From positions 623,459 to 687,458 of the forward strand of contig NMRA01000198.1 in the NCBI GenBank assembly GCA_002633005.1: DNA of 64,000 bases, read 5' to 3'. Numbering within the stretch: the stretch's first letter is position 1; every line of letters starts with the position of its first letter. The notes under the pieces are model-generated. The model saw nothing but the letters and a program-made list of their open reading frames with translations. It was not told where the DNA came from and searched no databases. This stretch comes from Phoronis australis. Taxonomy: Eukaryota; Animalia; Phoronida. The translations under genes and the position numbers were made by a program. This document shows positions 1 to 64,000 of this stretch, piece by piece.

Positions 1-22
1 ATCTTCCGTAAGTAAAATATCC

Positions 23-495
23 TTGGTCCTCTCTGACCTTGAGACCTCCTTGGCCAGAGGGGTTAGTTACTGTGTCCCTAAGTGGCGTCAAATTACTGAG
101 GATCCTCGCATACTGGCCATTGTCACCGGCTATGAAATTGAATTTGAACTGCTTCCTACTCAAACACAACCAGGTACCAATGCAAAATTTTTGCCACTTG
201 AGCAACAGTTCCTGCGTAGGGAAATTCAATCCATGCTGGCTAAACAAGTCATTGAACGCTGTCCTCACTCTCCTGGACAATTTGTGTCTCCCGTTTTTCT
301 TCGACCTAAGAAAGTTGCAAATGAGTTTCGGTTTATCCTTAATTTGAAGACCTTAAACTCTTATGTTGCTTATCATCATTTCAAAATGGATACCATTGAA
401 TTGGCACTCCGCTTAGTGACGCGGGATTGTTATTTTATCAGCTTAGATTTGTCTGACGCTTATTATAGCATCCCAATAGCCAGGCATCACCGAAT
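23..495 (+). mobile_element. DIRS-type retrotransposon reverse transcriptase fragment (N-terminal RT, truncated)
   Basis: ORF 23-529 has DIRS RT motifs W..IT.D..IL..V.GY.IEF, FVSPVFLRPKK, FRFILNLK.LN, HFKMDT, SLDLSDAYYSIPI. It breaks off before the YxDD motif into Gypsy sequence. Confidence 0.85.
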
Positions 496-1200
496 AATTT
501 TCATTGGCATGGTATGCACCATGACATAGATTTTGCAAGTCCTGTGATGTGTGCCAGAGGACAATTCCGAAGGGCCCGTAAGGCACCCTTAGGTAAAATG
601 CAAGAACTATTTTACCGGATTGATGTGGACTTAATTTGATCCACTACAACCACCGAGAACACCAGGTCACAAATACATATTGACCACAGCTGATATGGCA
701 ACTAGATACTCAAAAGCAATTGCCTTGTCAAACATTGACACAATTACTGTGGCAGAGGCATTACTTAAAATGCTTAGCGATGTGGGAATTCCTCATCAAA
801 TTTGAGTGACAAAGGCACTCAATTCAATTCGGATATTATGAAAGAAGTTCACAGACTACTCTCGAAAGGGATTGTGACAACCTCAACGTATCACGCACAA
901 ACCAACGGGTTGTGTGAAAAGTACAATGGAACCTTAAAGCAAATGCTAAAATGTATGGTAGGAGAACAACCCCGCCAGTGGGATAGGTTCAGTGAGCCCT
1001 TGTTATTTGCTTATAGGGAATCTCCCATAGATGGCTTAGGCGGGTTTTCTCCGTTTTAAGTCCTGTATGGGAGGGCTGTCAGAGGTCCCATGACAATTTT
1101 GCGCGAATTATGGGCAGGTGGGGCAGTTGAAGAAGAGGTGCGCGGCACTTACGAAGATGTGCTTGATCTTCGTTAGAGGTTGCCGGAAACCTGCAAGATC
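492..1200 (+). mobile_element. Gypsy/Ty3 integrase fragment (pseudogenised)
   Basis: Frameshifted translation gives F.W.GM..D / CKSCDVCQRT zinc finger, then SDKGTQF, YHAQTNGLCEKYNGTLKQML, WD....LLFAYRE, GFSPF..LYGR.VRGP. Confidence 0.85.
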
Positions 1201-1215
1201 ACCTCTGAGACATAG

Positions 1216-2080
1216 TTAATCCTAGAGCGCCGGTACACGCATATTTGAGTGAAAGCTTCAATCACCCTAAGTGCCCATAAACACACATATGAGTGTTAAA
1301 GTTCCCAAACAGTTTTTTCCACCTTGTGACAGCTAAAAATAAACATTTTTCATACATGTGTACAAATAGATTAATGACATATACAATTAGTGTTTTTCTT
1401 TATTGAAAGTGGCCTGTTGTTGAATTTGTCGGATTTTTTTGAGAGAAGTGTTGATATTTTGGTTATAAGATGGCTGGAGTAAGAGAGAGGAAACTCAAAG
1501 TGGATACTGTTCTAGATTTATTGGAAAGCAGTGACATTGAGAGTGATTCTGACTCTGATGAGGATATTCCTCTCACTAGATCAGAAAATGACACAGAAAT
1601 GAGTTTGGAGGTTGACCCAAACAGTTTAGAGGATGCCCCTGAGATCGCTGTGCCTGCACATTTCCTGGATGCTCTTGGGGTACAACAACCGGAAACTGGT
1701 GGTTGGAGTGCTTCTGTGAATTCAAGAAACGATGCCAACATGAGATTTAAAAGCACACCTGGTTTGAAGCAACATGCCATAGATCATATAGGTGGACAGG
1801 AAGCACTCACCTCGGCAACACCCGGTGGGCTCTTCAGACTGTTTTTTCCTGACCCTTTAGTCAAGTTGATCGTTGATCAGACAAACTTATATGACAATCA
1901 TGAAAGACAGAGTGCACCCGAAAAACATAAAATGAAATGGCATGATGTAACAGTAAAGGAACTATTCACTTGGTTTTGTTTACTGTTCTGCAAGGGTCTG
2001 AACTGCAAGGGAAATATCCGCGTACATACTGGAGCCATGAGGATCAAGCACGTCACATGTATGCCCAGCATCACATGAAG
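1216..2080 (+). mobile_element. piggyBac-like (PGBD4-type) element: left end plus N-terminal transposase fragment
   Basis: TTAA at 1216-1219 followed by TCCTAGAGCGCC. ORF 1470-2078 has an acidic N-terminus then P...F.LFF.D.L...IV.QTN.Y and W.DVT..EL..WF.L, typical of DDE_Tnp_1_7 transposases. Confidence 0.75.
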
Positions 2081-2375
2081 ATATGTGGCAAAAAGGTAAG
2101 TTTAACGCAAATTGTGCAGAATGATAAATTGCAATTAGTACTATTTTTATTTGAAGCAAATGACTTGGTAACACACATTTTTTACTGCCACCTGAAAATA
2201 AACACAAGCATAAACAAAGCTACACTCATTTTGAAGTGTATGCAGACAAAATGAATAATGTAACTATGTATTTATTTACCTATTTCACGAAAGCGCCATC
2301 TTCCCGCGCCATCTTTAAATACTGATCGAAAACGAGGCACACTGACAAAACCTCGTGAGTGATCATCAGCTGGCC

Positions 2376-4800
2376 ATGGTGTAATGTGCAGTGCCTGTGT
2401 GTACTAATTCCAGAAATAACTCATCGGTAACCTTCCACACTTTTCCAAAAGAGGGAAATCTACGAAAGGAATGGCTCAGGAGCATAAAACAGGACATCGG
2501 AAAAAATTTCAATGTGAGTAATGTTATTATTAGGACGTTAACAATCGTGCTCGCGACAGAGGTCCCAGCCTGACCGGGACTTTCCCGCGTAAATCGTAGT
2601 TCGGTAAAATAGCACGAGATTACTATTTTGAGCTGTTTCACTTCCTTGTATCGAATAAGATTCAGTTTCTGGCTTTGTCTTGTTCGATACTTGTTACCAA
2701 AAATCGATCGATATTAGTTATTGCGTTCGGCATACCAGTCGCTGAATTACTGCCTCGGCTGCTTTCAAGCCAGGTCAGAGGGCAGGGAACGTTCAGGTTA
2801 ACTGTAGACTACAGTTTGTTGACCAACTTATATCTTTGAAAACACAATAAGTTTGTGATCTACAAGCAACTAATTAAGAAATTTACATTAATTCTTGTCT
2901 AGATTTCATCACATTCACCTTGTCATTTTGCAGCTGACTGCCAACACAAAGGTGTGTTCGTCACACTTTAGAGCCGAGGACTACACGTTTAATGGCTATA
3001 GTAGATTGAAGCGACTAAAACCAGGTGCTGTTCCTTCTGTCCTTGACTGGTCCAAAGAAACTCGGAGAAGAAAAGAACCAGTCAGCCGATCAACGCCATC
3101 CGTTAAAAATGGGTAAGTTCAGGTACTAAGCAGTTAAGTCACTAAAGACGTGTCTAATTACAAATGGGCAGGTGACAATGGTTTAGCTGGTCCAGTCACA
3201 TGATTTAACCTTGTCAACTATTTGATGCCCAGGAGTGGAGTGGCACTGGACTTTTGTTAGACAGGACAGGTACTGACTCGGGACAAAAAGCGACCTATTT
3301 GGAGAATGGTTCCACAAATTAGACTTGCTTTGTTCATCATAATGAGCATACCTCTAGCATGGGAGTACCCTTGGATTTGTAGTCATATTTATTGGCCTAC
3401 AATTAATTACAAGTTTTAAAAACGTAACAACAATGGTTAGTTTCTTTGTAAATTACTTGTGTTGCTAAAGCAGTTAGCTTGGAAATCAAAAACAGGGTAA
3501 TTTATGTATGAGACTCTCTACTGCTTTAAATCTATAGACAATGGTCAGTGGATCAACGACTTTTTATGATACTGTTTCATGTGACACAATGTAAAGCTTT
3601 ATTTGACCGTTTTCATTGTTATTTTCAGCACTCAGACTGAGGTTGACACAGCTACAGAGCCATTGGATTTTTACCAAGTAGCCTGTGAACTTTCACCACG
3701 AAGTGACGAGTCTTTAGAGGAAGAAGCTACCAACAGTGGTTCACTGGCCACTTCCTGCAGTCTTCCTGACCATGACTATGCTGTTGAGCCCCAGTCCAAG
3801 GACGATATGCTTGCTGCTGCCCGAGACGAGATTGTTAGATTAACGGCTAAGTTGGAGATTGCTGAGGGTAAAACATTGTTAATAGTCTAGCTGGAGACAA
3901 CAGTTCTGTGATGTTTTACACAGGTTTCAAAGACTATCAGACTCTGTTATTGTTCTTCCAGGTTATTGAACCTACTGCTGTAAACATGGTCAGGTATACT
4001 CAGTACCAGTGTCGCTTGACTGGCGAGTCAAAGCAAACACGAGTTGGGTTTTACCCTCAGAACTTATCTCTTATTGATCAGTTCACACTTGTACTGAGGC
4101 GGTTAAGAGTTGGTAAATGTGACAAGGAGCTTGCTGATATTTACCAAGTAAGCGAAGCAAACTGTGTCAAGAATAGTGTTGTCATGGGTTAATTATTTAT
4201 ATTTCTTTTTGGGCTCCCTTCCACTTTGGGCGTCTAGAGCACAAGTGGACAAGCACATACCCGATGTGTTTATTCCTAGGTACAGCAGAACAAGGGTAAT
4301 ACTAGATTGCACTGAGGTATGGGTGCAGAAACCATCAAGTTTGGTGCTGAGCTCAGAGTTTTACTCGCACTAAAGGGTAGAGCTCAAAATAAGCCCTTGT
4401 TGGAATCACTCCTTCAGGGGCAGTCTCCTTTGTGTCGAAGCTCTACCCTGGTTCGATTTCAGATAAAGCTATCACCAAAGCCTCTGGCATTTTAGAGTTA
4501 TTGGAAACTGGCGACACAGTGACGGTAGACAAGGGATTTCTGATTGGTGATTTACTTGAGCAGCATGGTGTAAATCTTGTTATCCCTGCCTTCTTATCAG
4601 AACGTTCACAGTTTGAAGCTGGTGAAGTGTCAGAAACTCAAGCAATTGCTCGTCTTAGAGTTCATGTGGAGCGGGCAATCCGTAGGGTTAAATGCTTTGG
4701 CATATTTAAGCGTGTTATACCACTTGCACTGACTGGCTCTGTAAACCAAATATGGTCTGTATGCTGTCTTATAACCAACTTCCAAGGTGACTTATTCTAA
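2376..4800 (+). mobile_element. ISL2EU/Harbinger-type THAP + DDE_Tnp_4 transposase pseudogene (with introns)
   Basis: THAP pieces CAVPVCTN..FHTFPK..LRKEWL (2376-2512, stop at codon 3) and KVCSSHF..LKPGAVPS (2934-3112). Then FYTGF, ILDCTE..QKPSSL, SKLYPGSISDK, DKGFLI, IARLRVHVERAIRRVK.F. Several stops and frameshifts. Confidence 0.85.
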
Positions 4801-5699
4801 GTTAGCACTGAATCATTGTTACATGTGCTGTTAATGTGTAGTGTCGCTGAGAACTGCTGTTACATGTATGTGACCAACTTGTAAATAATAAGATGTACAA
4901 TGTGACCTTGTTTAATAAGACATTTAAAACTTCATGCACTGAATTCACATAGGCAGAAAAAATGAAACAGCCAGAGTGCGAGGGAATATTGAGTTTACGA
5001 ACTAACCCCAGTAATTAACATGCTGCTGAAACAAGATTTAACAAGTTTCAGTTTGTGTGTGTGGGGTGGCCGGTGCCGTCGCAATCGGTCTCCTCAGAAA
5101 TTCCGAGCCCCCCCGCCTATATTTTAGGCTGGATGCATCTGCGCAATCATACTTTGTGCGATTCCCCGAGACACAATGTTGGCCTCCCTTATGATATCCT
5201 TGGTCCGCCACTGATTTAATTATTTTTTTGGTGGCAGCACACCAAAAATGCCGCCCATGAGAGGCATTCAAATTCTCTTAGCTGTTGAACATGTGCAGTT
5301 CAGTCTCCGAAGTGGGTCAGTCAAGTTCAATCTGGTTGATGTGGTGTTGACGATACTAAGGGCTGAAATGGCTGCACGTTTAAAGAGACTTAAGCGATAC
5401 TGCCCACTTCTCAAAAACGTTATATAATTGGTATTAAAATAACGCAAACACATGCAGGGTTCGACTTCATGAATTGATTGTATTTTAGTGATATCTATTG
5501 ACTGATAAACCTTATTCCGTGTTCCAGAGCAGCAAGTACTGCACAGTACAAAGTAAAGAATATCTTTGAAGGAGCACTTCTTCTGGTTTAGCTAACCACC
5601 AAGTACATTAAAGAGTTGCTCCTAGTGCATGACAGAAAGTGAAAGAGGTGAATAAGGTGAAAACTTGCACTAATACGTATTTCTTGCCTTTTCACAAGT

Positions 5700-6104
5700 C
5701 AACATTGAGCAGCAAAGACTGCAGATCAATCCAAAGTACCCCTACCTGGGCAGCAGTGTTGACGGTGTTGTAATGTGCGTTAAGTGTAGTGAAGGTGTCA
5801 TCAAACTAAAGTGTCCGTATGGCTCGGATAAGTCACCGTGGAGAAATGTGCGAAGGATGCAAACTTTTCTTAGTGATGGTGAAGTTTTTCTTAAGTATGG
5901 ACACAACAATCCGTATCAGGTAATGGGAGAGACGGCCATTTGCGACTTAGAATGGCCGATTTTGTCGTGAGGACAAAGAAAGGTATTGCTGAGGAGCGTG
6001 TTCGTTTCGACATAAATATGTGGGAATTTGATATATTGCCAGGAACAAGGCCGTTTTGTAAGGATTTCATCATCCCGGAATTATTTAGTAGTCGTGTACA
6101 TAGA
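5700..6104 (+). mobile_element. YqaJ-like (lambda exonuclease family) accessory ORF fragment of an ISL2EU/Harbinger-type transposon
   Basis: LQINPKYPYLGSSVDGVVMCVKCSEGVIKLKCPY ... YQVMG..AIC...W.DFV ... ERVRFD ... FIIPELF. It joins directly onto Gypsy RT. Confidence 0.75.
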
Positions 6105-6785
6105 AATTGTTAGGAGACATGTCAAATGTCGACAATTTCGTTGATGACGTTTTGATTCACACGTCAAATTGGGATAGTCACGTGAATCAAATGAAAGTTT
6201 TGTTTAACAAGGTTTGTAAAGCCAACCTAATCATCAAACAGTCAAAGTGTTTTCTTGGGTATTCCGACATTGAATTCACTGGACATCATCTTAAAAAAGG
6301 GTTTCTCATGACGAAGCAGACAAAACTGAAAAAATGAAAGCCACTGCAGTCACTTAGACCAAGCGTCAACTTCGTTCAATTTTGGGACTAATAAATTATT
6401 ATCGGAAAGTCATTAAGGATTATTGCGACAAGGCTCCTGCCTTAACGTAGCTAACCAAGAAGGGTAAACCTGATAAACTCAAATGGGGTGAAGAACAAGT
6501 TAAAGCATTTGAGACAATCGAGTATGAGCTTCGCCAGGGGCCAGTATTGAAACTTCCTAAGACAGAGGAAACCTTTCATTTGCAGACGCCACAGACGTTG
6601 GTTTGGGTGCTTGCCTTATACAGATGCACGAAGGCGCATTGTTTCCTGTAGCATAGGCTATTAAGAAGTTAATAAGTAAACGCGAACAGATATATTCAGT
6701 TATAGAACGTCAGGGCATGGCAATCTGCAGGGCAATCAATAAGTTGAGAGTCTACCTTTATGGGAAAGAATTTGTGCTGCTGTTA
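6105..6785 (+). mobile_element. Gypsy RT C-terminus / RNase H fragment
   Basis: NFVDDVLIHT, KCFLGY..IEF.GH, QLRSILGLINYYRK, LTKKGKP, PVLKLP, F.LQT, GLGACL.Q, YSVIER, YLYGKEF. Confidence 0.85.
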
Positions 6786-7479
6786 TGATCAAACTTTCCC
6801 ACCTATATTATGTTTGAGTATAAGTATTCTGTTAGCTACGCAAAGCTTGACAACAAGCTTGCTACAGAAATATTGCAGATATTCTTAAGAGATGCTACTG
6901 GCTTGCTCAGAAATATCACAAGTACTAGTAATTTATGGACTGAATTTTAATCCGATACACTGTAGCAGGAATTCAAGGGGATACATTGTATCTAGAGCTC
7001 CATGGAATAAATTCTGATTAAAATAATTTATCTGATGTTCAATAGACTTCATGATTGTTGCGAAGTATCTCATCAAGTGGACACTGCTTGGAACACTGGA
7101 TCGCACGATCAAGAAAAACTCATCACAGACAACAAATGTAACACTGGATCCAAGGACGACGCCAGGTACGGGAAAACGTGATCACAGACTGATTAGATTA
7201 ACCTTCTTTGTAAATGTTTACGATCTTTCATTTAGGGAAATTTAAACATTTTATCAATATACTCATTAATATAGTTACCCAAATCAAATTGTGTCGTTTC
7301 AACCGCCTACCCGCAAGATATTCACCACGTGACAGTACCGAGATGATTACATCTCTAGTATTATGCCTCGACTTGGTTTCATAAGTTAAATCAATACTTA
7401 CATGTACATGACTCTTCGAACACTCCTCCACGCGAACATGAAGATTACGATCCATTATTTAAACTTCACCCAGTATTGA

Positions 7480-8170
7480 AAAAATTAGAGAAAGATTTGG
7501 AAAGGTATACAACACAGAGCTTAGAATTGAAGCTGATTGGCTTCAAGGGTAGAATATTTTTTCACCAATACATGCCAGCAAATCTATCAAAATGGGAAAC
7601 CAAGTATGGGAGATTTGTAAATCTGACATTGGATGCCGCCTACATTTCGGCTCTGGAAAGAAGCTAGACATTCGCAGAGAATATGGTTTAGGGTATGATG
7701 TTATGTGAAAACTATCTGAGCCAAACCACAAGTATCCTCGCTTGTATTCTGATCGCTTTTTGCATCGGTAATTTTAGCCGAACACTTAAATTTGGCTAAC
7801 ACCTTCATTTGCGGAACGATTATGAATAATAGAAAAGGTCTTCCAGCATCGGAACGACAAGCGAAATTGAAAACAGAAGAATTGGTACTGGTACAGAAAA
7901 GCAAACTGCTGGCAACTATTAACAAAGACAAACAAAAGTTGTAGTTTCGTCTTGCCAGTCCGCAGTGAAGAGAACCCTACCATTATCTTGGAATACAACG
8001 CAAATATGGAAGGGTTGATAAGAGTTATCAGTACCACACTTATTATCCTGTAGGGCGACCCACTAACAAATAGTAGCAGTACTTGCTGTGGTTCATTGTA
8101 AATTTGTCAATTCATGGATTTTGTATTCACGTTCATGGCATGACACCCGTTCCCCAAAAGGCTAGGACCA
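7480..8170 (+). mobile_element. piggyBac transposase fragment (decayed relative of the 8441-9900 copy)
   Basis: IGFKGRIFFHQYMPA, GLGYDV..KL, DRFF.S, CGTI..NRKGLP, YNANM.G.D. Colinear in DNA with ~8990-9640. Confidence 0.8.
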
Positions 8171-8213
8171 CCTCCGTGGCTACTTTTAGGTGGCACTTTT
8201 ACTTTAATCTTTT

Positions 8214-9910
8214 CTAACCCTTTAGCGCCCAATCCTCCTGCAATCGCCCTTACATACCTTTTTTTTAAAACATATCCCACAATTCTTTAATCTTTAATTC
8301 TCACAAGTAAAACGAAACCATTTGGTCACATGACTGTTAGTCAACGTTTTAGTCACGAGATTGAAGATTTTTAGAGTTTTTGCGTGCCTTTTATTGAAAA
8401 TAATTAGTGACAAGTTTTCTTTTGTTACTTCCAGCAAACTATGGATTCGTCTTCAACTAACAGCAAGGATTTTATTGGTTTTACTGATGCAGAAATTGAA
8501 CAATCAGGTACTAGAGTGGGGGATATAAATGACGAGTCTGATGTTGAAAGTGACGTTGGTTTCGAGGAACTGAATATATTTGACGAACCAGCTCATGACA
8601 ATATAGGTGCCAATTGGAGTAACCAGCTCCAGGATTTTCGAAATAGGGATTTTTCTGCTGATACTGGTCCTGTACATAACTTAAATGGAACTAAAACACA
8701 ACTTGACTACCTGTCCTTGTTTTTGCCGTCCTCATTTTTTGAAAACGTTGCTGAAGAAACTAATAAATATGCCACTCAACAACAACATCTGCAGATGAAG
8801 TCAAAGCATATTTTGCAATTAACATTGTCATGAGCGTCAACCAGCTACCAAGACTGTGGTGTTACTGGAGCACTGATCAACGGTACCGAGATGAGTACAA
8901 CTCTAGGATCATACCTCCACTTTGGTTTCAGAAGTTACATCAGTACTTACATGTTCGTGACACCTCGAACACACCTCCACGCGACCATAATTACGATCCG
9001 TTTTTTCGCCAATATATGCCAGCAAAACCAACAAAATGGGGCATCAACGTATGGGAGATCTTTGAATCCAACAGTGAGTATAATCTAAAATTTGATGTCT
9101 ACACTGGGAAGAAGCGACGTGGTTCCAGAGAGTATGGTTTAGGGTATGATGTGTGGAAACTATCCGAGCCATACCACAAGTATCATCACCTATATTTAGA
9201 TCGTTTTTTTATCAGTAACTTTAGCTGAACACTTGAACGTGGTCAACACCTACACATGTGGTACCATTATGAATAACAAGAAAGGTCTTCCACCATCAGT
9301 ACGAGAAGCAAAATTAAAAAATAAGGGGTGCAGGTACAGAAAGGTAACTTGTCGGCAACTGTTTACAAAGACAAACGCCAGTTAACATTTCTCTCCACAT
9401 CTGCCTAGACATGCCACGGTGAAGGGAAACCTAGTGTTAACATGGAGTACAATGCCAATATGGGAGGGGTTCACAAGAGTGATCAGTACCGCGCTTATTA
9501 TCCTGCAGGATTACCTGGCAAGAAATAGTGGCGGTACTTGTTGTGTTCATCATAAATTTATCAATAGTCAATTCATGGTTTTTTGTATTCCCGTTCACGG
9601 CACGATCATCCTAACCCAAAAAGCTACAACCATCTCCGGTTTCGAGTGGATGTCGTCGAGCAATTGGTAAATGGTTTTTCATCCCGAAAACACAGATCCG
9701 GCAGGAGGTCCAGCAGTTATGGTGCTGGAGATGGTGTAATTTAGCAAATGTTCACACTGTTAAAAAAATGGAGACAAAACATGTCACGAGTGCTTTAAGG
9801 CAGGGAGAACAACACCAGCTGGATGACAAATTGTGTCCACATTCAAATGTGGATTTTGCAATGTTGCCTTGTGCAGAGTTGGTTGTTTCACTGCATACCA
9901 TGATAAGTAC
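8214..9910 (+). mobile_element. piggyBac-like (PGBD4-type) element with decayed, internally deleted transposase
   Basis: Left end CTAA|CCCTTTAGCGCC. ORFs give LDYLSLFLP..F..VAEETNKYA, YWSTD, QYMPAKPTKWGI.VW, YTGK, LYLDRFF, and a C-terminal Cys-rich C..C..LC...CF..H segment near 9780-9900. Confidence 0.8.
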
Positions 9911-10586
9911 AAATAAGGGTTATTCACTGACTGAGAGACTGATACCAACTAAGCGGAAGTGTGAAGTGCACATTTACTTGCTGATTATGTAATATATACC
10001 TGACTCTTACCTGTGGGACAAACGACAGTATTGCTATTAATCAGGAGTCATTTCTAATACTGTATGTCCAATTTCTATCTCCGATTGTAGTTATTCACAT
10101 TTATTTGGTTTCAAGATAAAAACAGGTACGTTGGGAGTTAGCAGAATCGCACGTAAATTTTGATGCTACCTGGCACACGTGAATTTAACATAAATGCTTA
10201 TATAATCTTGCAGATAGAAGATTTCATGACAGATGGACTTTCTCAATGTGTAGAATGAAATAATATTATTAAATATTTTTAGTAAACAAAATTGTTTTGT
10301 TTTACAAGTGAACTACTAAAACATAAAAGATAAATTTTACCTGAAATTAAAATCTTTCAGGTGTCATACCTGACCAAATTGGTAATATGTATTTGTAGCA
10401 CTTTACCTCATACATTCTTGATCCATGTTTCATCTGTTAATCAGTTGGTGCACGCCCAATCTCAATAGGCAACTGACACACCACAGGTTGTCATTGTTGG
10501 TCTAGTTCATTGTCACTTCCTGTAACTGACTATATCTGTGCTTCATTACTTGTTGCTGGGCCTAGCTAGGTGGCCACTGTATTCTC

Positions 10587-10632
10587 ACTTCTGAAGATGG
10601 TGTTGAATAAATGACACCGAAACATGTCAAGT
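10587..10632 (+). ncRNA. Minimal type I hammerhead ribozyme motif (Penelope-like element type)
   Basis: ACTT-CTGAAGA-T-GGTGT(loop)ACACC-GAAAC-AT-GTC-AAGT. Intact CUGANGA/GAAA core, stem I ACTT/AAGT, stem II GGTGT/ACACC, palindromic minimal stem III ACATGT, GUC cleavage triplet. Confidence 0.75.
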
Positions 10633-10899
10633 CTTAAAACTGTTGTTGTTTTCTTTAATATATGCTGCTACTTGCTATCATGGAGTTCTATAGATTCTTT
10701 TCCATCTTGTAATGTAGGACAACAATAATCAGTTCGAATTCATTTTTAATGTAATGAATTCTCCTTTTTCTCCTACTTCTGGGTTTCTTATTTCAATATT
10801 CGAACTTCAAAACGAAATATCTATCCGTCAGACCGATAGCGGCGGCCACTCACAACACCCAAAAACACAACGCTGAATATAACATCCCCGCTACAATAT

Positions 10900-11200
10900 T
10901 ATAGGTATGAAACCAGCAGCATCGAGAAAGAACTTTGGCATTGTGTAAAAGCCCAGCAAGTAGCAGGGACGAAGAAGCAGTGTGTCTACACAGTCGATGT
11001 CATTTTGAGCTTAAGAGGGGGTGTAAAAGAAATGTAAAAGAAATGCAGTGCGAAAGTGCAGCACACATGGGCTCTGATGCCCACTGCAAACACTTGAATG
11101 GTCTCTCGCACAGTCTCATTCACTTTACAACACAAAGATCTTGAAAGAGCAACAGACTTGTATGGAGACATTGCAAAAGTTTCATAAAGCAAAAAAAGTG
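10900..11200 (+). mobile_element. SWIM-zinc-finger N-terminal fragment of a YqaJ-type transposon accessory ORF
   Basis: KEMQCESAAHMGSDAHCKHL followed by QTCMETLQKFHKAKK resembles the CxCxxG...HCKH / CT..LQ.FH pattern of these ORFs. Degenerate. Confidence 0.5.
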
Positions 11201-12062
11201 TGTTACTTCACCTGTTAAGACTAAGGCTTGAAAGTAAGTGTAAGACATAGTGAGCAATCTATTGCTTCTCAGCTCACTATAACCATACACCCTTACAGAG
11301 ACTGACGTACCAGGTTGTTCCTAGCATTGTTGTTTTCATATACACAACTGATCTTTTTATTTTGAGCAGGTTCTAAGCCACTTCCCATGTTACTGGAAGT
11401 CCTTAGTAAGAGAAAGAGTCCCTCTCTACTGACAGAGCATGTTCAAGCTACTGCATCAGTGACAAACAGCACTGTGCTAATTGATAACAGATGCTAGTGA
11501 ACATCTTTATCACTTGCACAGAATCTGTGATAACCATTCATGTCAGGGTGCACTGTGTGCAGACTATCAGAGTAACAATTTTGTTGTTAACCTCTTTGTT
11601 AGGAGTTAAGTCGCCAGAAAACTTCAGCCAGTTTCTACATCGTTTCTTCTTTTATTCTAATATCTCTCACGTTCCTTAGACACGTTTGGGAAAGTCAGAC
11701 TATGATAGTGAACCCGATCTGAATTTCGATTTGGATGAAAGCGACCTTGACAACAAAACACTGGAAACAGATTGAAAAAGAAAACAAATTTTTCAGCAAT
11801 GTGCGCGAACCACATCTAGGAGGTGAAGTGATGAAAATATGCGCAATGACACTACCATTCCGTACAAAAGAACACCAGAACTGTTAATGCGCCATGTCCC
11901 ATGTTGTGAGGACGATTTGTGTTCCACAGTTCTATGAATTGTGATACAAGTCATTGGGCAAGTCAACCTCTCATGAGAAAAAATTATGCAGGCAACATAC
12001 AGTAATCTGCTACAATTCTACTTTAAAGGAGCAAGACGGACTTAAATGAGGTTTCCGACATT

Positions 12063-12539
12063 TTGAGCCATCGCCGGGACGCCTGGCTCGAGGAGAGCAC
12101 ACTGAAATCTGCGCAAGCAGCCATGGCACATGCCGTGGTGCCGTTGGCAGGCCTACTCAATACCTTTGTTTCAACTGAGGCACGGAAGTTAGACACCCAG
12201 GCCCTGGTTCACTACACTGTTGACTCCAGAAGTATGCTCAGTTACGCCAGTGGCAAACTTAAAACAGTTCGACGAGACATCATTAAGCCATATCTCAATG
12301 CGAAGTATCATTCCATAATCAACAAGGCACCGACAACATCTACCCTGCTGTTTGGGGAAGACCTCTCCGATAAATGTAAACAGGCACAGCAGGCCTTGAA
12401 CCTGGCCAGGACACCTGGGAAGTCCTCGACTAACACTTACAAATCGAGGCCGGCTCCATATCCTCCGTCATACCGGAAGGCCTACCAGCGCCAGTATCCA
12501 GAGAGCAGCTACAGGCCTTTTTTAGGTAAGCCCATATAG
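12063..12539 (+). mobile_element. DIRS gag-like ORF fragment
   Basis: RRDIIKPYLN.KY, TS.LLFGEDL and terminal RPFL are typical of the DIRS ORF1 C-terminus. Confidence 0.7.
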
Positions 12540-12544
12540 CTCAG

Positions 12545-13515
12545 GGCTTATCTTTTCTTCAATCACTTGTAGACACTAACCTAAGTTATAGTGCAGTCAA
12601 CACTGCCCGGTCTGCCTTATCATCATTTTTTCCCTTTTCTGCAGGCTTTTATTTTGGAACACATCCGGATGTGACCTGGTTCATGAAAGGGGTAGCAAAT
12701 CTTAGGCCGTCAGTGCCTCGCTATGTAGACACTTGGAACACCAACGTGTTGTTGAATTTACTGAAGTCGTGGACTCCGGCATGGAAGTTGCCACTTGATA
12801 AATTGTCTATGAAAACAGTTATGTTAATTCTACTGGTGACTGGCCAGCGGACGCAAACCATTTCAGCTTTAGGGGTGGAGAAAATGGAAGTGTCTGCTGG
12901 CAAATATGTATTCAGTCAGTAGGAAGGACTTGAAACAAGGACGTTTAGCTCACAAACCTAACTTATTACAGTTGAAGGCATTTCCAGATAAGTGTCTTTG
13001 TGTTCATTATTACTTAACTGTCTATTTAGAACGTACCTTAGATTCTAGGGGTAGTATTAAGCATTTGTTTCATACTGTTAAGAAGCCGAGGAAGGGTGCC
13101 ACTTCTGATACCATTCGTAGATGGATCAGGTTTGTTCTGGAACTATCTAGCATTAATGTTTCTACTTATGAACCAGGTAGTGTCTGCACTGCCAGCTTCA
13201 GTAAGGCGAACTCGGCAGAAGCGTCTATTGAAGAAATCTTGACTGCTGGAGGTTAGTCTAGAGAGTCGACTTTCTCGAAATGTAGAAAACCTATGTGTAA
13301 GAATACCAATTTTGCTGATTATGTTCTACAATGAACATATGTTTGTTTTACCTGTCAACCCTTTGTGATTTTGGTTGCAATGTTTGGTATTTGGTTTAAT
13401 ATAGATATGAAACTGGATTTTCTGTGCTCTCATCTTTCAAGTCTCATGGCAGCACTGGGGGATTCTGGGAAGGAATAAAATTATTCAATTAGACCAACTT
13501 ACGTTAAGTGAAGGA
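12545..13515 (+). mobile_element. DIRS tyrosine recombinase fragment and 3' terminal region
   Basis: YSAVNTARSALS, FMKGV.N.RP..PRY..TW, K..ML..LVTGQR.QT, LKQ.R, LCV...L..YL.RT, TIRRWI, IL..GG*S.ESTF. Followed by a DIRS-like terminal AATAAAATTA...ACTTAC motif. Confidence 0.85.
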
Positions 13516-13524
13516 TGACTGAAT

Positions 13525-13935
13525 AATTTTGTTGTACACCAGATGGATGTAAAAGCATATCTGAACGCGCCCATTGACTGTGAATTGTATGTTAAACAAC
13601 CAGAAGGTTTTGAGGTAAAAAGTGATATCGGTGAAAACTTAGTGCATAAGTTGAAGAGATCATTGTATGGCCTGAAGCAAAGTGGGAGAAATTGGAATAA
13701 TTTGCTTCATTCACATTTGGTTGAACAAAGTTTCTGTCAGTCAGTAGTAGATCCATGTGTTTGCACTCAAATTTCCGACAGCGAAGTGGTCATTATTGTT
13801 ACATGGGTAGATGACATCATCATAGCTGCTAGTTCTACCCCAGTCTTGAAAATATGAAAAGAGATTTTCAGGATGAAAGATCGCGGCCAGATTTCATTGT
13901 TTCTCCATGTAGAATTTGAACACCATGAGGGAACC
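13525..13935 (+). mobile_element. Copia/Ty1 reverse transcriptase fragment
   Basis: HQMDVKAYLNA, YVKQPEGF, KLKRSLYGLKQSGRNW, DPCV, WVDDIIIA, F.MKD.G. Confidence 0.9.
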
Positions 13936-13939
13936 CTAA

Positions 13940-14056
13940 GCCAAATTTCATCAAGATCATATGAAGGGTTCAGGAGATACAGCTGCAGACGCCAGACACC
14001 CAGACAGAGATGACCGCAAAATGCAACCACATATAAATATGTTGGCGCATAAAAAT
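13940..14056 (-). mobile_element. Helentron-associated (HINE/DINE-1-like) non-autonomous element, 5' fragment
   Basis: Minus strand reads TTTTTATGCGCCAACATAT..ATATGTGGTTGCA hairpin, then a GTCT-type microsatellite. The same end recurs near 23795, 25739 and 32928. Confidence 0.55.
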
Positions 14057-14253
14057 GACTTGATGTACAAACATCAACTCTTAGTTTAAAGCCATGACCA
14101 ACATCATCGGATAGCAGAAATTCTGAACTTGACAAGATAACAGAATATTGTAAATGCTATTATAATGTTAAATATTTTATGCTGGACTCGTATCTCTTAC
14201 ACTAACTAAATGCACCTTCTGTTATTCTAACTCTCAACAGCTTAGCACTTCAT

Positions 14254-14322
14254 ACACAGGCACACACACGGACGCACGCACACACACACACGCACGCACG
14301 CACACACACACACACACACACA
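14254..14322. repeat. (CA)n/(CACG)n compound microsatellite
   Basis: Direct reading: cacacacacggacgcacgcacacacacacacgcacgcacgcacacacacacacacacacacaca. Confidence 0.95.
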
Positions 14323-15327
14323 AACAGCACCAACTCATACACGATCTCACACCCCAATATCTGAAATTATGATGACCTGTTTCTAAGTCACCAGAACCAG
14401 TGAGCAACCTGGCTCCTAATTTGCATAAGTTTCAAACATTGCCAACAGGAATAATTGCAACCAGAATAATGTTGAAGCAGCATTAAAGATGCTATGCGTC
14501 ACTAAGTTGTGAATATGCAAATGAAGTGCTAGTTTACAAACAGCCCCAAGTTATCCGGTGTGCCGGAAACCATCCGAGAACAGCTTAGACTTACAGTCGC
14601 GTGAAAGTCTCATTTTGCGAAACTATTTTTTTGTAAATGAGTATGGCAATGTCATCGTTACCCTAATGGAACAAGGCGCAGTTTTTATTATTTATTCATT
14701 TCACTATCAAATAACAATTGCGTAATATTTGGAATTTCTAGGGTTTTCTGTATGTTTCCACTTATTTTTACGTGTATCAGTTGTGGTGTTTTCTTTAAAA
14801 CCGCAATTGATTTACAAACCGTTTCTTTTCCTGATTTTACTTGTACACAGTTATCCAGAAGTCACAAGGTGACGCTTGCTACACATTTAAATATTTAGTT
14901 TTAATGAGACATAGCATCTTTAAACCCGCGCTCTGTTTCAATTTAGGGCACTTGCTGTTATAAAATTGGTTTCATCTTGTTCCCCTCGGTTTTTACAAGT
15001 GACAATTCATAATTTCTTCAAATCAAGCTCACGTGACTGGAAATTTTAACAGTTTGTTTAAGAACTAGCAGTTCTTTGCACGACTAAATAATACTTCTCA
15101 TCTGAGTAAGGAAAAAGTCATGACCAAATTTATAAAGGTACGTGGCCTAAATCAAAACTTAGTTCCTTTGGCAGAACAAGTGTAAAGGTATTACCAGACA
15201 ATGGTAGTATGACTTGGATGAGACAATGTCATCGTTGTAATCCAGCAAAAAGCTCTCTGTTACCAGAACCTTGCTCACTTTTGCTTTTATCTTTGTCAAA
15301 CTTTACCTACGAGCACCATCAAGTATG

Positions 15328-18300
15328 TTATTCAGGACATGGCAGAACTTTCAAAATCCAGTCTTTCAAGGACAACACCGACTCCGTTTTCAGTTCATGG
15401 TAGCCTTTAAACTGGTGGAACTCCGTGTCAACACCCAAAGCCTTCATGTTTTGTGCAGTCTGTTCTCCCCAGTTGTACATCACCATGGGGTCTGATGTAT
15501 TGTGCGACACAAAGAGACGTGGCAGAGACGATTGCTTGGCCTCCCTCACAGCCTAGGCAACAACGTAATAGGTTACAGAACCCCCGCAATAACCAATCGA
15601 GTCTTTTCCAAAAAAAATTCCCTCAACATTAATGAAGAAATTTTTTACGTACAAGGCCAATGGGTGCACTAAAATGACAGAACGTCAAAATACAGATCGT
15701 AATCATTCCTTACAAAGGAGAGGTGGAATACACAGAGTGGTTTTTAGACAGCCAAGTCACTTCTTTCGGTTCTCTCAGCATAAACCAAGATCAAAATAAG
15801 GAATGTGCCCAGTGGGACAACAAATTTAACGTTTTTTTTTCAAAAGTGCCTTAAGCATTTACACTGAAACTAAAATTCTTCAGATTTAACAAAGTGTGAA
15901 AGCAGAAAAATAAACATAAAATGATGACAGTGCTCCTAATTAGAATCTTAAAACATCTAATGGAAGTTAAAGATTGATAACCTTGTTATTCATAGCATTG
16001 TCATTTCAGTTTCATAATAAAATAGTGGTTACATGATACAAACCTGATACACCAAGGAATTCTGCGCCAAAAAGCTTGACATTGCAAAACAGCCTGCTAT
16101 ATCTGGATGGTGGCGGTAAACAAAGTGTAATGCCATCGCTCCACCCATTGAAAACCCACCTGCAAGACAAAGGCATACTACAGGTGCCAATCAAATAACA
16201 TGATAAAGAAAGAGACAATGACATACACAGAAATATAAGTCACCAATACATTAAACGGAAAGCTTGTAATGACATGAAATTGAAAAAAAATATATAAAAT
16301 ACAAACAGAACAGATAATACATTAAAGCTCATTAATGACAAAATCCATTCAGGGCCAGCAAGGGTGTTGACACAATTGTATTCTAAAACAAAACAACAGC
16401 ACATTCCTTTACTGCAATAGGTGATCAACCAAATAACCATTGATTTCAAGTTGTTCAACCTACCAACGATAATATTCTTTTTAGCTATTCCCTGAGACAG
16501 TTCATAGTCAATCAAACCATTCAGCGTTCTTGCCATTGAGTCAATGTCAGCCACATCTTCAGGAACATTGGGCTTGACTTGAACCCGGTCGAACCATACT
16601 GTTTCTATTCTACCCCTGTGAGGAGTATAGGGCCTGAAACAGATTAGTATTTACTATCTACCATCTGAAAGATTATCCATCATTTTCATTTCATTAGGAA
16701 AGTAGGTAATTTCCCACCCATGCTTCAGAGAATTGCAAACCTGTCATGAAATGGCAATCAAACAGCAAGAGCTATAGAGTTAATGAGATACAGCCCGACA
16801 TGAAATGGACAAAATCATCACTATAGGGTGTCGCAGTAGTCACACCTGTCAAAAAACCAATGTCAGTCATGACATTCTTGTCAGGAATACATCTGCCATT
16901 TTTCATAATTCTTTTAGAAATTAGGAAACTACATAGTTTACTTACCTATGCGTAACATCGGCAATTTATTTTGGACTTTTGTTTTCTTGAAAAGTTCCTC
17001 CAACAGAGGTCGCATGTATGCATTAATGATTTTCAAGCCCACATGGGATGGTGGTAAAGATGATCGCTCCTAAGGAAACGAAAACATTGATCATCAGCAA
17101 GATGAGCAGTAACGTCTTAACACTGATGAACTTGAAAAACTAAACGCTTTGACATCTTAATTGATGTTTTTGTTATTAATTTAATGATCATTTTTCATAT
17201 GTCTTGATGAAATGTGTATGGAAACGCAGGACATGTGACCTCTGCGGAGAAAGCTTTTCAAGAAAGCAAAAACTCAAAATACATTGCCAACGTTCCGCGC
17301 AGTAAGTTTTGTCATTGCTGTTTATTTTTAACTCACTTCTCACCTCACGAGGTAATGAATAAACCATAGATTTGAAATCAGAAGAAACATCAAATATGTT
17401 TGGGCCGATTCCGATAAGAGTGGTTATGGGATTCTGAGACACAAATGCCTTCAACAGAACATACTTAAAGAACGGCTTCAATTTCAAGCACAACATTCAT
17501 TTCATGTCCTTATACGTTGACGGTCAACAGATACCTTCCAAACCACTTCAAGCAAAGTCTGACCTTGAGCTTATTTTCGGGTACATGAAAAAGTTAGCAA
17601 GACGAAGGTAATGACATTAATTGTGCAGATTATTCAAAGGGAAACACGCTATTTGCTTTTGATCTCTTCCTCAACCTCTCTGATGGGTATGATTTGAACA
17701 AACGACGAAACATGCGCATTGAGGTTCATTTTGACCAACCCTTGCCAAGTGCCATCAACACGCTCGTGTATGTCAAGTTTGAAAAAGTGATCGAAATTGA
17801 TCACTCCAGGAACGTTCTGTTCACCTTGAACAGCATGAATATGTTAGAGATTGAATCCACCTTTTCACAGGATCCTTTTGTAAGACCAGTATCAAAGACC
17901 AGCTCAAAGATGATGGCATGAAACATTATCCCAAGGGTCTACAGTCCCAGTAATAAACCTGGCATGCACTGGGTTGCCGTGTACCTGACGTACAACAAGT
18001 GTGGAGAATATTTTGATTCCTATAGCATTGTCCCCTTAATCACAGACATATATGCGAGTTTTGTGTTGCATGTTGAACACACATATAAAACCACTATTGG
18101 TGTCTGTGCAATAAAACCAGATAAACGTCACAAAATACTGTTCAAGTGACACTTTTTTTCTGTTTATTCCATCTGTTTGCTTTTAGAGCATGATGTAAAA
18201 AACGGGACTTGGAATGAACAATGGCGAAAAACGCGGAAATTTTTACGGCCCACAACATGCGCGCAGCCAGCCTTGAAAATGTAGGTGAGGACCTTTTGCC

Positions 18301-20836
18301 GACGAATATCGAGAGGACTAAAAAAAAAAAAAACGGTACCACCTCCAGAAGCGTGCATCTGCGTCTGTCTTAGTTCGTCCGCTGCTCCCACCTCCAAACA
18401 TTTTTGGCTGCAGGGTCGTAGTATTTGTCACCGCGGTTTACAATCACACGACCCGCCATTGAGGAAATCCACCACGCTATCCCAGATGCCCCGGCAATGT
18501 TGACAATTTACGTTCCTCCGAAACATAAAGAGCAACTTCCGCTTTTCGAGGTGAAAGTCGTCGGCAACGCGGCGGTAATGAAACAAATTTGCCGCGGAAA
18601 TTTTATATCAAATCCGATTTTTTTTACGCGGAAATATAATAAAATACGCAGACAGAACATTTGAAAAAAGCGGAAATCCACGTTTCCGCGGAAAATTCCA
18701 AGCCCTGAAAAAAGTAGGATGACGACACATCCTCAGGTGCAAAAAACGACGACTCCTCACTGACCTTTGGTTGACCATTTCCCGAGACGTGGCCCCTTTC
18801 CGGGCACCTCCAAAGGACCTCAAAGAAATCCTCGGAATAATACCTCTCAGGGCCATATATTACTACTAATGTGCACCCACAGTTGTATAAGTGGGTGAAT
18901 AAAAATACAAGCAACACAAACAAACCTTTCAGGTGCTGTTGGATAAATCAACCTTATATGCTTGAAGACTAGATTATGATCCAGTACACTCCGTACCCAT
19001 GACATAACTCCAGGACCTGTATCACCTGAAACCAAACATTCAGTTTAAAATGAAGTTTGTATAAAAACAGCTGTTGAATTTTCAGTCTGAAAGCACTTTT
19101 TGATTTGCAAACTTGAGAGACAGGTGCTCCATCCGTGCAGCCACCTCTTGGCTGGCAGGCAGAATCTCTCTCCATAAACTTTTATGCAATAGTGTTTGAC
19201 ATCGTAAGAGAGAAATTTACACAGAATATATTGTCTAGCGTACATGGCACATTAGGATGTACCACCTACTGACCTGATTGCTTATATAGCCTACTCTTTA
19301 TGAAGTTAATGATTTTGTTAGAACTTAGAGACTTGCAGAGGAATCCAACACAGCTTTATAGATAGCCAGCCAGCTAGCTGTATGAAGACTGTCATCAAAA
19401 TACCGCTAGGTAACACTGTGTGCATTTCTTCCGTAGACCCCGAAATTGCACACAGCCAGGGTAGTTCTGCTCGTCACCTCGCAGTGAAACTTGTATCAAC
19501 ATGTAAAGCTAACGACCGGATGGGGTGTATGCAAAATCTGGGAATCAACCGACACTCACCTAGCCCATTACAGACGTTTAAGTGAAAAACAATGCAATAA
19601 ATGTCATTTTCTTACATAACTCTCCGCCTTTTCTAACAATGAAAAAAGTATGTTGTCGTTTTGAAAGCAGTATGGTCGTGCCACGCACACGCGCCATTTC
19701 CTAAATTTTTGCGACATCTCTCGGGAGATGGTGATAGCTTGGCAGCAGCAAAATATCTTCTGAAATTCGGTTTTTCGGAATCAAAATTCTAAAAACTCAT
19801 AATGAAGTGAAACCAGTTCCAATAATTTCCAATAATTTGGTGTGATGTGTATGCAACCTCGTGAAAGAACAACAGTTGATTGAAGAACCGGCGAAAAAAG
19901 AAACTGGCCAAAAGGTTACGCAATATTTCATGGTGCCGAAAGCCGTCGCTAAAGATCGCTCCACAACTTTAGCAGCAGAATAACAGTAGAATGCCATTTT
20001 TTTTCCAACACTGTTAAATAATTTAGTTTACTCAAGGAAGACTGTAGCTTTTTATGACACTAATTTTGTGTCAGATTTTATCTTACCACTTTTTTACCCA
20101 CAGCAGTGCAAAGCTGTATATTTAGTATACAGCTTTGTACCAAAGCTACATTATAAACTGAAATTAATATTGTCTGTTACAGCTAAACAAATATTTATGC
20201 AAACCCATACTCCACAACAATCAGTTTTGTTGTAGAATTCCAACATGCAGTAAAGTACACTCAAAATAGGAAAAACCACAAGGGGGCACCGTGGGACCCA
20301 GCCACAGGATGAAATATTAAAACGACAGAGACCGGTCCCTAGCTTCAACATGGCCGCAGGTGAATAACAGCAATGCCACTATTCACTAAAAACTGGTTTG
20401 AGGCAGCCATTTTGAAGAGGGGCCAGTCTACGTATGGATTTGGGGGTAAAGCAATTTACAGACATGAGACATGTTATCTAACTACACAGACACCGGCGTC
20501 CTCAGCTTATGATCGTCCCTAATACACTATATGTATATTGGGGGCGATCAGAGGCAGATGACGTCTGTGCACAGGTCAAGCGTGACAGGGCTTGGCAACT
20601 TAGCCTCAAGGCAGAGGCGATCAAGTCTAAGAATCTCGCGGAGGCGAATAACAAGCAAGGCGATGCCACCGCGTAAGCACGCGACAAACTTGATGCAGAA
20701 TAACTAGAAATCGCATACTGGGGCCAATAAACGAAAACGTCTTACATGAACCATGCAAAAATATTAATGCTGCACTGTGTTTTGGGTTTGTTTGCGCGAC
20801 CACGACGGTGCGAAGCAACTTCGTGGAGGCAGCCAT
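15328..20836 (-). CDS. LYPLAL1: Lysophospholipase-like protein 1 (acyl-protein thioesterase family alpha/beta hydrolase), copy A; 5 exons, 233 aa
   Basis: Exons 20836-20746 (91), 19025-18926 (100), 16633-16464 (170), 16159-16044 (116), 15552-15328 (225). All GT-AG and in frame. Motifs IFLHGS, YPTAP.RPYT, VWFDR, GGFSMGG (nucleophile Ser), SHNTSDPMV (Asp), GYHEL (His). Confidence 0.92.
17230..18060 (+). mobile_element. Maverick/Polinton remnant: major capsid protein C-terminus and cysteine protease N-terminus
   Basis: NMFGPIP.RVV.GF..T.AF...[57 protein letters not shown], followed by [10 protein letters not shown]...GEYFDSY. Lies in LYPLAL1-A intron 2, antisense to the gene. Confidence 0.8.
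19363..20148. mobile_element. Non-autonomous DNA transposon, AcademH-like family 1, copy 1
   Basis: TAGCC...GCTA termini, subterminal hairpin CAAAGCTGTATA..TATACAGCTTTG, degenerate 9-bp flanks CTTTATAGA/CATTATAAA. Closely similar to 58707-59456. Confidence 0.7.
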
Positions 20837-21775
20837 ATTCCCACAATGCCTCATTCAAATTCCTTCGCAGTGCCCTCATGTGGCAAGAGTGGTTGCGATT
20901 CCCATGACCGCCCAGCGACTGTTGAGAAAACTGAGGACATCGGCAAGGACTATAATAACCGTGCCGAATATCGGGAGCCAGACAAAGAAGTGAAGCCACG
21001 ACGCGCCCTAGTCCGTCAGCCAGGGTCCCTGTCAACCAGCCGACCGAATGTTCATGAGTAAAATTGCCCATCTTTCCAGAGATTATTATTTTTTGTTTGT
21101 TATTTTACATTCATATTATTTACCGTTGTCATTCACAACAAATTACATCTAAAAATTCTAAAATTCACATATATACCGTCTCCTTTTATCTCATTTAAAG
21201 CTGTATTTTGTCCTGCTATCTTACTAAAACAGTCGAAATAGACCTTTTACTGTCATGAAATAGATCTCATATTCGTTACCATGATACCATTTCATTTTTG
21301 TTACCAACATTCAAGAACATGATTGGGATAGGACAACCCTAAAATTGCTTAATCGAAAATGGCCGTGTATGTATTGTAGGTGGTTTGTCCGGAAACAGAA
21401 TCTTGTCGTGGTAAAAAATATTACGTACGACACCAATTTTGTGAGCGTAAATACGGTCTAGTTCGGCTGTTTGAGGTGAGTTAAAACAGGGCAAAATGCA
21501 CCATTTTTACAGGTTTTTTTTATCAATCAGTTCAAGGGTTCAATTACTTGTCATTTTCTTGGTTTCATTAGTTGCGGTTCATTTAGTTCGCGCAGTAGCT
21601 TCAGTCCCGTTTATTCCTAGTATTTCACCGGCTCATTTTATTGTCGCATTTCACAACACCGATCATTTCTTGAGTTTTATAGTTTTGTTTAAATTGTACC
21701 AATTTACAGTTTCTTCATAAGTCAGGTTTTAGAGATAATTTCTCAGAAGTTCACACCAACCCCCGCACACTGGGC

Positions 21776-21827
21776 TAAATAAAGTATGTATTTAAATAAA
21801 GTATGTATTTAAATAAAGTATGTATTT
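21776..21827. repeat. Tandem repeat, 17-bp unit x3
   Basis: TAAATAAAGTATGTATT repeated three times. Confidence 0.9.
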
Positions 21828-23119
21828 AGCTCATTTCGCAGTAGCAACCGAACGCTTCACCGCTAAGCCGAATATCGCACGCTTAACAACAGCATTTACA
21901 CCGGCAGTAAAGACACCGGCCTTGATTTGAAAAACTAACAGACAACGGCGAGAATTGGCGATTTGTAATAAAATCACAAAGCACAACGGATTTTGTCATT
22001 TTATAGCAAAGATCACAGCAAATGACTTCAAGATGTCTATCCCATTCCACAACAATACCAAACTTGCGTTTTTTGGGCGCGAAAAGGATAACGTCCATTC
22101 AGTTATCACAGTAGCAGGTTTTTGAATTCGTCAGACTATGCGGTACGATTAATTCATTACATAAACCATAACTAATCCATCACTTTTGACCGAATTGTTA
22201 ACTTGTCACATTGCACTGCATGATTTAATTCACATCAGGTCATGAATATCTATTAATAATTTCTCAGTACTGTTGCAGCGATTGATTAACTTATTTGCTG
22301 CATTATTAGTTTCATTCAATTGTCGCATTTTAGGACTCCTCAAGTTTTTGCAGTGTGTCACACTAGGCTGTAAAGGGTGGTCAAATGAAAACACCAGCGA
22401 ATTTTCATGAGTATTTGCAACATATGTAGTGCAGGTCGACTCAGTGAACAAAACTGACACGACACCTGTCCGTGAAAACAATACAGCTAGGGGTTACTAT
22501 CGTGGCAACTATAAATCGTCATTCAGGTGACACAGTGCACGAACTTCTTACCTCCTTACAGGTAGATTTCTGATCCAACATATTTTACGAATTCATTACC
22601 TCATCGTATTGCATGGATTTATTCGCTTTTAATAGGTCCTCTTTTCGTCACACTGTAAAGGTATGTCAACCTGTAGTATTTTACGAGCTCATAAATTTGG
22701 CACAAGGCATTTCAGTTTTTTATTTGCCATGTTATCGATTTTTTAAAATTTACTACACTTAGTTCCTCGCACTGTACGAAATTCTGCAACTCTGTAACTT
22801 AAGACGGAATTATCAATTCCTCATTTCATAGTTTGACAATTTATTACATCACTGCTCCTTTTATAGTATTCTGCAGGTGCTTTAATTTGTGGCTTTTTAC
22901 AGATTTCTTTATTCAGACACCCCATTTTGCGGCTTCATTCAATTGTCACATTTTACACAGACTCCCATGCATTTGTCGCACCACTGAGGAAATTGCTTCG
23001 AGTCCGTCTGAAGGGTGCCAGTGAGCAAGTCGTATGATGCAAATACAGAACCACGGTTTTATTTGGCGAAGCGGGACTGAAAATGTGCAGGCGTCTCGGC
23101 CACAGTGCCTAGTTACTAT

Positions 23120-25740
23120 AACTGAAAAGCACGGGGAAGAACCTATTTGCCAAAGTTTTATGAAATTCTGACAAGGAACTTACAAGACAAAGGGGTAAAC
23201 GAGAAAAAAAAGCACTAAAATTGCCACCAAGGGCCGGGGTACAGCAGTGGTCAGACTGAGATCCGTCCAAAAGTCATTGCCATCCGTTATCACATTTGGA
23301 AGACACTTTCTAAATTTCACTAACATCCTACATGGGGTTAAGGAGATACAGCCGCAGACGCAAAGCCACCAGGGGCACCACAGTAGTTAAGGCTCCAGTG
23401 AAAATCGTCAGGCCTCTCGTCAGGAAGACATCAGTCTGCTAATTTTCTTAATGATCCTTCGATCAGTTTGGCGGAGACGGACGTCAAAAACACTTGAAAA
23501 CAATAAACAAATGTCTACTAGGGTGCGCAAAATACGTCAAAATTGTCCAAAAATGGGAAGGTAAATGCATCAAAGACACAGAAAAGAAAAAATGAAATTG
23601 CCACTAGGGAGACACAAAGATATTCCAAGCAGTTCGAAACTCGTCATCTGTCGTTAGCTGCAAGAAACACAGCTGCAAAATCACTAAGCTCCTGCAATGG
23701 GCTTCGGAGATACAGCAGCGAACGATGGACGGGTATACCCAGAGATGGCGGCAATATGCACCCACATATACATATTCATATGTGGGTGCATGAAAAGCCT
23801 TCAGAAAAGGTAACGGCGCCGAAAAATAGGGGCCTGTTTGATCAAATCTCTAAGTCTTGTCTCAGCTGCCTAAAACAATTGTAATTTCTATTTCAATTTA
23901 TACACAGTTAATTTACAGCTCTTTTACAATGTCCACGTTGTGTCGGAGTTTCAAAACTTATCTGCACTTCAGTACTTTGCAACATGTTTGCATAAGTTTC
24001 ACAAATAACACCGGCAGCGTTGCGGTCGCAATCGAGCTTATGACAGCCTTAGCTACGAGCGGACTCACGACCTGGAAAAGCGATATATTTCCAGTAATGA
24101 CAGTTGTCTATCAGATGCTGGGTGCATTTCTTTGGCATGCAGTTAAGTACTGCTCCTAATATATTATGGTGCTAATATATTGTCGTTCCTCCAAAATTCG
24201 CCTACGACCTGAGTCATCTTTGACTGAACTGGTGCCTTGGAATATCCAATTTCTTTTGTTGTTGCAACGGCAACAAACTGCTCTTTCACAGGAGCATGCT
24301 GGACAATGGGGTGTTTATTAGTGTCAAAATGGACACTAGGTGACGCAGAATATGTCAAATCCAACCCATGGATAGATGCTATCACCATCATAACACAGAA
24401 ATTTGTTTGCCACATTTCAATGTCAAAGGACTCTGAAGACGGATACAGATGCAAAAGTAAAAACTAAACATGCTACTAGGGGGTAGGTACAGAGGTAGTC
24501 CAAAAGTCGTAGGTAACGGTAGTCACATTCATAATATAAAACTAATTCTTGGAAAATTTCACAAAGATCCTTCAAAGGAGTAAGGAGATACAGATGAGGA
24601 AACAAAAAAGACAAAAATTGACACCAGGAGACATCACAGTTGTCACATCCATCCACAAATATTCTTATCAGGAACAAAAAATGGACTCGACAAATAAAAA
24701 TAGCCACTAGGTGATGCAAAAATACATCAAATCCATGCAAAAATGAAAGACTATAGTCATCACCTTACTAGAAACCTATTTGGCAAATTTCACGCAAATC
24801 CATCAACCTACAAAAGGTTAAGGAGACACAGCCGCAGACGGAAAACACTGCCGCTAGGGGTGCCAAAGCAGTGGAACCCATCTAAATATCAACGTTAGCC
24901 GCAGCCTTCTCATCAGAAATAAGCTTGGCGGATAGAGGCGGACACCAAAAATGGACTCGAAACTGTTAAAAATCCCCAATAGGAGGCGCACAATACGTAA
25001 AAATTTTCCCAAAATGGAAACGCATTGTTGTCACCTTCATAGAAAACTATCTGCCAAGTTTCATGAAACGCCATCAACAACTCCTAAGACACACAGGTAA
25101 AAGTAAAAAAATAAAATTGCCACTAGGAGGCACACCAATAGTCAGATTAGGCTGAATCTCGTCATCATCTATTGCCAACTCTATACGAACACATCTGCCA
25201 AAGTTCCTGCAAAAGGTAAAGGAGATGCAGCTGTGGGTGCAAAGTGAAACTAACTCCCCATTAGGAGGTGCCAGTGTAGTCGAACATGCTCGAAAATCAA
25301 CGCCAAGGGCGGTCTCCTAATCAGAAACACACCTGCCAACTTGCATAATGATCTTTCAAACGGTGTGGCAGATAGAACGCAGACGCCAAAAACGAACTCG
25401 AAAATTTAAAAAACAGCCACTATGTGGCGCAGAATCATCAAACATGGCCAAAAATGTAAAGGTGACATCACCTTCATAACAGAAACCTATTTGCCAAATT
25501 TCATGAAAATACATCCAATAATTATGAAGATAAAGAGGCAACCGTAACAAAAACTAAAATTGACACTAGGAGGCACAACAGTAATCGGATCAGTCCGAAA
25601 GTCGTTGTCATCCTTCATAGGAACACATCTACCAAATCTCATTAAGATCCTGCAAGCGATTTAGAAGATACAGCTGCGGACGCCCAGACAGAGATGATGG
25701 AAATTTGCATCCACATATAATTATGTAGGCGCATAAAAAG
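23120..25740 (-). mobile_element. Helentron/HINE-like elements with internal diverged ~125-160 bp tandem arrays (two arrays, interrupted at ~23800-24260)
   Basis: Recurrent units with GCCAAATTTCATG, GGAGATACAGC and GCCACTAGG.GGCRC. Hairpin ends CACCCACATAT..ATATGTGGGTG near 23760-23790 and a similar end near 25710-25739. Confidence 0.65.
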
Positions 25741-27002
25741 CAAGCTTGTGTATAGCCACATTCTGGGGTGAGGGGGGCACGACTCAAAAATTCTAGTACC
25801 AGTGTTAAAAACTGCATTTTGCCCTGAGAACTTGCAAATGAAAATGCCAAATAAAGACTATGGCCTAAATCCTTCAGATGCAGCTAGAAAAAACTGTTTT
25901 CATGTAATGCTCTTTATACCACACTTGTACAAACGCACGTGCAAGACGTGAAATAACTGGTCTACTGACGAATTAAGACGCATGCCATGGACTACTTTCT
26001 CTGCACTGGATCACTGTCTCGAAATTCCCACTTATCTGGGTCAACAGCTGATTAACAATGTTTACCGACAGACTAAAATTAAAAAAGAACAATTGAAAGT
26101 AACCTAACACATATATTGCAATCATACTTCACAGTAATTACCAAAACATTGAGACCAATGCAGTACGAAGCAAGAATGATTCAATAAAAATTTTCGATCG
26201 GTGCAAGTTACAAATGAAATAGTAGGTGACTCGTCCGGCGAACTCAGTCATTGGGAAGGGGACAATACTCGTTTACCAGTTTGGGTACAAACAAAAATAT
26301 GCATTCTAACAAATCAAAATAAAACAGCTAAATAAATTCGCAGGAAAATATAGATGCAAACATCGCTTTTCTGCAATTTCATCAATATCGTCTGCTCACT
26401 CTCCGCTGTCCGACTGAGTCAAGTTGGCTTGTGTTAGCGTTGACCTGTTTACAGCTGAATTCGTTGTAATTCCAGCTCCATAGTTGTCAAAACAGTTTCA
26501 TGAGTATTAAAAGTGTGTTTACCTTGTTCTTATCTTTTCTGCTAATTTGAAACTTGAGAAATTAAAGATTATCCACCGATTCTGCTCTGCTGTTTTCCTT
26601 CGACCTAGATAATTTATGTTAAACGTTTCATGACGGGTATTCCTATGCGAGAAAGAAATCTAGTTCGGGCAAAGAAACACGATGAAAAATGCCAAAATGT
26701 GTGATATAAAAAAGTTATACGACATGTGTTGAAATACAGGTTGTGATTTGGTTGAGGCATGATCATTCATCCCATAACCCTATTTTTATTAAATTAAGCA
26801 AGTGTAAAAACTTGGATCACACTTCCAAGAAAAAAATTGATATGACTAAGTTAAGTGTTTTAAAAACATCCACCCTGCAGAAGATATTTTGTTCTGAAAC
26901 CCAAGGATTGGAATGATATTTAAATTTTTAGTACAAACCCACATGAAGTAGTTATTCCGTGAATCATTGTCCTATACTGAAAAACAATGATAAGTGCCTA
27001 CA

Positions 27003-30000
27003 CTACACAGGAGAGGGCAGCACTTTCAATATCCATTCATTCAACGAGGACAAGCATTCTTTACTGAGTTCATGATCATCTTCACACTCAAGAAAGACAG
27101 TGTCCACTCCCAACTCTTTCATCTTCTTAGCCGTCTGCTCACCCCATTTGAAATCTACTAGAGAGTCAAATGTACCATGCGACATAAAGAGCTGTGGGAG
27201 GTAAGGATGATTTGTGTCTTCAAGAGCCTGTAGGAACAAGAAAAAGGTCATTAGTATGAGTTTATAATAAACCTTTCTGATAATGCAGTATTCCCAGTCT
27301 CAATTCAAGCATTCACTACACACCTGAAAGTGATAAAGTAACAATAAACCCATAACAACTTTCTTTCAATTCTTTGTTCTATAAAAAGATTAAGACATTA
27401 ATAGCATATGGCAGACAAAACTGTGATTGGAAGTTTAAAATGTTGTTTCCTTTGCAATAAACTCAATTTTGTAATTAACAGACTTCTATTGTTCAAGCAG
27501 CTTTACAAGAACAACTTCGACTAATTAACAATTTTGTTAATTGAGCATGGTAAGTAAATAATTGTGTGATTTGCATGGAAAACGAAGTGCATTGTTGGGA
27601 TGTTGGTGACGAGTTTGTGGAGAGAGGACTTGAGCAACAATTGAATGGCCTGATGTTATCTTGATTGACCAAGACGGAATATTTGGTGGCGACCAAAGAG
27701 ATGACATAATGGGAAGACATTCATACAAAGATTAAAAAAGACATAATGTCACACTACCTTGTATACTGCAGAATCTATAGCTAGAAAGCTTGACATTCCA
27801 AAACAGCCTGCTATACCTGGTTGGTAGCGATAAACATAGTGTAAAGCCATTCCTCCACCCATTGAATATCCCCCTGAAAAGGAATACCTGATTTTTGAAG
27901 ACAAAGATGAACGGACATCAGCTGCTGACTTCGTTGTCAGGGTTTATGGTTTTTTAAACAGCATCTGATCGGGGAGATCGCGAAAATTTATATCTCATGT
28001 GTGGAAAATATGTATGAAAAGTGCTATTCCACAACTATCTTGGTCAATATTGCGATACATCGGAAATTATTGTATCACCTTTCAGCCAATCAGAGGATAA
28101 AAGTATCAATGGCCACATAATAAAACATATTTATGCTACTGTGGGTTGAGGAAACAACACGATATTAATAAATACCCCTAAAAATAGAATGAATTGAATT
28201 GTGTCAGTTCAGTTCACTACACAGCGAATGATGCTAGTACTAAATAGGACAGGTCCCATAACCGGTTCATTGATATATGAGAAACTAACCAAGAAAAAAG
28301 TATCACAGACACACGGACGCTTTAACTAAAATCTGTGATGAAAGTTTGCAAAACTTAAAAACCTTAATTATTCCATTGAAGCTCCGTAGAGAATAAATCA
28401 CGCCATCTTCAGACACTGACCAACAATGATGTTCCTTTTGGGAATCCCCAGCAGTACTTCACTATTGACGATGTCATTGAGTACTTCCGCCACGGAAGCT
28501 ATGTCATCCAGACTTTCAGGAGCAGTGGGATCTAACCGGAGACGGTCAAACCAAACAGTATTCAGCTCACCATTGCTCATGGTATGGGGTCTGAAATACA
28601 GAGGTAACACATTTCAAGTGTGTTGACATGAACTGGTGAAACAGAGAACGGTATGTACTTGTCTAACCTTAAATTGCAATAAGAGCGAATACCTATGTTA
28701 TGAATGTAATATTCAACTCGCTACAATTTTCAAGACATTTTACAATTTGTTTAACATTGAGATCAATGATGCAGACAGTTATCACACGTGAAGAATATTG
28801 GAATTTGAGTTGAAGTGACTACCTTTGTTACCGACGGTCACATACATTTTTTCTAATCCATGAAACCATCAATTTGTAATACCTTGATCAAAGAAACATT
28901 TCATGCATGAATATTGTGCCTAATAGTAACACGAGGATGTTTTTATATCATATGTTTATGGTCACTGTTACTTCCACATTTACCGAGATCACACTCAGCC
29001 ATAGACTCATTTTGAGCTACAACAAATGAATTCATTTTTTAAAGGAGCTCATTTTTCCAGAGTTTCCAGATCTACACCCTGACCTTGTTTAGGCCGTTCT
29101 GAAGACAAAGTGGCAGGTAGGGCAACAATACAGGTTTGTTTGATATTTTGCGGTCATGTGTTTCCCTACGGCAACAACATTTATACAGTGTTGATAATAA
29201 AGGAGCAAATCTTGACACCCCCGACAATGGAAATGACCACTAAGTCGAAGTAATTACAAGATCTAAGACGGTTTTTACAAACAGAAAAATAACGTAAGCC
29301 ACATGAGTTTTCATGTGAAATTTGTAATGAGTTAATCCTGCGCCACAATTCGACACTTGGCCGTGGGCAGATGCAGCTCACAAAAGACTTTCAATAGGAT
29401 GTTTTTCAAGAGGTTGAGCTACAAAATTTAAAACAAATTACCAGTGAACTGAGAAAAGAGGAAGTTTCTGGTTAAAATACATATAGTTTCACACCTTCTT
29501 GATGACATCTCTATGGCAGGTTAGTCCCAGAATGTAGAGAGTACTTTTCCAATGTGAATTTTCTCCCTTCTCAATTTACCAACATAAGCATGAGCAACCA
29601 GGATGGAGCTAATCATTTGAAATTAGGATTCGTGGAATCCAATTTCAGAGGTCATGTGCCTGGTTCAACTTAAGGATTCCCCTTTTAAATTTCTGGTTTA
29701 AATTCTCATGTCTGTATGTGCACCCAACACCACTTTCAGACAATTAAGCCAGTTAAGGGTACAAGTAATTAACTAGAATGTTCACGATAGCATAACAAGA
29801 TTTATTTCACTCACTATTTGTATTTTAACACCTGAAATATACCTCTCTGGTGCTGTTGGATAAATTATCTTGATATGCTTGAACACAAGATTATGGCCAA
29901 GTGTACTTTTGATGTCTGAAATAAACTGCGGGCCAGTATTACCTAAAAGAAAGCAAGAAAATACAGACCTGACTCACTGAGACCATAATGGTTTAAAGGC

Positions 30001-33000
30001 ATTGATGTCCGATTTTGTAAGAAGACTGTGAATAACTCGCCATAACTTTGAGATGACTTGATGCAAAAATAATTATAATTATTTCATTTTCAAATGTAAG
30101 AAGAGATACAAAACTGAATAAGGCCAAAAACGCACAGTTGGTTGTTTTTTGAAAATCGAATCGGTAGCACAGTATTGTTTTATTTGCTCCATTTTCAAAA
30201 AAATCTACCCAAGGCTAGAAAAAAATGATGCAGGATTCATTTTTTCATTTTTTACAAAGTACTAGACAAATCTCAGTGTTTCAAACCATGCTTCTGTGAC
30301 TTTGTGCAGCTTTTCAGAAAAAAAACCTCAGAATGTTGACCAAAATTGATGGGGTTGCTTTTTCAGTCTGTAAGCATGTGTCAAAAATAGACAGGTACAG
30401 AACACGACCATCTATACTTTCTTGACGCAACTCATTTTTCTACATCGCACAAACCTGGTTTATACCACCCAACTTAACAGTTCAACAGCAATGCACATGA
30501 TTTTAAAAACACAGACGAGACCAAAACTCTTCAGTTGACCTACAGGTAGTGTCAAAATTGAAACTATTTTTACTTTCTAGAACTTTTAGGTATACTATCT
30601 AGATGCTATACATGGCATATAATAATGAAAATATTCAAGTTAGGGTCTAAGAAAATAACACTGGTTATTATAATTAAGTCATATTTTATTCGAAAATACT
30701 AATCCACACTTCCCCAGGTAGTTTCGGCGCCAAGACCACTTTCAAATTAGACCACTGACCATGTTATATTAGGCTTAAAAAGTTAGAATTGGTTTGTTGC
30801 AATGAAACAACTGGCAAGTCAAGGTTGCTGAAACCTCAGCTTCTTACGACGGAACTTGCAGGTTTCCATTTTACACAAAAACAATATGGTTGTCAGCCGA
30901 ACTAAGAATAGAATAGTTCCATGCATGAACACCAGATGAAGTTACTAGCAGAAGCATAGTAGTTTCAAAGAAAATGCAGCATGCAGCAACGCCAATAGAA
31001 AAACCAGGGAAGTAAAGCATTATGCATATGCCTACCTGCATTACTATAGGAGTTTCAATGTAGGCCATCATAAGACTGCAAGCCACTCATACTAGACTCT
31101 CAAATTTCTCACTCAGCAAGCCGGGAACAAGCTTAAAGCACAGGAGAAAGAGTGTTAAATGCCAAGTGTTTTAAGCAATCTTCCTAAGAATTCAGAAAGA
31201 GACTGAGATTCTAACTCTGAAAAAATGTTGATAAATGCCAAGGTACCTAAACTACACGGTCAACAGACTCATAAACACGAGGCACGGACACATGAACATG
31301 ACTAACGGACCTGTAAACACCATCCACTGACTCACAAACACGGGAACGGACTCACAAAACACGATCCACGCACCCAAATACACGGACTCATATTCACGAG
31401 GAAACATAGTTAATGGACCGTCAAACACGGGTCATGGACTCATCCGCTTCCTGGGTCAGCTGACATCTTCATTTTGTCCGTGACCCGTGTTTGATGGTCC
31501 GTTAACTGTGTTTCCTCGTGAATATGAGTCCGTGTCCCGTGTATTTGGGTTCGTGGATTGTGTTTTGCGAGTCCATTCCCGTGTTTGTGAGTCAGTGGAT
31601 GGTGTTTGCAGGTCCGTGAGTCGTGCTCATGCATCCGTGCCCTGTGTTTATGAGTCCGTAGACCGTGTAGTTTAGGTACCTTGAATGCTAGACAAAGTGA
31701 AAGAATAATTCTGTCTCAAATAATGCATACACCAATTGGGTGTCAGTGACAGCACAGCCATGTTGTAATGTCATATCTTTGCTAAGTATGTGCAAGCTTA
31801 GATTATAAGTACAGTAATTCTTTACCTATTTAGCACAGTGTGGCATGCAAATGAAATCTTATTGTGGTGAACGTTATCAACAACAAATACAAGAGCAATG
31901 CGAAGTGTTATATGTGCCCACTGTGTGCATTGCATAGAGCACAGATACAAGAGATGATCATTATTTTAAACACTTCCACAAAGGGGAGCAATGCTAGAAA
32001 ACGTAACATAGCCTCTAAGACTGAAAAGCAAGTCAACAATGCTCTCCTCAATAGGAACACACTTACTACCTTTCATCACGATTCTACAAGCAGTTTGGAT
32101 AGGGATGTGGGCACTTTATGAGATATTGTGTTAGTCCCAGCAAAGCACAGACACTTCAAACACTGATGCATGCAGTAGAAGATTTGAACGAGTGTACCAC
32201 TTTCTAAAGCAGAAGTGTTTTGATTTCAAAATATGATACAAAAATTGACTTATTATTTTAAGAAAAACATCTATATGAACATCAAAACCATCCCAAAATG
32301 GGAAGGTGCCATGGTCTCTTAAATAGAAACTTGTATGCTAAATCTCATGAAAATTCATCAAGGAACTCGTAAAAAAAACCTGCAGCTAAGGGGCACACCT
32401 GCAGTCGGGTTGGTCTGAAACTCGTCAGGAACATATCTGCCAAATTTCACAAAGCTCCTTCAAAGAGTTAAGGAGATATAACTGTAGACGCAAAAAAATG
32501 CCACAAAGGGTAGCCAAAGCAGTCAAATATGTCCAAAAACCAGTTGTGGTAAATTCAAATCATTCATCCGTGAAATACAGATGGGGGGACATAGCTGTGT
32601 GTTGTACTTTTAGACTTGCGATTTTTTCAGTTCTAAACACACAAAATGCTTGTTACTCCTCGCCAGTGGCTCGGAACCCAATCAGGCAAACAAAAATCGC
32701 CTCTAGAGTCAAACCCGTTTGAAAGGCAATGTCAGTCGTGGCCTTCTCATCAGCAACACATCTTTTAAATTTTCATAACGAACCTTTGAGCGCTATGGCA
32801 GATAGAGAAGTGGATGCCATCCGTATTAAAAACCTATTTGCTGAATTTCATGAAAATCAATCAAGGAACTCCGAAGATACAGAGACAAACGTTAAAAGCA
32901 CACACATAAATATGTGGGCGTATAAAAATTGAATAGAACTTTAATATGACTTTGCTGGAAATGCATACATGGCATAAATATGATAAAACCACATTTGTCA

Positions 33001-34390
33001 ATATTTCCAATATTTGTAGTAAGGTATAGTAAGCCTGGCAAGCTATTCCAGCCCACGACCATTCTAGGAAAGAATGTCTTTTGCCTGGAATGTGTCCTGT
33101 TTATTAGAATGTTACAATTGGATGAACTTCTGGTAGGGATGCCAGAGAGTGCAAAAACTGCAACAGGGACAATATCAGTGTTGATGATCACAGACTTTTT
33201 ATCGTACTTTTAAAACATTTTGAGCCTACAGATTTTGCCTCTGTGGCTGAGGGTGGGCCAGTTTAAGGTTTCTAACATTGACTCCACAGAGGATAGAGGT
33301 CCTCTTCCGGCTTCAACAGACGATCGAAATACCAATACTTATATGTTGGCGCATGTTAATGATAAATTTGAACTGTGCATAACTGAAAATAACAAACAAA
33401 GTGCGGGTTAATGCCAGGACAAAAACAAGTTTTATTATTTACCAAGTAAGGTTGATGTTTGAGATATGACTCGTGAACATCTCGATTGTTTCTGACCATG
33501 TTGTGGGAATCTATTCCAAAGTACAATACTGGATGGGAAGAAAGAGTTTGAGTAGTATGCAGTGCGAATGTATGTTCTCTCAAAGGTCATTTAGAACGCA
33601 CCTGTCTTGGCAATTACATTGCCCTGAATGCAGCTGGCATAGGAGCGATAGTAACTCTCCATAAAAAGTTTCTCATTTCAAAATACAGCAAATAAAATCC
33701 AATGAAACATGCGTATAGGCTCATGGAGTTATAATTAACACATACCATGACTCTGGATACAATTTAGGCAGCATAACTTGAACATATCCATGAAAATGTG
33801 TGGCGGTTTGCTCGAGTTTCTCTTACCAGGTGTCACTTTGTTGAGGAAGTTATGTGAAATCATGCATACAGTTGACGAATAAAAAGTCCAAAGGACACAA
33901 ATTTCACCTATCTTCCCATGCTATTTTGCAAGTGTCATGCACCAGCGTCGTGTGCTTCGCTCAGTCTATAGAAAGGACCACTGAAGAAATTATAAAGCGC
34001 TTTTTTTAAGTGATAGTTTAAAGTGTAGACTGTATTTTTGACAAGGTGAAAACTCTTAATCGGTGAGCAGATTTCGTGGGACGAAATTAGTACAGAAAGA
34101 GTTGGGAAGTGTTGTAGCCCATAACCGACCAACCGAGAGGCTACTGCACTGTGACACTGTTACTGTGTTGCACCTAGCACCTGTTCTGGCCTGGCTGCTC
34201 TGCGCTCTATTCTTTATATATTGTCAACATTGGTGGGATCCCAAGCAGAGGAAGAATATTAAAGTTTGGGCAGGTACACCGACTTAACGCACAACTTACA
34301 AGATCCGTGTAAAAAGATCAACGTTGCAGTGTGTTTCGGATTTGTTTGGGACATAACAAGTGGTTGCGAACCTTCAGTAGAGGCCGCCAT
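27003..34390 (-). CDS. LYPLAL1: Lysophospholipase-like protein 1, copy B; 5 exons, 233 aa
   Basis: Exons 34390-34300 (91), 29942-29843 (100), 28590-28421 (170), 27873-27758 (116), 27227-27003 (225). Exon sizes identical to copy A. Motifs IFLHGS, VWFDR, GGYSMGG, SHGTFDSLV, DDHEL. Confidence 0.92.
31239..31683. mobile_element. Foldback MITE with ~200-bp inverted arms and 5-bp TSD
   Basis: CAAGGTACCTAAACTACACGGTC...GACCGTGTAGTTTAGGTACCTTG, near-perfect arms with a short spacer, flanked by AATGC on both sides. Confidence 0.85.
32330..32930 (-). mobile_element. HINE-like element copy (same family as 23120-25740)
   Basis: GCCAAATTTCAC..AAGGAGATATAACTG units and terminal CACATAAATATGTGGGCGTATAAAAA. 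Confidence 0.55.
33030..33150 (-). mobile_element. LINE (CR1/L2-clade) ORF2 3'-end remnant
   Basis: Minus-strand RQKTFFPRMVVGWNSLP matches the conserved FFPR....WN.LP end of CR1/L2-group ORF2. Confidence 0.55.
33607..34176. mobile_element. Non-autonomous AcademH-like family 2, copy 1
   Basis: Homologous to both ends of 42640-44097 (GGCAATTACAT... and ...GTAGCCC..GGCTAC). 9-bp flanks GCACCTGTC/GCACCTGTT. Confidence 0.65.
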
Positions 34391-37300
34391 ATTCCCACAA
34401 TGCATTTGATTTCTTTGGATGCGCAAGTGCAGTAGTAGGAATATCCGGTTTAGTTTCAAGCGGACTCGAAAGGTAGGCCGGTTTGAATTTTGACAAGTTT
34501 TATGACTGTTTACTGATTTTACAGAAATTCAGTGCTGCATCACAATTTTCGAAATAGGTAATATAAAACTCTGAAATTATTTTAGGATGCTCAATGCGAA
34601 ATTATTGCTCCGAATTTCATTCATTGGCAGACTCCTCTTTCGACTTGTTTTTCCGGATGTGCTGGTAGTTGACAGGTTGTCAAGTGATCAGTTATCATTT
34701 CCTTGATAACACGACACGGCTAACACTAAATCTCTTGATGCATGAACATCATGTTTTCAAAACAGTTCTAGTAGAAACATGATGAGCAAGAATTTTTTGA
34801 AAAATCAATCAGCCATCTAAGTTAATTACAATTTTACCTGGCCTGTGATTTAATGAGCCAGTAACTATTAACTTAGTTATGGCATAAGTTATGCCATGGA
34901 AGTTGGCAATCATTCTCAATTGTCAATTATTATTTTCGCGGGTGTACAAAACATTCATAAGCTTTTGCCGACTGTCCTCCCTTAGGAAGTGTACAAAAAT
35001 GTTGAATTGTTATAGGTTTGTATTCGTTTGTATTTATGTTTGAAAACTTGTACAAGTTATATGCTTAATTTGATCAAATGTAAATTATGTTAGTGACAAT
35101 GTTAGTCTTTACATTGGTTGCGTGTGAATGTGGGACGTGAACTTGAAATTGCAATGTAATACCAATGATTTTCAGTTAAAGCACGTTTTCACGACATCTA
35201 GCGTGTAAATTAAGAATATGGTTGCCAAGCTGAATGCCCCACACATAACATGAACAAATTTCTCGTAGTACGGTAGTGCAAAGAACTGACATTTTGATAT
35301 TAGTTGAGACCATGCTAGGCTTATAAAATGACTCTCTGTGAAGGATCAACTTGTGGTGCCCGATCTCAAGCAACTACAAATTGTCAGTTCTTTCACATCT
35401 TGGACATGTTAAGTTGTTACTTGTGATGGAAGATGGGTTTATTGCAACTTTAACCTCTAGCTGAAATCAGGCTCTCAACCAGAGCTGAAGGTCCACCAGA
35501 GGGCATTTCTCCACTTGGTGAAATGGATAGAAACCAAAATTCCTGTCCAGTGTGTTAGTACTAACCATATCAAATTACCTTGTCATGTTTAGAAAACCAC
35601 AAACGATTTTATGTGTTATACTTTGCCTCTTTTTACCTTTCTCTAACAACAATGAACGAAATTGCCTGCCATCTTTTACTCTTAGTTTTTAACCTTATGA
35701 TGTCATTGACCCGAATGCCAGCCAATGAGCTCAGTAAATCCCAATGAAGTCCATAAGTTGTGACCGGTTGTTAAAATATGCAAATGGAGGAGTGACAAGC
35801 GAAACCTTAGAGTGAATAAATTCTGTTGAAGGGCTTGATTTCTGTGCAGTTATATTGCCTGCATTATTACTTGAGATAAATGTGTTCACGCGATCACAAT
35901 TTTGGATGCGTACGGTGACATGTAATTCAAGTGATGATGTGTATGGCACTTGATTCTACATTTTCACTGTGTGCAGTCTTCCAACCCTGGTTACTGACTA
36001 CTTCTTAAAAATCACACCATTGTTTTGTATCTTGAAAAGAGAAATTCCTAGTCTAAGAAGACAGCTTCCTGTTTACACTTGGAATTGTTGAAAATGGTTG
36101 CTACCAGTAACATGCTGGTAGGAGAGTTAACAAGAGAAACATTGTGTTTAATTGCTAATTTGAAATTTATTGGAGTATAAACATATGGGCATTGGCCTTA
36201 AGTATAACAAGTAAAAGATATAGTTAGCCTAATCATAAGATGTGCTACAAACTGGACTGTAAATTGTTAGTTTTGAGAGCACATTGGACCAGAAGTGTTT
36301 GTGTACAATTCTTTAGTGGTTGCTTTTGTCATTCTCCCACATTGTTTGAATTTGGATTCTCGTGAGAAGGTCTGATGTCTCTCTTGGAAAATTCTCTCAC
36401 GTAGTTTTGCAAAAGTAACCCTTGCAGTGTTTATTATTTAATTCCATAACGTTATGTGAATTGAAAAGACAATTCCAGGTTTAAGTATACCATGTCCTGC
36501 TTAAACGTGAAATTTGGAAGAAAACAATTGCCAATGTGCTCACATACCAGTCTCAACAACAGAAACCAGCTTTGAGGCTTCTGGAATTCTGGGTCATTCA
36601 GTTTGGTCTACCTGAGGACAAGAGGGTGCGATATTGTTGGACCCCGGCGCTAGTTTGATGAGTGATATCTTGGCATAACCCCCCCACCCCACNCCCCCTG
36701 CAATCCCCCCAAACACACAGATTTTTTACAAAAATGCATAGACCAAGGTTTTTACATCTAAGTTTACAAAACAGCCTTCTGTAGTGAGCATTTTTACTAA
36801 AAAAACCCTGTAGACCAAGACTTTCCAATGCTATCAACCAAGTGTGAGCATAGCGACATTGTATATACTTTTTATATACATTGTATATGTCTTTCTGCTT
36901 TGAAAAAATAGCCCCCACTGTGAGTCTTCATATGCTTCCTAGTAATCATTACAATGTGTGAGTCCAAACTTGAAAGGCTCCTATTGATAGTGGGCTTCCA
37001 AATGATGCATTGGGTGTCCTTGCCAGGGCCTCCATATTAGTGCTAGGGTGTCCATTTGGACGTCCAGGATGTGCGCTGCATAAAGGCCTGGCTATGATGC
37101 CCATCTGACCATTAACGTTTTTGCAAAATTGTTTTCATGTAACCATGACCAGGCAACAGGAATTTATCTATATCTGTTCAGAATATTCCTCTCCTATATT
37201 ATATGCTTTAAAAAGATCAAGCTGTAATGACTTCTTGTGGTTCAAGCAAATGGGCCATAACTAAGTTGTGAACCTTAAAATGTAAAAGCCCACTACTGCA

Positions 37301-38327
37301 TTAAACCTATTGATGAGAATTTTGTAGTTGAAAATCTGGAAAATTTGTTTTCTGTTGGGGATTTATTTTTTGCTTTTTTGAAGTGATGCTACCTGGACGT
37401 CGGGAATTTTCCCAATCTGCAATTATCTTCCAAAGTTCGAGATTGTGAAATGCCGTTATGACATTTGATATTATCAAACTGATATTTCACTGTGGATAGT
37501 AGTTTTACAGGAATTATGTTTTGAAATTTTCAGCTTTGCCAACCATACATTCATATGGAGTACCTATGTAGGCATGTTATTACTATCGCGAGATACACAC
37601 AGTCACACACTATTGAATGAGAAATTGCATTTCCTTATCAAGTGCATGTTTGTTATGGAATTCCAAAACAAAGGCTTGTTTGATATGGAATTGAGGACAT
37701 TTCATTGAAATCTGTCCCAAACAAATATATACACTGCTGAGACTGTACATTTTCTAGCTTAGACACAGCTAGAGGCTGTGAGTGTCTATGCTAACAAGTA
37801 AGACAATATTCCTTTTATACTAGCTAGTTCTATGCCCACCGTTTTCCTTGTGACACTCTTAAATCATGACATCCAAATACTTAAAAATTTCACAAAGTGA
37901 CACACACATTTTTTGCAAGCTGAGTCCTCTTTGAATACGAAACGAGAAAAATCCAGTTCTACTAAAAACATTAAACTGGTCATGTATTTGGAATTAGTAA
38001 AGTGACGTGAAGTAGAAATACAGGTTACATTTTAACCATAAATTGTTACTGCATTACAGTAAAATTCATTTGTAAAATCGTGTGCGCAAAAAGTTGTTAA
38101 CAAGCTCAGATGACACGTCATGCAGTCTGTGATCGTCATTGACTATTGATCAATTTCCAATGACAACGCAAAACATGCAGAGAAATCTGCATATACCCAC
38201 TACTGTACAGAATCCTTGGTTGCATATAGGATAGTTATGTTTTCGCCTAAGTTCAAATGTATTTGCATATCACAAATTGTGGTATGGTAACAAATGGGAA
38301 CAAACACTGTACACATCGTACAACATA

Positions 38328-40142
38328 CCGTAAACGTTCGGGTTAACGCCCTGGGCGGTTAAATTGGCAAACCCAAAAAATCGGGGGTGGGCGGTTAACC
38401 AGACATGGGCGCTTAAACGCGAAACTTCAAAAAATCCAGGGTGGGCGGTTAACCGAACATGGGCGCTTATTACGACAGGCAAGCGCCCTGGGCGGTTAAT
38501 CTTACCTCGTGATCTAAGTACCCACACCACACACGTAGTCGTAGGCCTACTCGGAATGCGTAGCACTTTTCAAAGAGCGTTATCGTCGCGTCGCCACATG
38601 ACGGGAAAAATGTCATAACAGCGGATGATCCTAACAAAGGTTATCATGCCCTCAGATTAGTTATTCACTATTAAATTTATAGAATTGCTGAGTAATAGCC
38701 CCGTGCCGTCCTCCGGTCTTGTTATTTAGCCCTGTAGTGTAGAGCGCAGACGACCAGTGACCACGCAGCCTCTACTTGGATTGCAACTATTTCATCTTGC
38801 TAAAGTGTGCGCGTGCAAGCTTCACGTGTTGCAGAGGTCACAGCAGACATCAGATTTATGGTTACAGTCTCGTACTAGCTGCCAAGTTCATAGTCAGAGA
38901 GCAGTTTTAAAATTGGTTGTAATAAAAGTTTGAAAACCTTGATTCAGATGTTTTTTGTGTTTGGGATGTTTATAGTCAACACTCCGTGACTCAATGACAT
39001 TTTCAGCGTATGGTTCTGTGGCTTGCTGTTTTATCTCGACTGCCCGGCATTGCTCACTTGCCGTTGCGCCAAACATGCTCGGCAAAGAAGTAGGCCCAAG
39101 ACAAGAATCGGGGTTAAGCGGCCGTGTGCCACTCGTCAATCAAGAATAAAATTTCGAGCCACGGCATAAATATGTGATAAAACGCTACAAAACAGCGATG
39201 TTTCAATTCATAAACGATCACCTTACCAAACTTCGTGGTGGAAAAACATTTATTTTTCATGCAAGATGTCCAGATTATCCTATTTATATCACTTGCAATA
39301 TCGCACTGCGGCACTGTTCGGTCCCGTTGTTAGCGCGCAATGTCTCAGTCGGCTGACAATCGTGACTTGGAAATGCCGTCAAGTAATATAACGGCCTCTT
39401 TCAATATGCATCTCGTTTTTTATGGCCAAAGATAGCGGCGGGATTCAGCACGCGCGTAGGGCCTACGTGCGAGTCACCTGTCAATCACATGTTGGTGTCA
39501 AGGTAACATGCACTCCAAAGTGTGGGAACTTGCGCGCGTGCACCACTACAAAGTCACACATCAAAAGAGAATAGCGACAGTCCTAAGTAACAGAAACGGG
39601 CGTGACTATATACTTTTAACCATTGTCTCATTTCTCTGGCCTGATTTTTTCGAATATATGTTTTATCAAGTGCACTGCAGACGAAAACTCAGCGCGGCAG
39701 ACAAAGTCGCTGAAAGCGGAGGTTTTGACGCCGGCGGCGTTCTTAAACTTTGCAAACATGGGAAGAAAATAAAGTGACAAAAACGTTCAAGTATTATATT
39801 TTGAAGTGAGTCCATGACCCAAGACAATAACTCGTTACTTGTATAATTGCAATTCACATTGCTAAACCACCGTCTCGGAGGCCCGGCGTTGTTGCGCTCA
39901 TTGTGATCATCGATCTTTTTCTAAAAGTCGGGGAATCGCGCATTTCTTTAGCACTGGGCGCTAAATCTTCATTCTTTAAAAGTCGGGGATGGGCGCTTAA
40001 CCGAGAGGTGGGCGCTTAACTGGAAATCTTCAAAAATCGCAGGGGGGAGCTTAACCGAGCAGTGGGCGGTTAAATCGAAAATCCACCTAAAGTAGGGGGT
40101 GGGCGGTTAACTGAGCATGGGCGTTAACCCAAACGTTTACGG
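38328..40142. mobile_element. Non-autonomous Tc1/mariner-pogo-type DNA transposon (~1.8 kb)
   Basis: TA|CCGTAAACGTTCGGGTTAACGCC ... GGCGTTAACCCAAACGTTTACGG|TA terminal inverted repeats with TA TSD. Subterminal GGGCGGTTAA repeats at both ends. Confidence 0.8.
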
Positions 40143-41370
40143 TATATTTACATTATGGACTTGTGTGGCTTGATAAATGATCTTGAGTTTTTATAATGGC
40201 ATGAATTGTATACTCTAATACAGCCTTATTTCTCTTATAATATATCTGTCTTTCATACCAAAGAAAAGTTAGATTTTATTTAATGTGAAACCTTGCCAGT
40301 GAATTGATTTCTAAATCATTCTTGATAAGATATTCAGTTTGGAAGTAAACTGATTTTAAAGTGTTAGTTTTATTACTTAAATCAAATATCTAGCTATTTT
40401 TCAATTATTTACCCATTGGCTAGGACTTGAGTGTCTTCCTCAGTTGTTGTCTGGACATAATTGTAAGTTTGTCTGTAATTCACTTGGGAGTTTGTGCAGC
40501 TTGTAGTTATTGATTTTAAATAGAGTCGCAGATGTTACTCAGTGTGTAGGGTGAATTGATTTTGTGGCCTTGTTTTGGCACACTGGCCAACTCAGTGGTC
40601 TGAGTCAGTGCTGTAGTGGGGCCTGGGCGTAGGCGCATGTAGGCCAGCCAACCGCCTTTTGGCATTTGAATGTAGCGCCTAGGCACCGTAAGTTACGTTC
40701 AGTGCTCTAGGTGATACGGTGGGTTTTGGGCGCCTACTTACCTCTTATTTTTCCACCACAGCACTGGTGTGAGTAATCTACAAGAAGATGATTGCTGGAT
40801 GTATCTTGTTGGAAATTATCACACATTGGAATAATTAGCTTAAGGAGACACAATTGAATGAAAAATGCATTTTTGGGGTTACTGTTGGATGGGATAGACT
40901 TTTTGAAGTTATCAGCTTTGACTTGAGATAAAACAACAAAATTCTCCATTTTTGTTATTTGATTGCAAATTGCAAGTTCTCGGCATTGTCTGCCAGTCAT
41001 TCACTGAACTCAAGGCCAGTTACATATGCTTAACTCTGCCATCTACCATTAGGTGTCTAACTCCAAAGCATCGGACTGCCATGGTTTAAATTGCGAGTTT
41101 GATTTCGTGTTGGGATGTTCTTGCTTATAATGTTACTTAAATCACCAATTGCATCGTTGCTGATAGGGTGGCATTTCTATCACTAAATTAACATCTAGTT
41201 ACTCTATCCCCTGTAAAAAATGGTTGATGTACTTTTGCAAATTATATAATATGTTACATTCAAGCCAGGGCTTTAAGAATGTTTTTGGTTTTAAAGATGT
41301 TGTATGTAAACTATTTGGTTGAAATTTCCAGTTTCAATGGATGGTAGTTGACTGACTGCCGATTGTAGGC

Positions 41371-44300
41371 ATGGCAAGTTCTAGTATGTCCACGGAATCC
41401 ATTCCTGCATCTGCAACATCGGGAAATGAAAGTGAACAAGTGTCTGATGATGAGACGGCTGGGTCTGAGGCCTCGGAGAATGTCGAACAAGAGTAAGTTA
41501 TGTTTTAAGACTCTGTCAAAGCAATAAAAGTTGACCGATCATGGAGTTTGAGATTTGCTGAAAAATGGCGTCCAATTCAGAATATTTTCTATCATCTGTT
41601 TAGGCACCATTGGTAATGATGTGGGCTTAGGTAATGGAATTAACAAGCTGAAGTTGCTTCTTAAAACATCATTTCTCAAACCTTTTGGTCTATTTACTCT
41701 AATCTCTAGCCTATTTTTTTGGCGCAATGTTTTGGTTGGTCTCAGTGGCTTAGTAGTGCAGAGTGCTGAATTGAAAACTAAAAGGTCCTACGTTCAAACC
41801 CCGTCCTGCACCAGGAAAAATACAATATAAGTGCATGAGGTTACCAGATATCCTGTGCTCATTCTTTTAAGAATGCTGTAACACCTGAAGATTGTTGGAG
41901 AAATTACTAATGTTTCCATGAAAATAGGATAGAGGTTGGTGTAAACAGACCTATAGATTTGCTGATAAGATCAGATAACAACCTGTAATAACTAAAATGC
42001 AATAACCCAGTTGACACACCCAAATATACAAAAGAAGACTGGTTGTGAATAACTTGCCTTAGCTTTACCACCAGCCTATTCATGGCTCAGTGCACATACT
42101 CCTGAAAGCAGAGGTTCTGTGTTGCATTCATGATGTGAGAGGCCAGTACCAGGTTGCATGAAACAGCCTCAAATAGGGACTCAATAGCGGATTTGCAGTG
42201 CAGACGAACTACGCATTGCGCATGTGCGAGTTACTTCCTTCGCGAAGGCTCATGGGATAGCTTGTGGTCAGGCATGTCTTGAGCAGGCTGGATAGTGTGT
42301 GCATTTGGATTGATTTGCAAACTAAAAACCATGTTTCATTTTTTTGCTTTATAATACCAAGCAAGTCCTCTCTCTCGTTTGTAAACACAGCGTAGCTATG
42401 ATCAGTGACCGAGTGACCGAGGGAACGACTGTCGTCATGTTCAGTATTGGGGCTATCGGCGTTGATTTCGAAATCTCCTCCGGTTTCAGACAAGTTGAGA
42501 GTTCTTGGGTTGCTTAACTTTTGTAGCTTTCGCCGTGGATATGCTAGAGACGTTAATTTTACGAGGAAACTCCGTCGGAATGTTGTTCTCATAAGTCTTT
42601 TTTCACCAGGAAAATGTTCGCTGCACACACGATGGCCCCTAGGCAATTACATCGCACTGGATGCCGCAGGCATTCAGGGGCGATAGTACATCCTCACAAA
42701 AAGTTACTCATTTCAAAATACAGCAAATAAAATCAAATGAACCATACATATAGGAACNNNNNNNNNNNNNNNNNNNNNNNNNNNNNNNNNNNNNNNNNNN
42801 NNNNNNNNNNNNNNNNNNNNNNNNNNNNNNNNNNNNNNNNNNNNNNTTTAAACAGTACACACCATGGAATTTTGCACATTTTGAATTACCGGTGGCCACA
42901 GACTAAATGTATGACGTAAAATTTAGCTAAACCCATGTTTATTTTGTGTAATTAGCTCGAAATTTTGATTTTTCTTTCAATTTTGCCAATTTTCACATTT
43001 CCCGCCATGTGACGTCATGGGTTGAACACAAGAGATCAGTGACCAGCATTGAACAATGGCGGAGAGCAGTGAATTTGAAAGCGACGACGATTATGAGCAA
43101 GAATTAAATAAATACTATGAAGAAACGTACGGGAATGGTGGCCAGGATGAGGAAATGGGGTTGCACGAAAGCGAGAACAAGTTTGATGTCCTTCCGGCTG
43201 CGTACTTTTCTACTTTGAGCCTTACGAACTGGATCCTCCCGCGAGAGAAGCGGCCTCGGGCTCGGCGAGTCAACCCAGTCATCCAACAGACGATCCTGAA
43301 TTAAGAGCCGATGTTTCTGAATGATAAATATTGTCCTTTATTGAACCAGGCCTTCATCGTAACATCTCCTGTGACTGGAGTTGAAACACGAGTCCTCAAA
43401 GTGGGCAAAACACAGAGTGGCCCCGGACCGAATCGCTTGGTCCACGATGAGGTCCCACACTCTCGTTAGGCGCACGAAGCGATGTCACTTCAGCGCAACT
43501 TTGGTGTCCTTCGGAACACCGAGATGTTCTCCGCCTGTCTGCTGTTGCTGCAGCCTCCGGCAACATATCTTTTGATCCCTCTACGAACCTTCTTTGCTTT
43601 CACTTCACTCTATACACTTTGTCTCTGATCCGAACAGTATGGCGAACGACTTGGGTTCAACCCATGACGTTGTACATAATTTTTTTTTTTTCAATTTTTG
43701 CGTGTTTCTTTATGAGCTGTGCACTAAAGGCACTGAAATCAAGTAAGATATAATAATAAAATTTATTTTGAGGTACTAGAGTCATGTTGTGTACACTTTA
43801 ACTGCAACCAAAAAAGTGGAGTTGTAATTCTTCGCCAAAGTCAACTTAATTCTCACAACTAAGCTTCATCAAAGATATGTATAGAAGTAAAAAGGACCAA
43901 TGATGAAAGTAAGCGTTTCTTAAATGGTAGTTTTAAGTGTAGATTGTATTTTTGATGAGGTGAAAACTCGAAATCGGTAACCCAAATCCGGTCACGGCCC
44001 ATTTAAAATACACTGAAGTAACGAAATCAATACAGAAAGCGAATGGAAGTATTGTAGCCCCTATAGGGCCAACCGAGGGGCTACGTGTTGCCTACTAGAT
44101 GGCCCCGCGTTGGTTTGAATGCACTAAATTTCCCCTTTCTCCCAGCTCTCCTAATGTTGTTTATCCATTTTCACGAAGTTCTTGGTTTGCAGGGAACACA
44201 TAAAAACTCTGATTTTTATCTCTCTTGTTGTTTTTGAAGCAGCCAGGAACACAACAAGTATATCCGCCGTAAGTTTTCTTCGCGCTCATACCGCGTATTA

Positions 44301-47300
44301 TGCTTGTTACTATGGCCGCTTTCAGAATCCTGACCACAGCACCCACAATGCACCATTTTAACCTAATTTCAATATGGCGTCGCTGCAAATCCGCTATTAA
44401 CTTCCCTAAATCTTTGCATATTTGCGTCTTTGTTTACTGACATGTTTAGTATGATCTCCTCTTTGACTAAAGACATTTTCTAATAATATAACTAAAAAGT
44501 GAGCCCTGAATTCAATGAAAATATATAGGGACTTAGTCCTTAAGTTAGGTGTGTTGCATGAAAAGATCGTTATACATTTTCGATAATATTTAGAATTCAA
44601 CGTCCAATTCACTGTTGATTTGTATCAGACCCAAAAATTGACGTAGTAATGAAACTAAAACACACAAGAAAGGACAATCAGTGTTTTCATAAGTCCACAA
44701 ATACGCAGTAGATTTAGGGAACTTAGTTGAGTCCCTATTTGGGACTGTTTCATGCAACCCGCCATAAGGCTCTAAAACCAAATTCTACACAAGGTGTACT
44801 TGACATGGAACATCTGACAGAGAACAGCTGACTGGGAAGAAGTATAAACATGTGTATAAACATGATTGACAAGGAGCAAATTGACACCACAGCAACCATT
44901 TCTTTCAAAGGTTTGAGAGGTAGAGCAAGTTGCACTGATCAGTTGCTCTAGTGTCAACTGTAGGTCTAAACACATACTGGGGCAAGGCAGATGTGATCAT
45001 CACTCCGAACATACACAGACTATCTTTGTACAATTGACTTCCATGCTGATCCAGTGTACCATAATGTCAAGTAGAGCAACTTGTGCCATGGCAAGCGTGT
45101 CTCATTAATAAAAGGCGCAAGGTCCGTGTGCTACATGATGAATGCTTCAGACACCCTTCCACACAACTTGTGATTAGCCTTTTAAATGTAGAGATACTAA
45201 TTAATTACTGGTGTTATGTATATGTTACAGTTCACAGTCTAGTCAGATTGTACTGTCTGGGGCAGGCAAGAAGTGCCCATTGCTCATCTTCAGAGCTGAT
45301 GTCGTGTACAAAAGAGTGGCAGAGGTGAAGGCTATTGGAGGTATGGGTTGACTGCGGGGAAATACTTCCATTGAGGAGGTGTATGGGACTTGTTGCTCAG
45401 AGGGGATACTTTTTGCACAGTTAGTTTCTCTATGGAATGGGGTGTTTACCGACAAATTATGTACAAATAGTGCCCCTTGCAAATTTTCGCTTTTTTCGAG
45501 TCCACTCTCTAAATTTATGGATATAATTCAAATTTTCCAGGTACACTCCTCTGTTGAAAATATTTAGTTGAGTACCCCTTTGTATTGACTGTTTGTTGTC
45601 TACCATAAAGGCTGGCTAAATGTAGAGTATCTAATGCTATTTCGTCATTTGTAGTGATTTCAGGGGTCATTTTTACACAACAACCTGAAATAATTATCTT
45701 ATGATTTAGATGTCTAACAGGGAAAATTAGTGTGACCCTGGCTTGATAATTAAGTTGGATCAGCTGGGATTTTTATTTTAGAGCTGTATTCATTTTCCGG
45801 ACAAAAATGCTTTGCTTGCCTTAATTAAAATGAAGCTCCACAATGCTAGTGTGCGTGACCGATGACAGTATTGCCATTGAAAATTTTTGCCGTGTAATTT
45901 GATGTTCTGTCTATCTAATATGTAACTGTGGCACATTTTTGTTTCAGAAAAGTACCACATGGCCTATAAACTAATCAAAACAGAGTGCAAGTTATTGCGA
46001 ACTATCCTAAACGGTCATGGCTTTCATGAAGTAAGTTACTCCAAGGTTTATGATCTTGATTTTTAAACTTTTTTCCCATTTCGTAATGGATGTCTCTGTT
46101 TACCTAGTGGAAATATGTTTCATGACTGGAAGTATGATGTGACAATTTTGTTTCATACTTTGTTAAAGGTGCTGGTGGTAGTTAAAGCTTGAATTTCAGT
46201 GTAACTCATTAAAGACTTATAACTTATAGCCCGTACAATGCCTCTTTCAAAAGCCATTGTTTTTGCTCATCTTTTGGAGTGGAACCCTTTGTTTTTGGTG
46301 TTTTAATATGGTTACACCATGTACCAAATGTCATTCATTGATGGCGTAAGAGGAAGGTGTACCACCGTTTGCTTGGTTTATTTGTGTTCGAGGTTTGCAG
46401 CTTGACCTAGTGCAGCAAAAGCACTCTTGATCCTAGATAAGCAATGATCATTTGGTTGTTATGATGTTGTTAATTTCCTGAGTAGGGTATAAAATTGTTG
46501 TTTGTCTCCCTTTGTATAGGCTCACCCCAACAGTAATGACTTCAACTTGATGTGGACGGGGTCACACATCAAACCATACGTTCTGAGGGCATTGACCGAG
46601 TTCCAGAAGGTCAACCACTTCCCAAGGTCATATGAGATCACACGAAAAGACCGCCTCTATAAAAACATTCAACGAATGCAACAGACTAAGGTGTGTGCTG
46701 CTGCTCTCGTATTTAAATTGTAGGAAGGTTTTTAGTGAAAATGCTAACATACATGGCTCAATGTTGCAGGATATTGTGGTGATGTGTTCATGGCTCTCAT
46801 TACCTGGTGGTTGTCCGGTAGTGCCTTCTATTCGACTTTGCTCCACACTGGAATTAAAGCGCTCTTTTTAAGCTTTTTCCACTTACGCATCTTGTTAAAA
46901 CAAAAAAATGACACACCCATTGTATTTGCTCATACTAAAAATGACCAACTATAGATCATTGCATTGTTAGCTTCTCAAGTTAAAAAAGCGGGAATGGGTC
47001 CATTTGATCAAAGGCTGTACACTCAGTGATAGCTAATATCATTATATTTTAAATTTAAATCGCGCACATATTTATGTCTCATGAAGTTGATCGTTGAATG
47101 TGAATACGGTCATTGGCTAATTTATGCCTTTTGGAATGTCTAGTTCTTTTGAACAGTACAAGATTATATTTTCAATGATTTGCCTATGGCTGTCATAGCT
47201 ATGACATGATTTCTACCTTTGGTATATGGTGCCCCAAATATCCTGGCCTATTTGAAGGCTAATTATCAGTTTGGTGACGAGATGTTATGCAAACTTTCGC

Positions 47301-50300
47301 GTGTACATTTTTTCTAGATGGGGTTAGAGTGGTCAGATGGATGTTGATTGATGCTTCTTTCAATCTTAATTTCAGGGTATGAAGCACTTTGACTTCATCC
47401 CACAAAGTTTTATCACTCCAGCTGAGTTTCAGGATTTTTGCTGTAAGTATTGACTTGGCCATGTACTAAGAGTGTACTGTGTGGTGTGGTGTTTGGCCTA
47501 CAAGGGATTTCTGAATCGGACTTTTTTCTGAGTAATTTGTGTTTTAGCTTCTACTACTGTTAGCAACCAAGTGAGAACTGGTTTTGGAGTTATGGTGCGA
47601 GCTACTGTTTTCAATGTTTTTCTCTTAGAACTTTGTCTGCTTATGGTTGAACAGTTCTAAAATGCAATTCGCTCATTTTTTGTTCGAGTTACTCCGAGCT
47701 GGTCCAACTCATTACTTCAAGAGTGCATCAATTCTTTGTAGCGGAGTTCATGCGAAACGGTGGAATGTGGATTGTAAAACCGTGCGCCATGGCTCGGGGG
47801 AAAGGCATATTCCTGATCAGTGATGTACATTTGATGTTACTGACTGCTTGCTTTACAAACACATGTTGTGAACTGACAGACATTGTAATCATGTGTCGTC
47901 ACTATCTGTTTATTTTCACGGCTGAATTTTTAGTGCTAAAGTTTCTATTCCTCCAAGGACTTTAGCCAGTTCCAGTCTTTGCAGTTCTAGCGTGTCAATA
48001 CCACTTAAACAGTCCTTGATGTTGTACTGTTTGGTTGTAACTTACTTGATCCTGGATGAGAAACACATCTATGTTGCGGGTGCGCAAGAAAAACTTTTAT
48101 GCCGCAGATGCGCGAATCTTTTAGCAATCCCTAATATCGTTATATGATGAATTTAACGTGACACACATGCCTGTCCCTGTTCAGACATGGTGTTTATGAA
48201 ACTAACTGCTTGTTAGTATTTTGGTGTATGCTAGTGTAACCTTCTACTTCTGTTAGCGTTCCTGTTATTCCCAGTTACATGGGTAGAATATGTTTGAGAA
48301 CTGAAAAATTGTGTCTGTGTCTGTACGCAGCAGAGCTCTTTGTTGAATGATTGTAGCATGACTGTATCGCAGCTGTACTCCTTGTGGAACTGAAGCTCAG
48401 TAGTGCTGAAAAGTGATGCATTTTACATAGATTTTAGTCTACTTAAGGGAATCTTTAACAGAAAAGATTGAGAAAATTATGAGGTTCTGTTTCGCTATGT
48501 AATTTATCAAGGTTTTTTAGGACCTTATTGACAAGTCTGTGCATGTGGTCAAATATCTACAAAATTTTAACTTTAATACTAAAAGTATGTATTTTTTGAA
48601 AGCAGACATCCTGTACAATTTGATTTCTTTTTGCTAAATGTGCCGTTGATTTTGTCACATTACTGTGTCTTTTATGAGTCCTATTACTGATAACATCTTA
48701 TGCTAAACAGAAACGTTTGAAAAACATTTTCCAGCAGCATTTTGGATGACAGTGCATAAAGCATAATGTCTGAAAGTTTCACATGAATCCAACCAGCCAT
48801 TTCTGAGATGTAATGTTCCAAAAATGGCCTAATTTGTGAAATTTTCTAGCGTACTATCTAATCTATGTGGAGGAAAGTTCGATTTCTTGGTTATCTAACA
48901 GCATCATCTTTGCAAAGCTTTTTTATAAAAAGCTTTTAAAAGAAGTGAGAGAGGCACAAGAAAACAACACCTTTCCTTTTAAATTTTAGCAGAACTTTGA
49001 ATATCTATCTAGTAATTACTCAGCTATTGGGGGACCACGATTTCTTACTTTCTGCAAAAAAATATCTGACGAAATTGAGCCCAGATCATTTACACTCGGT
49101 AAAATTATAAACTTGACTTTCCACTTTCTGCACTGAAGTAAATTGTAGGTCTGGCTCTGTAATACAGACAGAAATCCAGACTCAAGATGTCTCTTCGCTA
49201 AATCGCTCTACTTGGAATTAATGTTATTCTCAATTCTACTTTCCACATAATATTGCCAAAAAATTCAAGTGCGACATTGGATAAGGTTAACCCAGGCTCA
49301 AACTGGGGCTGAGTAGAGATTATGCCCGAGTTGGTGGTTGAATCTCTGGTCATGAGGTTTAGAAATTTGCGTCGTGCCTACAAGTTTTTATCCTGTACCT
49401 TTGTGGAGGGCTGGTTGTGATGGAGAGGTTGTGTAATGCTGTTCATGGTGTTATTGTTTTGTTGCATTTTGCGTTGCTAAGTTACATGTTATTCTTGTGT
49501 TGGTTGTAGCCGCTTTCCTTAAGGACAAAGGCCCGTGGATCGTGAAGCCTGTGGCTTCCTCTCGGGGAAGGGGCATATTTTTAGCTACGCATGTAAGTCT
49601 GCCTGCTGCTGTCAGTCAATAATGAAAAAGGCGGAGTTTCACTCCTTTGTTTGCCAATCAACAAGAAGAAAAAATGATTTCCAATCTAGCACCAAGCCAT
49701 CCAGAGTGTACACATGTCAAACTGTCCAGAGCATTTAATACAAAAGATTTCATATCAGTGCATGTCAGTAGCTGATATGGGAGTGAGTGATTCTCAAACC
49801 GAAAAAACTTGCGGTGGCAATTAACATGCATGGTTTGCATGCTTTGAATGGTGGCTTTTGTCTTCGTATATGTTTCATACGACGCGTGTTTTACCTTACA
49901 AGTTTTTTGTTTTATGGTTGGAACTAATAATCTTATAGTTAGGTTTCAATTATAAGGAATAACTAATATGCTTAAAATTGATAATTAACAATGGTTAATT
50001 GATTGAACAATATTGTGATCAGCTTGCTTGTATTTTCCATGATTTATTCCCTACTTTGTGTCGCACACCCTTCCAACTAATTGATCTTTTTCACTACAGC
50101 CCGATCAAGTGCCATTGGATGAAACCTTTATTGTGGCAAAGTACGTCAACAACCCACTTACCATCGATGGTATGTAGTTGTCTTCTCTGTTAGCATCAGG
50201 CATTTGGTCATATTATGTAGTGCACGAAATTGTTGTCTAGCTAATGTGTTCAGTGAATATTTAGAAAGTAAGGATGTTGAACGAAAATGATTCTGTCGGA

Positions 50301-53300
50301 AATTGTGAGTGCATATCGTTAATGAAAATCTTCAAAAGTTATTTTGTTAATTTGACTGTACAAAAATTTGATGTAGGGCTCTGGAATCATTTTTACATTT
50401 TTCATTCCAAGGTGACGTGTATGCTGTACTGCAATAAAGTTATAAATGCATTTTCTGTGTTTTAGGTTTCAAGTTTGATCTACGCCTGTATGTAGCTGTG
50501 ACTTCCTATGATCCACTGTGTATATACTTGTATGAGGAGGGTTTGACTAGGTATGCTAGTTTCTAGTGTCCAGTCTTTCATTTCACTTTTCTAGGTTAAT
50601 TGAAACAAAAGCATGGAGATCTATTGTGCAAGTTTTTTGAAGTGTAAAAATGAATTAAAAATCATTCTGGCTTTCACGGAACTCTGTAACTATCTGTTGG
50701 CTGAGAACATAAGATTCTTCAGTGACTCGGGAGATAAATCAAGTGAAATCAATAAACAGTCCTTGTTATTAGTTGTTTATGTAATGAAAAATACCGTTTT
50801 CTGAAAGCATTTTGGGCCAGAGAATTGTTAATCATTGGATGAATGAATTTTCTCTGGGTGCTGGCGTTCCATATTTCACGTAGAGTTAGTAACAGATATT
50901 GACTAAATCTTGTGAACACCTCAGATTTGCGACAGCGAAGTATGACCGAAACCCACGACATATGAAGAACCAGTGCATGCATCTGACCAACTACAGCGTC
51001 AATAAACGCTCAGATAGTTTTGTGTCGTGAGCTGGCATTTTTGTTCGGAGTTCCTCACATGTGCTATGTCATATTAGTTCTGTAAATATTCTAAACATTC
51101 ATTGTCTGCACCAAATTCTTAATTGGGAAATGGATGTTTCTTAATATTACAATGATTCAGTCTTGGTCACGTGTCATAAACTACTGAGCAGATGCAAATG
51201 TTTAGAGAACTAGTATTATTACATAGCGAGGTTAAATTAGAGATTTGAGTTTTATTTAATTCCTAACAGCTTTTTTCAGTTGTTGAAAAATAAAAAAAAT
51301 TTTAAGCCCTTCCTTGAAATGGTTTTTGTTGTTTTTGATGTATTGGGCTACTCAGATAGTTCCAGCGCTACTTTAGCTACAGAAAATGTGATTTAATCGC
51401 TGAAATGTAGGCTGGTCAAAAACTGTGCAACTAGTGTGAGAACGCAGAACAAAGAACAAATTGTTTAAAGTAGTTGTCTTTAAATAGGATTGAACAGAAC
51501 ACTGTAAAAGGTTTTTGGTGGTGATGTAGACAGATATTTGCCAATGAGCCTAACTGACCGTTTATCTGCCCAGTCATTGTTGTTCAAAATATATGATAGC
51601 AACTAATTTTTTTGTGTTAATATTCCTAGGCAGGCTTTAAAATCAGTGGTGAAAGTAGCGGAGGAATAATTTATCATTACCCTATCACCAAATGTCTTCC
51701 AATGAGGTCCTGTAAATTGCTACCTTGTTTCTTATGAGTGACTTGGACGTATGAAAGATGAAAATTCCGTAAGCTCGTTGGTTTTACGGCAATTTCCTTT
51801 TAGTCCTTGCTTGAAAGTTGTGTTGGTCATCTGAAAAAATACCGTGAACTTTTTATTAGGAATTTCGCTTAGACTGAATGTGGTGGCTTTGTGATACTCC
51901 ATTTCTGTACAGTAGGTAAAAAATATTAGGTTAGACAATCCCAGGTTTATAACAGTGTCTTCTATTTTGTCACCATGTCTCCTGTAGAAAGTTGGTAAAC
52001 TACACTAACCTTCATGGAATGAATTTTTATAGCTAGTGCTGTTACGTTGTATTGAAATAATGATTATTACCTTTCGGTGGCATAGTTTTTCTCGAGAGTC
52101 TAGCTTTCGAACTCATCCTCCCAGTGCCCTGACAAAGAGCCCAAAATGGGCTCAAAAACTAAGCGCTCGAGAAAAACTAGCCTGGAGAAAGGTTATAATT
52201 TCAATACACTAACCTTGTTTTGTTTTGTTCCATTGATTTCGTTTTCATAACTCAACATAATTAACCTTGTAGGTTTGCTACTCAGAAGTTTGAGAAGGGT
52301 AGTGCACGCAATATCAAGAACCACATGATGCATTTAACTAACTATAGTGTGAATAAGAAAAGTGCTGATTTTGTACAGTAAGTTCAAATACATGGAGACA
52401 AGTGTAATGAGCAGTATACTGCAGGTTCTGTTATTTTAGTCAAGAAATGGCCGTCGATCAGTTTTCAGCAGGGATGTTGTTTCCTTATTTGAAGTTTCAG
52501 TAATTACAGAACTATCGCCTAATCTATTGATGTTGATCATTCATGAAATAGCACAATTTTACATTTTACTTCTGTGTACTATATTAATTACTCTCATATC
52601 ATTTTTAAATTAAAGAACTTGTTGATTCAACTTTTATCACTTGTTGCAATTTGAAGTTTGTAAAATACACTAAATTTTTTAAAATGACCATTCTTTGTCC
52701 AGGCATACCAGATGACCAAACTATGATTAAAATGTAACGGAATTGCAAAATTGGGCAATAGTCACATATGTGGTCCCCAGATTTATAGAACCAGTTTGAT
52801 GTTCCTGATTCAGTTGAGAAAACTGGTTTTGAAGTGCAAACCCTGTTTCCCAAAAATGTTTTGGTAACATTTCTGATGCTCTCAATTTTCAGAAATGATG
52901 ACCCTAATGTAGAAGATTATGGCAATAAATGGTCTCTCGGTGCAATGTTACGATACTTGAGGTCAGAAGGTCATGACACAACAGGTAACTAACGAAAACT
53001 TATTAACATTTCCACTTCATTTCCGTAATAATGTAATTATAGACAAATTCAATTTGATAACTTAAGATATAGGTCTCCTGTTTTTATGGAAGTAAGCTGC
53101 ATTTTTCTATTGATTTTGGTTATCAAGTTTTCTTTTGTATGGAAATAACATGATGTGGAAGTGTAATAGGATTTAGTGTTAAACATTCGATGAGTGTTGT
53201 GTAACTGTCTTATTTACTTTGAGACTCCAGTTGCAGTTCCCTGGAGCGGTCATCTTGTAGAGTAAGGTAGGGGGTGCAGTTAGGCTTCTCAATCCGAGGC

Positions 53301-56300
53301 GATATTTGTACCTGGCCGAAAAGGATAAATGTGACCCATGTTTTTACCAAGTGCTAAAATTGTACCCATTACTGAAAGAGGTCTTAAAACATGACCAATA
53401 TTTACATCTCATCTGGAGAAAGCCACAAGATTATGTAATGCCTTTGTGGGAGCTGTCTGATTTCAGTTAAATGAAGGTTCTTAAGAATGTGGTGTAATGG
53501 CTTACTTATCATGTTTCAGCATTGATGATGAGGATTGAAGATGTCTTGACGAAGACAATTATCTGCGCTGAGTTACCCATAGCAACAGCCTGTAAAATGT
53601 TCATGCCACACAAAGGAAACTGTTTTGGTAAGAAAACAGCACTATAAAAAGCCCAAGGCGACTCCATGATCAAAAGCGCCCCCTGTTGGTCTCCAGGTGA
53701 TACAAGCGGATAGTTGTACTCTTGCAAGTCATGAAAGTCAAAGTATGATGTTTCTACAAATCATGGTGTACTGAAGGTTTTTGATAACACCGAAGTTTCT
53801 TATTTGATGGCTTTCAAACGTCTTGCGTATTTTGTGTTGCGTGAGAGTCGGACTGAACCTGCATCAGATGCAGTGCAAATAATTGTGTAGCTGACAGCCT
53901 TTATGGATGGATGAACTGTGATGCATGTAGCTTATGTTTAAATATGTGGTATTGAATACTAAGTCATTCTTTTGGTATTAACATCTATGTGCCGTCTTGC
54001 AGAGGTGTACGGGTTTGACATACTGATAGACAGTAACATGCGGCCATGGATTTTGGAAGTGAATCTCTCTCCATCTTTGGCCTGGTAAGTTATGCTGCAT
54101 TCCAATCAGAATCTCTAGACATATAGATTATTACAAGACGAACTTGTTGTTTCCAGTGAGATTGGAGAAATTATCACCTGGGGGTTGGTTGTCCGGAGGT
54201 TGATAAATTCTCCAAATCAAACAAGGGGTCTAGACACAAGAAATTATTGCCAAGGATATATGGTAATGTGTCTACCTATCCCATATATTGAGCAACAGTC
54301 TATTAATCCCCAAAAAGTTAAATGAAAACATTCGAGTTTTGTGAACTTTACTATTAATAAATTAAGTGCCCACATGCACAGTGTGGGGACGTGGTTCAAA
54401 AGTAGTGGTGGAATTTTTGAAGTTTTGGAAAAGTCCAGATAAAAATTTGTCGAGTTGAATCTCTCTGAATGTGGAGCGTTTTGAGTTTGACTGCTGCTGT
54501 AGTGATGAAGTATATTGATATCAAGATTTCCTTTTTGGGGATTGTGATTGAGTGAGACCTTTCCATCTTATTTTGAAGAACATTTCAGATAGTTATTAAT
54601 TCTAGCTTTGTAGTGTTTCTGAAGCAGAGTAATTATGTATGTGCAATAGGCTGTTTGAATTCTCTGATCAAGTTGTGTTACTGTTCATTTATAGCTCTAA
54701 ACAGTAAATCAAAGTTGCTGTTAATGTTGCGGATAACGTTGTGGAAAATTATGCATTGAAATGTTGCGACCCTGCTTTGGACCAGCGTGGCCAATTAAGT
54801 GTCTCACATTCATTTGTTTTCTTCTCTCCCATCGCGAGTCCTGACACTAGCAGCGCGGCATTGTACTACGAACATTCTAATCATATGAGGGACTCACCAC
54901 CAACATTGTAGTAGTCAAAGTAGGACTGAATAAAGCATGAATCAAGATTGTGTGATCATCACAGTATCAGTTACCTTGTCATTGTCGTTTTCCAGCGATG
55001 CCCCACTGGATCTGAAGATAAAGTCCCACATGCTGTCAGATTTGTTCTCTTTAACTGGTATGCTGTTACTTTCATTTAGTCTAAAATTAATTCATTTTCT
55101 AAGTGTGGAAACATTGCTTCCCTTACGTTGGTTGGTGTTTTCTGAAAAGAATGCAGTTCATGTCAGTGTGGCAAAGCAGTTTTTTTCTAGATCTTTCTTA
55201 GAAAAGTTACATCAGTTAGAAAACGTGTTATGATATGCGGTTTTTGAAAACGTTTCAGGTTTTCCTTGTCATGATCCAATGATGCGGCCCGCCAAAACCC
55301 CTAATAAAGTGCCTGACCCCAGGCTGACCTCGTCTAAACAGGTAAACGTTATGCGTGACCTACTTCGTGTTTTTGTGGAAAATCGCTGAAAAGTACTGGG
55401 ATTGTGTTGTATTTCTAAAGTTATTGACTGTTTTCTTGAAGTACTGGGTTTTTGTGTTGTTATGTTATTAATGCTGATGGAATTATCCAACATTTCGTCC
55501 TTTCACTCATAATATTTTGACTTTGATCAGAAAGGGGTCTGATTTGTAAAGCTGCTTCGAATTTTTGCCGGTTGAACTTCTCTGGAATCTAGTAGGGTTT
55601 GCTTTGTGTCCCAACTTCAAAACTAGTCTTCTGCAATTTAGCTTGTACCCCGTTGGTCATACATAACTGTCTCATTTTCAGCGATCCTCATCTCTTGTTG
55701 TCTCACTCTTTCATTCTTTTCTGTGTTTTTGTATCATTTAGTCCAACCGTCAGCGTCCCTTCTCAGCGCCATCAAATTCTGGGGTTTGTACGCCATACAA
55801 GCACAGTGTCAGCAATTTAACAAATCACTACAATTTGTGAATTTACTGACTGACTGTATAGCAATGTTTCGGGGTCACATGACTGTACTTTCATAGATAA
55901 GTGTACAATATTTGTGTATTTATTCACAAATGTTATTGATTTCTTGTTTATTTAAAAAAAAACAACCATGCATGACTTGCGATCCGGCCCATATTTTACT
56001 TTAAACACTTTTTTCGGAAAACAATGATTATCCCTTTTGTTCAACGGCAAAGATTAACTGTAGCATTTGTTGTTTTAGAGCATATTGTCATGTGACTTCC
56101 TCTTTGCTGCCCAGCAGTCTTCTGTATTCGGATATGCTTTTATTTCTTGGTCATCCATTTTACATGCCGCACTGTATCACGCTAACCATGTAACCTTCCT
56201 TAGTCTGGTCTAATGTAGCATTTAGCGTAACCTGTGTTCGGATTGTGGTAAACCTTGCACATGTAAAAAAACTACAGCCACGAAATATCGGTGAATACAA

Positions 56301-58076
56301 TATACATAACTGCAAAGTATTAGTTTGATGTGTTAATTGCCTTTAAATGGATTACGGTTGAATTATTCACTCCAATCAGTCATTGTATTCTGTTGAGTGA
56401 GAAGTGCATTTTGTAAATCACTTAATTTGTTATTCAAGTGACTAACTTCACAGACAAATTTGATGCACACCTTAACCCTCCATAAAATGTTTGGTGCACA
56501 AGAACTTATTACACGTACAATAATTTTTCACTATTGATGAGACTGTTGATGGGTCTCTGCCAAATGTAACCATGAATAATTGCAGACTCAAAATTTGCGT
56601 TCTCATGTGTTTCGAAATCCTGGAAATATTTCACGAAAAAGTGAAAGTGATTAATTACGCTAACGGTTGTGTCCCTAATTACTCGTGCTGGCTGCTGGAC
56701 TACCGGTATTTTTTTGTTGCTCCTATTGGCAGGCATTGATGAAAAAACAGATAGAGCAAAACTATATATGGGTCAACAGCAGTGGTTTTATGATAAGATC
56801 TGAATGTTAATTGAGTAAATAAGCTGTGGTAACTGGTGGAGAATAAAATTTCCCGGTATTAGTCCAGGCAAATTTGGTGGAATTCAGAGTACTGTATCAA
56901 TTGTGTCCCAATGCAAAAATTCTTATTATTAAAATTTTAACGGTGAAAGTAACAAGACTACCTCGTCCACTAAATTTCACATAGGAATGGAACATGCGTG
57001 ACTTTCATGTAAAGTGTCGGGACCAGCAGTAAACGGAAATTAAGTGTTTACAAAAACAATCACAACTTTGAAGTACATTTTATCTGTCCAAGCTTGGCAG
57101 CTGGGAATAAAAGTTGTTCTAGTTGTTCACGCGGTGGTTGGTATTGGGGAGAACTCAACAATTTTGTGTGCCTCAAGGAAAGCTTGTGTGCACTACAAGC
57201 ATTGTGAATGATATGGCCCCGTTGTTGTAGAAATGCACACCAATTTGAAGGTTGTTCAACATGTAGTTATCCCTCATTTACCTGGTCCCTTTATCATTAC
57301 TGAATTTAATTTAACTACTTCCTGTTTGCTACAATTGTTGTGAAATCAGTCTAACACCTTGTTATTCTTCGTCAAAGCAGTGCTCTTGACATGTTTGCAT
57401 ATTTTCAATCGTTTATCCAGTTATAGTATAATGGTTCCTAGTCAACATTTCTTTTCCCCCTGACACACATTGCTTAGAATGATGTCTAAATCTCAGAATT
57501 GGTAATGAACTTTAGTAAAATTTAGCACATCTTCTGATCATTGCTTTTCATTGCCGTTGTTATCATCATTTTCAGCGCGCCTCTCGACCCTCGTCTGCCT
57601 CAGCACCCAAGAAGTTGGGTAAGATTGACGTGACGGGTCTATCTGGTGAAGAAGTAAGGATGATACGTCGTGTCAAGGAAGAGAACAGACGTCGGGGGGG
57701 CTTTGTGCGCATCTTTCCTACCAGGGATTCATGGGAGCTATATGGGTAAGATGGATATCAAGTTGCCCTGTGTTAGAATGCTCAGTCGGTCACGATTTTA
57801 AGCGGGCGTGTCACAATGTTAAATTCATAACTGATGCACTTTGAGATTTTAAAGTATTATCATGCTCATCGGATCTTGAATCTTTACCAAAGTTATGCAA
57901 CAAGGTGGCCATTTTGTTCTACTTTTTCACTAAGTATGTAGACCTGCAAGTGGTTTATATTCATGGTGCTACATCGAACACAAAGACTGTTTCAATTTTG
58001 CTCTTCCTTTCAGCTCTTTCATGCAGTTCACCACCAACAATAACCTTCTCCTCCACCAAAGGCTCTTTCCAGAGAA
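41371..58076 (+). CDS. TTLL5: Tubulin polyglutamylase TTLL5-like, 5' portion (gene continues past the last confident exon)
   Basis: Exons 41371-41492, 45231-45340, 45948-46030, 46520-46690, 47376-47442, [47742-47824 or 49510-49592], 50100-50169, 50466-50550, [50925-51026 or 52273-52377], 52893-52984, 53520-53627, 54003-54084, 54996-55057, 55259-55341, (55742-55783 possible), 57576-57745, 58014-58076. All GT-AG and in frame. Motifs [81 protein letters not shown]...[34 protein letters not shown]. Confidence 0.93.
42758..42846. other. Assembly gap (run of N)
   Basis: Run of n characters. Confidence 0.99.
42852..43797. mobile_element. Kolobok-like non-autonomous derivative with convergent acidic ORF (+) and THAP fragment (-)
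   Basis: TTAA flanks, imperfect TIR (ACAGTACACACCATG vs AGTGTACACAACATG), internal inverted ACGTCATGGGTTGAAC near 43015 and 43655. Plus strand [16 protein letters not shown]; minus strand [26 protein letters not shown]. Confidence 0.6.
47742..47824 (+). CDS. TTLL5: TTLL5 alternative exon 6a (83 nt): [28 protein letters not shown]
   Basis: tttgtag|...|gtacat. Same length and phases as exon 6b, open frame, homologous WIVKP...RG.GIFL motif. Confidence 0.8.
49510..49592 (+). CDS. TTLL5: TTLL5 alternative exon 6b (83 nt): [28 protein letters not shown]
   Basis: ttgtag|...|gtaagt. Closest to the vertebrate TTLL5 sequence as I recall it. Confidence 0.9.
50925..51026 (+). CDS. TTLL5: TTLL5 alternative exon 9a (102 nt): [35 protein letters not shown]
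   Basis: cctcag|...|gtgagc. Phase 2/2, intact [10 protein letters not shown] motif. Confidence 0.85.
52045..52210 (+). mobile_element. Penelope-like inverted-repeat remnant with degenerate hammerhead core
   Basis: Arms TAGTTTTTCTCGAG/CTCGAGAAAAACTA enclose CTGACAAAG-AGCCC-AAAAT-GGGCT-CAAAAAC. Confidence 0.45.
52273..52377 (+). CDS. TTLL5: TTLL5 alternative exon 9b (105 nt): [36 protein letters not shown]
   Basis: ttgtag|...|gtaagt. Phase 2/2, intact [10 protein letters not shown] motif. Confidence 0.85.
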
Positions 58077-58706
58077 GTAAGTACAGCATTGTTTAGTTGT
58101 CCTTAATTAACACAGGGGTTGTGGTTCAGAAGCTGTTCTTTGTCAGTGTGTTTCATTTGTTGTCTGTTGTTACGGTCTGTAAACATGAGTCACGTGAAAT
58201 CCTAGATATATGTGTAACGGTTTTTTTGAATGAATGTTCAACATTGTTGTGTCAGTGAAATGTTCCAACTGTGTTCAGAGTTTCAAGCTGTATTTTTGAC
58301 GACTTTTGGCTCAGAATGCAGAAGTTCTGATTGTCCTTTAATATTCTGTATGTTGTTGCTTCACCCGATTACAGGGTTTCTATATCCGTAGCTGGACTTA
58401 TTCCCAGCCTACAGCTGTATCCTCCACCAATCATTAGTGCACATGCCTGCCTTCTAGGCACTGAAGTGACTATCTTATAAGAGATATTTGTCTTAACAAT
58501 TAAGTTGCACACGTCTTCTTGTGTTTGAGTGTTCACTTAATGCCAGACATTTGTTGTAGCCACAGTGGGGACAAAACGGTGGTTGTCAACCCCAGACCCA
58601 CCCCTAAGTGAGTCTAGATGTAGTGCCCTTAGCATGGACTTTGGGTTTGCATGCTGATATACCCACTAACTGACTGTACACTTAAACAAGGTTGCATGGT
58701 AGCATT

Positions 58707-59456
58707 TAGCCAGCCAGCTAGCTGTATGAAGACTGTCGTCAAAATACAGCAAGGTACCACTGTGTGTATTTCTTCCGTAGACCCCGAAATTGCACGCAGC
58801 CAGGGTAGTTCTGCTCGTCACCATGCCGTGAAACTTGTATCAAAATGTAAAGCTAAAGACCGGAGGGGGTGTATGCAAAATCTGGGAATCAACCGATACT
58901 CACCTTGCTCGTTACAGCCGTTTAAGTGAAAAACAATGCAATAAACGTCATTTTCTTGCGTAACTCTCCGCCTTTTCTAACAATGAAAAGTATGTCGTCG
59001 TTTTGAAAACAATACGCTCGTGTCACGCGCACGCGCCATTTCCTAAATTTTCGCGACAACTTCGGAAAAGCAAAATTTGTTCTGAAATTCGGTTTTTCGG
59101 TATCGAAACTCTAAAAACTTGTAATGAAGTGAAACCAGTTCCAATAATTTGTTGTGACATGTACGCAAGCTCGTGAAAGAACAGTAGTTGGTTGAAGAAT
59201 CGGCGAAAAAAGAAACTGGCCAATAGGTGACACAATATTTCATGGCGCCGAAAGCCGTCGCTAAAGATCGCTCCACAACTTTAGCAGCAGAATAACGGTA
59301 GAACGCCATTTTTCCAACACTGTTAAATAATTTTTTTTACTCAAGGAAGACTGTAGTTTTTAACGACACTAATTTTGTGTTAGATTTTATCTTACCACTT
59401 TTTTACCCACATCGGTGCAAAGCTGTATATTTATATACAGCTTTGTACCAAGACTA
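58707..59456. mobile_element. Non-autonomous AcademH-like family 1, copy 2
   Basis: TAGCC...GACTA termini with perfect 9-bp TSD GGTAGCATT (58698-58706 / 59457-59465). Homologous to 19363-20148. Confidence 0.8.
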
Positions 59457-60193
59457 GGTAGCATTAAGCATTTCCTTGTCTGTCTTGGAAATAGGACGTA
59501 CCAACTAATGTCATTCAGAATGTGTAAATTGCTGAGATGGCATGTAACGACATGTTATGTCCCAGTATTTCAAGGTAGCAACCATTTTATTCGAAGCGTG
59601 TTTACACCGACAAAAGAATATGGATTTGTTTGTCAGTGTAATTATTTCCTTGCTGAGCCTCATTAAACTAGCCATTCTATCCAATGTAACATGGGGTTGG
59701 TGATGGAAGTGTTTTGTGTGGTCCCATTTACATTTACTGTTGAAACCCTGCTACAACTGGTTTTCTATACACACTAATTAACCTGTATGCTGATAATATG
59801 GACAGGGTCTCCACACTTTGCTGAGGATGTTTTCCTTTAAGTTCTGCTGGCTTCCTGCCTCCATCCTTCCCATAAGTTGAACTATTGCTTTAGCATGCCA
59901 AAGGTTTGCAAGCTGATGTCACTCTTTCTTTATCAAAGGCCCGGGATATTATCTTTTTATACAAATTCAAACTTAAAATTATTGTAAATTTTTTCTGTTC
60001 TTCTTTGGTAAGGGACTATTACTCTGTGCTTGCATATGTTATGGTTTACGTATACGACTGTGTAATCCTATTTTACATTTGATGACCTCAGCATTGAAGT
60101 CATAAGTTCGAGGTTGAGCTCAGAATTTTTTACTCGAAATCTCTTGTATTTACTTTTGAGTTTGTAGCTCGAATTTAGGGGTCATCAAGTGCA

Positions 60194-60352
60194 AATTTGG
60201 AGTACACAGTGGTTACTGTAATTTGGAGTACACAGTGGTTACTGTAATTTGGAGTACACAGTGGTTACTGTAATTTGGAGTACACAGTGGTTACTGTAAT
60301 TTGGAGTACACAGTGGTTACTGTAATTTGGAGTACACAGTGGTTACTGTAAT
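60194..60352. repeat. Perfect tandem minisatellite, 26-bp unit x6, at the right end of a small MITE (~60053-60215)
   Basis: AATTTGGAGTACACAGTGGTTACTGT starts at 60194, 60220, 60246, 60272, 60298, 60324. The unit overlaps the arm complementary to ACTGTGTAATCCTATTTTACATTTGATGACC at ~60057. Confidence 0.95.
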
Positions 60353-61789
60353 CTGTAATAGTTTTGTGTTGAAACGGAGCTGGAAATGACAAATATTTAA
60401 TTTCAAGTTCAATTTCGAGTAGAAGATTAGATCCTGGGTGTAGATCTTTCCAGAACAAAACTTTATTATTTCAGTCATTTGCAGGCTTAAAAGAGATACG
60501 AATTTAAGTTTTGGAAGGAATTCCTTACTGCTGCATTTCAATTTTGATTGAATAATTAGCATGTGCCAGTGATATGTCTTTTGCAATTGATGAGAGTTTT
60601 TCATACTGTAATTCTGTTGTCCTCCCAACAATGTGAGTTTTTAAGGACTTAGTTGTTTTTACCCATTGTGTATTGACATTTGTTAGATCAATTAAGTATC
60701 GTTTATCGTGACTGTAGCAATTGTGGTAGATATATCAACTCACTCAGTATTCTGTAAACTACAAAACACTATGGTTCACCATTTCATAAGCCAGTCTATG
60801 AGTCACCTGTTGTGATGCTTCTGTGCCTCATCCATGAAAACATTTACAATGTTCGCTTGGCTCTTAGGTTAGGTTAGTTCACACTTCACTTATAACTCAG
60901 CCTATGAAGACTGTGTTCTCAGAGACAATGGTTTCAGAGTTGTCCTCTACTTCAGTAAGAGGTAACCAACGCGGCACATACAAAAAAGTTTTTTAAGAAA
61001 AGGCTTAATGCGTGTTTACATGATAACATGACTGTATGGTTGACTTACTAGCCAGCCATTTTTCCCTTATCTCTTGTCTATTGCTCACAACATTATAGGA
61101 TTATTAGAGAGGGAAGTCAGCTAACCTTATAATTTTTGGTCAGTTTGGCATATTTTACTAAATACTCCAAAGGGTATTTGGAACCTTTTCAGTGGTTTTC
61201 TATAAAATGAAATAAATAAAAGTATGCAGTTCTTCAAACCAGAAGAGGTGATGCTGATCTATGTCTGACAATGTCCACCATCCTGGGTAAGTTCCGTACT
61301 CTCACTTTTCAGTTCCAATAACTCACTGAGAGGTTCGCAACTTTTCAGTCAAAGACAAGTTACATATAATATTTACTTTGACTTGAGCTATGATGCCTGA
61401 AACAGGTATTGAGACTGATACAGTTGGTTAGTCAGACACAGACTGTTTGAATTATGCGACTTTAACACTGCATTGCACTGACGGTTTGGAGAATTGTTAA
61501 TATGATGGTTTTTGTAAAAATCAACAAAAAAGATTTTGAAAAATATGCCAAATTGACTAAAACATAGGTAGAATTTCCCCTTTAATCATGATCTTTGTTG
61601 GACCTGTGCTAGCACAATGAACTTCTAGTTCGTGGAGAAATTTGTTACAACTTCCTTTCAAAACTAATAAAAAAAATATTTGCAGGTGGTCTGTACCAGA
61701 CGTGCGCAGGCCGCACATGTGGGCCCATTGCACTGATCCCCTGGAACTATTTTTGTGCTTTATTAATATATAGTTAAAACCGAGCTGAG

Positions 61790-61896
61790 GAGCTAGAAAC
61801 CTGACTGAAGGGTCTAGCAGTGTGACCCAGTAGGACTCGAACCCACGACCTCCAGTAAAGTAGGCGGGCACCTATCACACTAGGCCACATTGCCTC
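61790..61896 (-). mobile_element. tRNA-derived SINE head
   Basis: Minus strand has A-box TGGCCTAGTGTG and B-box GGTTCGAGTCC but no complete cloverleaf. Confidence 0.6.
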
Positions 61897-62560
61897 CTCT
61901 CCTTTAAAAACTAGATCACTGCTCAGTGCACAAATAGTACCTTGATCCACCAGATGTAGGCTGTAGTCTTATGCATGCAAATGTCTATCAACGTAATATT
62001 TAAGTCAAGTTATTGAAGTGTTAGTTTCCCCGAAACAGATGTGGTCATTTTTCAGTACATTCTCTAGTTCTGAAATCTCTACATTCCAGTAATTGTCAAA
62101 TTAATATGAATTAACAAATTACCTCATCATTTGTTTAGTCTGTGGTTCATGTACAAGTGATATGATTCCAAACAAAGGTCATACCCTAGACTTATTCAAC
62201 TCTTTATTTCAGATACCATTACAGCGGAAAAGTTCAAAGTAATTACACTAACGTCAATGCCAAGATCAAGTGAGTGTTTAAGCGCACGTGACTTGTCAAG
62301 TGCAGTACACAGACTTTGACTGCGCAGTATTATACGGGTGGATTTAGGGGGTAGGGCGGCACACCGACTTGTCCACGACCCTCTGCTGTGGGCACGAGCA
62401 AAAAACATTCCCATTTTGGGACTGGCGCAAATGTTGCGCCTTCAGAAATTGTGGTCGAGCCGCACTCGTGACATCATGTATCAATTAGTGTTGTAAATCG
62501 GATTATGTGTTGTGGCACAACAATGACCTAGTGAATATGACCCATGTGTTGTTGTTTCAG

Positions 62561-62624
62561 GTCCTGGACCATTCACATCCACAGTGCCCCATACCCCACC
62601 TTGACATCGGGGGCTGGGCCAGAG
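62561..62624 (+). CDS. Possible further TTLL5 exon (64 nt)
   Basis: gttgtttcag|...|gtaggc, and open in the frame expected after exon 58014-58076. No recognisable conserved motif. Confidence 0.3.
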
Positions 62625-63174
62625 GTAGGCTAGTTGTCTTATTGCACGTATTTGGGGTCTTGCTTTTTAGTTTGTGCATCATTGATGTATATCAGATGAA
62701 AAGAATGCTAAAGGTATTTCGAGACCATTTGCTGTTCCGTGTTTTATGTATTCTTACTAGTTTAAGTCACATTTACTTAGTTTCAGGAAATATGTGAAGT
62801 GACAATCAATTTAAAATTCAATGAGTTACTCATGATTAGAATTTTTCTAATATGTCTTTTACATATTTTTAAGATGTTTTTAAATCTGCTGTAACCCTGC
62901 TTTCTGTTAAAAACTGATATAGGCCACCTACCACTGTAGTACAAAAGTGGCTTCACCTTGCCCCTTACGTCTAATTTGTATATAGCCCTGAGTCCATGAC
63001 CACTTTTGCAATGGTTGATAGTCTTAAATCATTATTTTTACAGGTGGCAGGTTTAATGCAGATTTAACTATAATCTTTCCCCTCATTGAACACACTTCCA
63101 CTTAGTTGTCATAGCCAGGATGCAAGCTGTTACAATGATGATGAAACATTCATGGGGCGACTAAAAAAGAATTT

Positions 63175-63322
63175 AAAATAGTAAAACTTATAGTAAAACT
63201 AAAACGACGAGCGTCGGTAGCACACCCTTGACAAAGAGCGCATCGCTCGAAACGTGGGGATATTTTAATATATTTTAGTACCGATGCTCGTCATTTTAGT
63301 TTTGCTAGTTTTACTATTCTAT
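63175..63322 (+). mobile_element. Penelope-like inverted-repeat remnant with hammerhead-variant core
   Basis: Arms AAAACTAAAACGACGAGCGTCGGTA / TACCGATGCTCGTCATTTTAGTTTT enclose CTTGACAAAG-AGCG-CAT-CGCT-CGAAACGT. Confidence 0.5.
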
Positions 63323-64000
63323 ATTTTTGTTCATCGGTAACTGCACGGCATTCCAACTTCTACTTGATAAAAAAGAATTCTTGAAATTTGAACTTAAAGT
63401 CTTTGGTTGATCTCATGATTTGTGAATTAAAGCGATGGTGTTAGTGTATGACTAATGTTACTATTATCTTTGAACATTCAAACTTAGAAATTGTCAATTG
63501 TTTTTTTTCAGTTGGTTGTTGTAATTTCTTATAAGATAACTGTCAACATTCGTAAATTTTCGTCTCATTTTTCTTTAATTAGCCTTTTAACTATCCTATT
63601 TCAATCCTCAATACCTGAAAAATCTCGCTTCATGCCTTGAAACTGTGCATGGTTGTTAACACTTATGTGACTGCCATTGTTTGTGAAAATTGTGTGTCTT
63701 TTTTACTTTGAACATGATTTTCCAAAAAATTGAACTTCAGGAAACTTACTATAGACAAAGTGATAAACTATACTGTCCACACATAGGGAACTCTCTCACA
63801 TTTTTTATTTACCCTCAAACTTCAGATATCAGCCATTTAATTTCCTTTTGAAAAAAATACCCTGACTCTTCCTTTTGATGGCCAATGTCTCCATTATTCG
63901 AAGGAAAATAAAAGTTATGAGAAACTCCTTAGCTGTACCATATGGAATAAGTATGCAACGTTTCATGCAAATCAACCGTCACAATCAGGAGAAATCACTT

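What the first reader, a model, noticed from the sequence alone, without database searches (positions are those of the whole stretch)
1..13935. Strand-uniform, scrambled transposon mosaic: candidate flamenco-like uni-strand piRNA cluster
Seen: about a dozen fragments from at least six superfamilies (DIRS RT, gag and YR; Gypsy IN and RT-RH; Copia RT; three piggyBac pieces; THAP-DDE; YqaJ; SWIM; Penelope hammerhead) are all coded on the + strand, often butt-joined. With ~10 independent insertions, chance co-orientation is about 2 x 0.5^10. Established: uni-strand piRNA clusters such as Drosophila flamenco are dense TE graveyards oriented antisense to the precursor transcript. Inference: this is a minus-strand-transcribed piRNA precursor locus, probably extending left of the window.
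Basis: partly seen in the sequence, partly recalled or inferred. Interest (0 to 1): 0.8.

Follow-up and report, generated by a model that had tools for sequence, protein, structure and literature searches.

The report
One-way transposon pile behind duplicated gene
Just downstream of a nearly silent duplicate of an ordinary enzyme gene in an invertebrate genome, 14 kb of broken pieces from many unrelated transposons all carry their coding strand the same way, which likely makes the stretch a source of transposon-silencing small RNAs (piRNAs), although bulk RNA shows it almost untranscribed and no small-RNA data could be tested.

Summary
Twelve decayed pieces (DIRS, Gypsy, Copia, piggyBac, ISL2EU, YqaJ, SWIM, a Penelope-type hammerhead) fill about 77% of 1-13,935 and all read on +. 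No transposon family scores on the minus strand (0 of 142 segments). In 18 of 18 related ISL2EU loci that keep their second gene, it lies opposite the transposase. Here that minus-strand gene is missing, while YqaJ and SWIM pieces lie on +, so the bias follows coding strand rather than insertion polarity. The pile begins 1.4 kb past the stop of an intact, minus-strand LYPLAL1 paralogue, the layout of downstream-of-gene piRNA clusters. Against this, three stranded RNA runs show no continuous minus-strand transcript (about 9 minus against 2 plus read pairs, p 0.07-0.15), and the paralogue is nearly silent there. It is not a flamenco member: DNA transposons dominate and Gypsy is about 13%. Best reading: a one-strand piRNA cluster, likely germline-restricted or decaying (0.55). 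This is a known kind, and this scan has already noted the same layout in at least five other genomes.

The parts
2..493 (+). DIRS-type reverse transcriptase fragment, cut by the window edge
   Evidence: tblastn to P0001 43% over 161 aa, E 1e-37; RVT_1 E 0.014
494..1212 (+). Gypsy-type integrase fragment, broken by stops and frameshifts
   Evidence: rve_3 E 0.019; tblastn to an integrase ORF of L007 E 1e-10
1216..2075 (+). piggyBac piece A: TTAA and a terminal-repeat-like 5' end, then the N-terminal transposase
   Evidence: DDE_Tnp_1_7 E 1e-4; end sequence read directly; naming it a piggyBac end rests on recalled knowledge
2274..4800 (+). ISL2EU-type THAP-HTH-DDE transposase gene, near full length, two introns kept, broken by stops; the convergent second gene of the family is absent
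   Evidence: THAP E 7.5e-9 and 9e-6, HTH_Tnp_4, DDE_Tnp_4 E 3e-29; intron 3112-3628 spliced in 10 reads; 41 relatives
5633..6110 (+). 3' half of a YqaJ (lambda exonuclease-like) gene; ISL2EU second-gene type or KolobokE
   Evidence: Pfam YqaJ E 0.024; tblastn to the L002 second gene E 4e-7; own HMM iE 6e-6
6111..6785 (+). Gypsy-type RT C-terminus and RNase H fragment
   Evidence: RVT_1 E 4e-6, RT_RNaseH E 5e-7
7332..8176 (+). piggyBac piece B, internal transposase, 73-82% identical to piece C
   Evidence: DDE_Tnp_1_7 E 2e-6; self-blastn
8214..9990 (+). piggyBac piece C: decayed 5' end (CTAA, then CCCT) and most of the transposase
   Evidence: DDE_Tnp_1_7 E 5e-21; end sequence
10440..10684 (+). 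multi-copy repeat with a minimal type I hammerhead (core about 10586-10634), Penelope-like
   Evidence: sequence read directly; ends from loose read ends; read variants at 10584 and 10586 extend helix I; architecture as in PMC4209133 (passages); not in Rfam
10911..11141 (+). degenerate SWIM zinc-finger exon, probably from an ISL2EU-type second gene
   Evidence: motif; own SWIM HMM iE 0.056, top hit in the window; weak
12027..13490 (+). DIRS piece: gag C-terminal half joined directly to a decayed tyrosine recombinase (RT missing), then 3' non-coding end
   Evidence: gag E 7e-5 to P0001; Phage_int_SAM_4 E 0.018; PHROG integrase E 0.02
13519..13935 (+). Copia-type reverse transcriptase fragment; right edge of the pile
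   Evidence: RVT_2 E 4e-24
15328..20838 (-). LYPLAL1 paralogue 1: five intact coding exons (about 20741-20838, 18934-19025, 16466-16633, 16047-16160, 15331-15552); candidate promoter donor for read-through
   Evidence: Abhydrolase_2; human LYPLAL1 3U0V E 4e-13; exons; depth about 0.5 or 0 in RNA
17359..18146 (+). Polinton/NCLDV-like major capsid fragment followed by a protease-like stretch, in an intron of paralogue 1 and antisense to it
   Evidence: ESM Atlas 0.97 to double-jelly-roll and Capsid_NCLDV clusters, with low recognition value, so a lead only; translation; the protease label is recalled and unconfirmed
26004..34400 (-). LYPLAL1 paralogue 2, the expressed copy; served as strand control
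   Evidence: four spliced junctions, all on first-mate-plus reads

Best explanation
The stretch is a pile of decayed transposon pieces whose coding strands all face one way, and it is likely a one-strand piRNA cluster that would be read on the minus strand, antisense to every piece, to make silencing guides. Shown: the pieces, their common coding strand, the missing minus-strand half of the ISL2EU element, the scrambled order, and the intact minus-strand LYPLAL1 paralogue ending 1.4 kb upstream in the direction of the predicted transcript. Inferred history: elements inserted as DNA in the ordinary way (introns kept; piggyBac pieces start at TTAA plus terminal repeat), then deletions trimmed them, and parts antisense to the precursor were kept while sense parts were lost. 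Inferred transcription: most likely read-through from LYPLAL1 paralogue 1 in germ cells (about half of the weight given here), otherwise a separate promoter between 13.9 and 15.3 kb. Inferred output: the precursor is cut into piRNAs that target live relatives, such as the spliced ISL2EU transposase message seen in the RNA.
For: 12 of 12 recognisable pieces are on +, and 0 of 142 minus-strand segments hit a transposon family. All matches from an ad hoc library of 126 ORFs from 41 loci are on + and lie in 1-9.2 kb. In 18 of 41 ISL2EU relatives the second gene is found, and in 18 of those 18 it is on the opposite strand (several of these loci are near-identical, so independent cases are fewer). 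Here no minus-strand remnant follows the transposase. The boundary is sharp: 13 transposon-family segments in 14 kb against 1 in 50 kb at equal thresholds. A relative at 95% or more identity to the ISL2EU transposase is transcribed sense and spliced in 2 of 3 runs, with fixed differences from this copy, so a live target exists. Stray reads in the low-copy bins lean to the minus strand, about 9 pairs to 2. The same layout is documented with small RNA in the slug Arion and, downstream of genes, in mammals (PMC11615739, passages). Antisense insertions in host 3' UTRs suffice for piRNA production in flies (PMC13226689, abstract).
Against: No continuous minus-strand coverage in three stranded runs, of which about 18-19% of each was read. 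Mean depth in 12 low-copy bins is 0.11 minus and 0.02 plus; 3 of the 12 bins are empty in all runs; the strand lean is not significant (p 0.07-0.15); similar stray depth occurs in some intergenic bins. No coverage joins paralogue 1 to the pile, and that gene is itself near silent. Paralogue 2 does not read through (empty bin 22,002-22,668). Two AATAAA signals lie on the minus strand at 14,684 and 14,691, between gene and pile, and the minus strand of the pile is not depleted of them (13 against 7 on plus). The pieces are old and full of stops, whereas mollusc clusters are enriched for young elements (PMC6128900, passages). The YqaJ piece could come from KolobokE, which encodes this nuclease downstream of its transposase domain (PMC9587614, passages), which weakens that part of the coding-strand argument.
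Confidence: 0.55

Rival explanations
1. The stretch lies in a long minus-strand transcription unit (extended 3' region or intron of a non-coding or upstream gene). Sense-oriented insertions were removed because they add splice or poly(A) signals; the antisense pile has no piRNA role, or is a dead former cluster.
For: The two transposon coding pieces seen elsewhere in the window are also antisense to their host genes: capsid-like on + in a minus-strand gene and THAP on minus in the plus-strand TTLL5 gene. The pieces are decayed and the locus is near silent.
Against: Ordinary intron bias is partial (recalled, not tested) and does not explain 77% coverage by coding fragments; real introns in this window hold almost no coding fragments. 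No spliced read spans the pile within 1-20,000.
Confidence: 0.22
2. An ordinary transposon graveyard, for example a heterochromatin edge or insertion hot spot, in which the shared orientation is chance or is inflated by local duplication.
For: Only 9 pieces are both solid and surely independent; piggyBac B and C are 73-82% alike and adjacent; the stretch was picked after seeing it; the genome background is unknown.
Against: Chance is 0.004 or less per such pile. The scan has noted 12 such piles in at least 5 genomes (unchecked notes, and selected for this pattern).
Confidence: 0.12
3. The pieces are cargo gathered in one orientation by a single large mobile element (Helitron-like capture, or template switching by a reverse transcriptase), whose own ends lie outside the window or have decayed.
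For: The pieces are butt-joined and scrambled, and no element resumes after an interruption. Capture in a fixed orientation would act on coding-strand transcripts.
Against: The transposase keeps its introns and two piggyBac pieces begin at their target site and terminal repeat, which fits ordinary DNA insertion. The cargo is transposons only, with no host exons. No carrier gene was found.
Confidence: 0.11

Closest known systems
piC-DoG read-through piRNA clusters of mouse, human and hamster (Konstantinidou et al. 2024, PMC11615739; passages read)
   Same: Densely packed transposon fragments starting right after an intact host gene and antisense to it.
   Different: There read-through RNA and piRNAs are shown; here neither is. 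The host here is an invertebrate, the content is mostly DNA transposons, and the upstream gene is a near-silent tandem duplicate.
One-strand piRNA clusters of the slug Arion vulgaris (same paper, Fig. 3O as described in the text) and mollusc clusters (PMC6128900, passages)
   Same: Minus-strand piRNA source over densely packed plus-strand fragments (slug). Snail clusters are enriched for DNA transposons, and oyster class 2 clusters for Polintons. The host here is probably also a lophotrochozoan.
   Different: Mollusc clusters favour young elements; these pieces are mostly decayed. No piRNA data here.
Drosophila flamenco and flam-like clusters (van Lopik et al. 2023, PMC10643416; passages read)
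   Same: Transposon fragments on one strand.
   Different: Flam-like loci are Gypsy- and env-enriched, with strand bias driven only by Gypsy, and large (flamlike1 about 560 kb). Here Gypsy is about 13%, all classes share the bias, and only 14 kb is visible.
Antisense 3' UTR insertions that trigger piRNAs (Rafanel et al. 2026, PMC13226689; abstract and outline only)
   Same: Host-gene transcription through antisense transposon sequence as the predicted trigger.
   Different: Single insertions of one retrovirus in flies, against a dozen pieces of many classes here.

Membership tests
flamenco / flam-like cluster | dense transposon fragments on one genomic strand | tested here: met
   12 of 12 pieces on +, 77% coverage
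flamenco / flam-like cluster | enrichment of Gypsy (env-bearing) elements, with bias driven by Gypsy | tested here: not met
   Gypsy about 1.4 of 10.8 kb annotated, DNA transposons about 6.7 kb (from the coordinates); no env hit
flamenco / flam-like cluster | large size (hundreds of kb) | tested here: inconclusive
   14 kb seen, open at the left edge; no genome or neighbouring record
any one-strand piRNA cluster | uniquely mapping 24-32 nt RNAs from one strand, 1U bias, phasing | not testable with these tools
   no small-RNA run was listed
any one-strand piRNA cluster | long precursor transcript antisense to the transposons | tested here: inconclusive
   no continuous coverage; about 9 minus against 2 plus pairs, p 0.07-0.15; tissue unknown, about a fifth of each run read
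piC-DoG | transposon-dense interval directly downstream of and antisense to a host gene with intact coding sequence | tested here: met
   LYPLAL1 paralogue 1 intact, stop 1.4 kb from the pile
piC-DoG | read-through RNA past the gene's poly(A) site into the interval | tested here: inconclusive
   not seen, but the gene itself has depth 0.5 or less in these runs
piC-DoG | piRNAs from the host exons and the downstream interval | not testable with these tools
   no small-RNA data
ISL2EU transposon (piece 2274-4800) | THAP + HTH + DDE transposase (PMC4482050) | tested here: met
ISL2EU transposon (piece 2274-4800) | second gene with a YqaJ domain (convergent in 18 of 18 relatives) | tested here: not met
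   no minus-strand remnant after the transposase, so this copy is truncated
ISL2EU transposon (piece 2274-4800) | GG-starting terminal repeats and AT target duplication | not tested
   ends were not mapped

The most novel reading that the evidence does not exclude
A tandem duplicate of a housekeeping gene (LYPLAL1) was co-opted as the germline promoter of a downstream piRNA cluster in a lophotrochozoan, and the cluster is edited after insertion: sense-coding halves of captured elements are deleted and antisense halves kept. This would extend downstream-of-gene clusters beyond mammals, and two-gene convergent transposons would give a sequence-only test of such editing.
Probability: 0.22. Interest if true: 0.65.

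Novelty: new member of a known kind. Interest (0 to 1): 0.38.

Why it matters
How piRNA clusters get a promoter and come to hold only antisense sequence is open outside flies and mammals. This locus gives a testable case: a defined candidate promoter (a near-silent gene duplicate with an expressed twin as control), a live target (the spliced ISL2EU transposase message), and a natural test of whether the strand filter acts at insertion or afterwards. If no piRNAs map here it is an ordinary graveyard of little interest.

Tried and rejected
No whole genome was held, so left extension, copy number of junctions and the genome background were not measured. An exact junction pattern found nothing in metagenome contigs. 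No RNA holder was listed for 5,000-14,000; runs came by species label only. Viral-contig scans for the capsid-like, recombinase and protease-like pieces found no confirmed relative. The SWIM search of cluster representatives returned one repetitive, unrelated protein. PDB sequence searches for the YqaJ, integrase, protease-like and recombinase pieces gave nothing useful. A longer-protein search with the last LYPLAL1 exon found nothing. Rfam finds no family at gathering score in the window and only two chance rows in 1-16,000. A stretch at about 4,900-5,030 on the minus strand looked by eye like the tail of the ISL2EU second gene but scored below zero against tail and SWIM models, so it was rejected. 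Insertion of processed cDNA was rejected as the general route because introns and element ends are kept. No matching 3' terminal repeat was found for either piggyBac start within 1-20,000 (the 20-base probes included flank, so this is a coarse test). The stretch 6,786-7,330 and the gaps 4,801-5,632 and 11,142-12,026 stay unassigned. Poly(A)-signal depletion on the predicted precursor strand was looked for and not found. Supplements of PMC4482050 were listed but not read; they may state ISL2EU gene orientation directly.
Full report
Setting. The window is animal DNA (about 39% G+C) with spliced genes. No assembly was held. Right of the finding lie two tandem LYPLAL1 genes on the minus strand and TTLL5 on the plus strand. 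Summed tblastn scores of 11 named TTLL5 proteins put Lingula first (901 bits), then Owenia, Capitella and two nemerteans (847-859), ahead of hemichordates (773-790) and of echinoderms and fishes (710-733). The host is probably a lophotrochozoan; this is a score ranking, not a tree.

Observation. All 125 plus-strand and all 142 minus-strand stop-to-stop segments of 30 aa or more in 1-14,200 were scanned with Pfam. The plus strand gave RT, integrase, RNase H, piggyBac, THAP, HTH, DDE_Tnp_4, recombinase SAM and Copia RT families. The minus strand gave no transposon family, nor did minus-strand reading through stops in the unassigned gaps. DIRS RT and gag were confirmed against P0001, integrase against an ORF of L007, and YqaJ by Pfam, tblastn and an HMM. 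The SWIM and recombinase pieces are weak. The hammerhead has the conserved core and a palindromic helix III as described for Penelope-like elements (PMC4209133, passages). Reads from other copies carry two changes that extend helix I, but Rfam and single-sequence folding do not recover it, and that it marks the element's sense strand is recalled. Twelve pieces cover 77% of the stretch; 9 to 12 independent pieces give a chance of 0.004 to 0.0005 before any correction for selection. Outside, 139 of 139 plus and 150 of 159 minus segments of 52 aa or more (segments with N left out) gave one transposon hit, a THAP on the minus strand in a TTLL5 intron. At those same thresholds the pile gives 13.

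Anatomy. The order is scrambled: integrase before RT, DIRS RT 12 kb before a gag joined straight to the recombinase, YqaJ before SWIM. No element resumes after an interruption. The insertions were DNA-level: the ISL2EU transposase keeps two introns, one of them spliced in reads, and two piggyBac pieces start at a TTAA-like site followed by similar terminal sequences (the identification is recalled). The pieces therefore most likely came in as ordinary insertions and were then cut down by deletion.

Coding strand against element polarity. ISL2EU elements carry a THAP-HTH-DDE transposase and a YqaJ gene (PMC4482050 and PMC9179366, passages; neither passage gives their orientation). Among 41 loci related to this transposase, 18 show the second gene and all 18 have it downstream on the opposite strand. 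Several loci are near-identical, so independent cases are fewer, and many of the other 23 are short contigs. In the window the near-complete transposase has no minus-strand partner at tblastn E 1 or by HMM, while YqaJ and SWIM pieces lie on + with no minus-strand transposase beside them. A bias in insertion direction cannot give this; loss of sense-coding parts after insertion can. Caveats: internal deletions are common anyway, only three pieces bear on it, SWIM is weak, KolobokE also encodes such a nuclease (PMC9587614, passages), and one borderline minus-strand score (iE 0.048) overlaps the plus-coded YqaJ/RT junction.

Neighbour. LYPLAL1 paralogue 1 has five open coding exons with the GFSMGG motif and ends at about 15,330, pointing into the pile 1.4 kb away. 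A capsid-like fragment in its intron is also antisense to it (a lead only). This is the layout of piC-DoG clusters (PMC11615739, passages).

RNA. Three raw-read runs of the same species label and one contig run were laid on 1-20,000, and the three raw runs on 20,001-40,000; about 18-19% of each raw run was read. The libraries are stranded: every listed junction read of minus-strand paralogue 2 has its first mate on + (10, 6 and 27 reads at one junction), and all 10 junction reads of the plus-strand transposase have it on minus. Paralogue 2 is expressed (depth 5-29 over its last exon and 3' region). Paralogue 1 has depth about 0.5 in two runs and 0 in the third, with no listed junction. Depth in the pile is concentrated in repeats with fixed differences from this copy (DIRS RT, both strands; ISL2EU, sense and spliced; the hammerhead repeat, both strands), so it comes from other loci. 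Leaving out the 9 bins with such reads, 12 low-copy bins give mean depth 0.11 for minus-strand RNA and 0.02 for plus, about 9 pairs against 2, p 0.07-0.15 (pair numbers are estimated from depth). There is no continuous precursor and no read-through in these samples. Tissue is unknown, and precursors are expected to be scarce in steady-state RNA (recalled), so this lowers the reading without excluding it. The minus strand is not depleted of AATAAA (13 against 7), and two such signals lie between gene and pile.

Comparison. Flam-like clusters are Gypsy-driven (PMC10643416, passages); this pile is not, so it is not filed there. It resembles the slug cluster described in PMC11615739 and mollusc clusters rich in DNA transposons (PMC6128900, passages), except that its pieces are old. 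Host-gene transcription through antisense insertions is enough for piRNA production in flies (PMC13226689, abstract only). Paper searches (listings only) showed no description of a cluster in brachiopods, phoronids or nemerteans, but the host is not identified and the library is incomplete, so no absence from print is claimed. Earlier notes of this scan report the same layout in 12 findings from at least 5 genomes, two of them downstream of octopus genes (unchecked). None lies near this place, and none was found with the ISL2EU words.

Verdict. The feature is real and unlikely to be chance. It most likely is, or was, a minus-strand one-strand piRNA cluster (0.55), with read-through from the LYPLAL1 duplicate as the likeliest promoter. 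Function is untested and bulk RNA gives no clear support. New member of a known kind; interest 0.38.

Noticed in passing
window 47,711-47,825 and 49,515-49,592; 50,923-51,027 and 52,268-52,375: TTLL5 has two places where the same protein stretch is matched by two separate exons: candidate mutually exclusive exons in the catalytic domain.
   Followed up: no
window 15,328-20,838 and 26,004-34,400 (minus): Tandem LYPLAL1 duplicates, both intact, with very different expression in the three runs. Both keep a similar short motif just before the start codon that resembles a ZNF143 site (recalled).
   Followed up: partly
window 17,359-18,146 (+): Polinton/NCLDV-like capsid fragment and protease-like stretch in an intron, broken by stops and frameshifts.
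   Followed up: partly
window 1-450: Two runs hold abundant minus-strand (antisense) RNA of a closely related DIRS RT copy with fixed differences from this one, so an antisense DIRS transcript exists at another locus.
   Followed up: no
window 38,322-40,148: Non-coding element with 30-base terminal inverted repeats and internal 54-base repeats; multi-copy, with reads on both strands.
   Followed up: no
window 31,239-31,683: Near-perfect 445-base palindromic element (fold-back MITE-like) in an intron of paralogue 2.
   Followed up: no
window 13,929-14,056; 23,289-25,740; 32,280-32,930: A degenerate repeat family with many short internal units, all copies listed in one orientation; one copy abuts the right edge of the pile.
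   Followed up: no
window 44,164-44,433 (minus): THAP fragment in a TTLL5 intron, antisense to the gene.
   Followed up: no
window 6,786-7,330: Unassigned stretch with broken reading frames between the Gypsy RNase H and piggyBac B; no family found.
   Followed up: partly

Follow-up and report, generated by a model that had tools for sequence, protein, structure and literature searches.

The gene for the glutamylase TTLL5 in Phoronis australis carries exons 6 and 9 of its catalytic core as two tandem copies each (6a/6b and 9a/9b), and the cell would choose one of each. Exons 6a, 9a and 9b are spliced into TTLL5 RNA. It is likely that one copy per pair is picked, and the resulting enzymes are all predicted to be chain-starting glutamylases that differ in rate or in their preference for tubulin tail or site.

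Exon organisation

The gene lies in a 64,000-nucleotide stretch of contig NMRA01000198.1, referred to here as the window. It is identified as TTLL5 by its best-scoring matches, which bear this name, and by a TTL ATP-grasp core that is nearest to TTLL5 among the TTLL paralogues. The product of exons 3–11 shares 75 to 81% identity with annelid, nemertean, brachiopod and bryozoan TTLL5. The following map covers exons 1–13, up to the end of the catalytic core.

41371..41492, + strand: TTLL5 coding exon 1, ATG to GT donor, with an acidic N-terminal stretch (open frame and donor)
45231..45340, + strand: exon 2 (AG/GT, open frame; likeness to the Lingula and Owenia N-terminal segment)
45948..46030, + strand: exon 3 (sequence analysis)
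46520..46690, + strand: exon 4 (top matches named TTLL5; joint 4-5 in RNA reads)
47376..47442, + strand: exon 5 (sequence and RNA reads)
47742..47824, + strand: exon 6a, derived β5–β6 loop exon (RNA joints on both sides)
49510..49592, + strand: exon 6b, ancestral copy of exon 6a (profile scan, invariant columns; no read joint listed)
50100..50169, + strand: exon 7, single copy (sequence and RNA reads; the corresponding segment varies among Owenia isoforms)
50466..50550, + strand: exon 8 (sequence; its final two bases open the Arg241 codon)
50925..51026, + strand: exon 9a, canonical length, loop 261–265 intact (RNA joints on both sides)
52062..52200, + strand: hairpin upstream of exon 9b (inverted-repeat search)
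52273..52377, + strand: exon 9b, one residue longer than 9a (upstream RNA joint 8-9b)
52893..52984, + strand: exon 10 (sequence and RNA reads)
53520..53627, + strand: exon 11 (joint 10-11, 2 and 15 reads)
54003..54084, + strand: exon 12, common to all forms, with Leu at the TTLL6 His362 position (sequence)
54996..55057, + strand: exon 13, catalytic core end (sequence)

Structure of the duplicated pairs

A preliminary description of this DNA had proposed two duplicated exon pairs, and their anatomy holds on closer analysis. Exons 6a and 6b are 83 nt each, 9a and 9b are 102 and 105 nt, and AG and GT flank every copy; the donor of 6b matches 8 of 9 consensus bases. Phases match and frames are open as described, in that all four combinations with one copy of each pair can be read from exon 4 to exon 13. 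Inclusion of both 6a and 6b, or of neither, shifts the frame, again as predicted, and the earliest stops are then at 49543 and 50120. With both 9a and 9b, or neither, the frame stays open, so exclusivity at exon 9 is not enforced by the frame. In their tandem homology, shared phase and near-equal length, both pairs fit the pattern of homologous mutually exclusive exons.

The strong divergence at the DNA level was likewise recovered: 6a and 6b are identical at 44 of 83 nt and, as peptides, at 14 of 27 residues, 9a and 9b at 64 of 105 aligned nt. When each exon peptide was searched against the window by tblastn, the sole match was the partner copy (E 1.8e-6 to 5.6e-9; next best at least 0.32). 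A profile scan of 45000–53900 gave scores of 76 and 85 for the partner copies, with the background no higher than 21; in the same scan, exons 5, 7 and 8 showed no additional copy. The boundaries of 6a match those of 6b exactly, which favours an origin of 6a by duplication in place over capture from a TTLL1/9 gene.

Tandem copies could also arise if an assembly merged two haplotypes or paralogues, and the window does contain two runs of N, both upstream of exon 2. The probability of this is negligible: identity between the copies is just 53 to 61%, each flanking exon occurs once, and in the reads a single exon 8 is connected with 9a as well as with 9b, which largely refutes such an artefact.

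Use of the copies in RNA

Three raw-read runs (X1–X3) and a contig set (X4) were mapped to 46400–53700, so that joints are covered up to exon 11. Under a fifth of each run was used; joints were listed from 3 reads with 2 starts, and depth is low (1 to 15 reads per joint and run). The junction counts proposed in the preliminary description bear out part of the scheme. Joint 5-6a is seen in 7 and 2 reads (X1, X2) and 6a-7 in 4 and 3; in two runs, joint 8-9a has 1 and 5 reads, 9a-10 has 4 and 5, and 8-9b has 5 and 2. At this depth and threshold, no joint with 6b and no 9b-10, 6a-6b, 9a-9b, 5-7 or 8-10 joint is listed in X1–X4; the 9a-9b joint would mark co-inclusion, which, if routine, had been set beforehand as refuting the proposal. 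The difference in 9a:9b between samples does not reach significance (1:5 versus 5:2; Fisher p 0.10). Among the seven exonic read differences listed, six are synonymous, including the three in 6a, 9a and 9b.

Unexpectedly, the copy of exon 6 found spliced is the derived 6a, not the ancestral 6b.

Depth on 6b is 0.61 and 0.26 in its two X1 bins and 0 in X2, X3 and X4. In the second X1 bin, about 63 bases of depth correspond to threefold cover of the 21 exon bases in that bin, as spliced 6b reads would give, though this does not prove them. Exon 6b would still be used in some tissue or stage outside the samples. Since X2 has zero 6b depth yet uses both copies of exon 9, forms 6a-9a and 6a-9b presumably both exist.

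Reading on past the 9b donor meets an immediate stop, and 4 X1 reads run through this donor while joint 9b-10 is not listed. Together with the invariant positions altered in 6a, this could be taken to mean that 6a or 9b yields a poorly active enzyme or an incomplete transcript, and that exon choice controls how much TTLL5 activity there is and not its specificity. Such a role is very improbable. In X1 and X2, reads are found in introns all along the gene region, as unspliced RNA would give, and X2 has none beyond the 9b donor. X3 contributes about one read pair on exons (X4, repeat pieces only), and its depth of 74–77 bases on 9b would agree with a single read in which 9b is spliced to exon 10. 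All 12 invariant columns are also intact in exon 9b, something that a non-coding role does not call for.

Divergence and constraint

The pairs had been described as strongly diverged duplicates with their catalytic motifs kept, and the substitution pattern supports old tandem duplication under constraint. Synonymous sites are saturated (pS 0.875 and 0.827 for the two exon pairs), and pN is 0.348 and 0.262. Of the columns invariant across 76 distinct TTLL5 segments, exon 6b keeps 11/11 and exon 6a 8/11, the altered ones being positions 178, 179 and 182 (TTLL6 numbering); exons 9a and 9b each keep 12/12 of the invariant columns of exon 9. A pN well below pS and the retention of invariant columns indicate that purifying selection acts on both copies of each pair, as far as one genome with saturated dS can tell. 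In neutral simulations at d 0.25, all invariant columns survive in 16/5000 (6b), 0/5000 (9a) and 3/5000 (9b) copies.

A different history, in which 6a took over, 6b is a recently silenced relic, and 9a and 9b are functionally equal and drifted at different variable positions, is unlikely. It would account for the missing 6b joint in the four runs and the zero 6b depth in three of them. It would also suit exon 9, where ancestral residues are divided between the copies and all differences lie outside invariant columns. Recent silencing of 6b is compatible with the simulations, as 1514/5000 neutral copies of 6b are still intact at d 0.05. What speaks against it is the state of 6b itself, which, despite saturated synonymous divergence, retains every invariant column, up to 25/27 identity to orthologues and a near-consensus donor, and whose depth in the second X1 bin is compatible, without proof, with splicing.

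Position in the active site and catalytic class

In TTLL6, according to the available part of Mahalingan et al. (10.1101/2020.06.07.139295), two loops cradle ATP, and the β5–β6 loop shifts by up to 5.7 Å upon substrate binding. Placing these roles on the TTLL5 exons by alignment confirms the proposed active-site location, with the exon 6 and exon 9 pairs encoding both ATP-cradling loops. Equivalents of TTLL6 K174, R241, T263, N264, Y265 and S266 are present whatever the exon choice; the Arg241 codon is split between exons 8 and 9 and is completed by 9a or 9b alike.

The same partial source distinguishes elongating TTLL glutamylases (TTLL1, 6, 9, 11 and 13), with Gln at 180, from initiating ones, with Arg at 180 and no His at 362; its engineered TTLL6 initiase is C179A/Q180R/H362I. 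The initiase-type Arg180 noted earlier is indeed present in both 6a and 6b, and elongase-type Gln is in neither. Exon 6a keeps Lys174 as well, and its residue 179 is Ala, the same as in the engineered enzyme. The third determinant, at 362, is Leu in shared exon 12.

The resemblance of 6a to TTLL1-type loops, also claimed at the outset, extends to TTLL1/9-type loops in a representative library, where 17/24 TTLL-like matches to 6a are Gln-type and TTLL1/9-like. Most of these share 15 to 17/27 residues with 6a, compared with a mean of 13.2 (maximum 16) for the 76 TTLL5 segments, although this comparison is circular because the matches were chosen by similarity to 6a. In most of them Lys182 accompanies Gln180. 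On such likeness, the 6a loop might have moved towards the TTLL1/9 elongase type, giving an enzyme that extends chains, with splicing turning short side chains long. This is improbable. The best single segment score against 6a belongs to the Arg-type, TTLL5-like P0405; 6a has two of the three TTLL6-to-initiase changes; and in the portion of the TTLL6 study available, initiation was not improved by adding R182I and S367H (10.1101/2020.06.07.139295). Because Arg180 is in both copies, 6a adds Ala179 and Leu362 is shared, the change of chain-length class suggested in the preliminary description, a switch from initiase to elongase by exon choice, is not supported by the residues.

The loop of 6a is otherwise unusual. 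The form V/I-ASSRGR occurs in 400/401 fetched cores, the remaining one being a TTLL4-type paralogue, and the three positions altered in 6a are otherwise fixed from corals to fish. A 6a-type loop was found neither in the 401 cores nor in the representative library or a metagenome scan, whose single confirmed locus among 414 candidate stretches is a remote TTLL (45%). Searched by words, 6a yielded 3 candidates and among them 1 weak match. For the preferred reading, of alternative chain-starting enzymes, a functional difference is predicted from position, namely a mobile β5–β6 loop in which three otherwise invariant positions are rewritten in 6a.

Choice between copies

Transcripts with both or neither copy of exon 6 would be removed by nonsense-mediated decay, whereas exclusivity at exon 9 would need splice-site competition or RNA structure. 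Long-range pairing between introns did not rise above shuffled sequences in six comparisons (scores as high as the observed one in 6 to 35 of 40 shuffles). A distant branch point that would sterically prevent joining of the two copies was considered and rejected, as the AG-free zones span 16 to 79 nt and the between-copy introns 1685 and 1246 nt. The hairpin at 52062–52200, chosen as the longest of 63 inverted repeats, is stable relative to shuffles (z −6.7, 0/200) and lies just upstream of a branch-point-like word of exon 9b (52209–52213); it may be a small transposon.

Relation to known systems

Phoronis TTLL5 shares the initiase-type Arg180 with TTLL5 of the TTL family (PF03133) and differs in its two duplicated core exons. 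Homologous mutually exclusive exons such as those of PKM, as far as the accessible parts of PMC7954323 and PMC9741552 describe them, likewise combine the same length class and phase, an old duplication and variable residues at a functional site; here, by contrast, a single catalytic domain carries two pairs that are independent of each other. Swaps of homologous exons generally preserve the fold and change specificity (PMC7954323, in part). The coq-2 exon switch of helminths, in the accessible part of PMC7434440, also concerns an invertebrate enzyme with an alternative exon tied to substrate choice. There the functional switch is demonstrated, whereas the TTLL5 pairs are known from sequence and reads and their specificity residues keep their class. 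As the preliminary description had supposed, a literature search found no report of such TTLL5 exon pairs. The supplements of PMC8373072, PMC7954323 and PMC9741552, in lists that are perhaps incomplete, have no TTLL entry (the PKM control is found in the last).

Within lophotrochozoans, Owenia fusiformis TTLL5 (P0012 versus P0134 and P0135) shows an exon-sized swap in the same domain, but it affects the segment of exon 7 instead of exon 6 or 9. Among annotated proteins, two of 1293 residues have 12 differences confined to residues 207–226, and Owenia likely duplicated another exon of this domain. The additional residue of 9b has one other case among 369 segments, in Watersipora; in a tree, Phoronis australis TTLL5 is unplaced within lophotrochozoans and does not group with Watersipora.

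A broader proposal would see both active-site lids as exchangeable parts of a tubulin-code dial. The 6a hybrid loop, with its TTLL1/9-like frame and initiase Arg, would give a new product pattern, for example both starting and extending chains, or a change of tail. As Watersipora alone shares the extra residue, the exon 9 pair might predate the bryozoan split; as Owenia reached a similar device with a different exon, exon swapping in this active site might have been invented repeatedly among ciliated lophotrochozoans. Taken together, this is speculative and rather unlikely.

Implications

Tubulin-code variety is usually attributed to separate TTLL genes. Exon choice within one enzyme would be another route to it, in a scope that is at present one species and with the known initiase residues unchanged between copies. 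The 27-residue 6a/6b segment includes positions 176, 178, 179 and 182, which could bear on the rate, the choice of site and the length of chains. The gene also amounts to a natural experiment, in that it expresses a TTLL5 with three fixed positions of the phosphate-binding loop altered and contains the ancestral exon as a control.

Exon organisation and gene identity

The TTLL5 gene carries two duplicated exon pairs, and this double exon duplication is real, old and expressed. The four duplicate exons and their GT–AG splice sites lie where the preliminary description had placed them.

Duplicate exons and probable further exons of TTLL5
47742-47824, + strand: exon 6a, AG before and GT after
49510-49592, + strand: exon 6b, AG before and GT after
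50925-51026, + strand: exon 9a, AG before and GT after
52273-52377, + strand: exon 9b, AG before and GT after
57576-57746 and 58014-58077: probable additional exons 3' of the catalytic core, read by eye

Each of the four combinations that take one copy per pair reads as an open frame through exons 4 to 13. As had been proposed, including both 6a and 6b, or neither, causes a frameshift (the first stops fall at 49543 and 50120). The frame stays intact with both 9a and 9b or with neither. Within the window, the sole significant match of each copy is its own partner, and searches found no further copies of exons 5 to 9.

A search with exon 4 returned 1846 proteins; among the 120 matches listed, the best are TTLL5 from Lingula, Lineus, sharks and Owenia, and none is identical to the query. 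When exons 3-11 are placed in a tree alongside 27 selected homologues, the gene falls within lophotrochozoans (88/89, not starred) and outside the mollusc clade, a placement that is likely correct; the nearest homologue in this comparison is that of Lingula, at 81%.

Elsewhere in the window, decayed frames at 778-17921 appear by eye to be transposon-like (integrase-, piggyBac-, Harbinger-, tyrosine recombinase- and reverse-transcriptase-like). Minus-strand frames upstream of TTLL5 (16240-16650 and 27003-27299) are presumably exons of a lysophospholipase-like gene, as judged by eye. An intronic tandem array at 60200-60352 comprises about five copies of a unit of ~27 bases.

Exon use in RNA

Four RNA runs with the same species label (X1 to X3, raw reads; X4, a contig set) were placed on 46400-53700, with less than one fifth of each raw run sampled. 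Junctions were listed when covered by 3 reads from 2 starts. The strandedness of exon reads fits plus-strand RNA.

Reads across listed junctions
5-6a: 7 in X1, 2 in X2
6a-7: 4 in X1, 3 in X2
8-9a: 1 in X1, 5 in X2
9a-10: 4 in X1, 5 in X2
8-9b: 5 in X1, 2 in X2
Constitutive, for scale, 4-5: 3 in X1, 1 in X2
Constitutive, for scale, 7-8: 4 in X1, 2 in X2, 1 in X3
Constitutive, for scale, 10-11: 2 in X1, 15 in X2

Among the junctions that the preliminary description had singled out, 5-6a-7, 8-9a-10 and 8-9b are thus present, but none with 6b and not 9b-10. Junctions 5-6b, 6b-7, 9b-10, 6a-6b, 9a-9b, 5-7 and 8-10 all fall short of the threshold in these four shallow runs, and such blanks are weak because of the 3-read, 2-start requirement. 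Depth on 6b is confined to X1 (0.61 and 0.26 in its bins) and could stem from unspliced RNA or from a small number of spliced reads; reads within introns occur in both X1 and X2. On 9b, X3 has 74-77 bases of depth, falling to zero at 52279 and 52395, which by depth arithmetic, with no listed junction, fits a single read running from 9b into exon 10. Against 9b-10 splicing, four X1 reads cross the 9b donor unspliced.

X2 has zero depth on 6b, yet uses both 9a and 9b; its products are therefore likely 6a-9a and 6a-9b, a linkage drawn from depth rather than directly. The form seen in RNA carries the derived loop, that of 6a. Since 6a is used despite a weaker donor (5/9 consensus bases, against 8/9 in 6b), active regulation is suggested.

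Every X1 and X2 read covering the exonic positions 47794, 50145, 50485, 51012, 52279 and 53608 differs from the window (one Val-to-Ile change and five synonymous ones), which places the animals sampled in a haplotype or population other than that of the assembly. In all three raw-read runs, short intronic repeat fragments at 48749-48824 and 52787-52850 attract many partly fitting foreign reads on either strand.

How exclusivity might be maintained

For exon 6, a frameshift followed by decay could clear splicing errors. Exon 9 exclusivity gets no help from the frame. Steric exclusion between copies is ruled out by intron length, and no long-range intron pairing exceeds that of shuffled sequences. 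One lead for exon 9, picked as the longest of 63 inverted repeats, is a stable hairpin (52062-52200; z -6.7) ending immediately before a branch-point-like word of 9b. The hairpin occurs just once in the window and could be a small transposon.

Age and constraint

Both pairs are saturated at synonymous sites (pS 0.875 for exon 6 and 0.827 for exon 9, one 9b codon being left out), with pN of 0.348 and 0.262, respectively. When neutral change is simulated at d 0.25, 6b survives intact in 16 of 5000 trials, 9a in 0 and 9b in 3; at d 0.05 the respective counts are 1514, 956 and 998. Only recent silencing of the copies is therefore possible.

Across 76 distinct exon 6 segments of TTLL5 homologues, 11 columns are invariant; 6b retains all 11 and 6a retains eight. 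As these segments were chosen by the canonical loop motif, invariance was rechecked in two further sets. The same three columns are invariant in 67/67 distinct cores anchored outside the loop, and the V/I-ASSRGR loop occurs in 400 of 401 fetched cores. The lone exception is a probable TTLL4-type paralogue; the Atlas has clusters under the name TTLL5 as well as TTLL4. On this conservation, 6b is the ancestral copy and 6a the derived one.

For exon 9, 12 columns are invariant across 87 distinct segments, and 9a and 9b each retain all of them. Exon 9a has the usual length, and 9b is one residue longer; the extra residue is matched in only 1 of 369 segments, that of TTLL5 from the bryozoan Watersipora subatra (P0223). 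Shared descent or convergence may explain the match, and the Watersipora genome might hide an unseen 9a-type copy.

Active-site loops and enzyme class

Aligned to TTLL6 via the Owenia protein, the first ATP-cradling loop lies in exon 6 and the second in exon 9, in keeping with the earlier view that the duplicated exons encode active-site loops of the catalytic domain. According to the TTLL6 study (Mahalingan et al., 10.1101/2020.06.07.139295), C179A/Q180R/H362I converts TTLL6 into an initiase, and R182I and S367H bring no additional gain on top of this triple mutant. The initiase-type Arg180 is present in both 6a and 6b, as previously noted; 6a adds Ala179, and Leu at 362 comes from exon 12, which all forms share. 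Every isoform is therefore predicted to be an initiase. Judged by these known determinants, the chain-length switch first proposed is not upheld and appears unlikely; tuning of rate or substrate between isoforms is the likely prediction. Exon 6a is additionally altered at 176, 178 and 182. Differences between 9a and 9b flank the invariant motif, where the sites concerned vary between orthologues or, in a few cases, are otherwise fixed.

The 6a loop had also been called reminiscent of TTLL1. Searching a library of 1.84 billion representatives with 6a (the query including 13 intron-derived residues) gave 27 matches, namely three unrelated repeat proteins and 24 TTLL-like ones, with no 6a orthologue among them. 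Gln-type loops account for 17 of the 24, one example clustering with TTLL1 and TTLL9. Most of these share 15 to 17 of the 27 residues with 6a, compared with at most 16 (mean 13.2) for TTLL5, in matches selected by likeness to 6a. The resemblance to TTLL1/9 is real but modest. In two genomic fragments, P0412 and P0420, a TTLL5-like exon 6 segment carries Gln180 and Lys182; some lineages may have shifted TTLL5 itself toward the elongase type.

Exon swapping across the TTLL5 family

The core was compared between members of 25 genus-level groups with at least two sequences, taking at most 15 members per cluster (the main Mytilus cluster, for example, contributed 15 of its 144). Among the members listed, an exon-sized swap occurs in one group, Owenia fusiformis; the others show 0 to 2 residue differences. 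Owenia TTLL5 P0012 differs from P0134 and P0135 at 12 positions, all within residues 207-226, the exon 7 segment, and is otherwise identical. These isoforms, known from annotated proteins, probably reflect an independent exclusive exon pair in the same catalytic domain. Separately, the annotated protein P0167 (Vespa mandarinia, 1701 aa) contains three TTL-type EVN motifs, at 394, 974 and 1527; it may comprise three domains, or its gene model may be a merged one.

The open-access literature searched yielded no published exon duplication or exclusive splicing in TTLL5 or another glutamylase, and within that scope the impression that such exons are undescribed holds. The accessible part of PMC13646608 reports differential splicing of TTLL5 in a cichlid and names no duplicated exons of this kind, and PMC9513239 concerns an unrelated subject; the supplements of the exon-duplication papers PMC8373072, PMC7954323 and PMC9741552, whose lists are possibly partial, contain no TTLL entries. 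The principle of exon duplication is already known, and the double duplication in the active-site lids of TTLL5 is a new variant of it. With one of 25 genus groups showing a swap, the device is likely rare, although annotation may miss such exons, and a second lineage has likely reached a similar device with a different exon.
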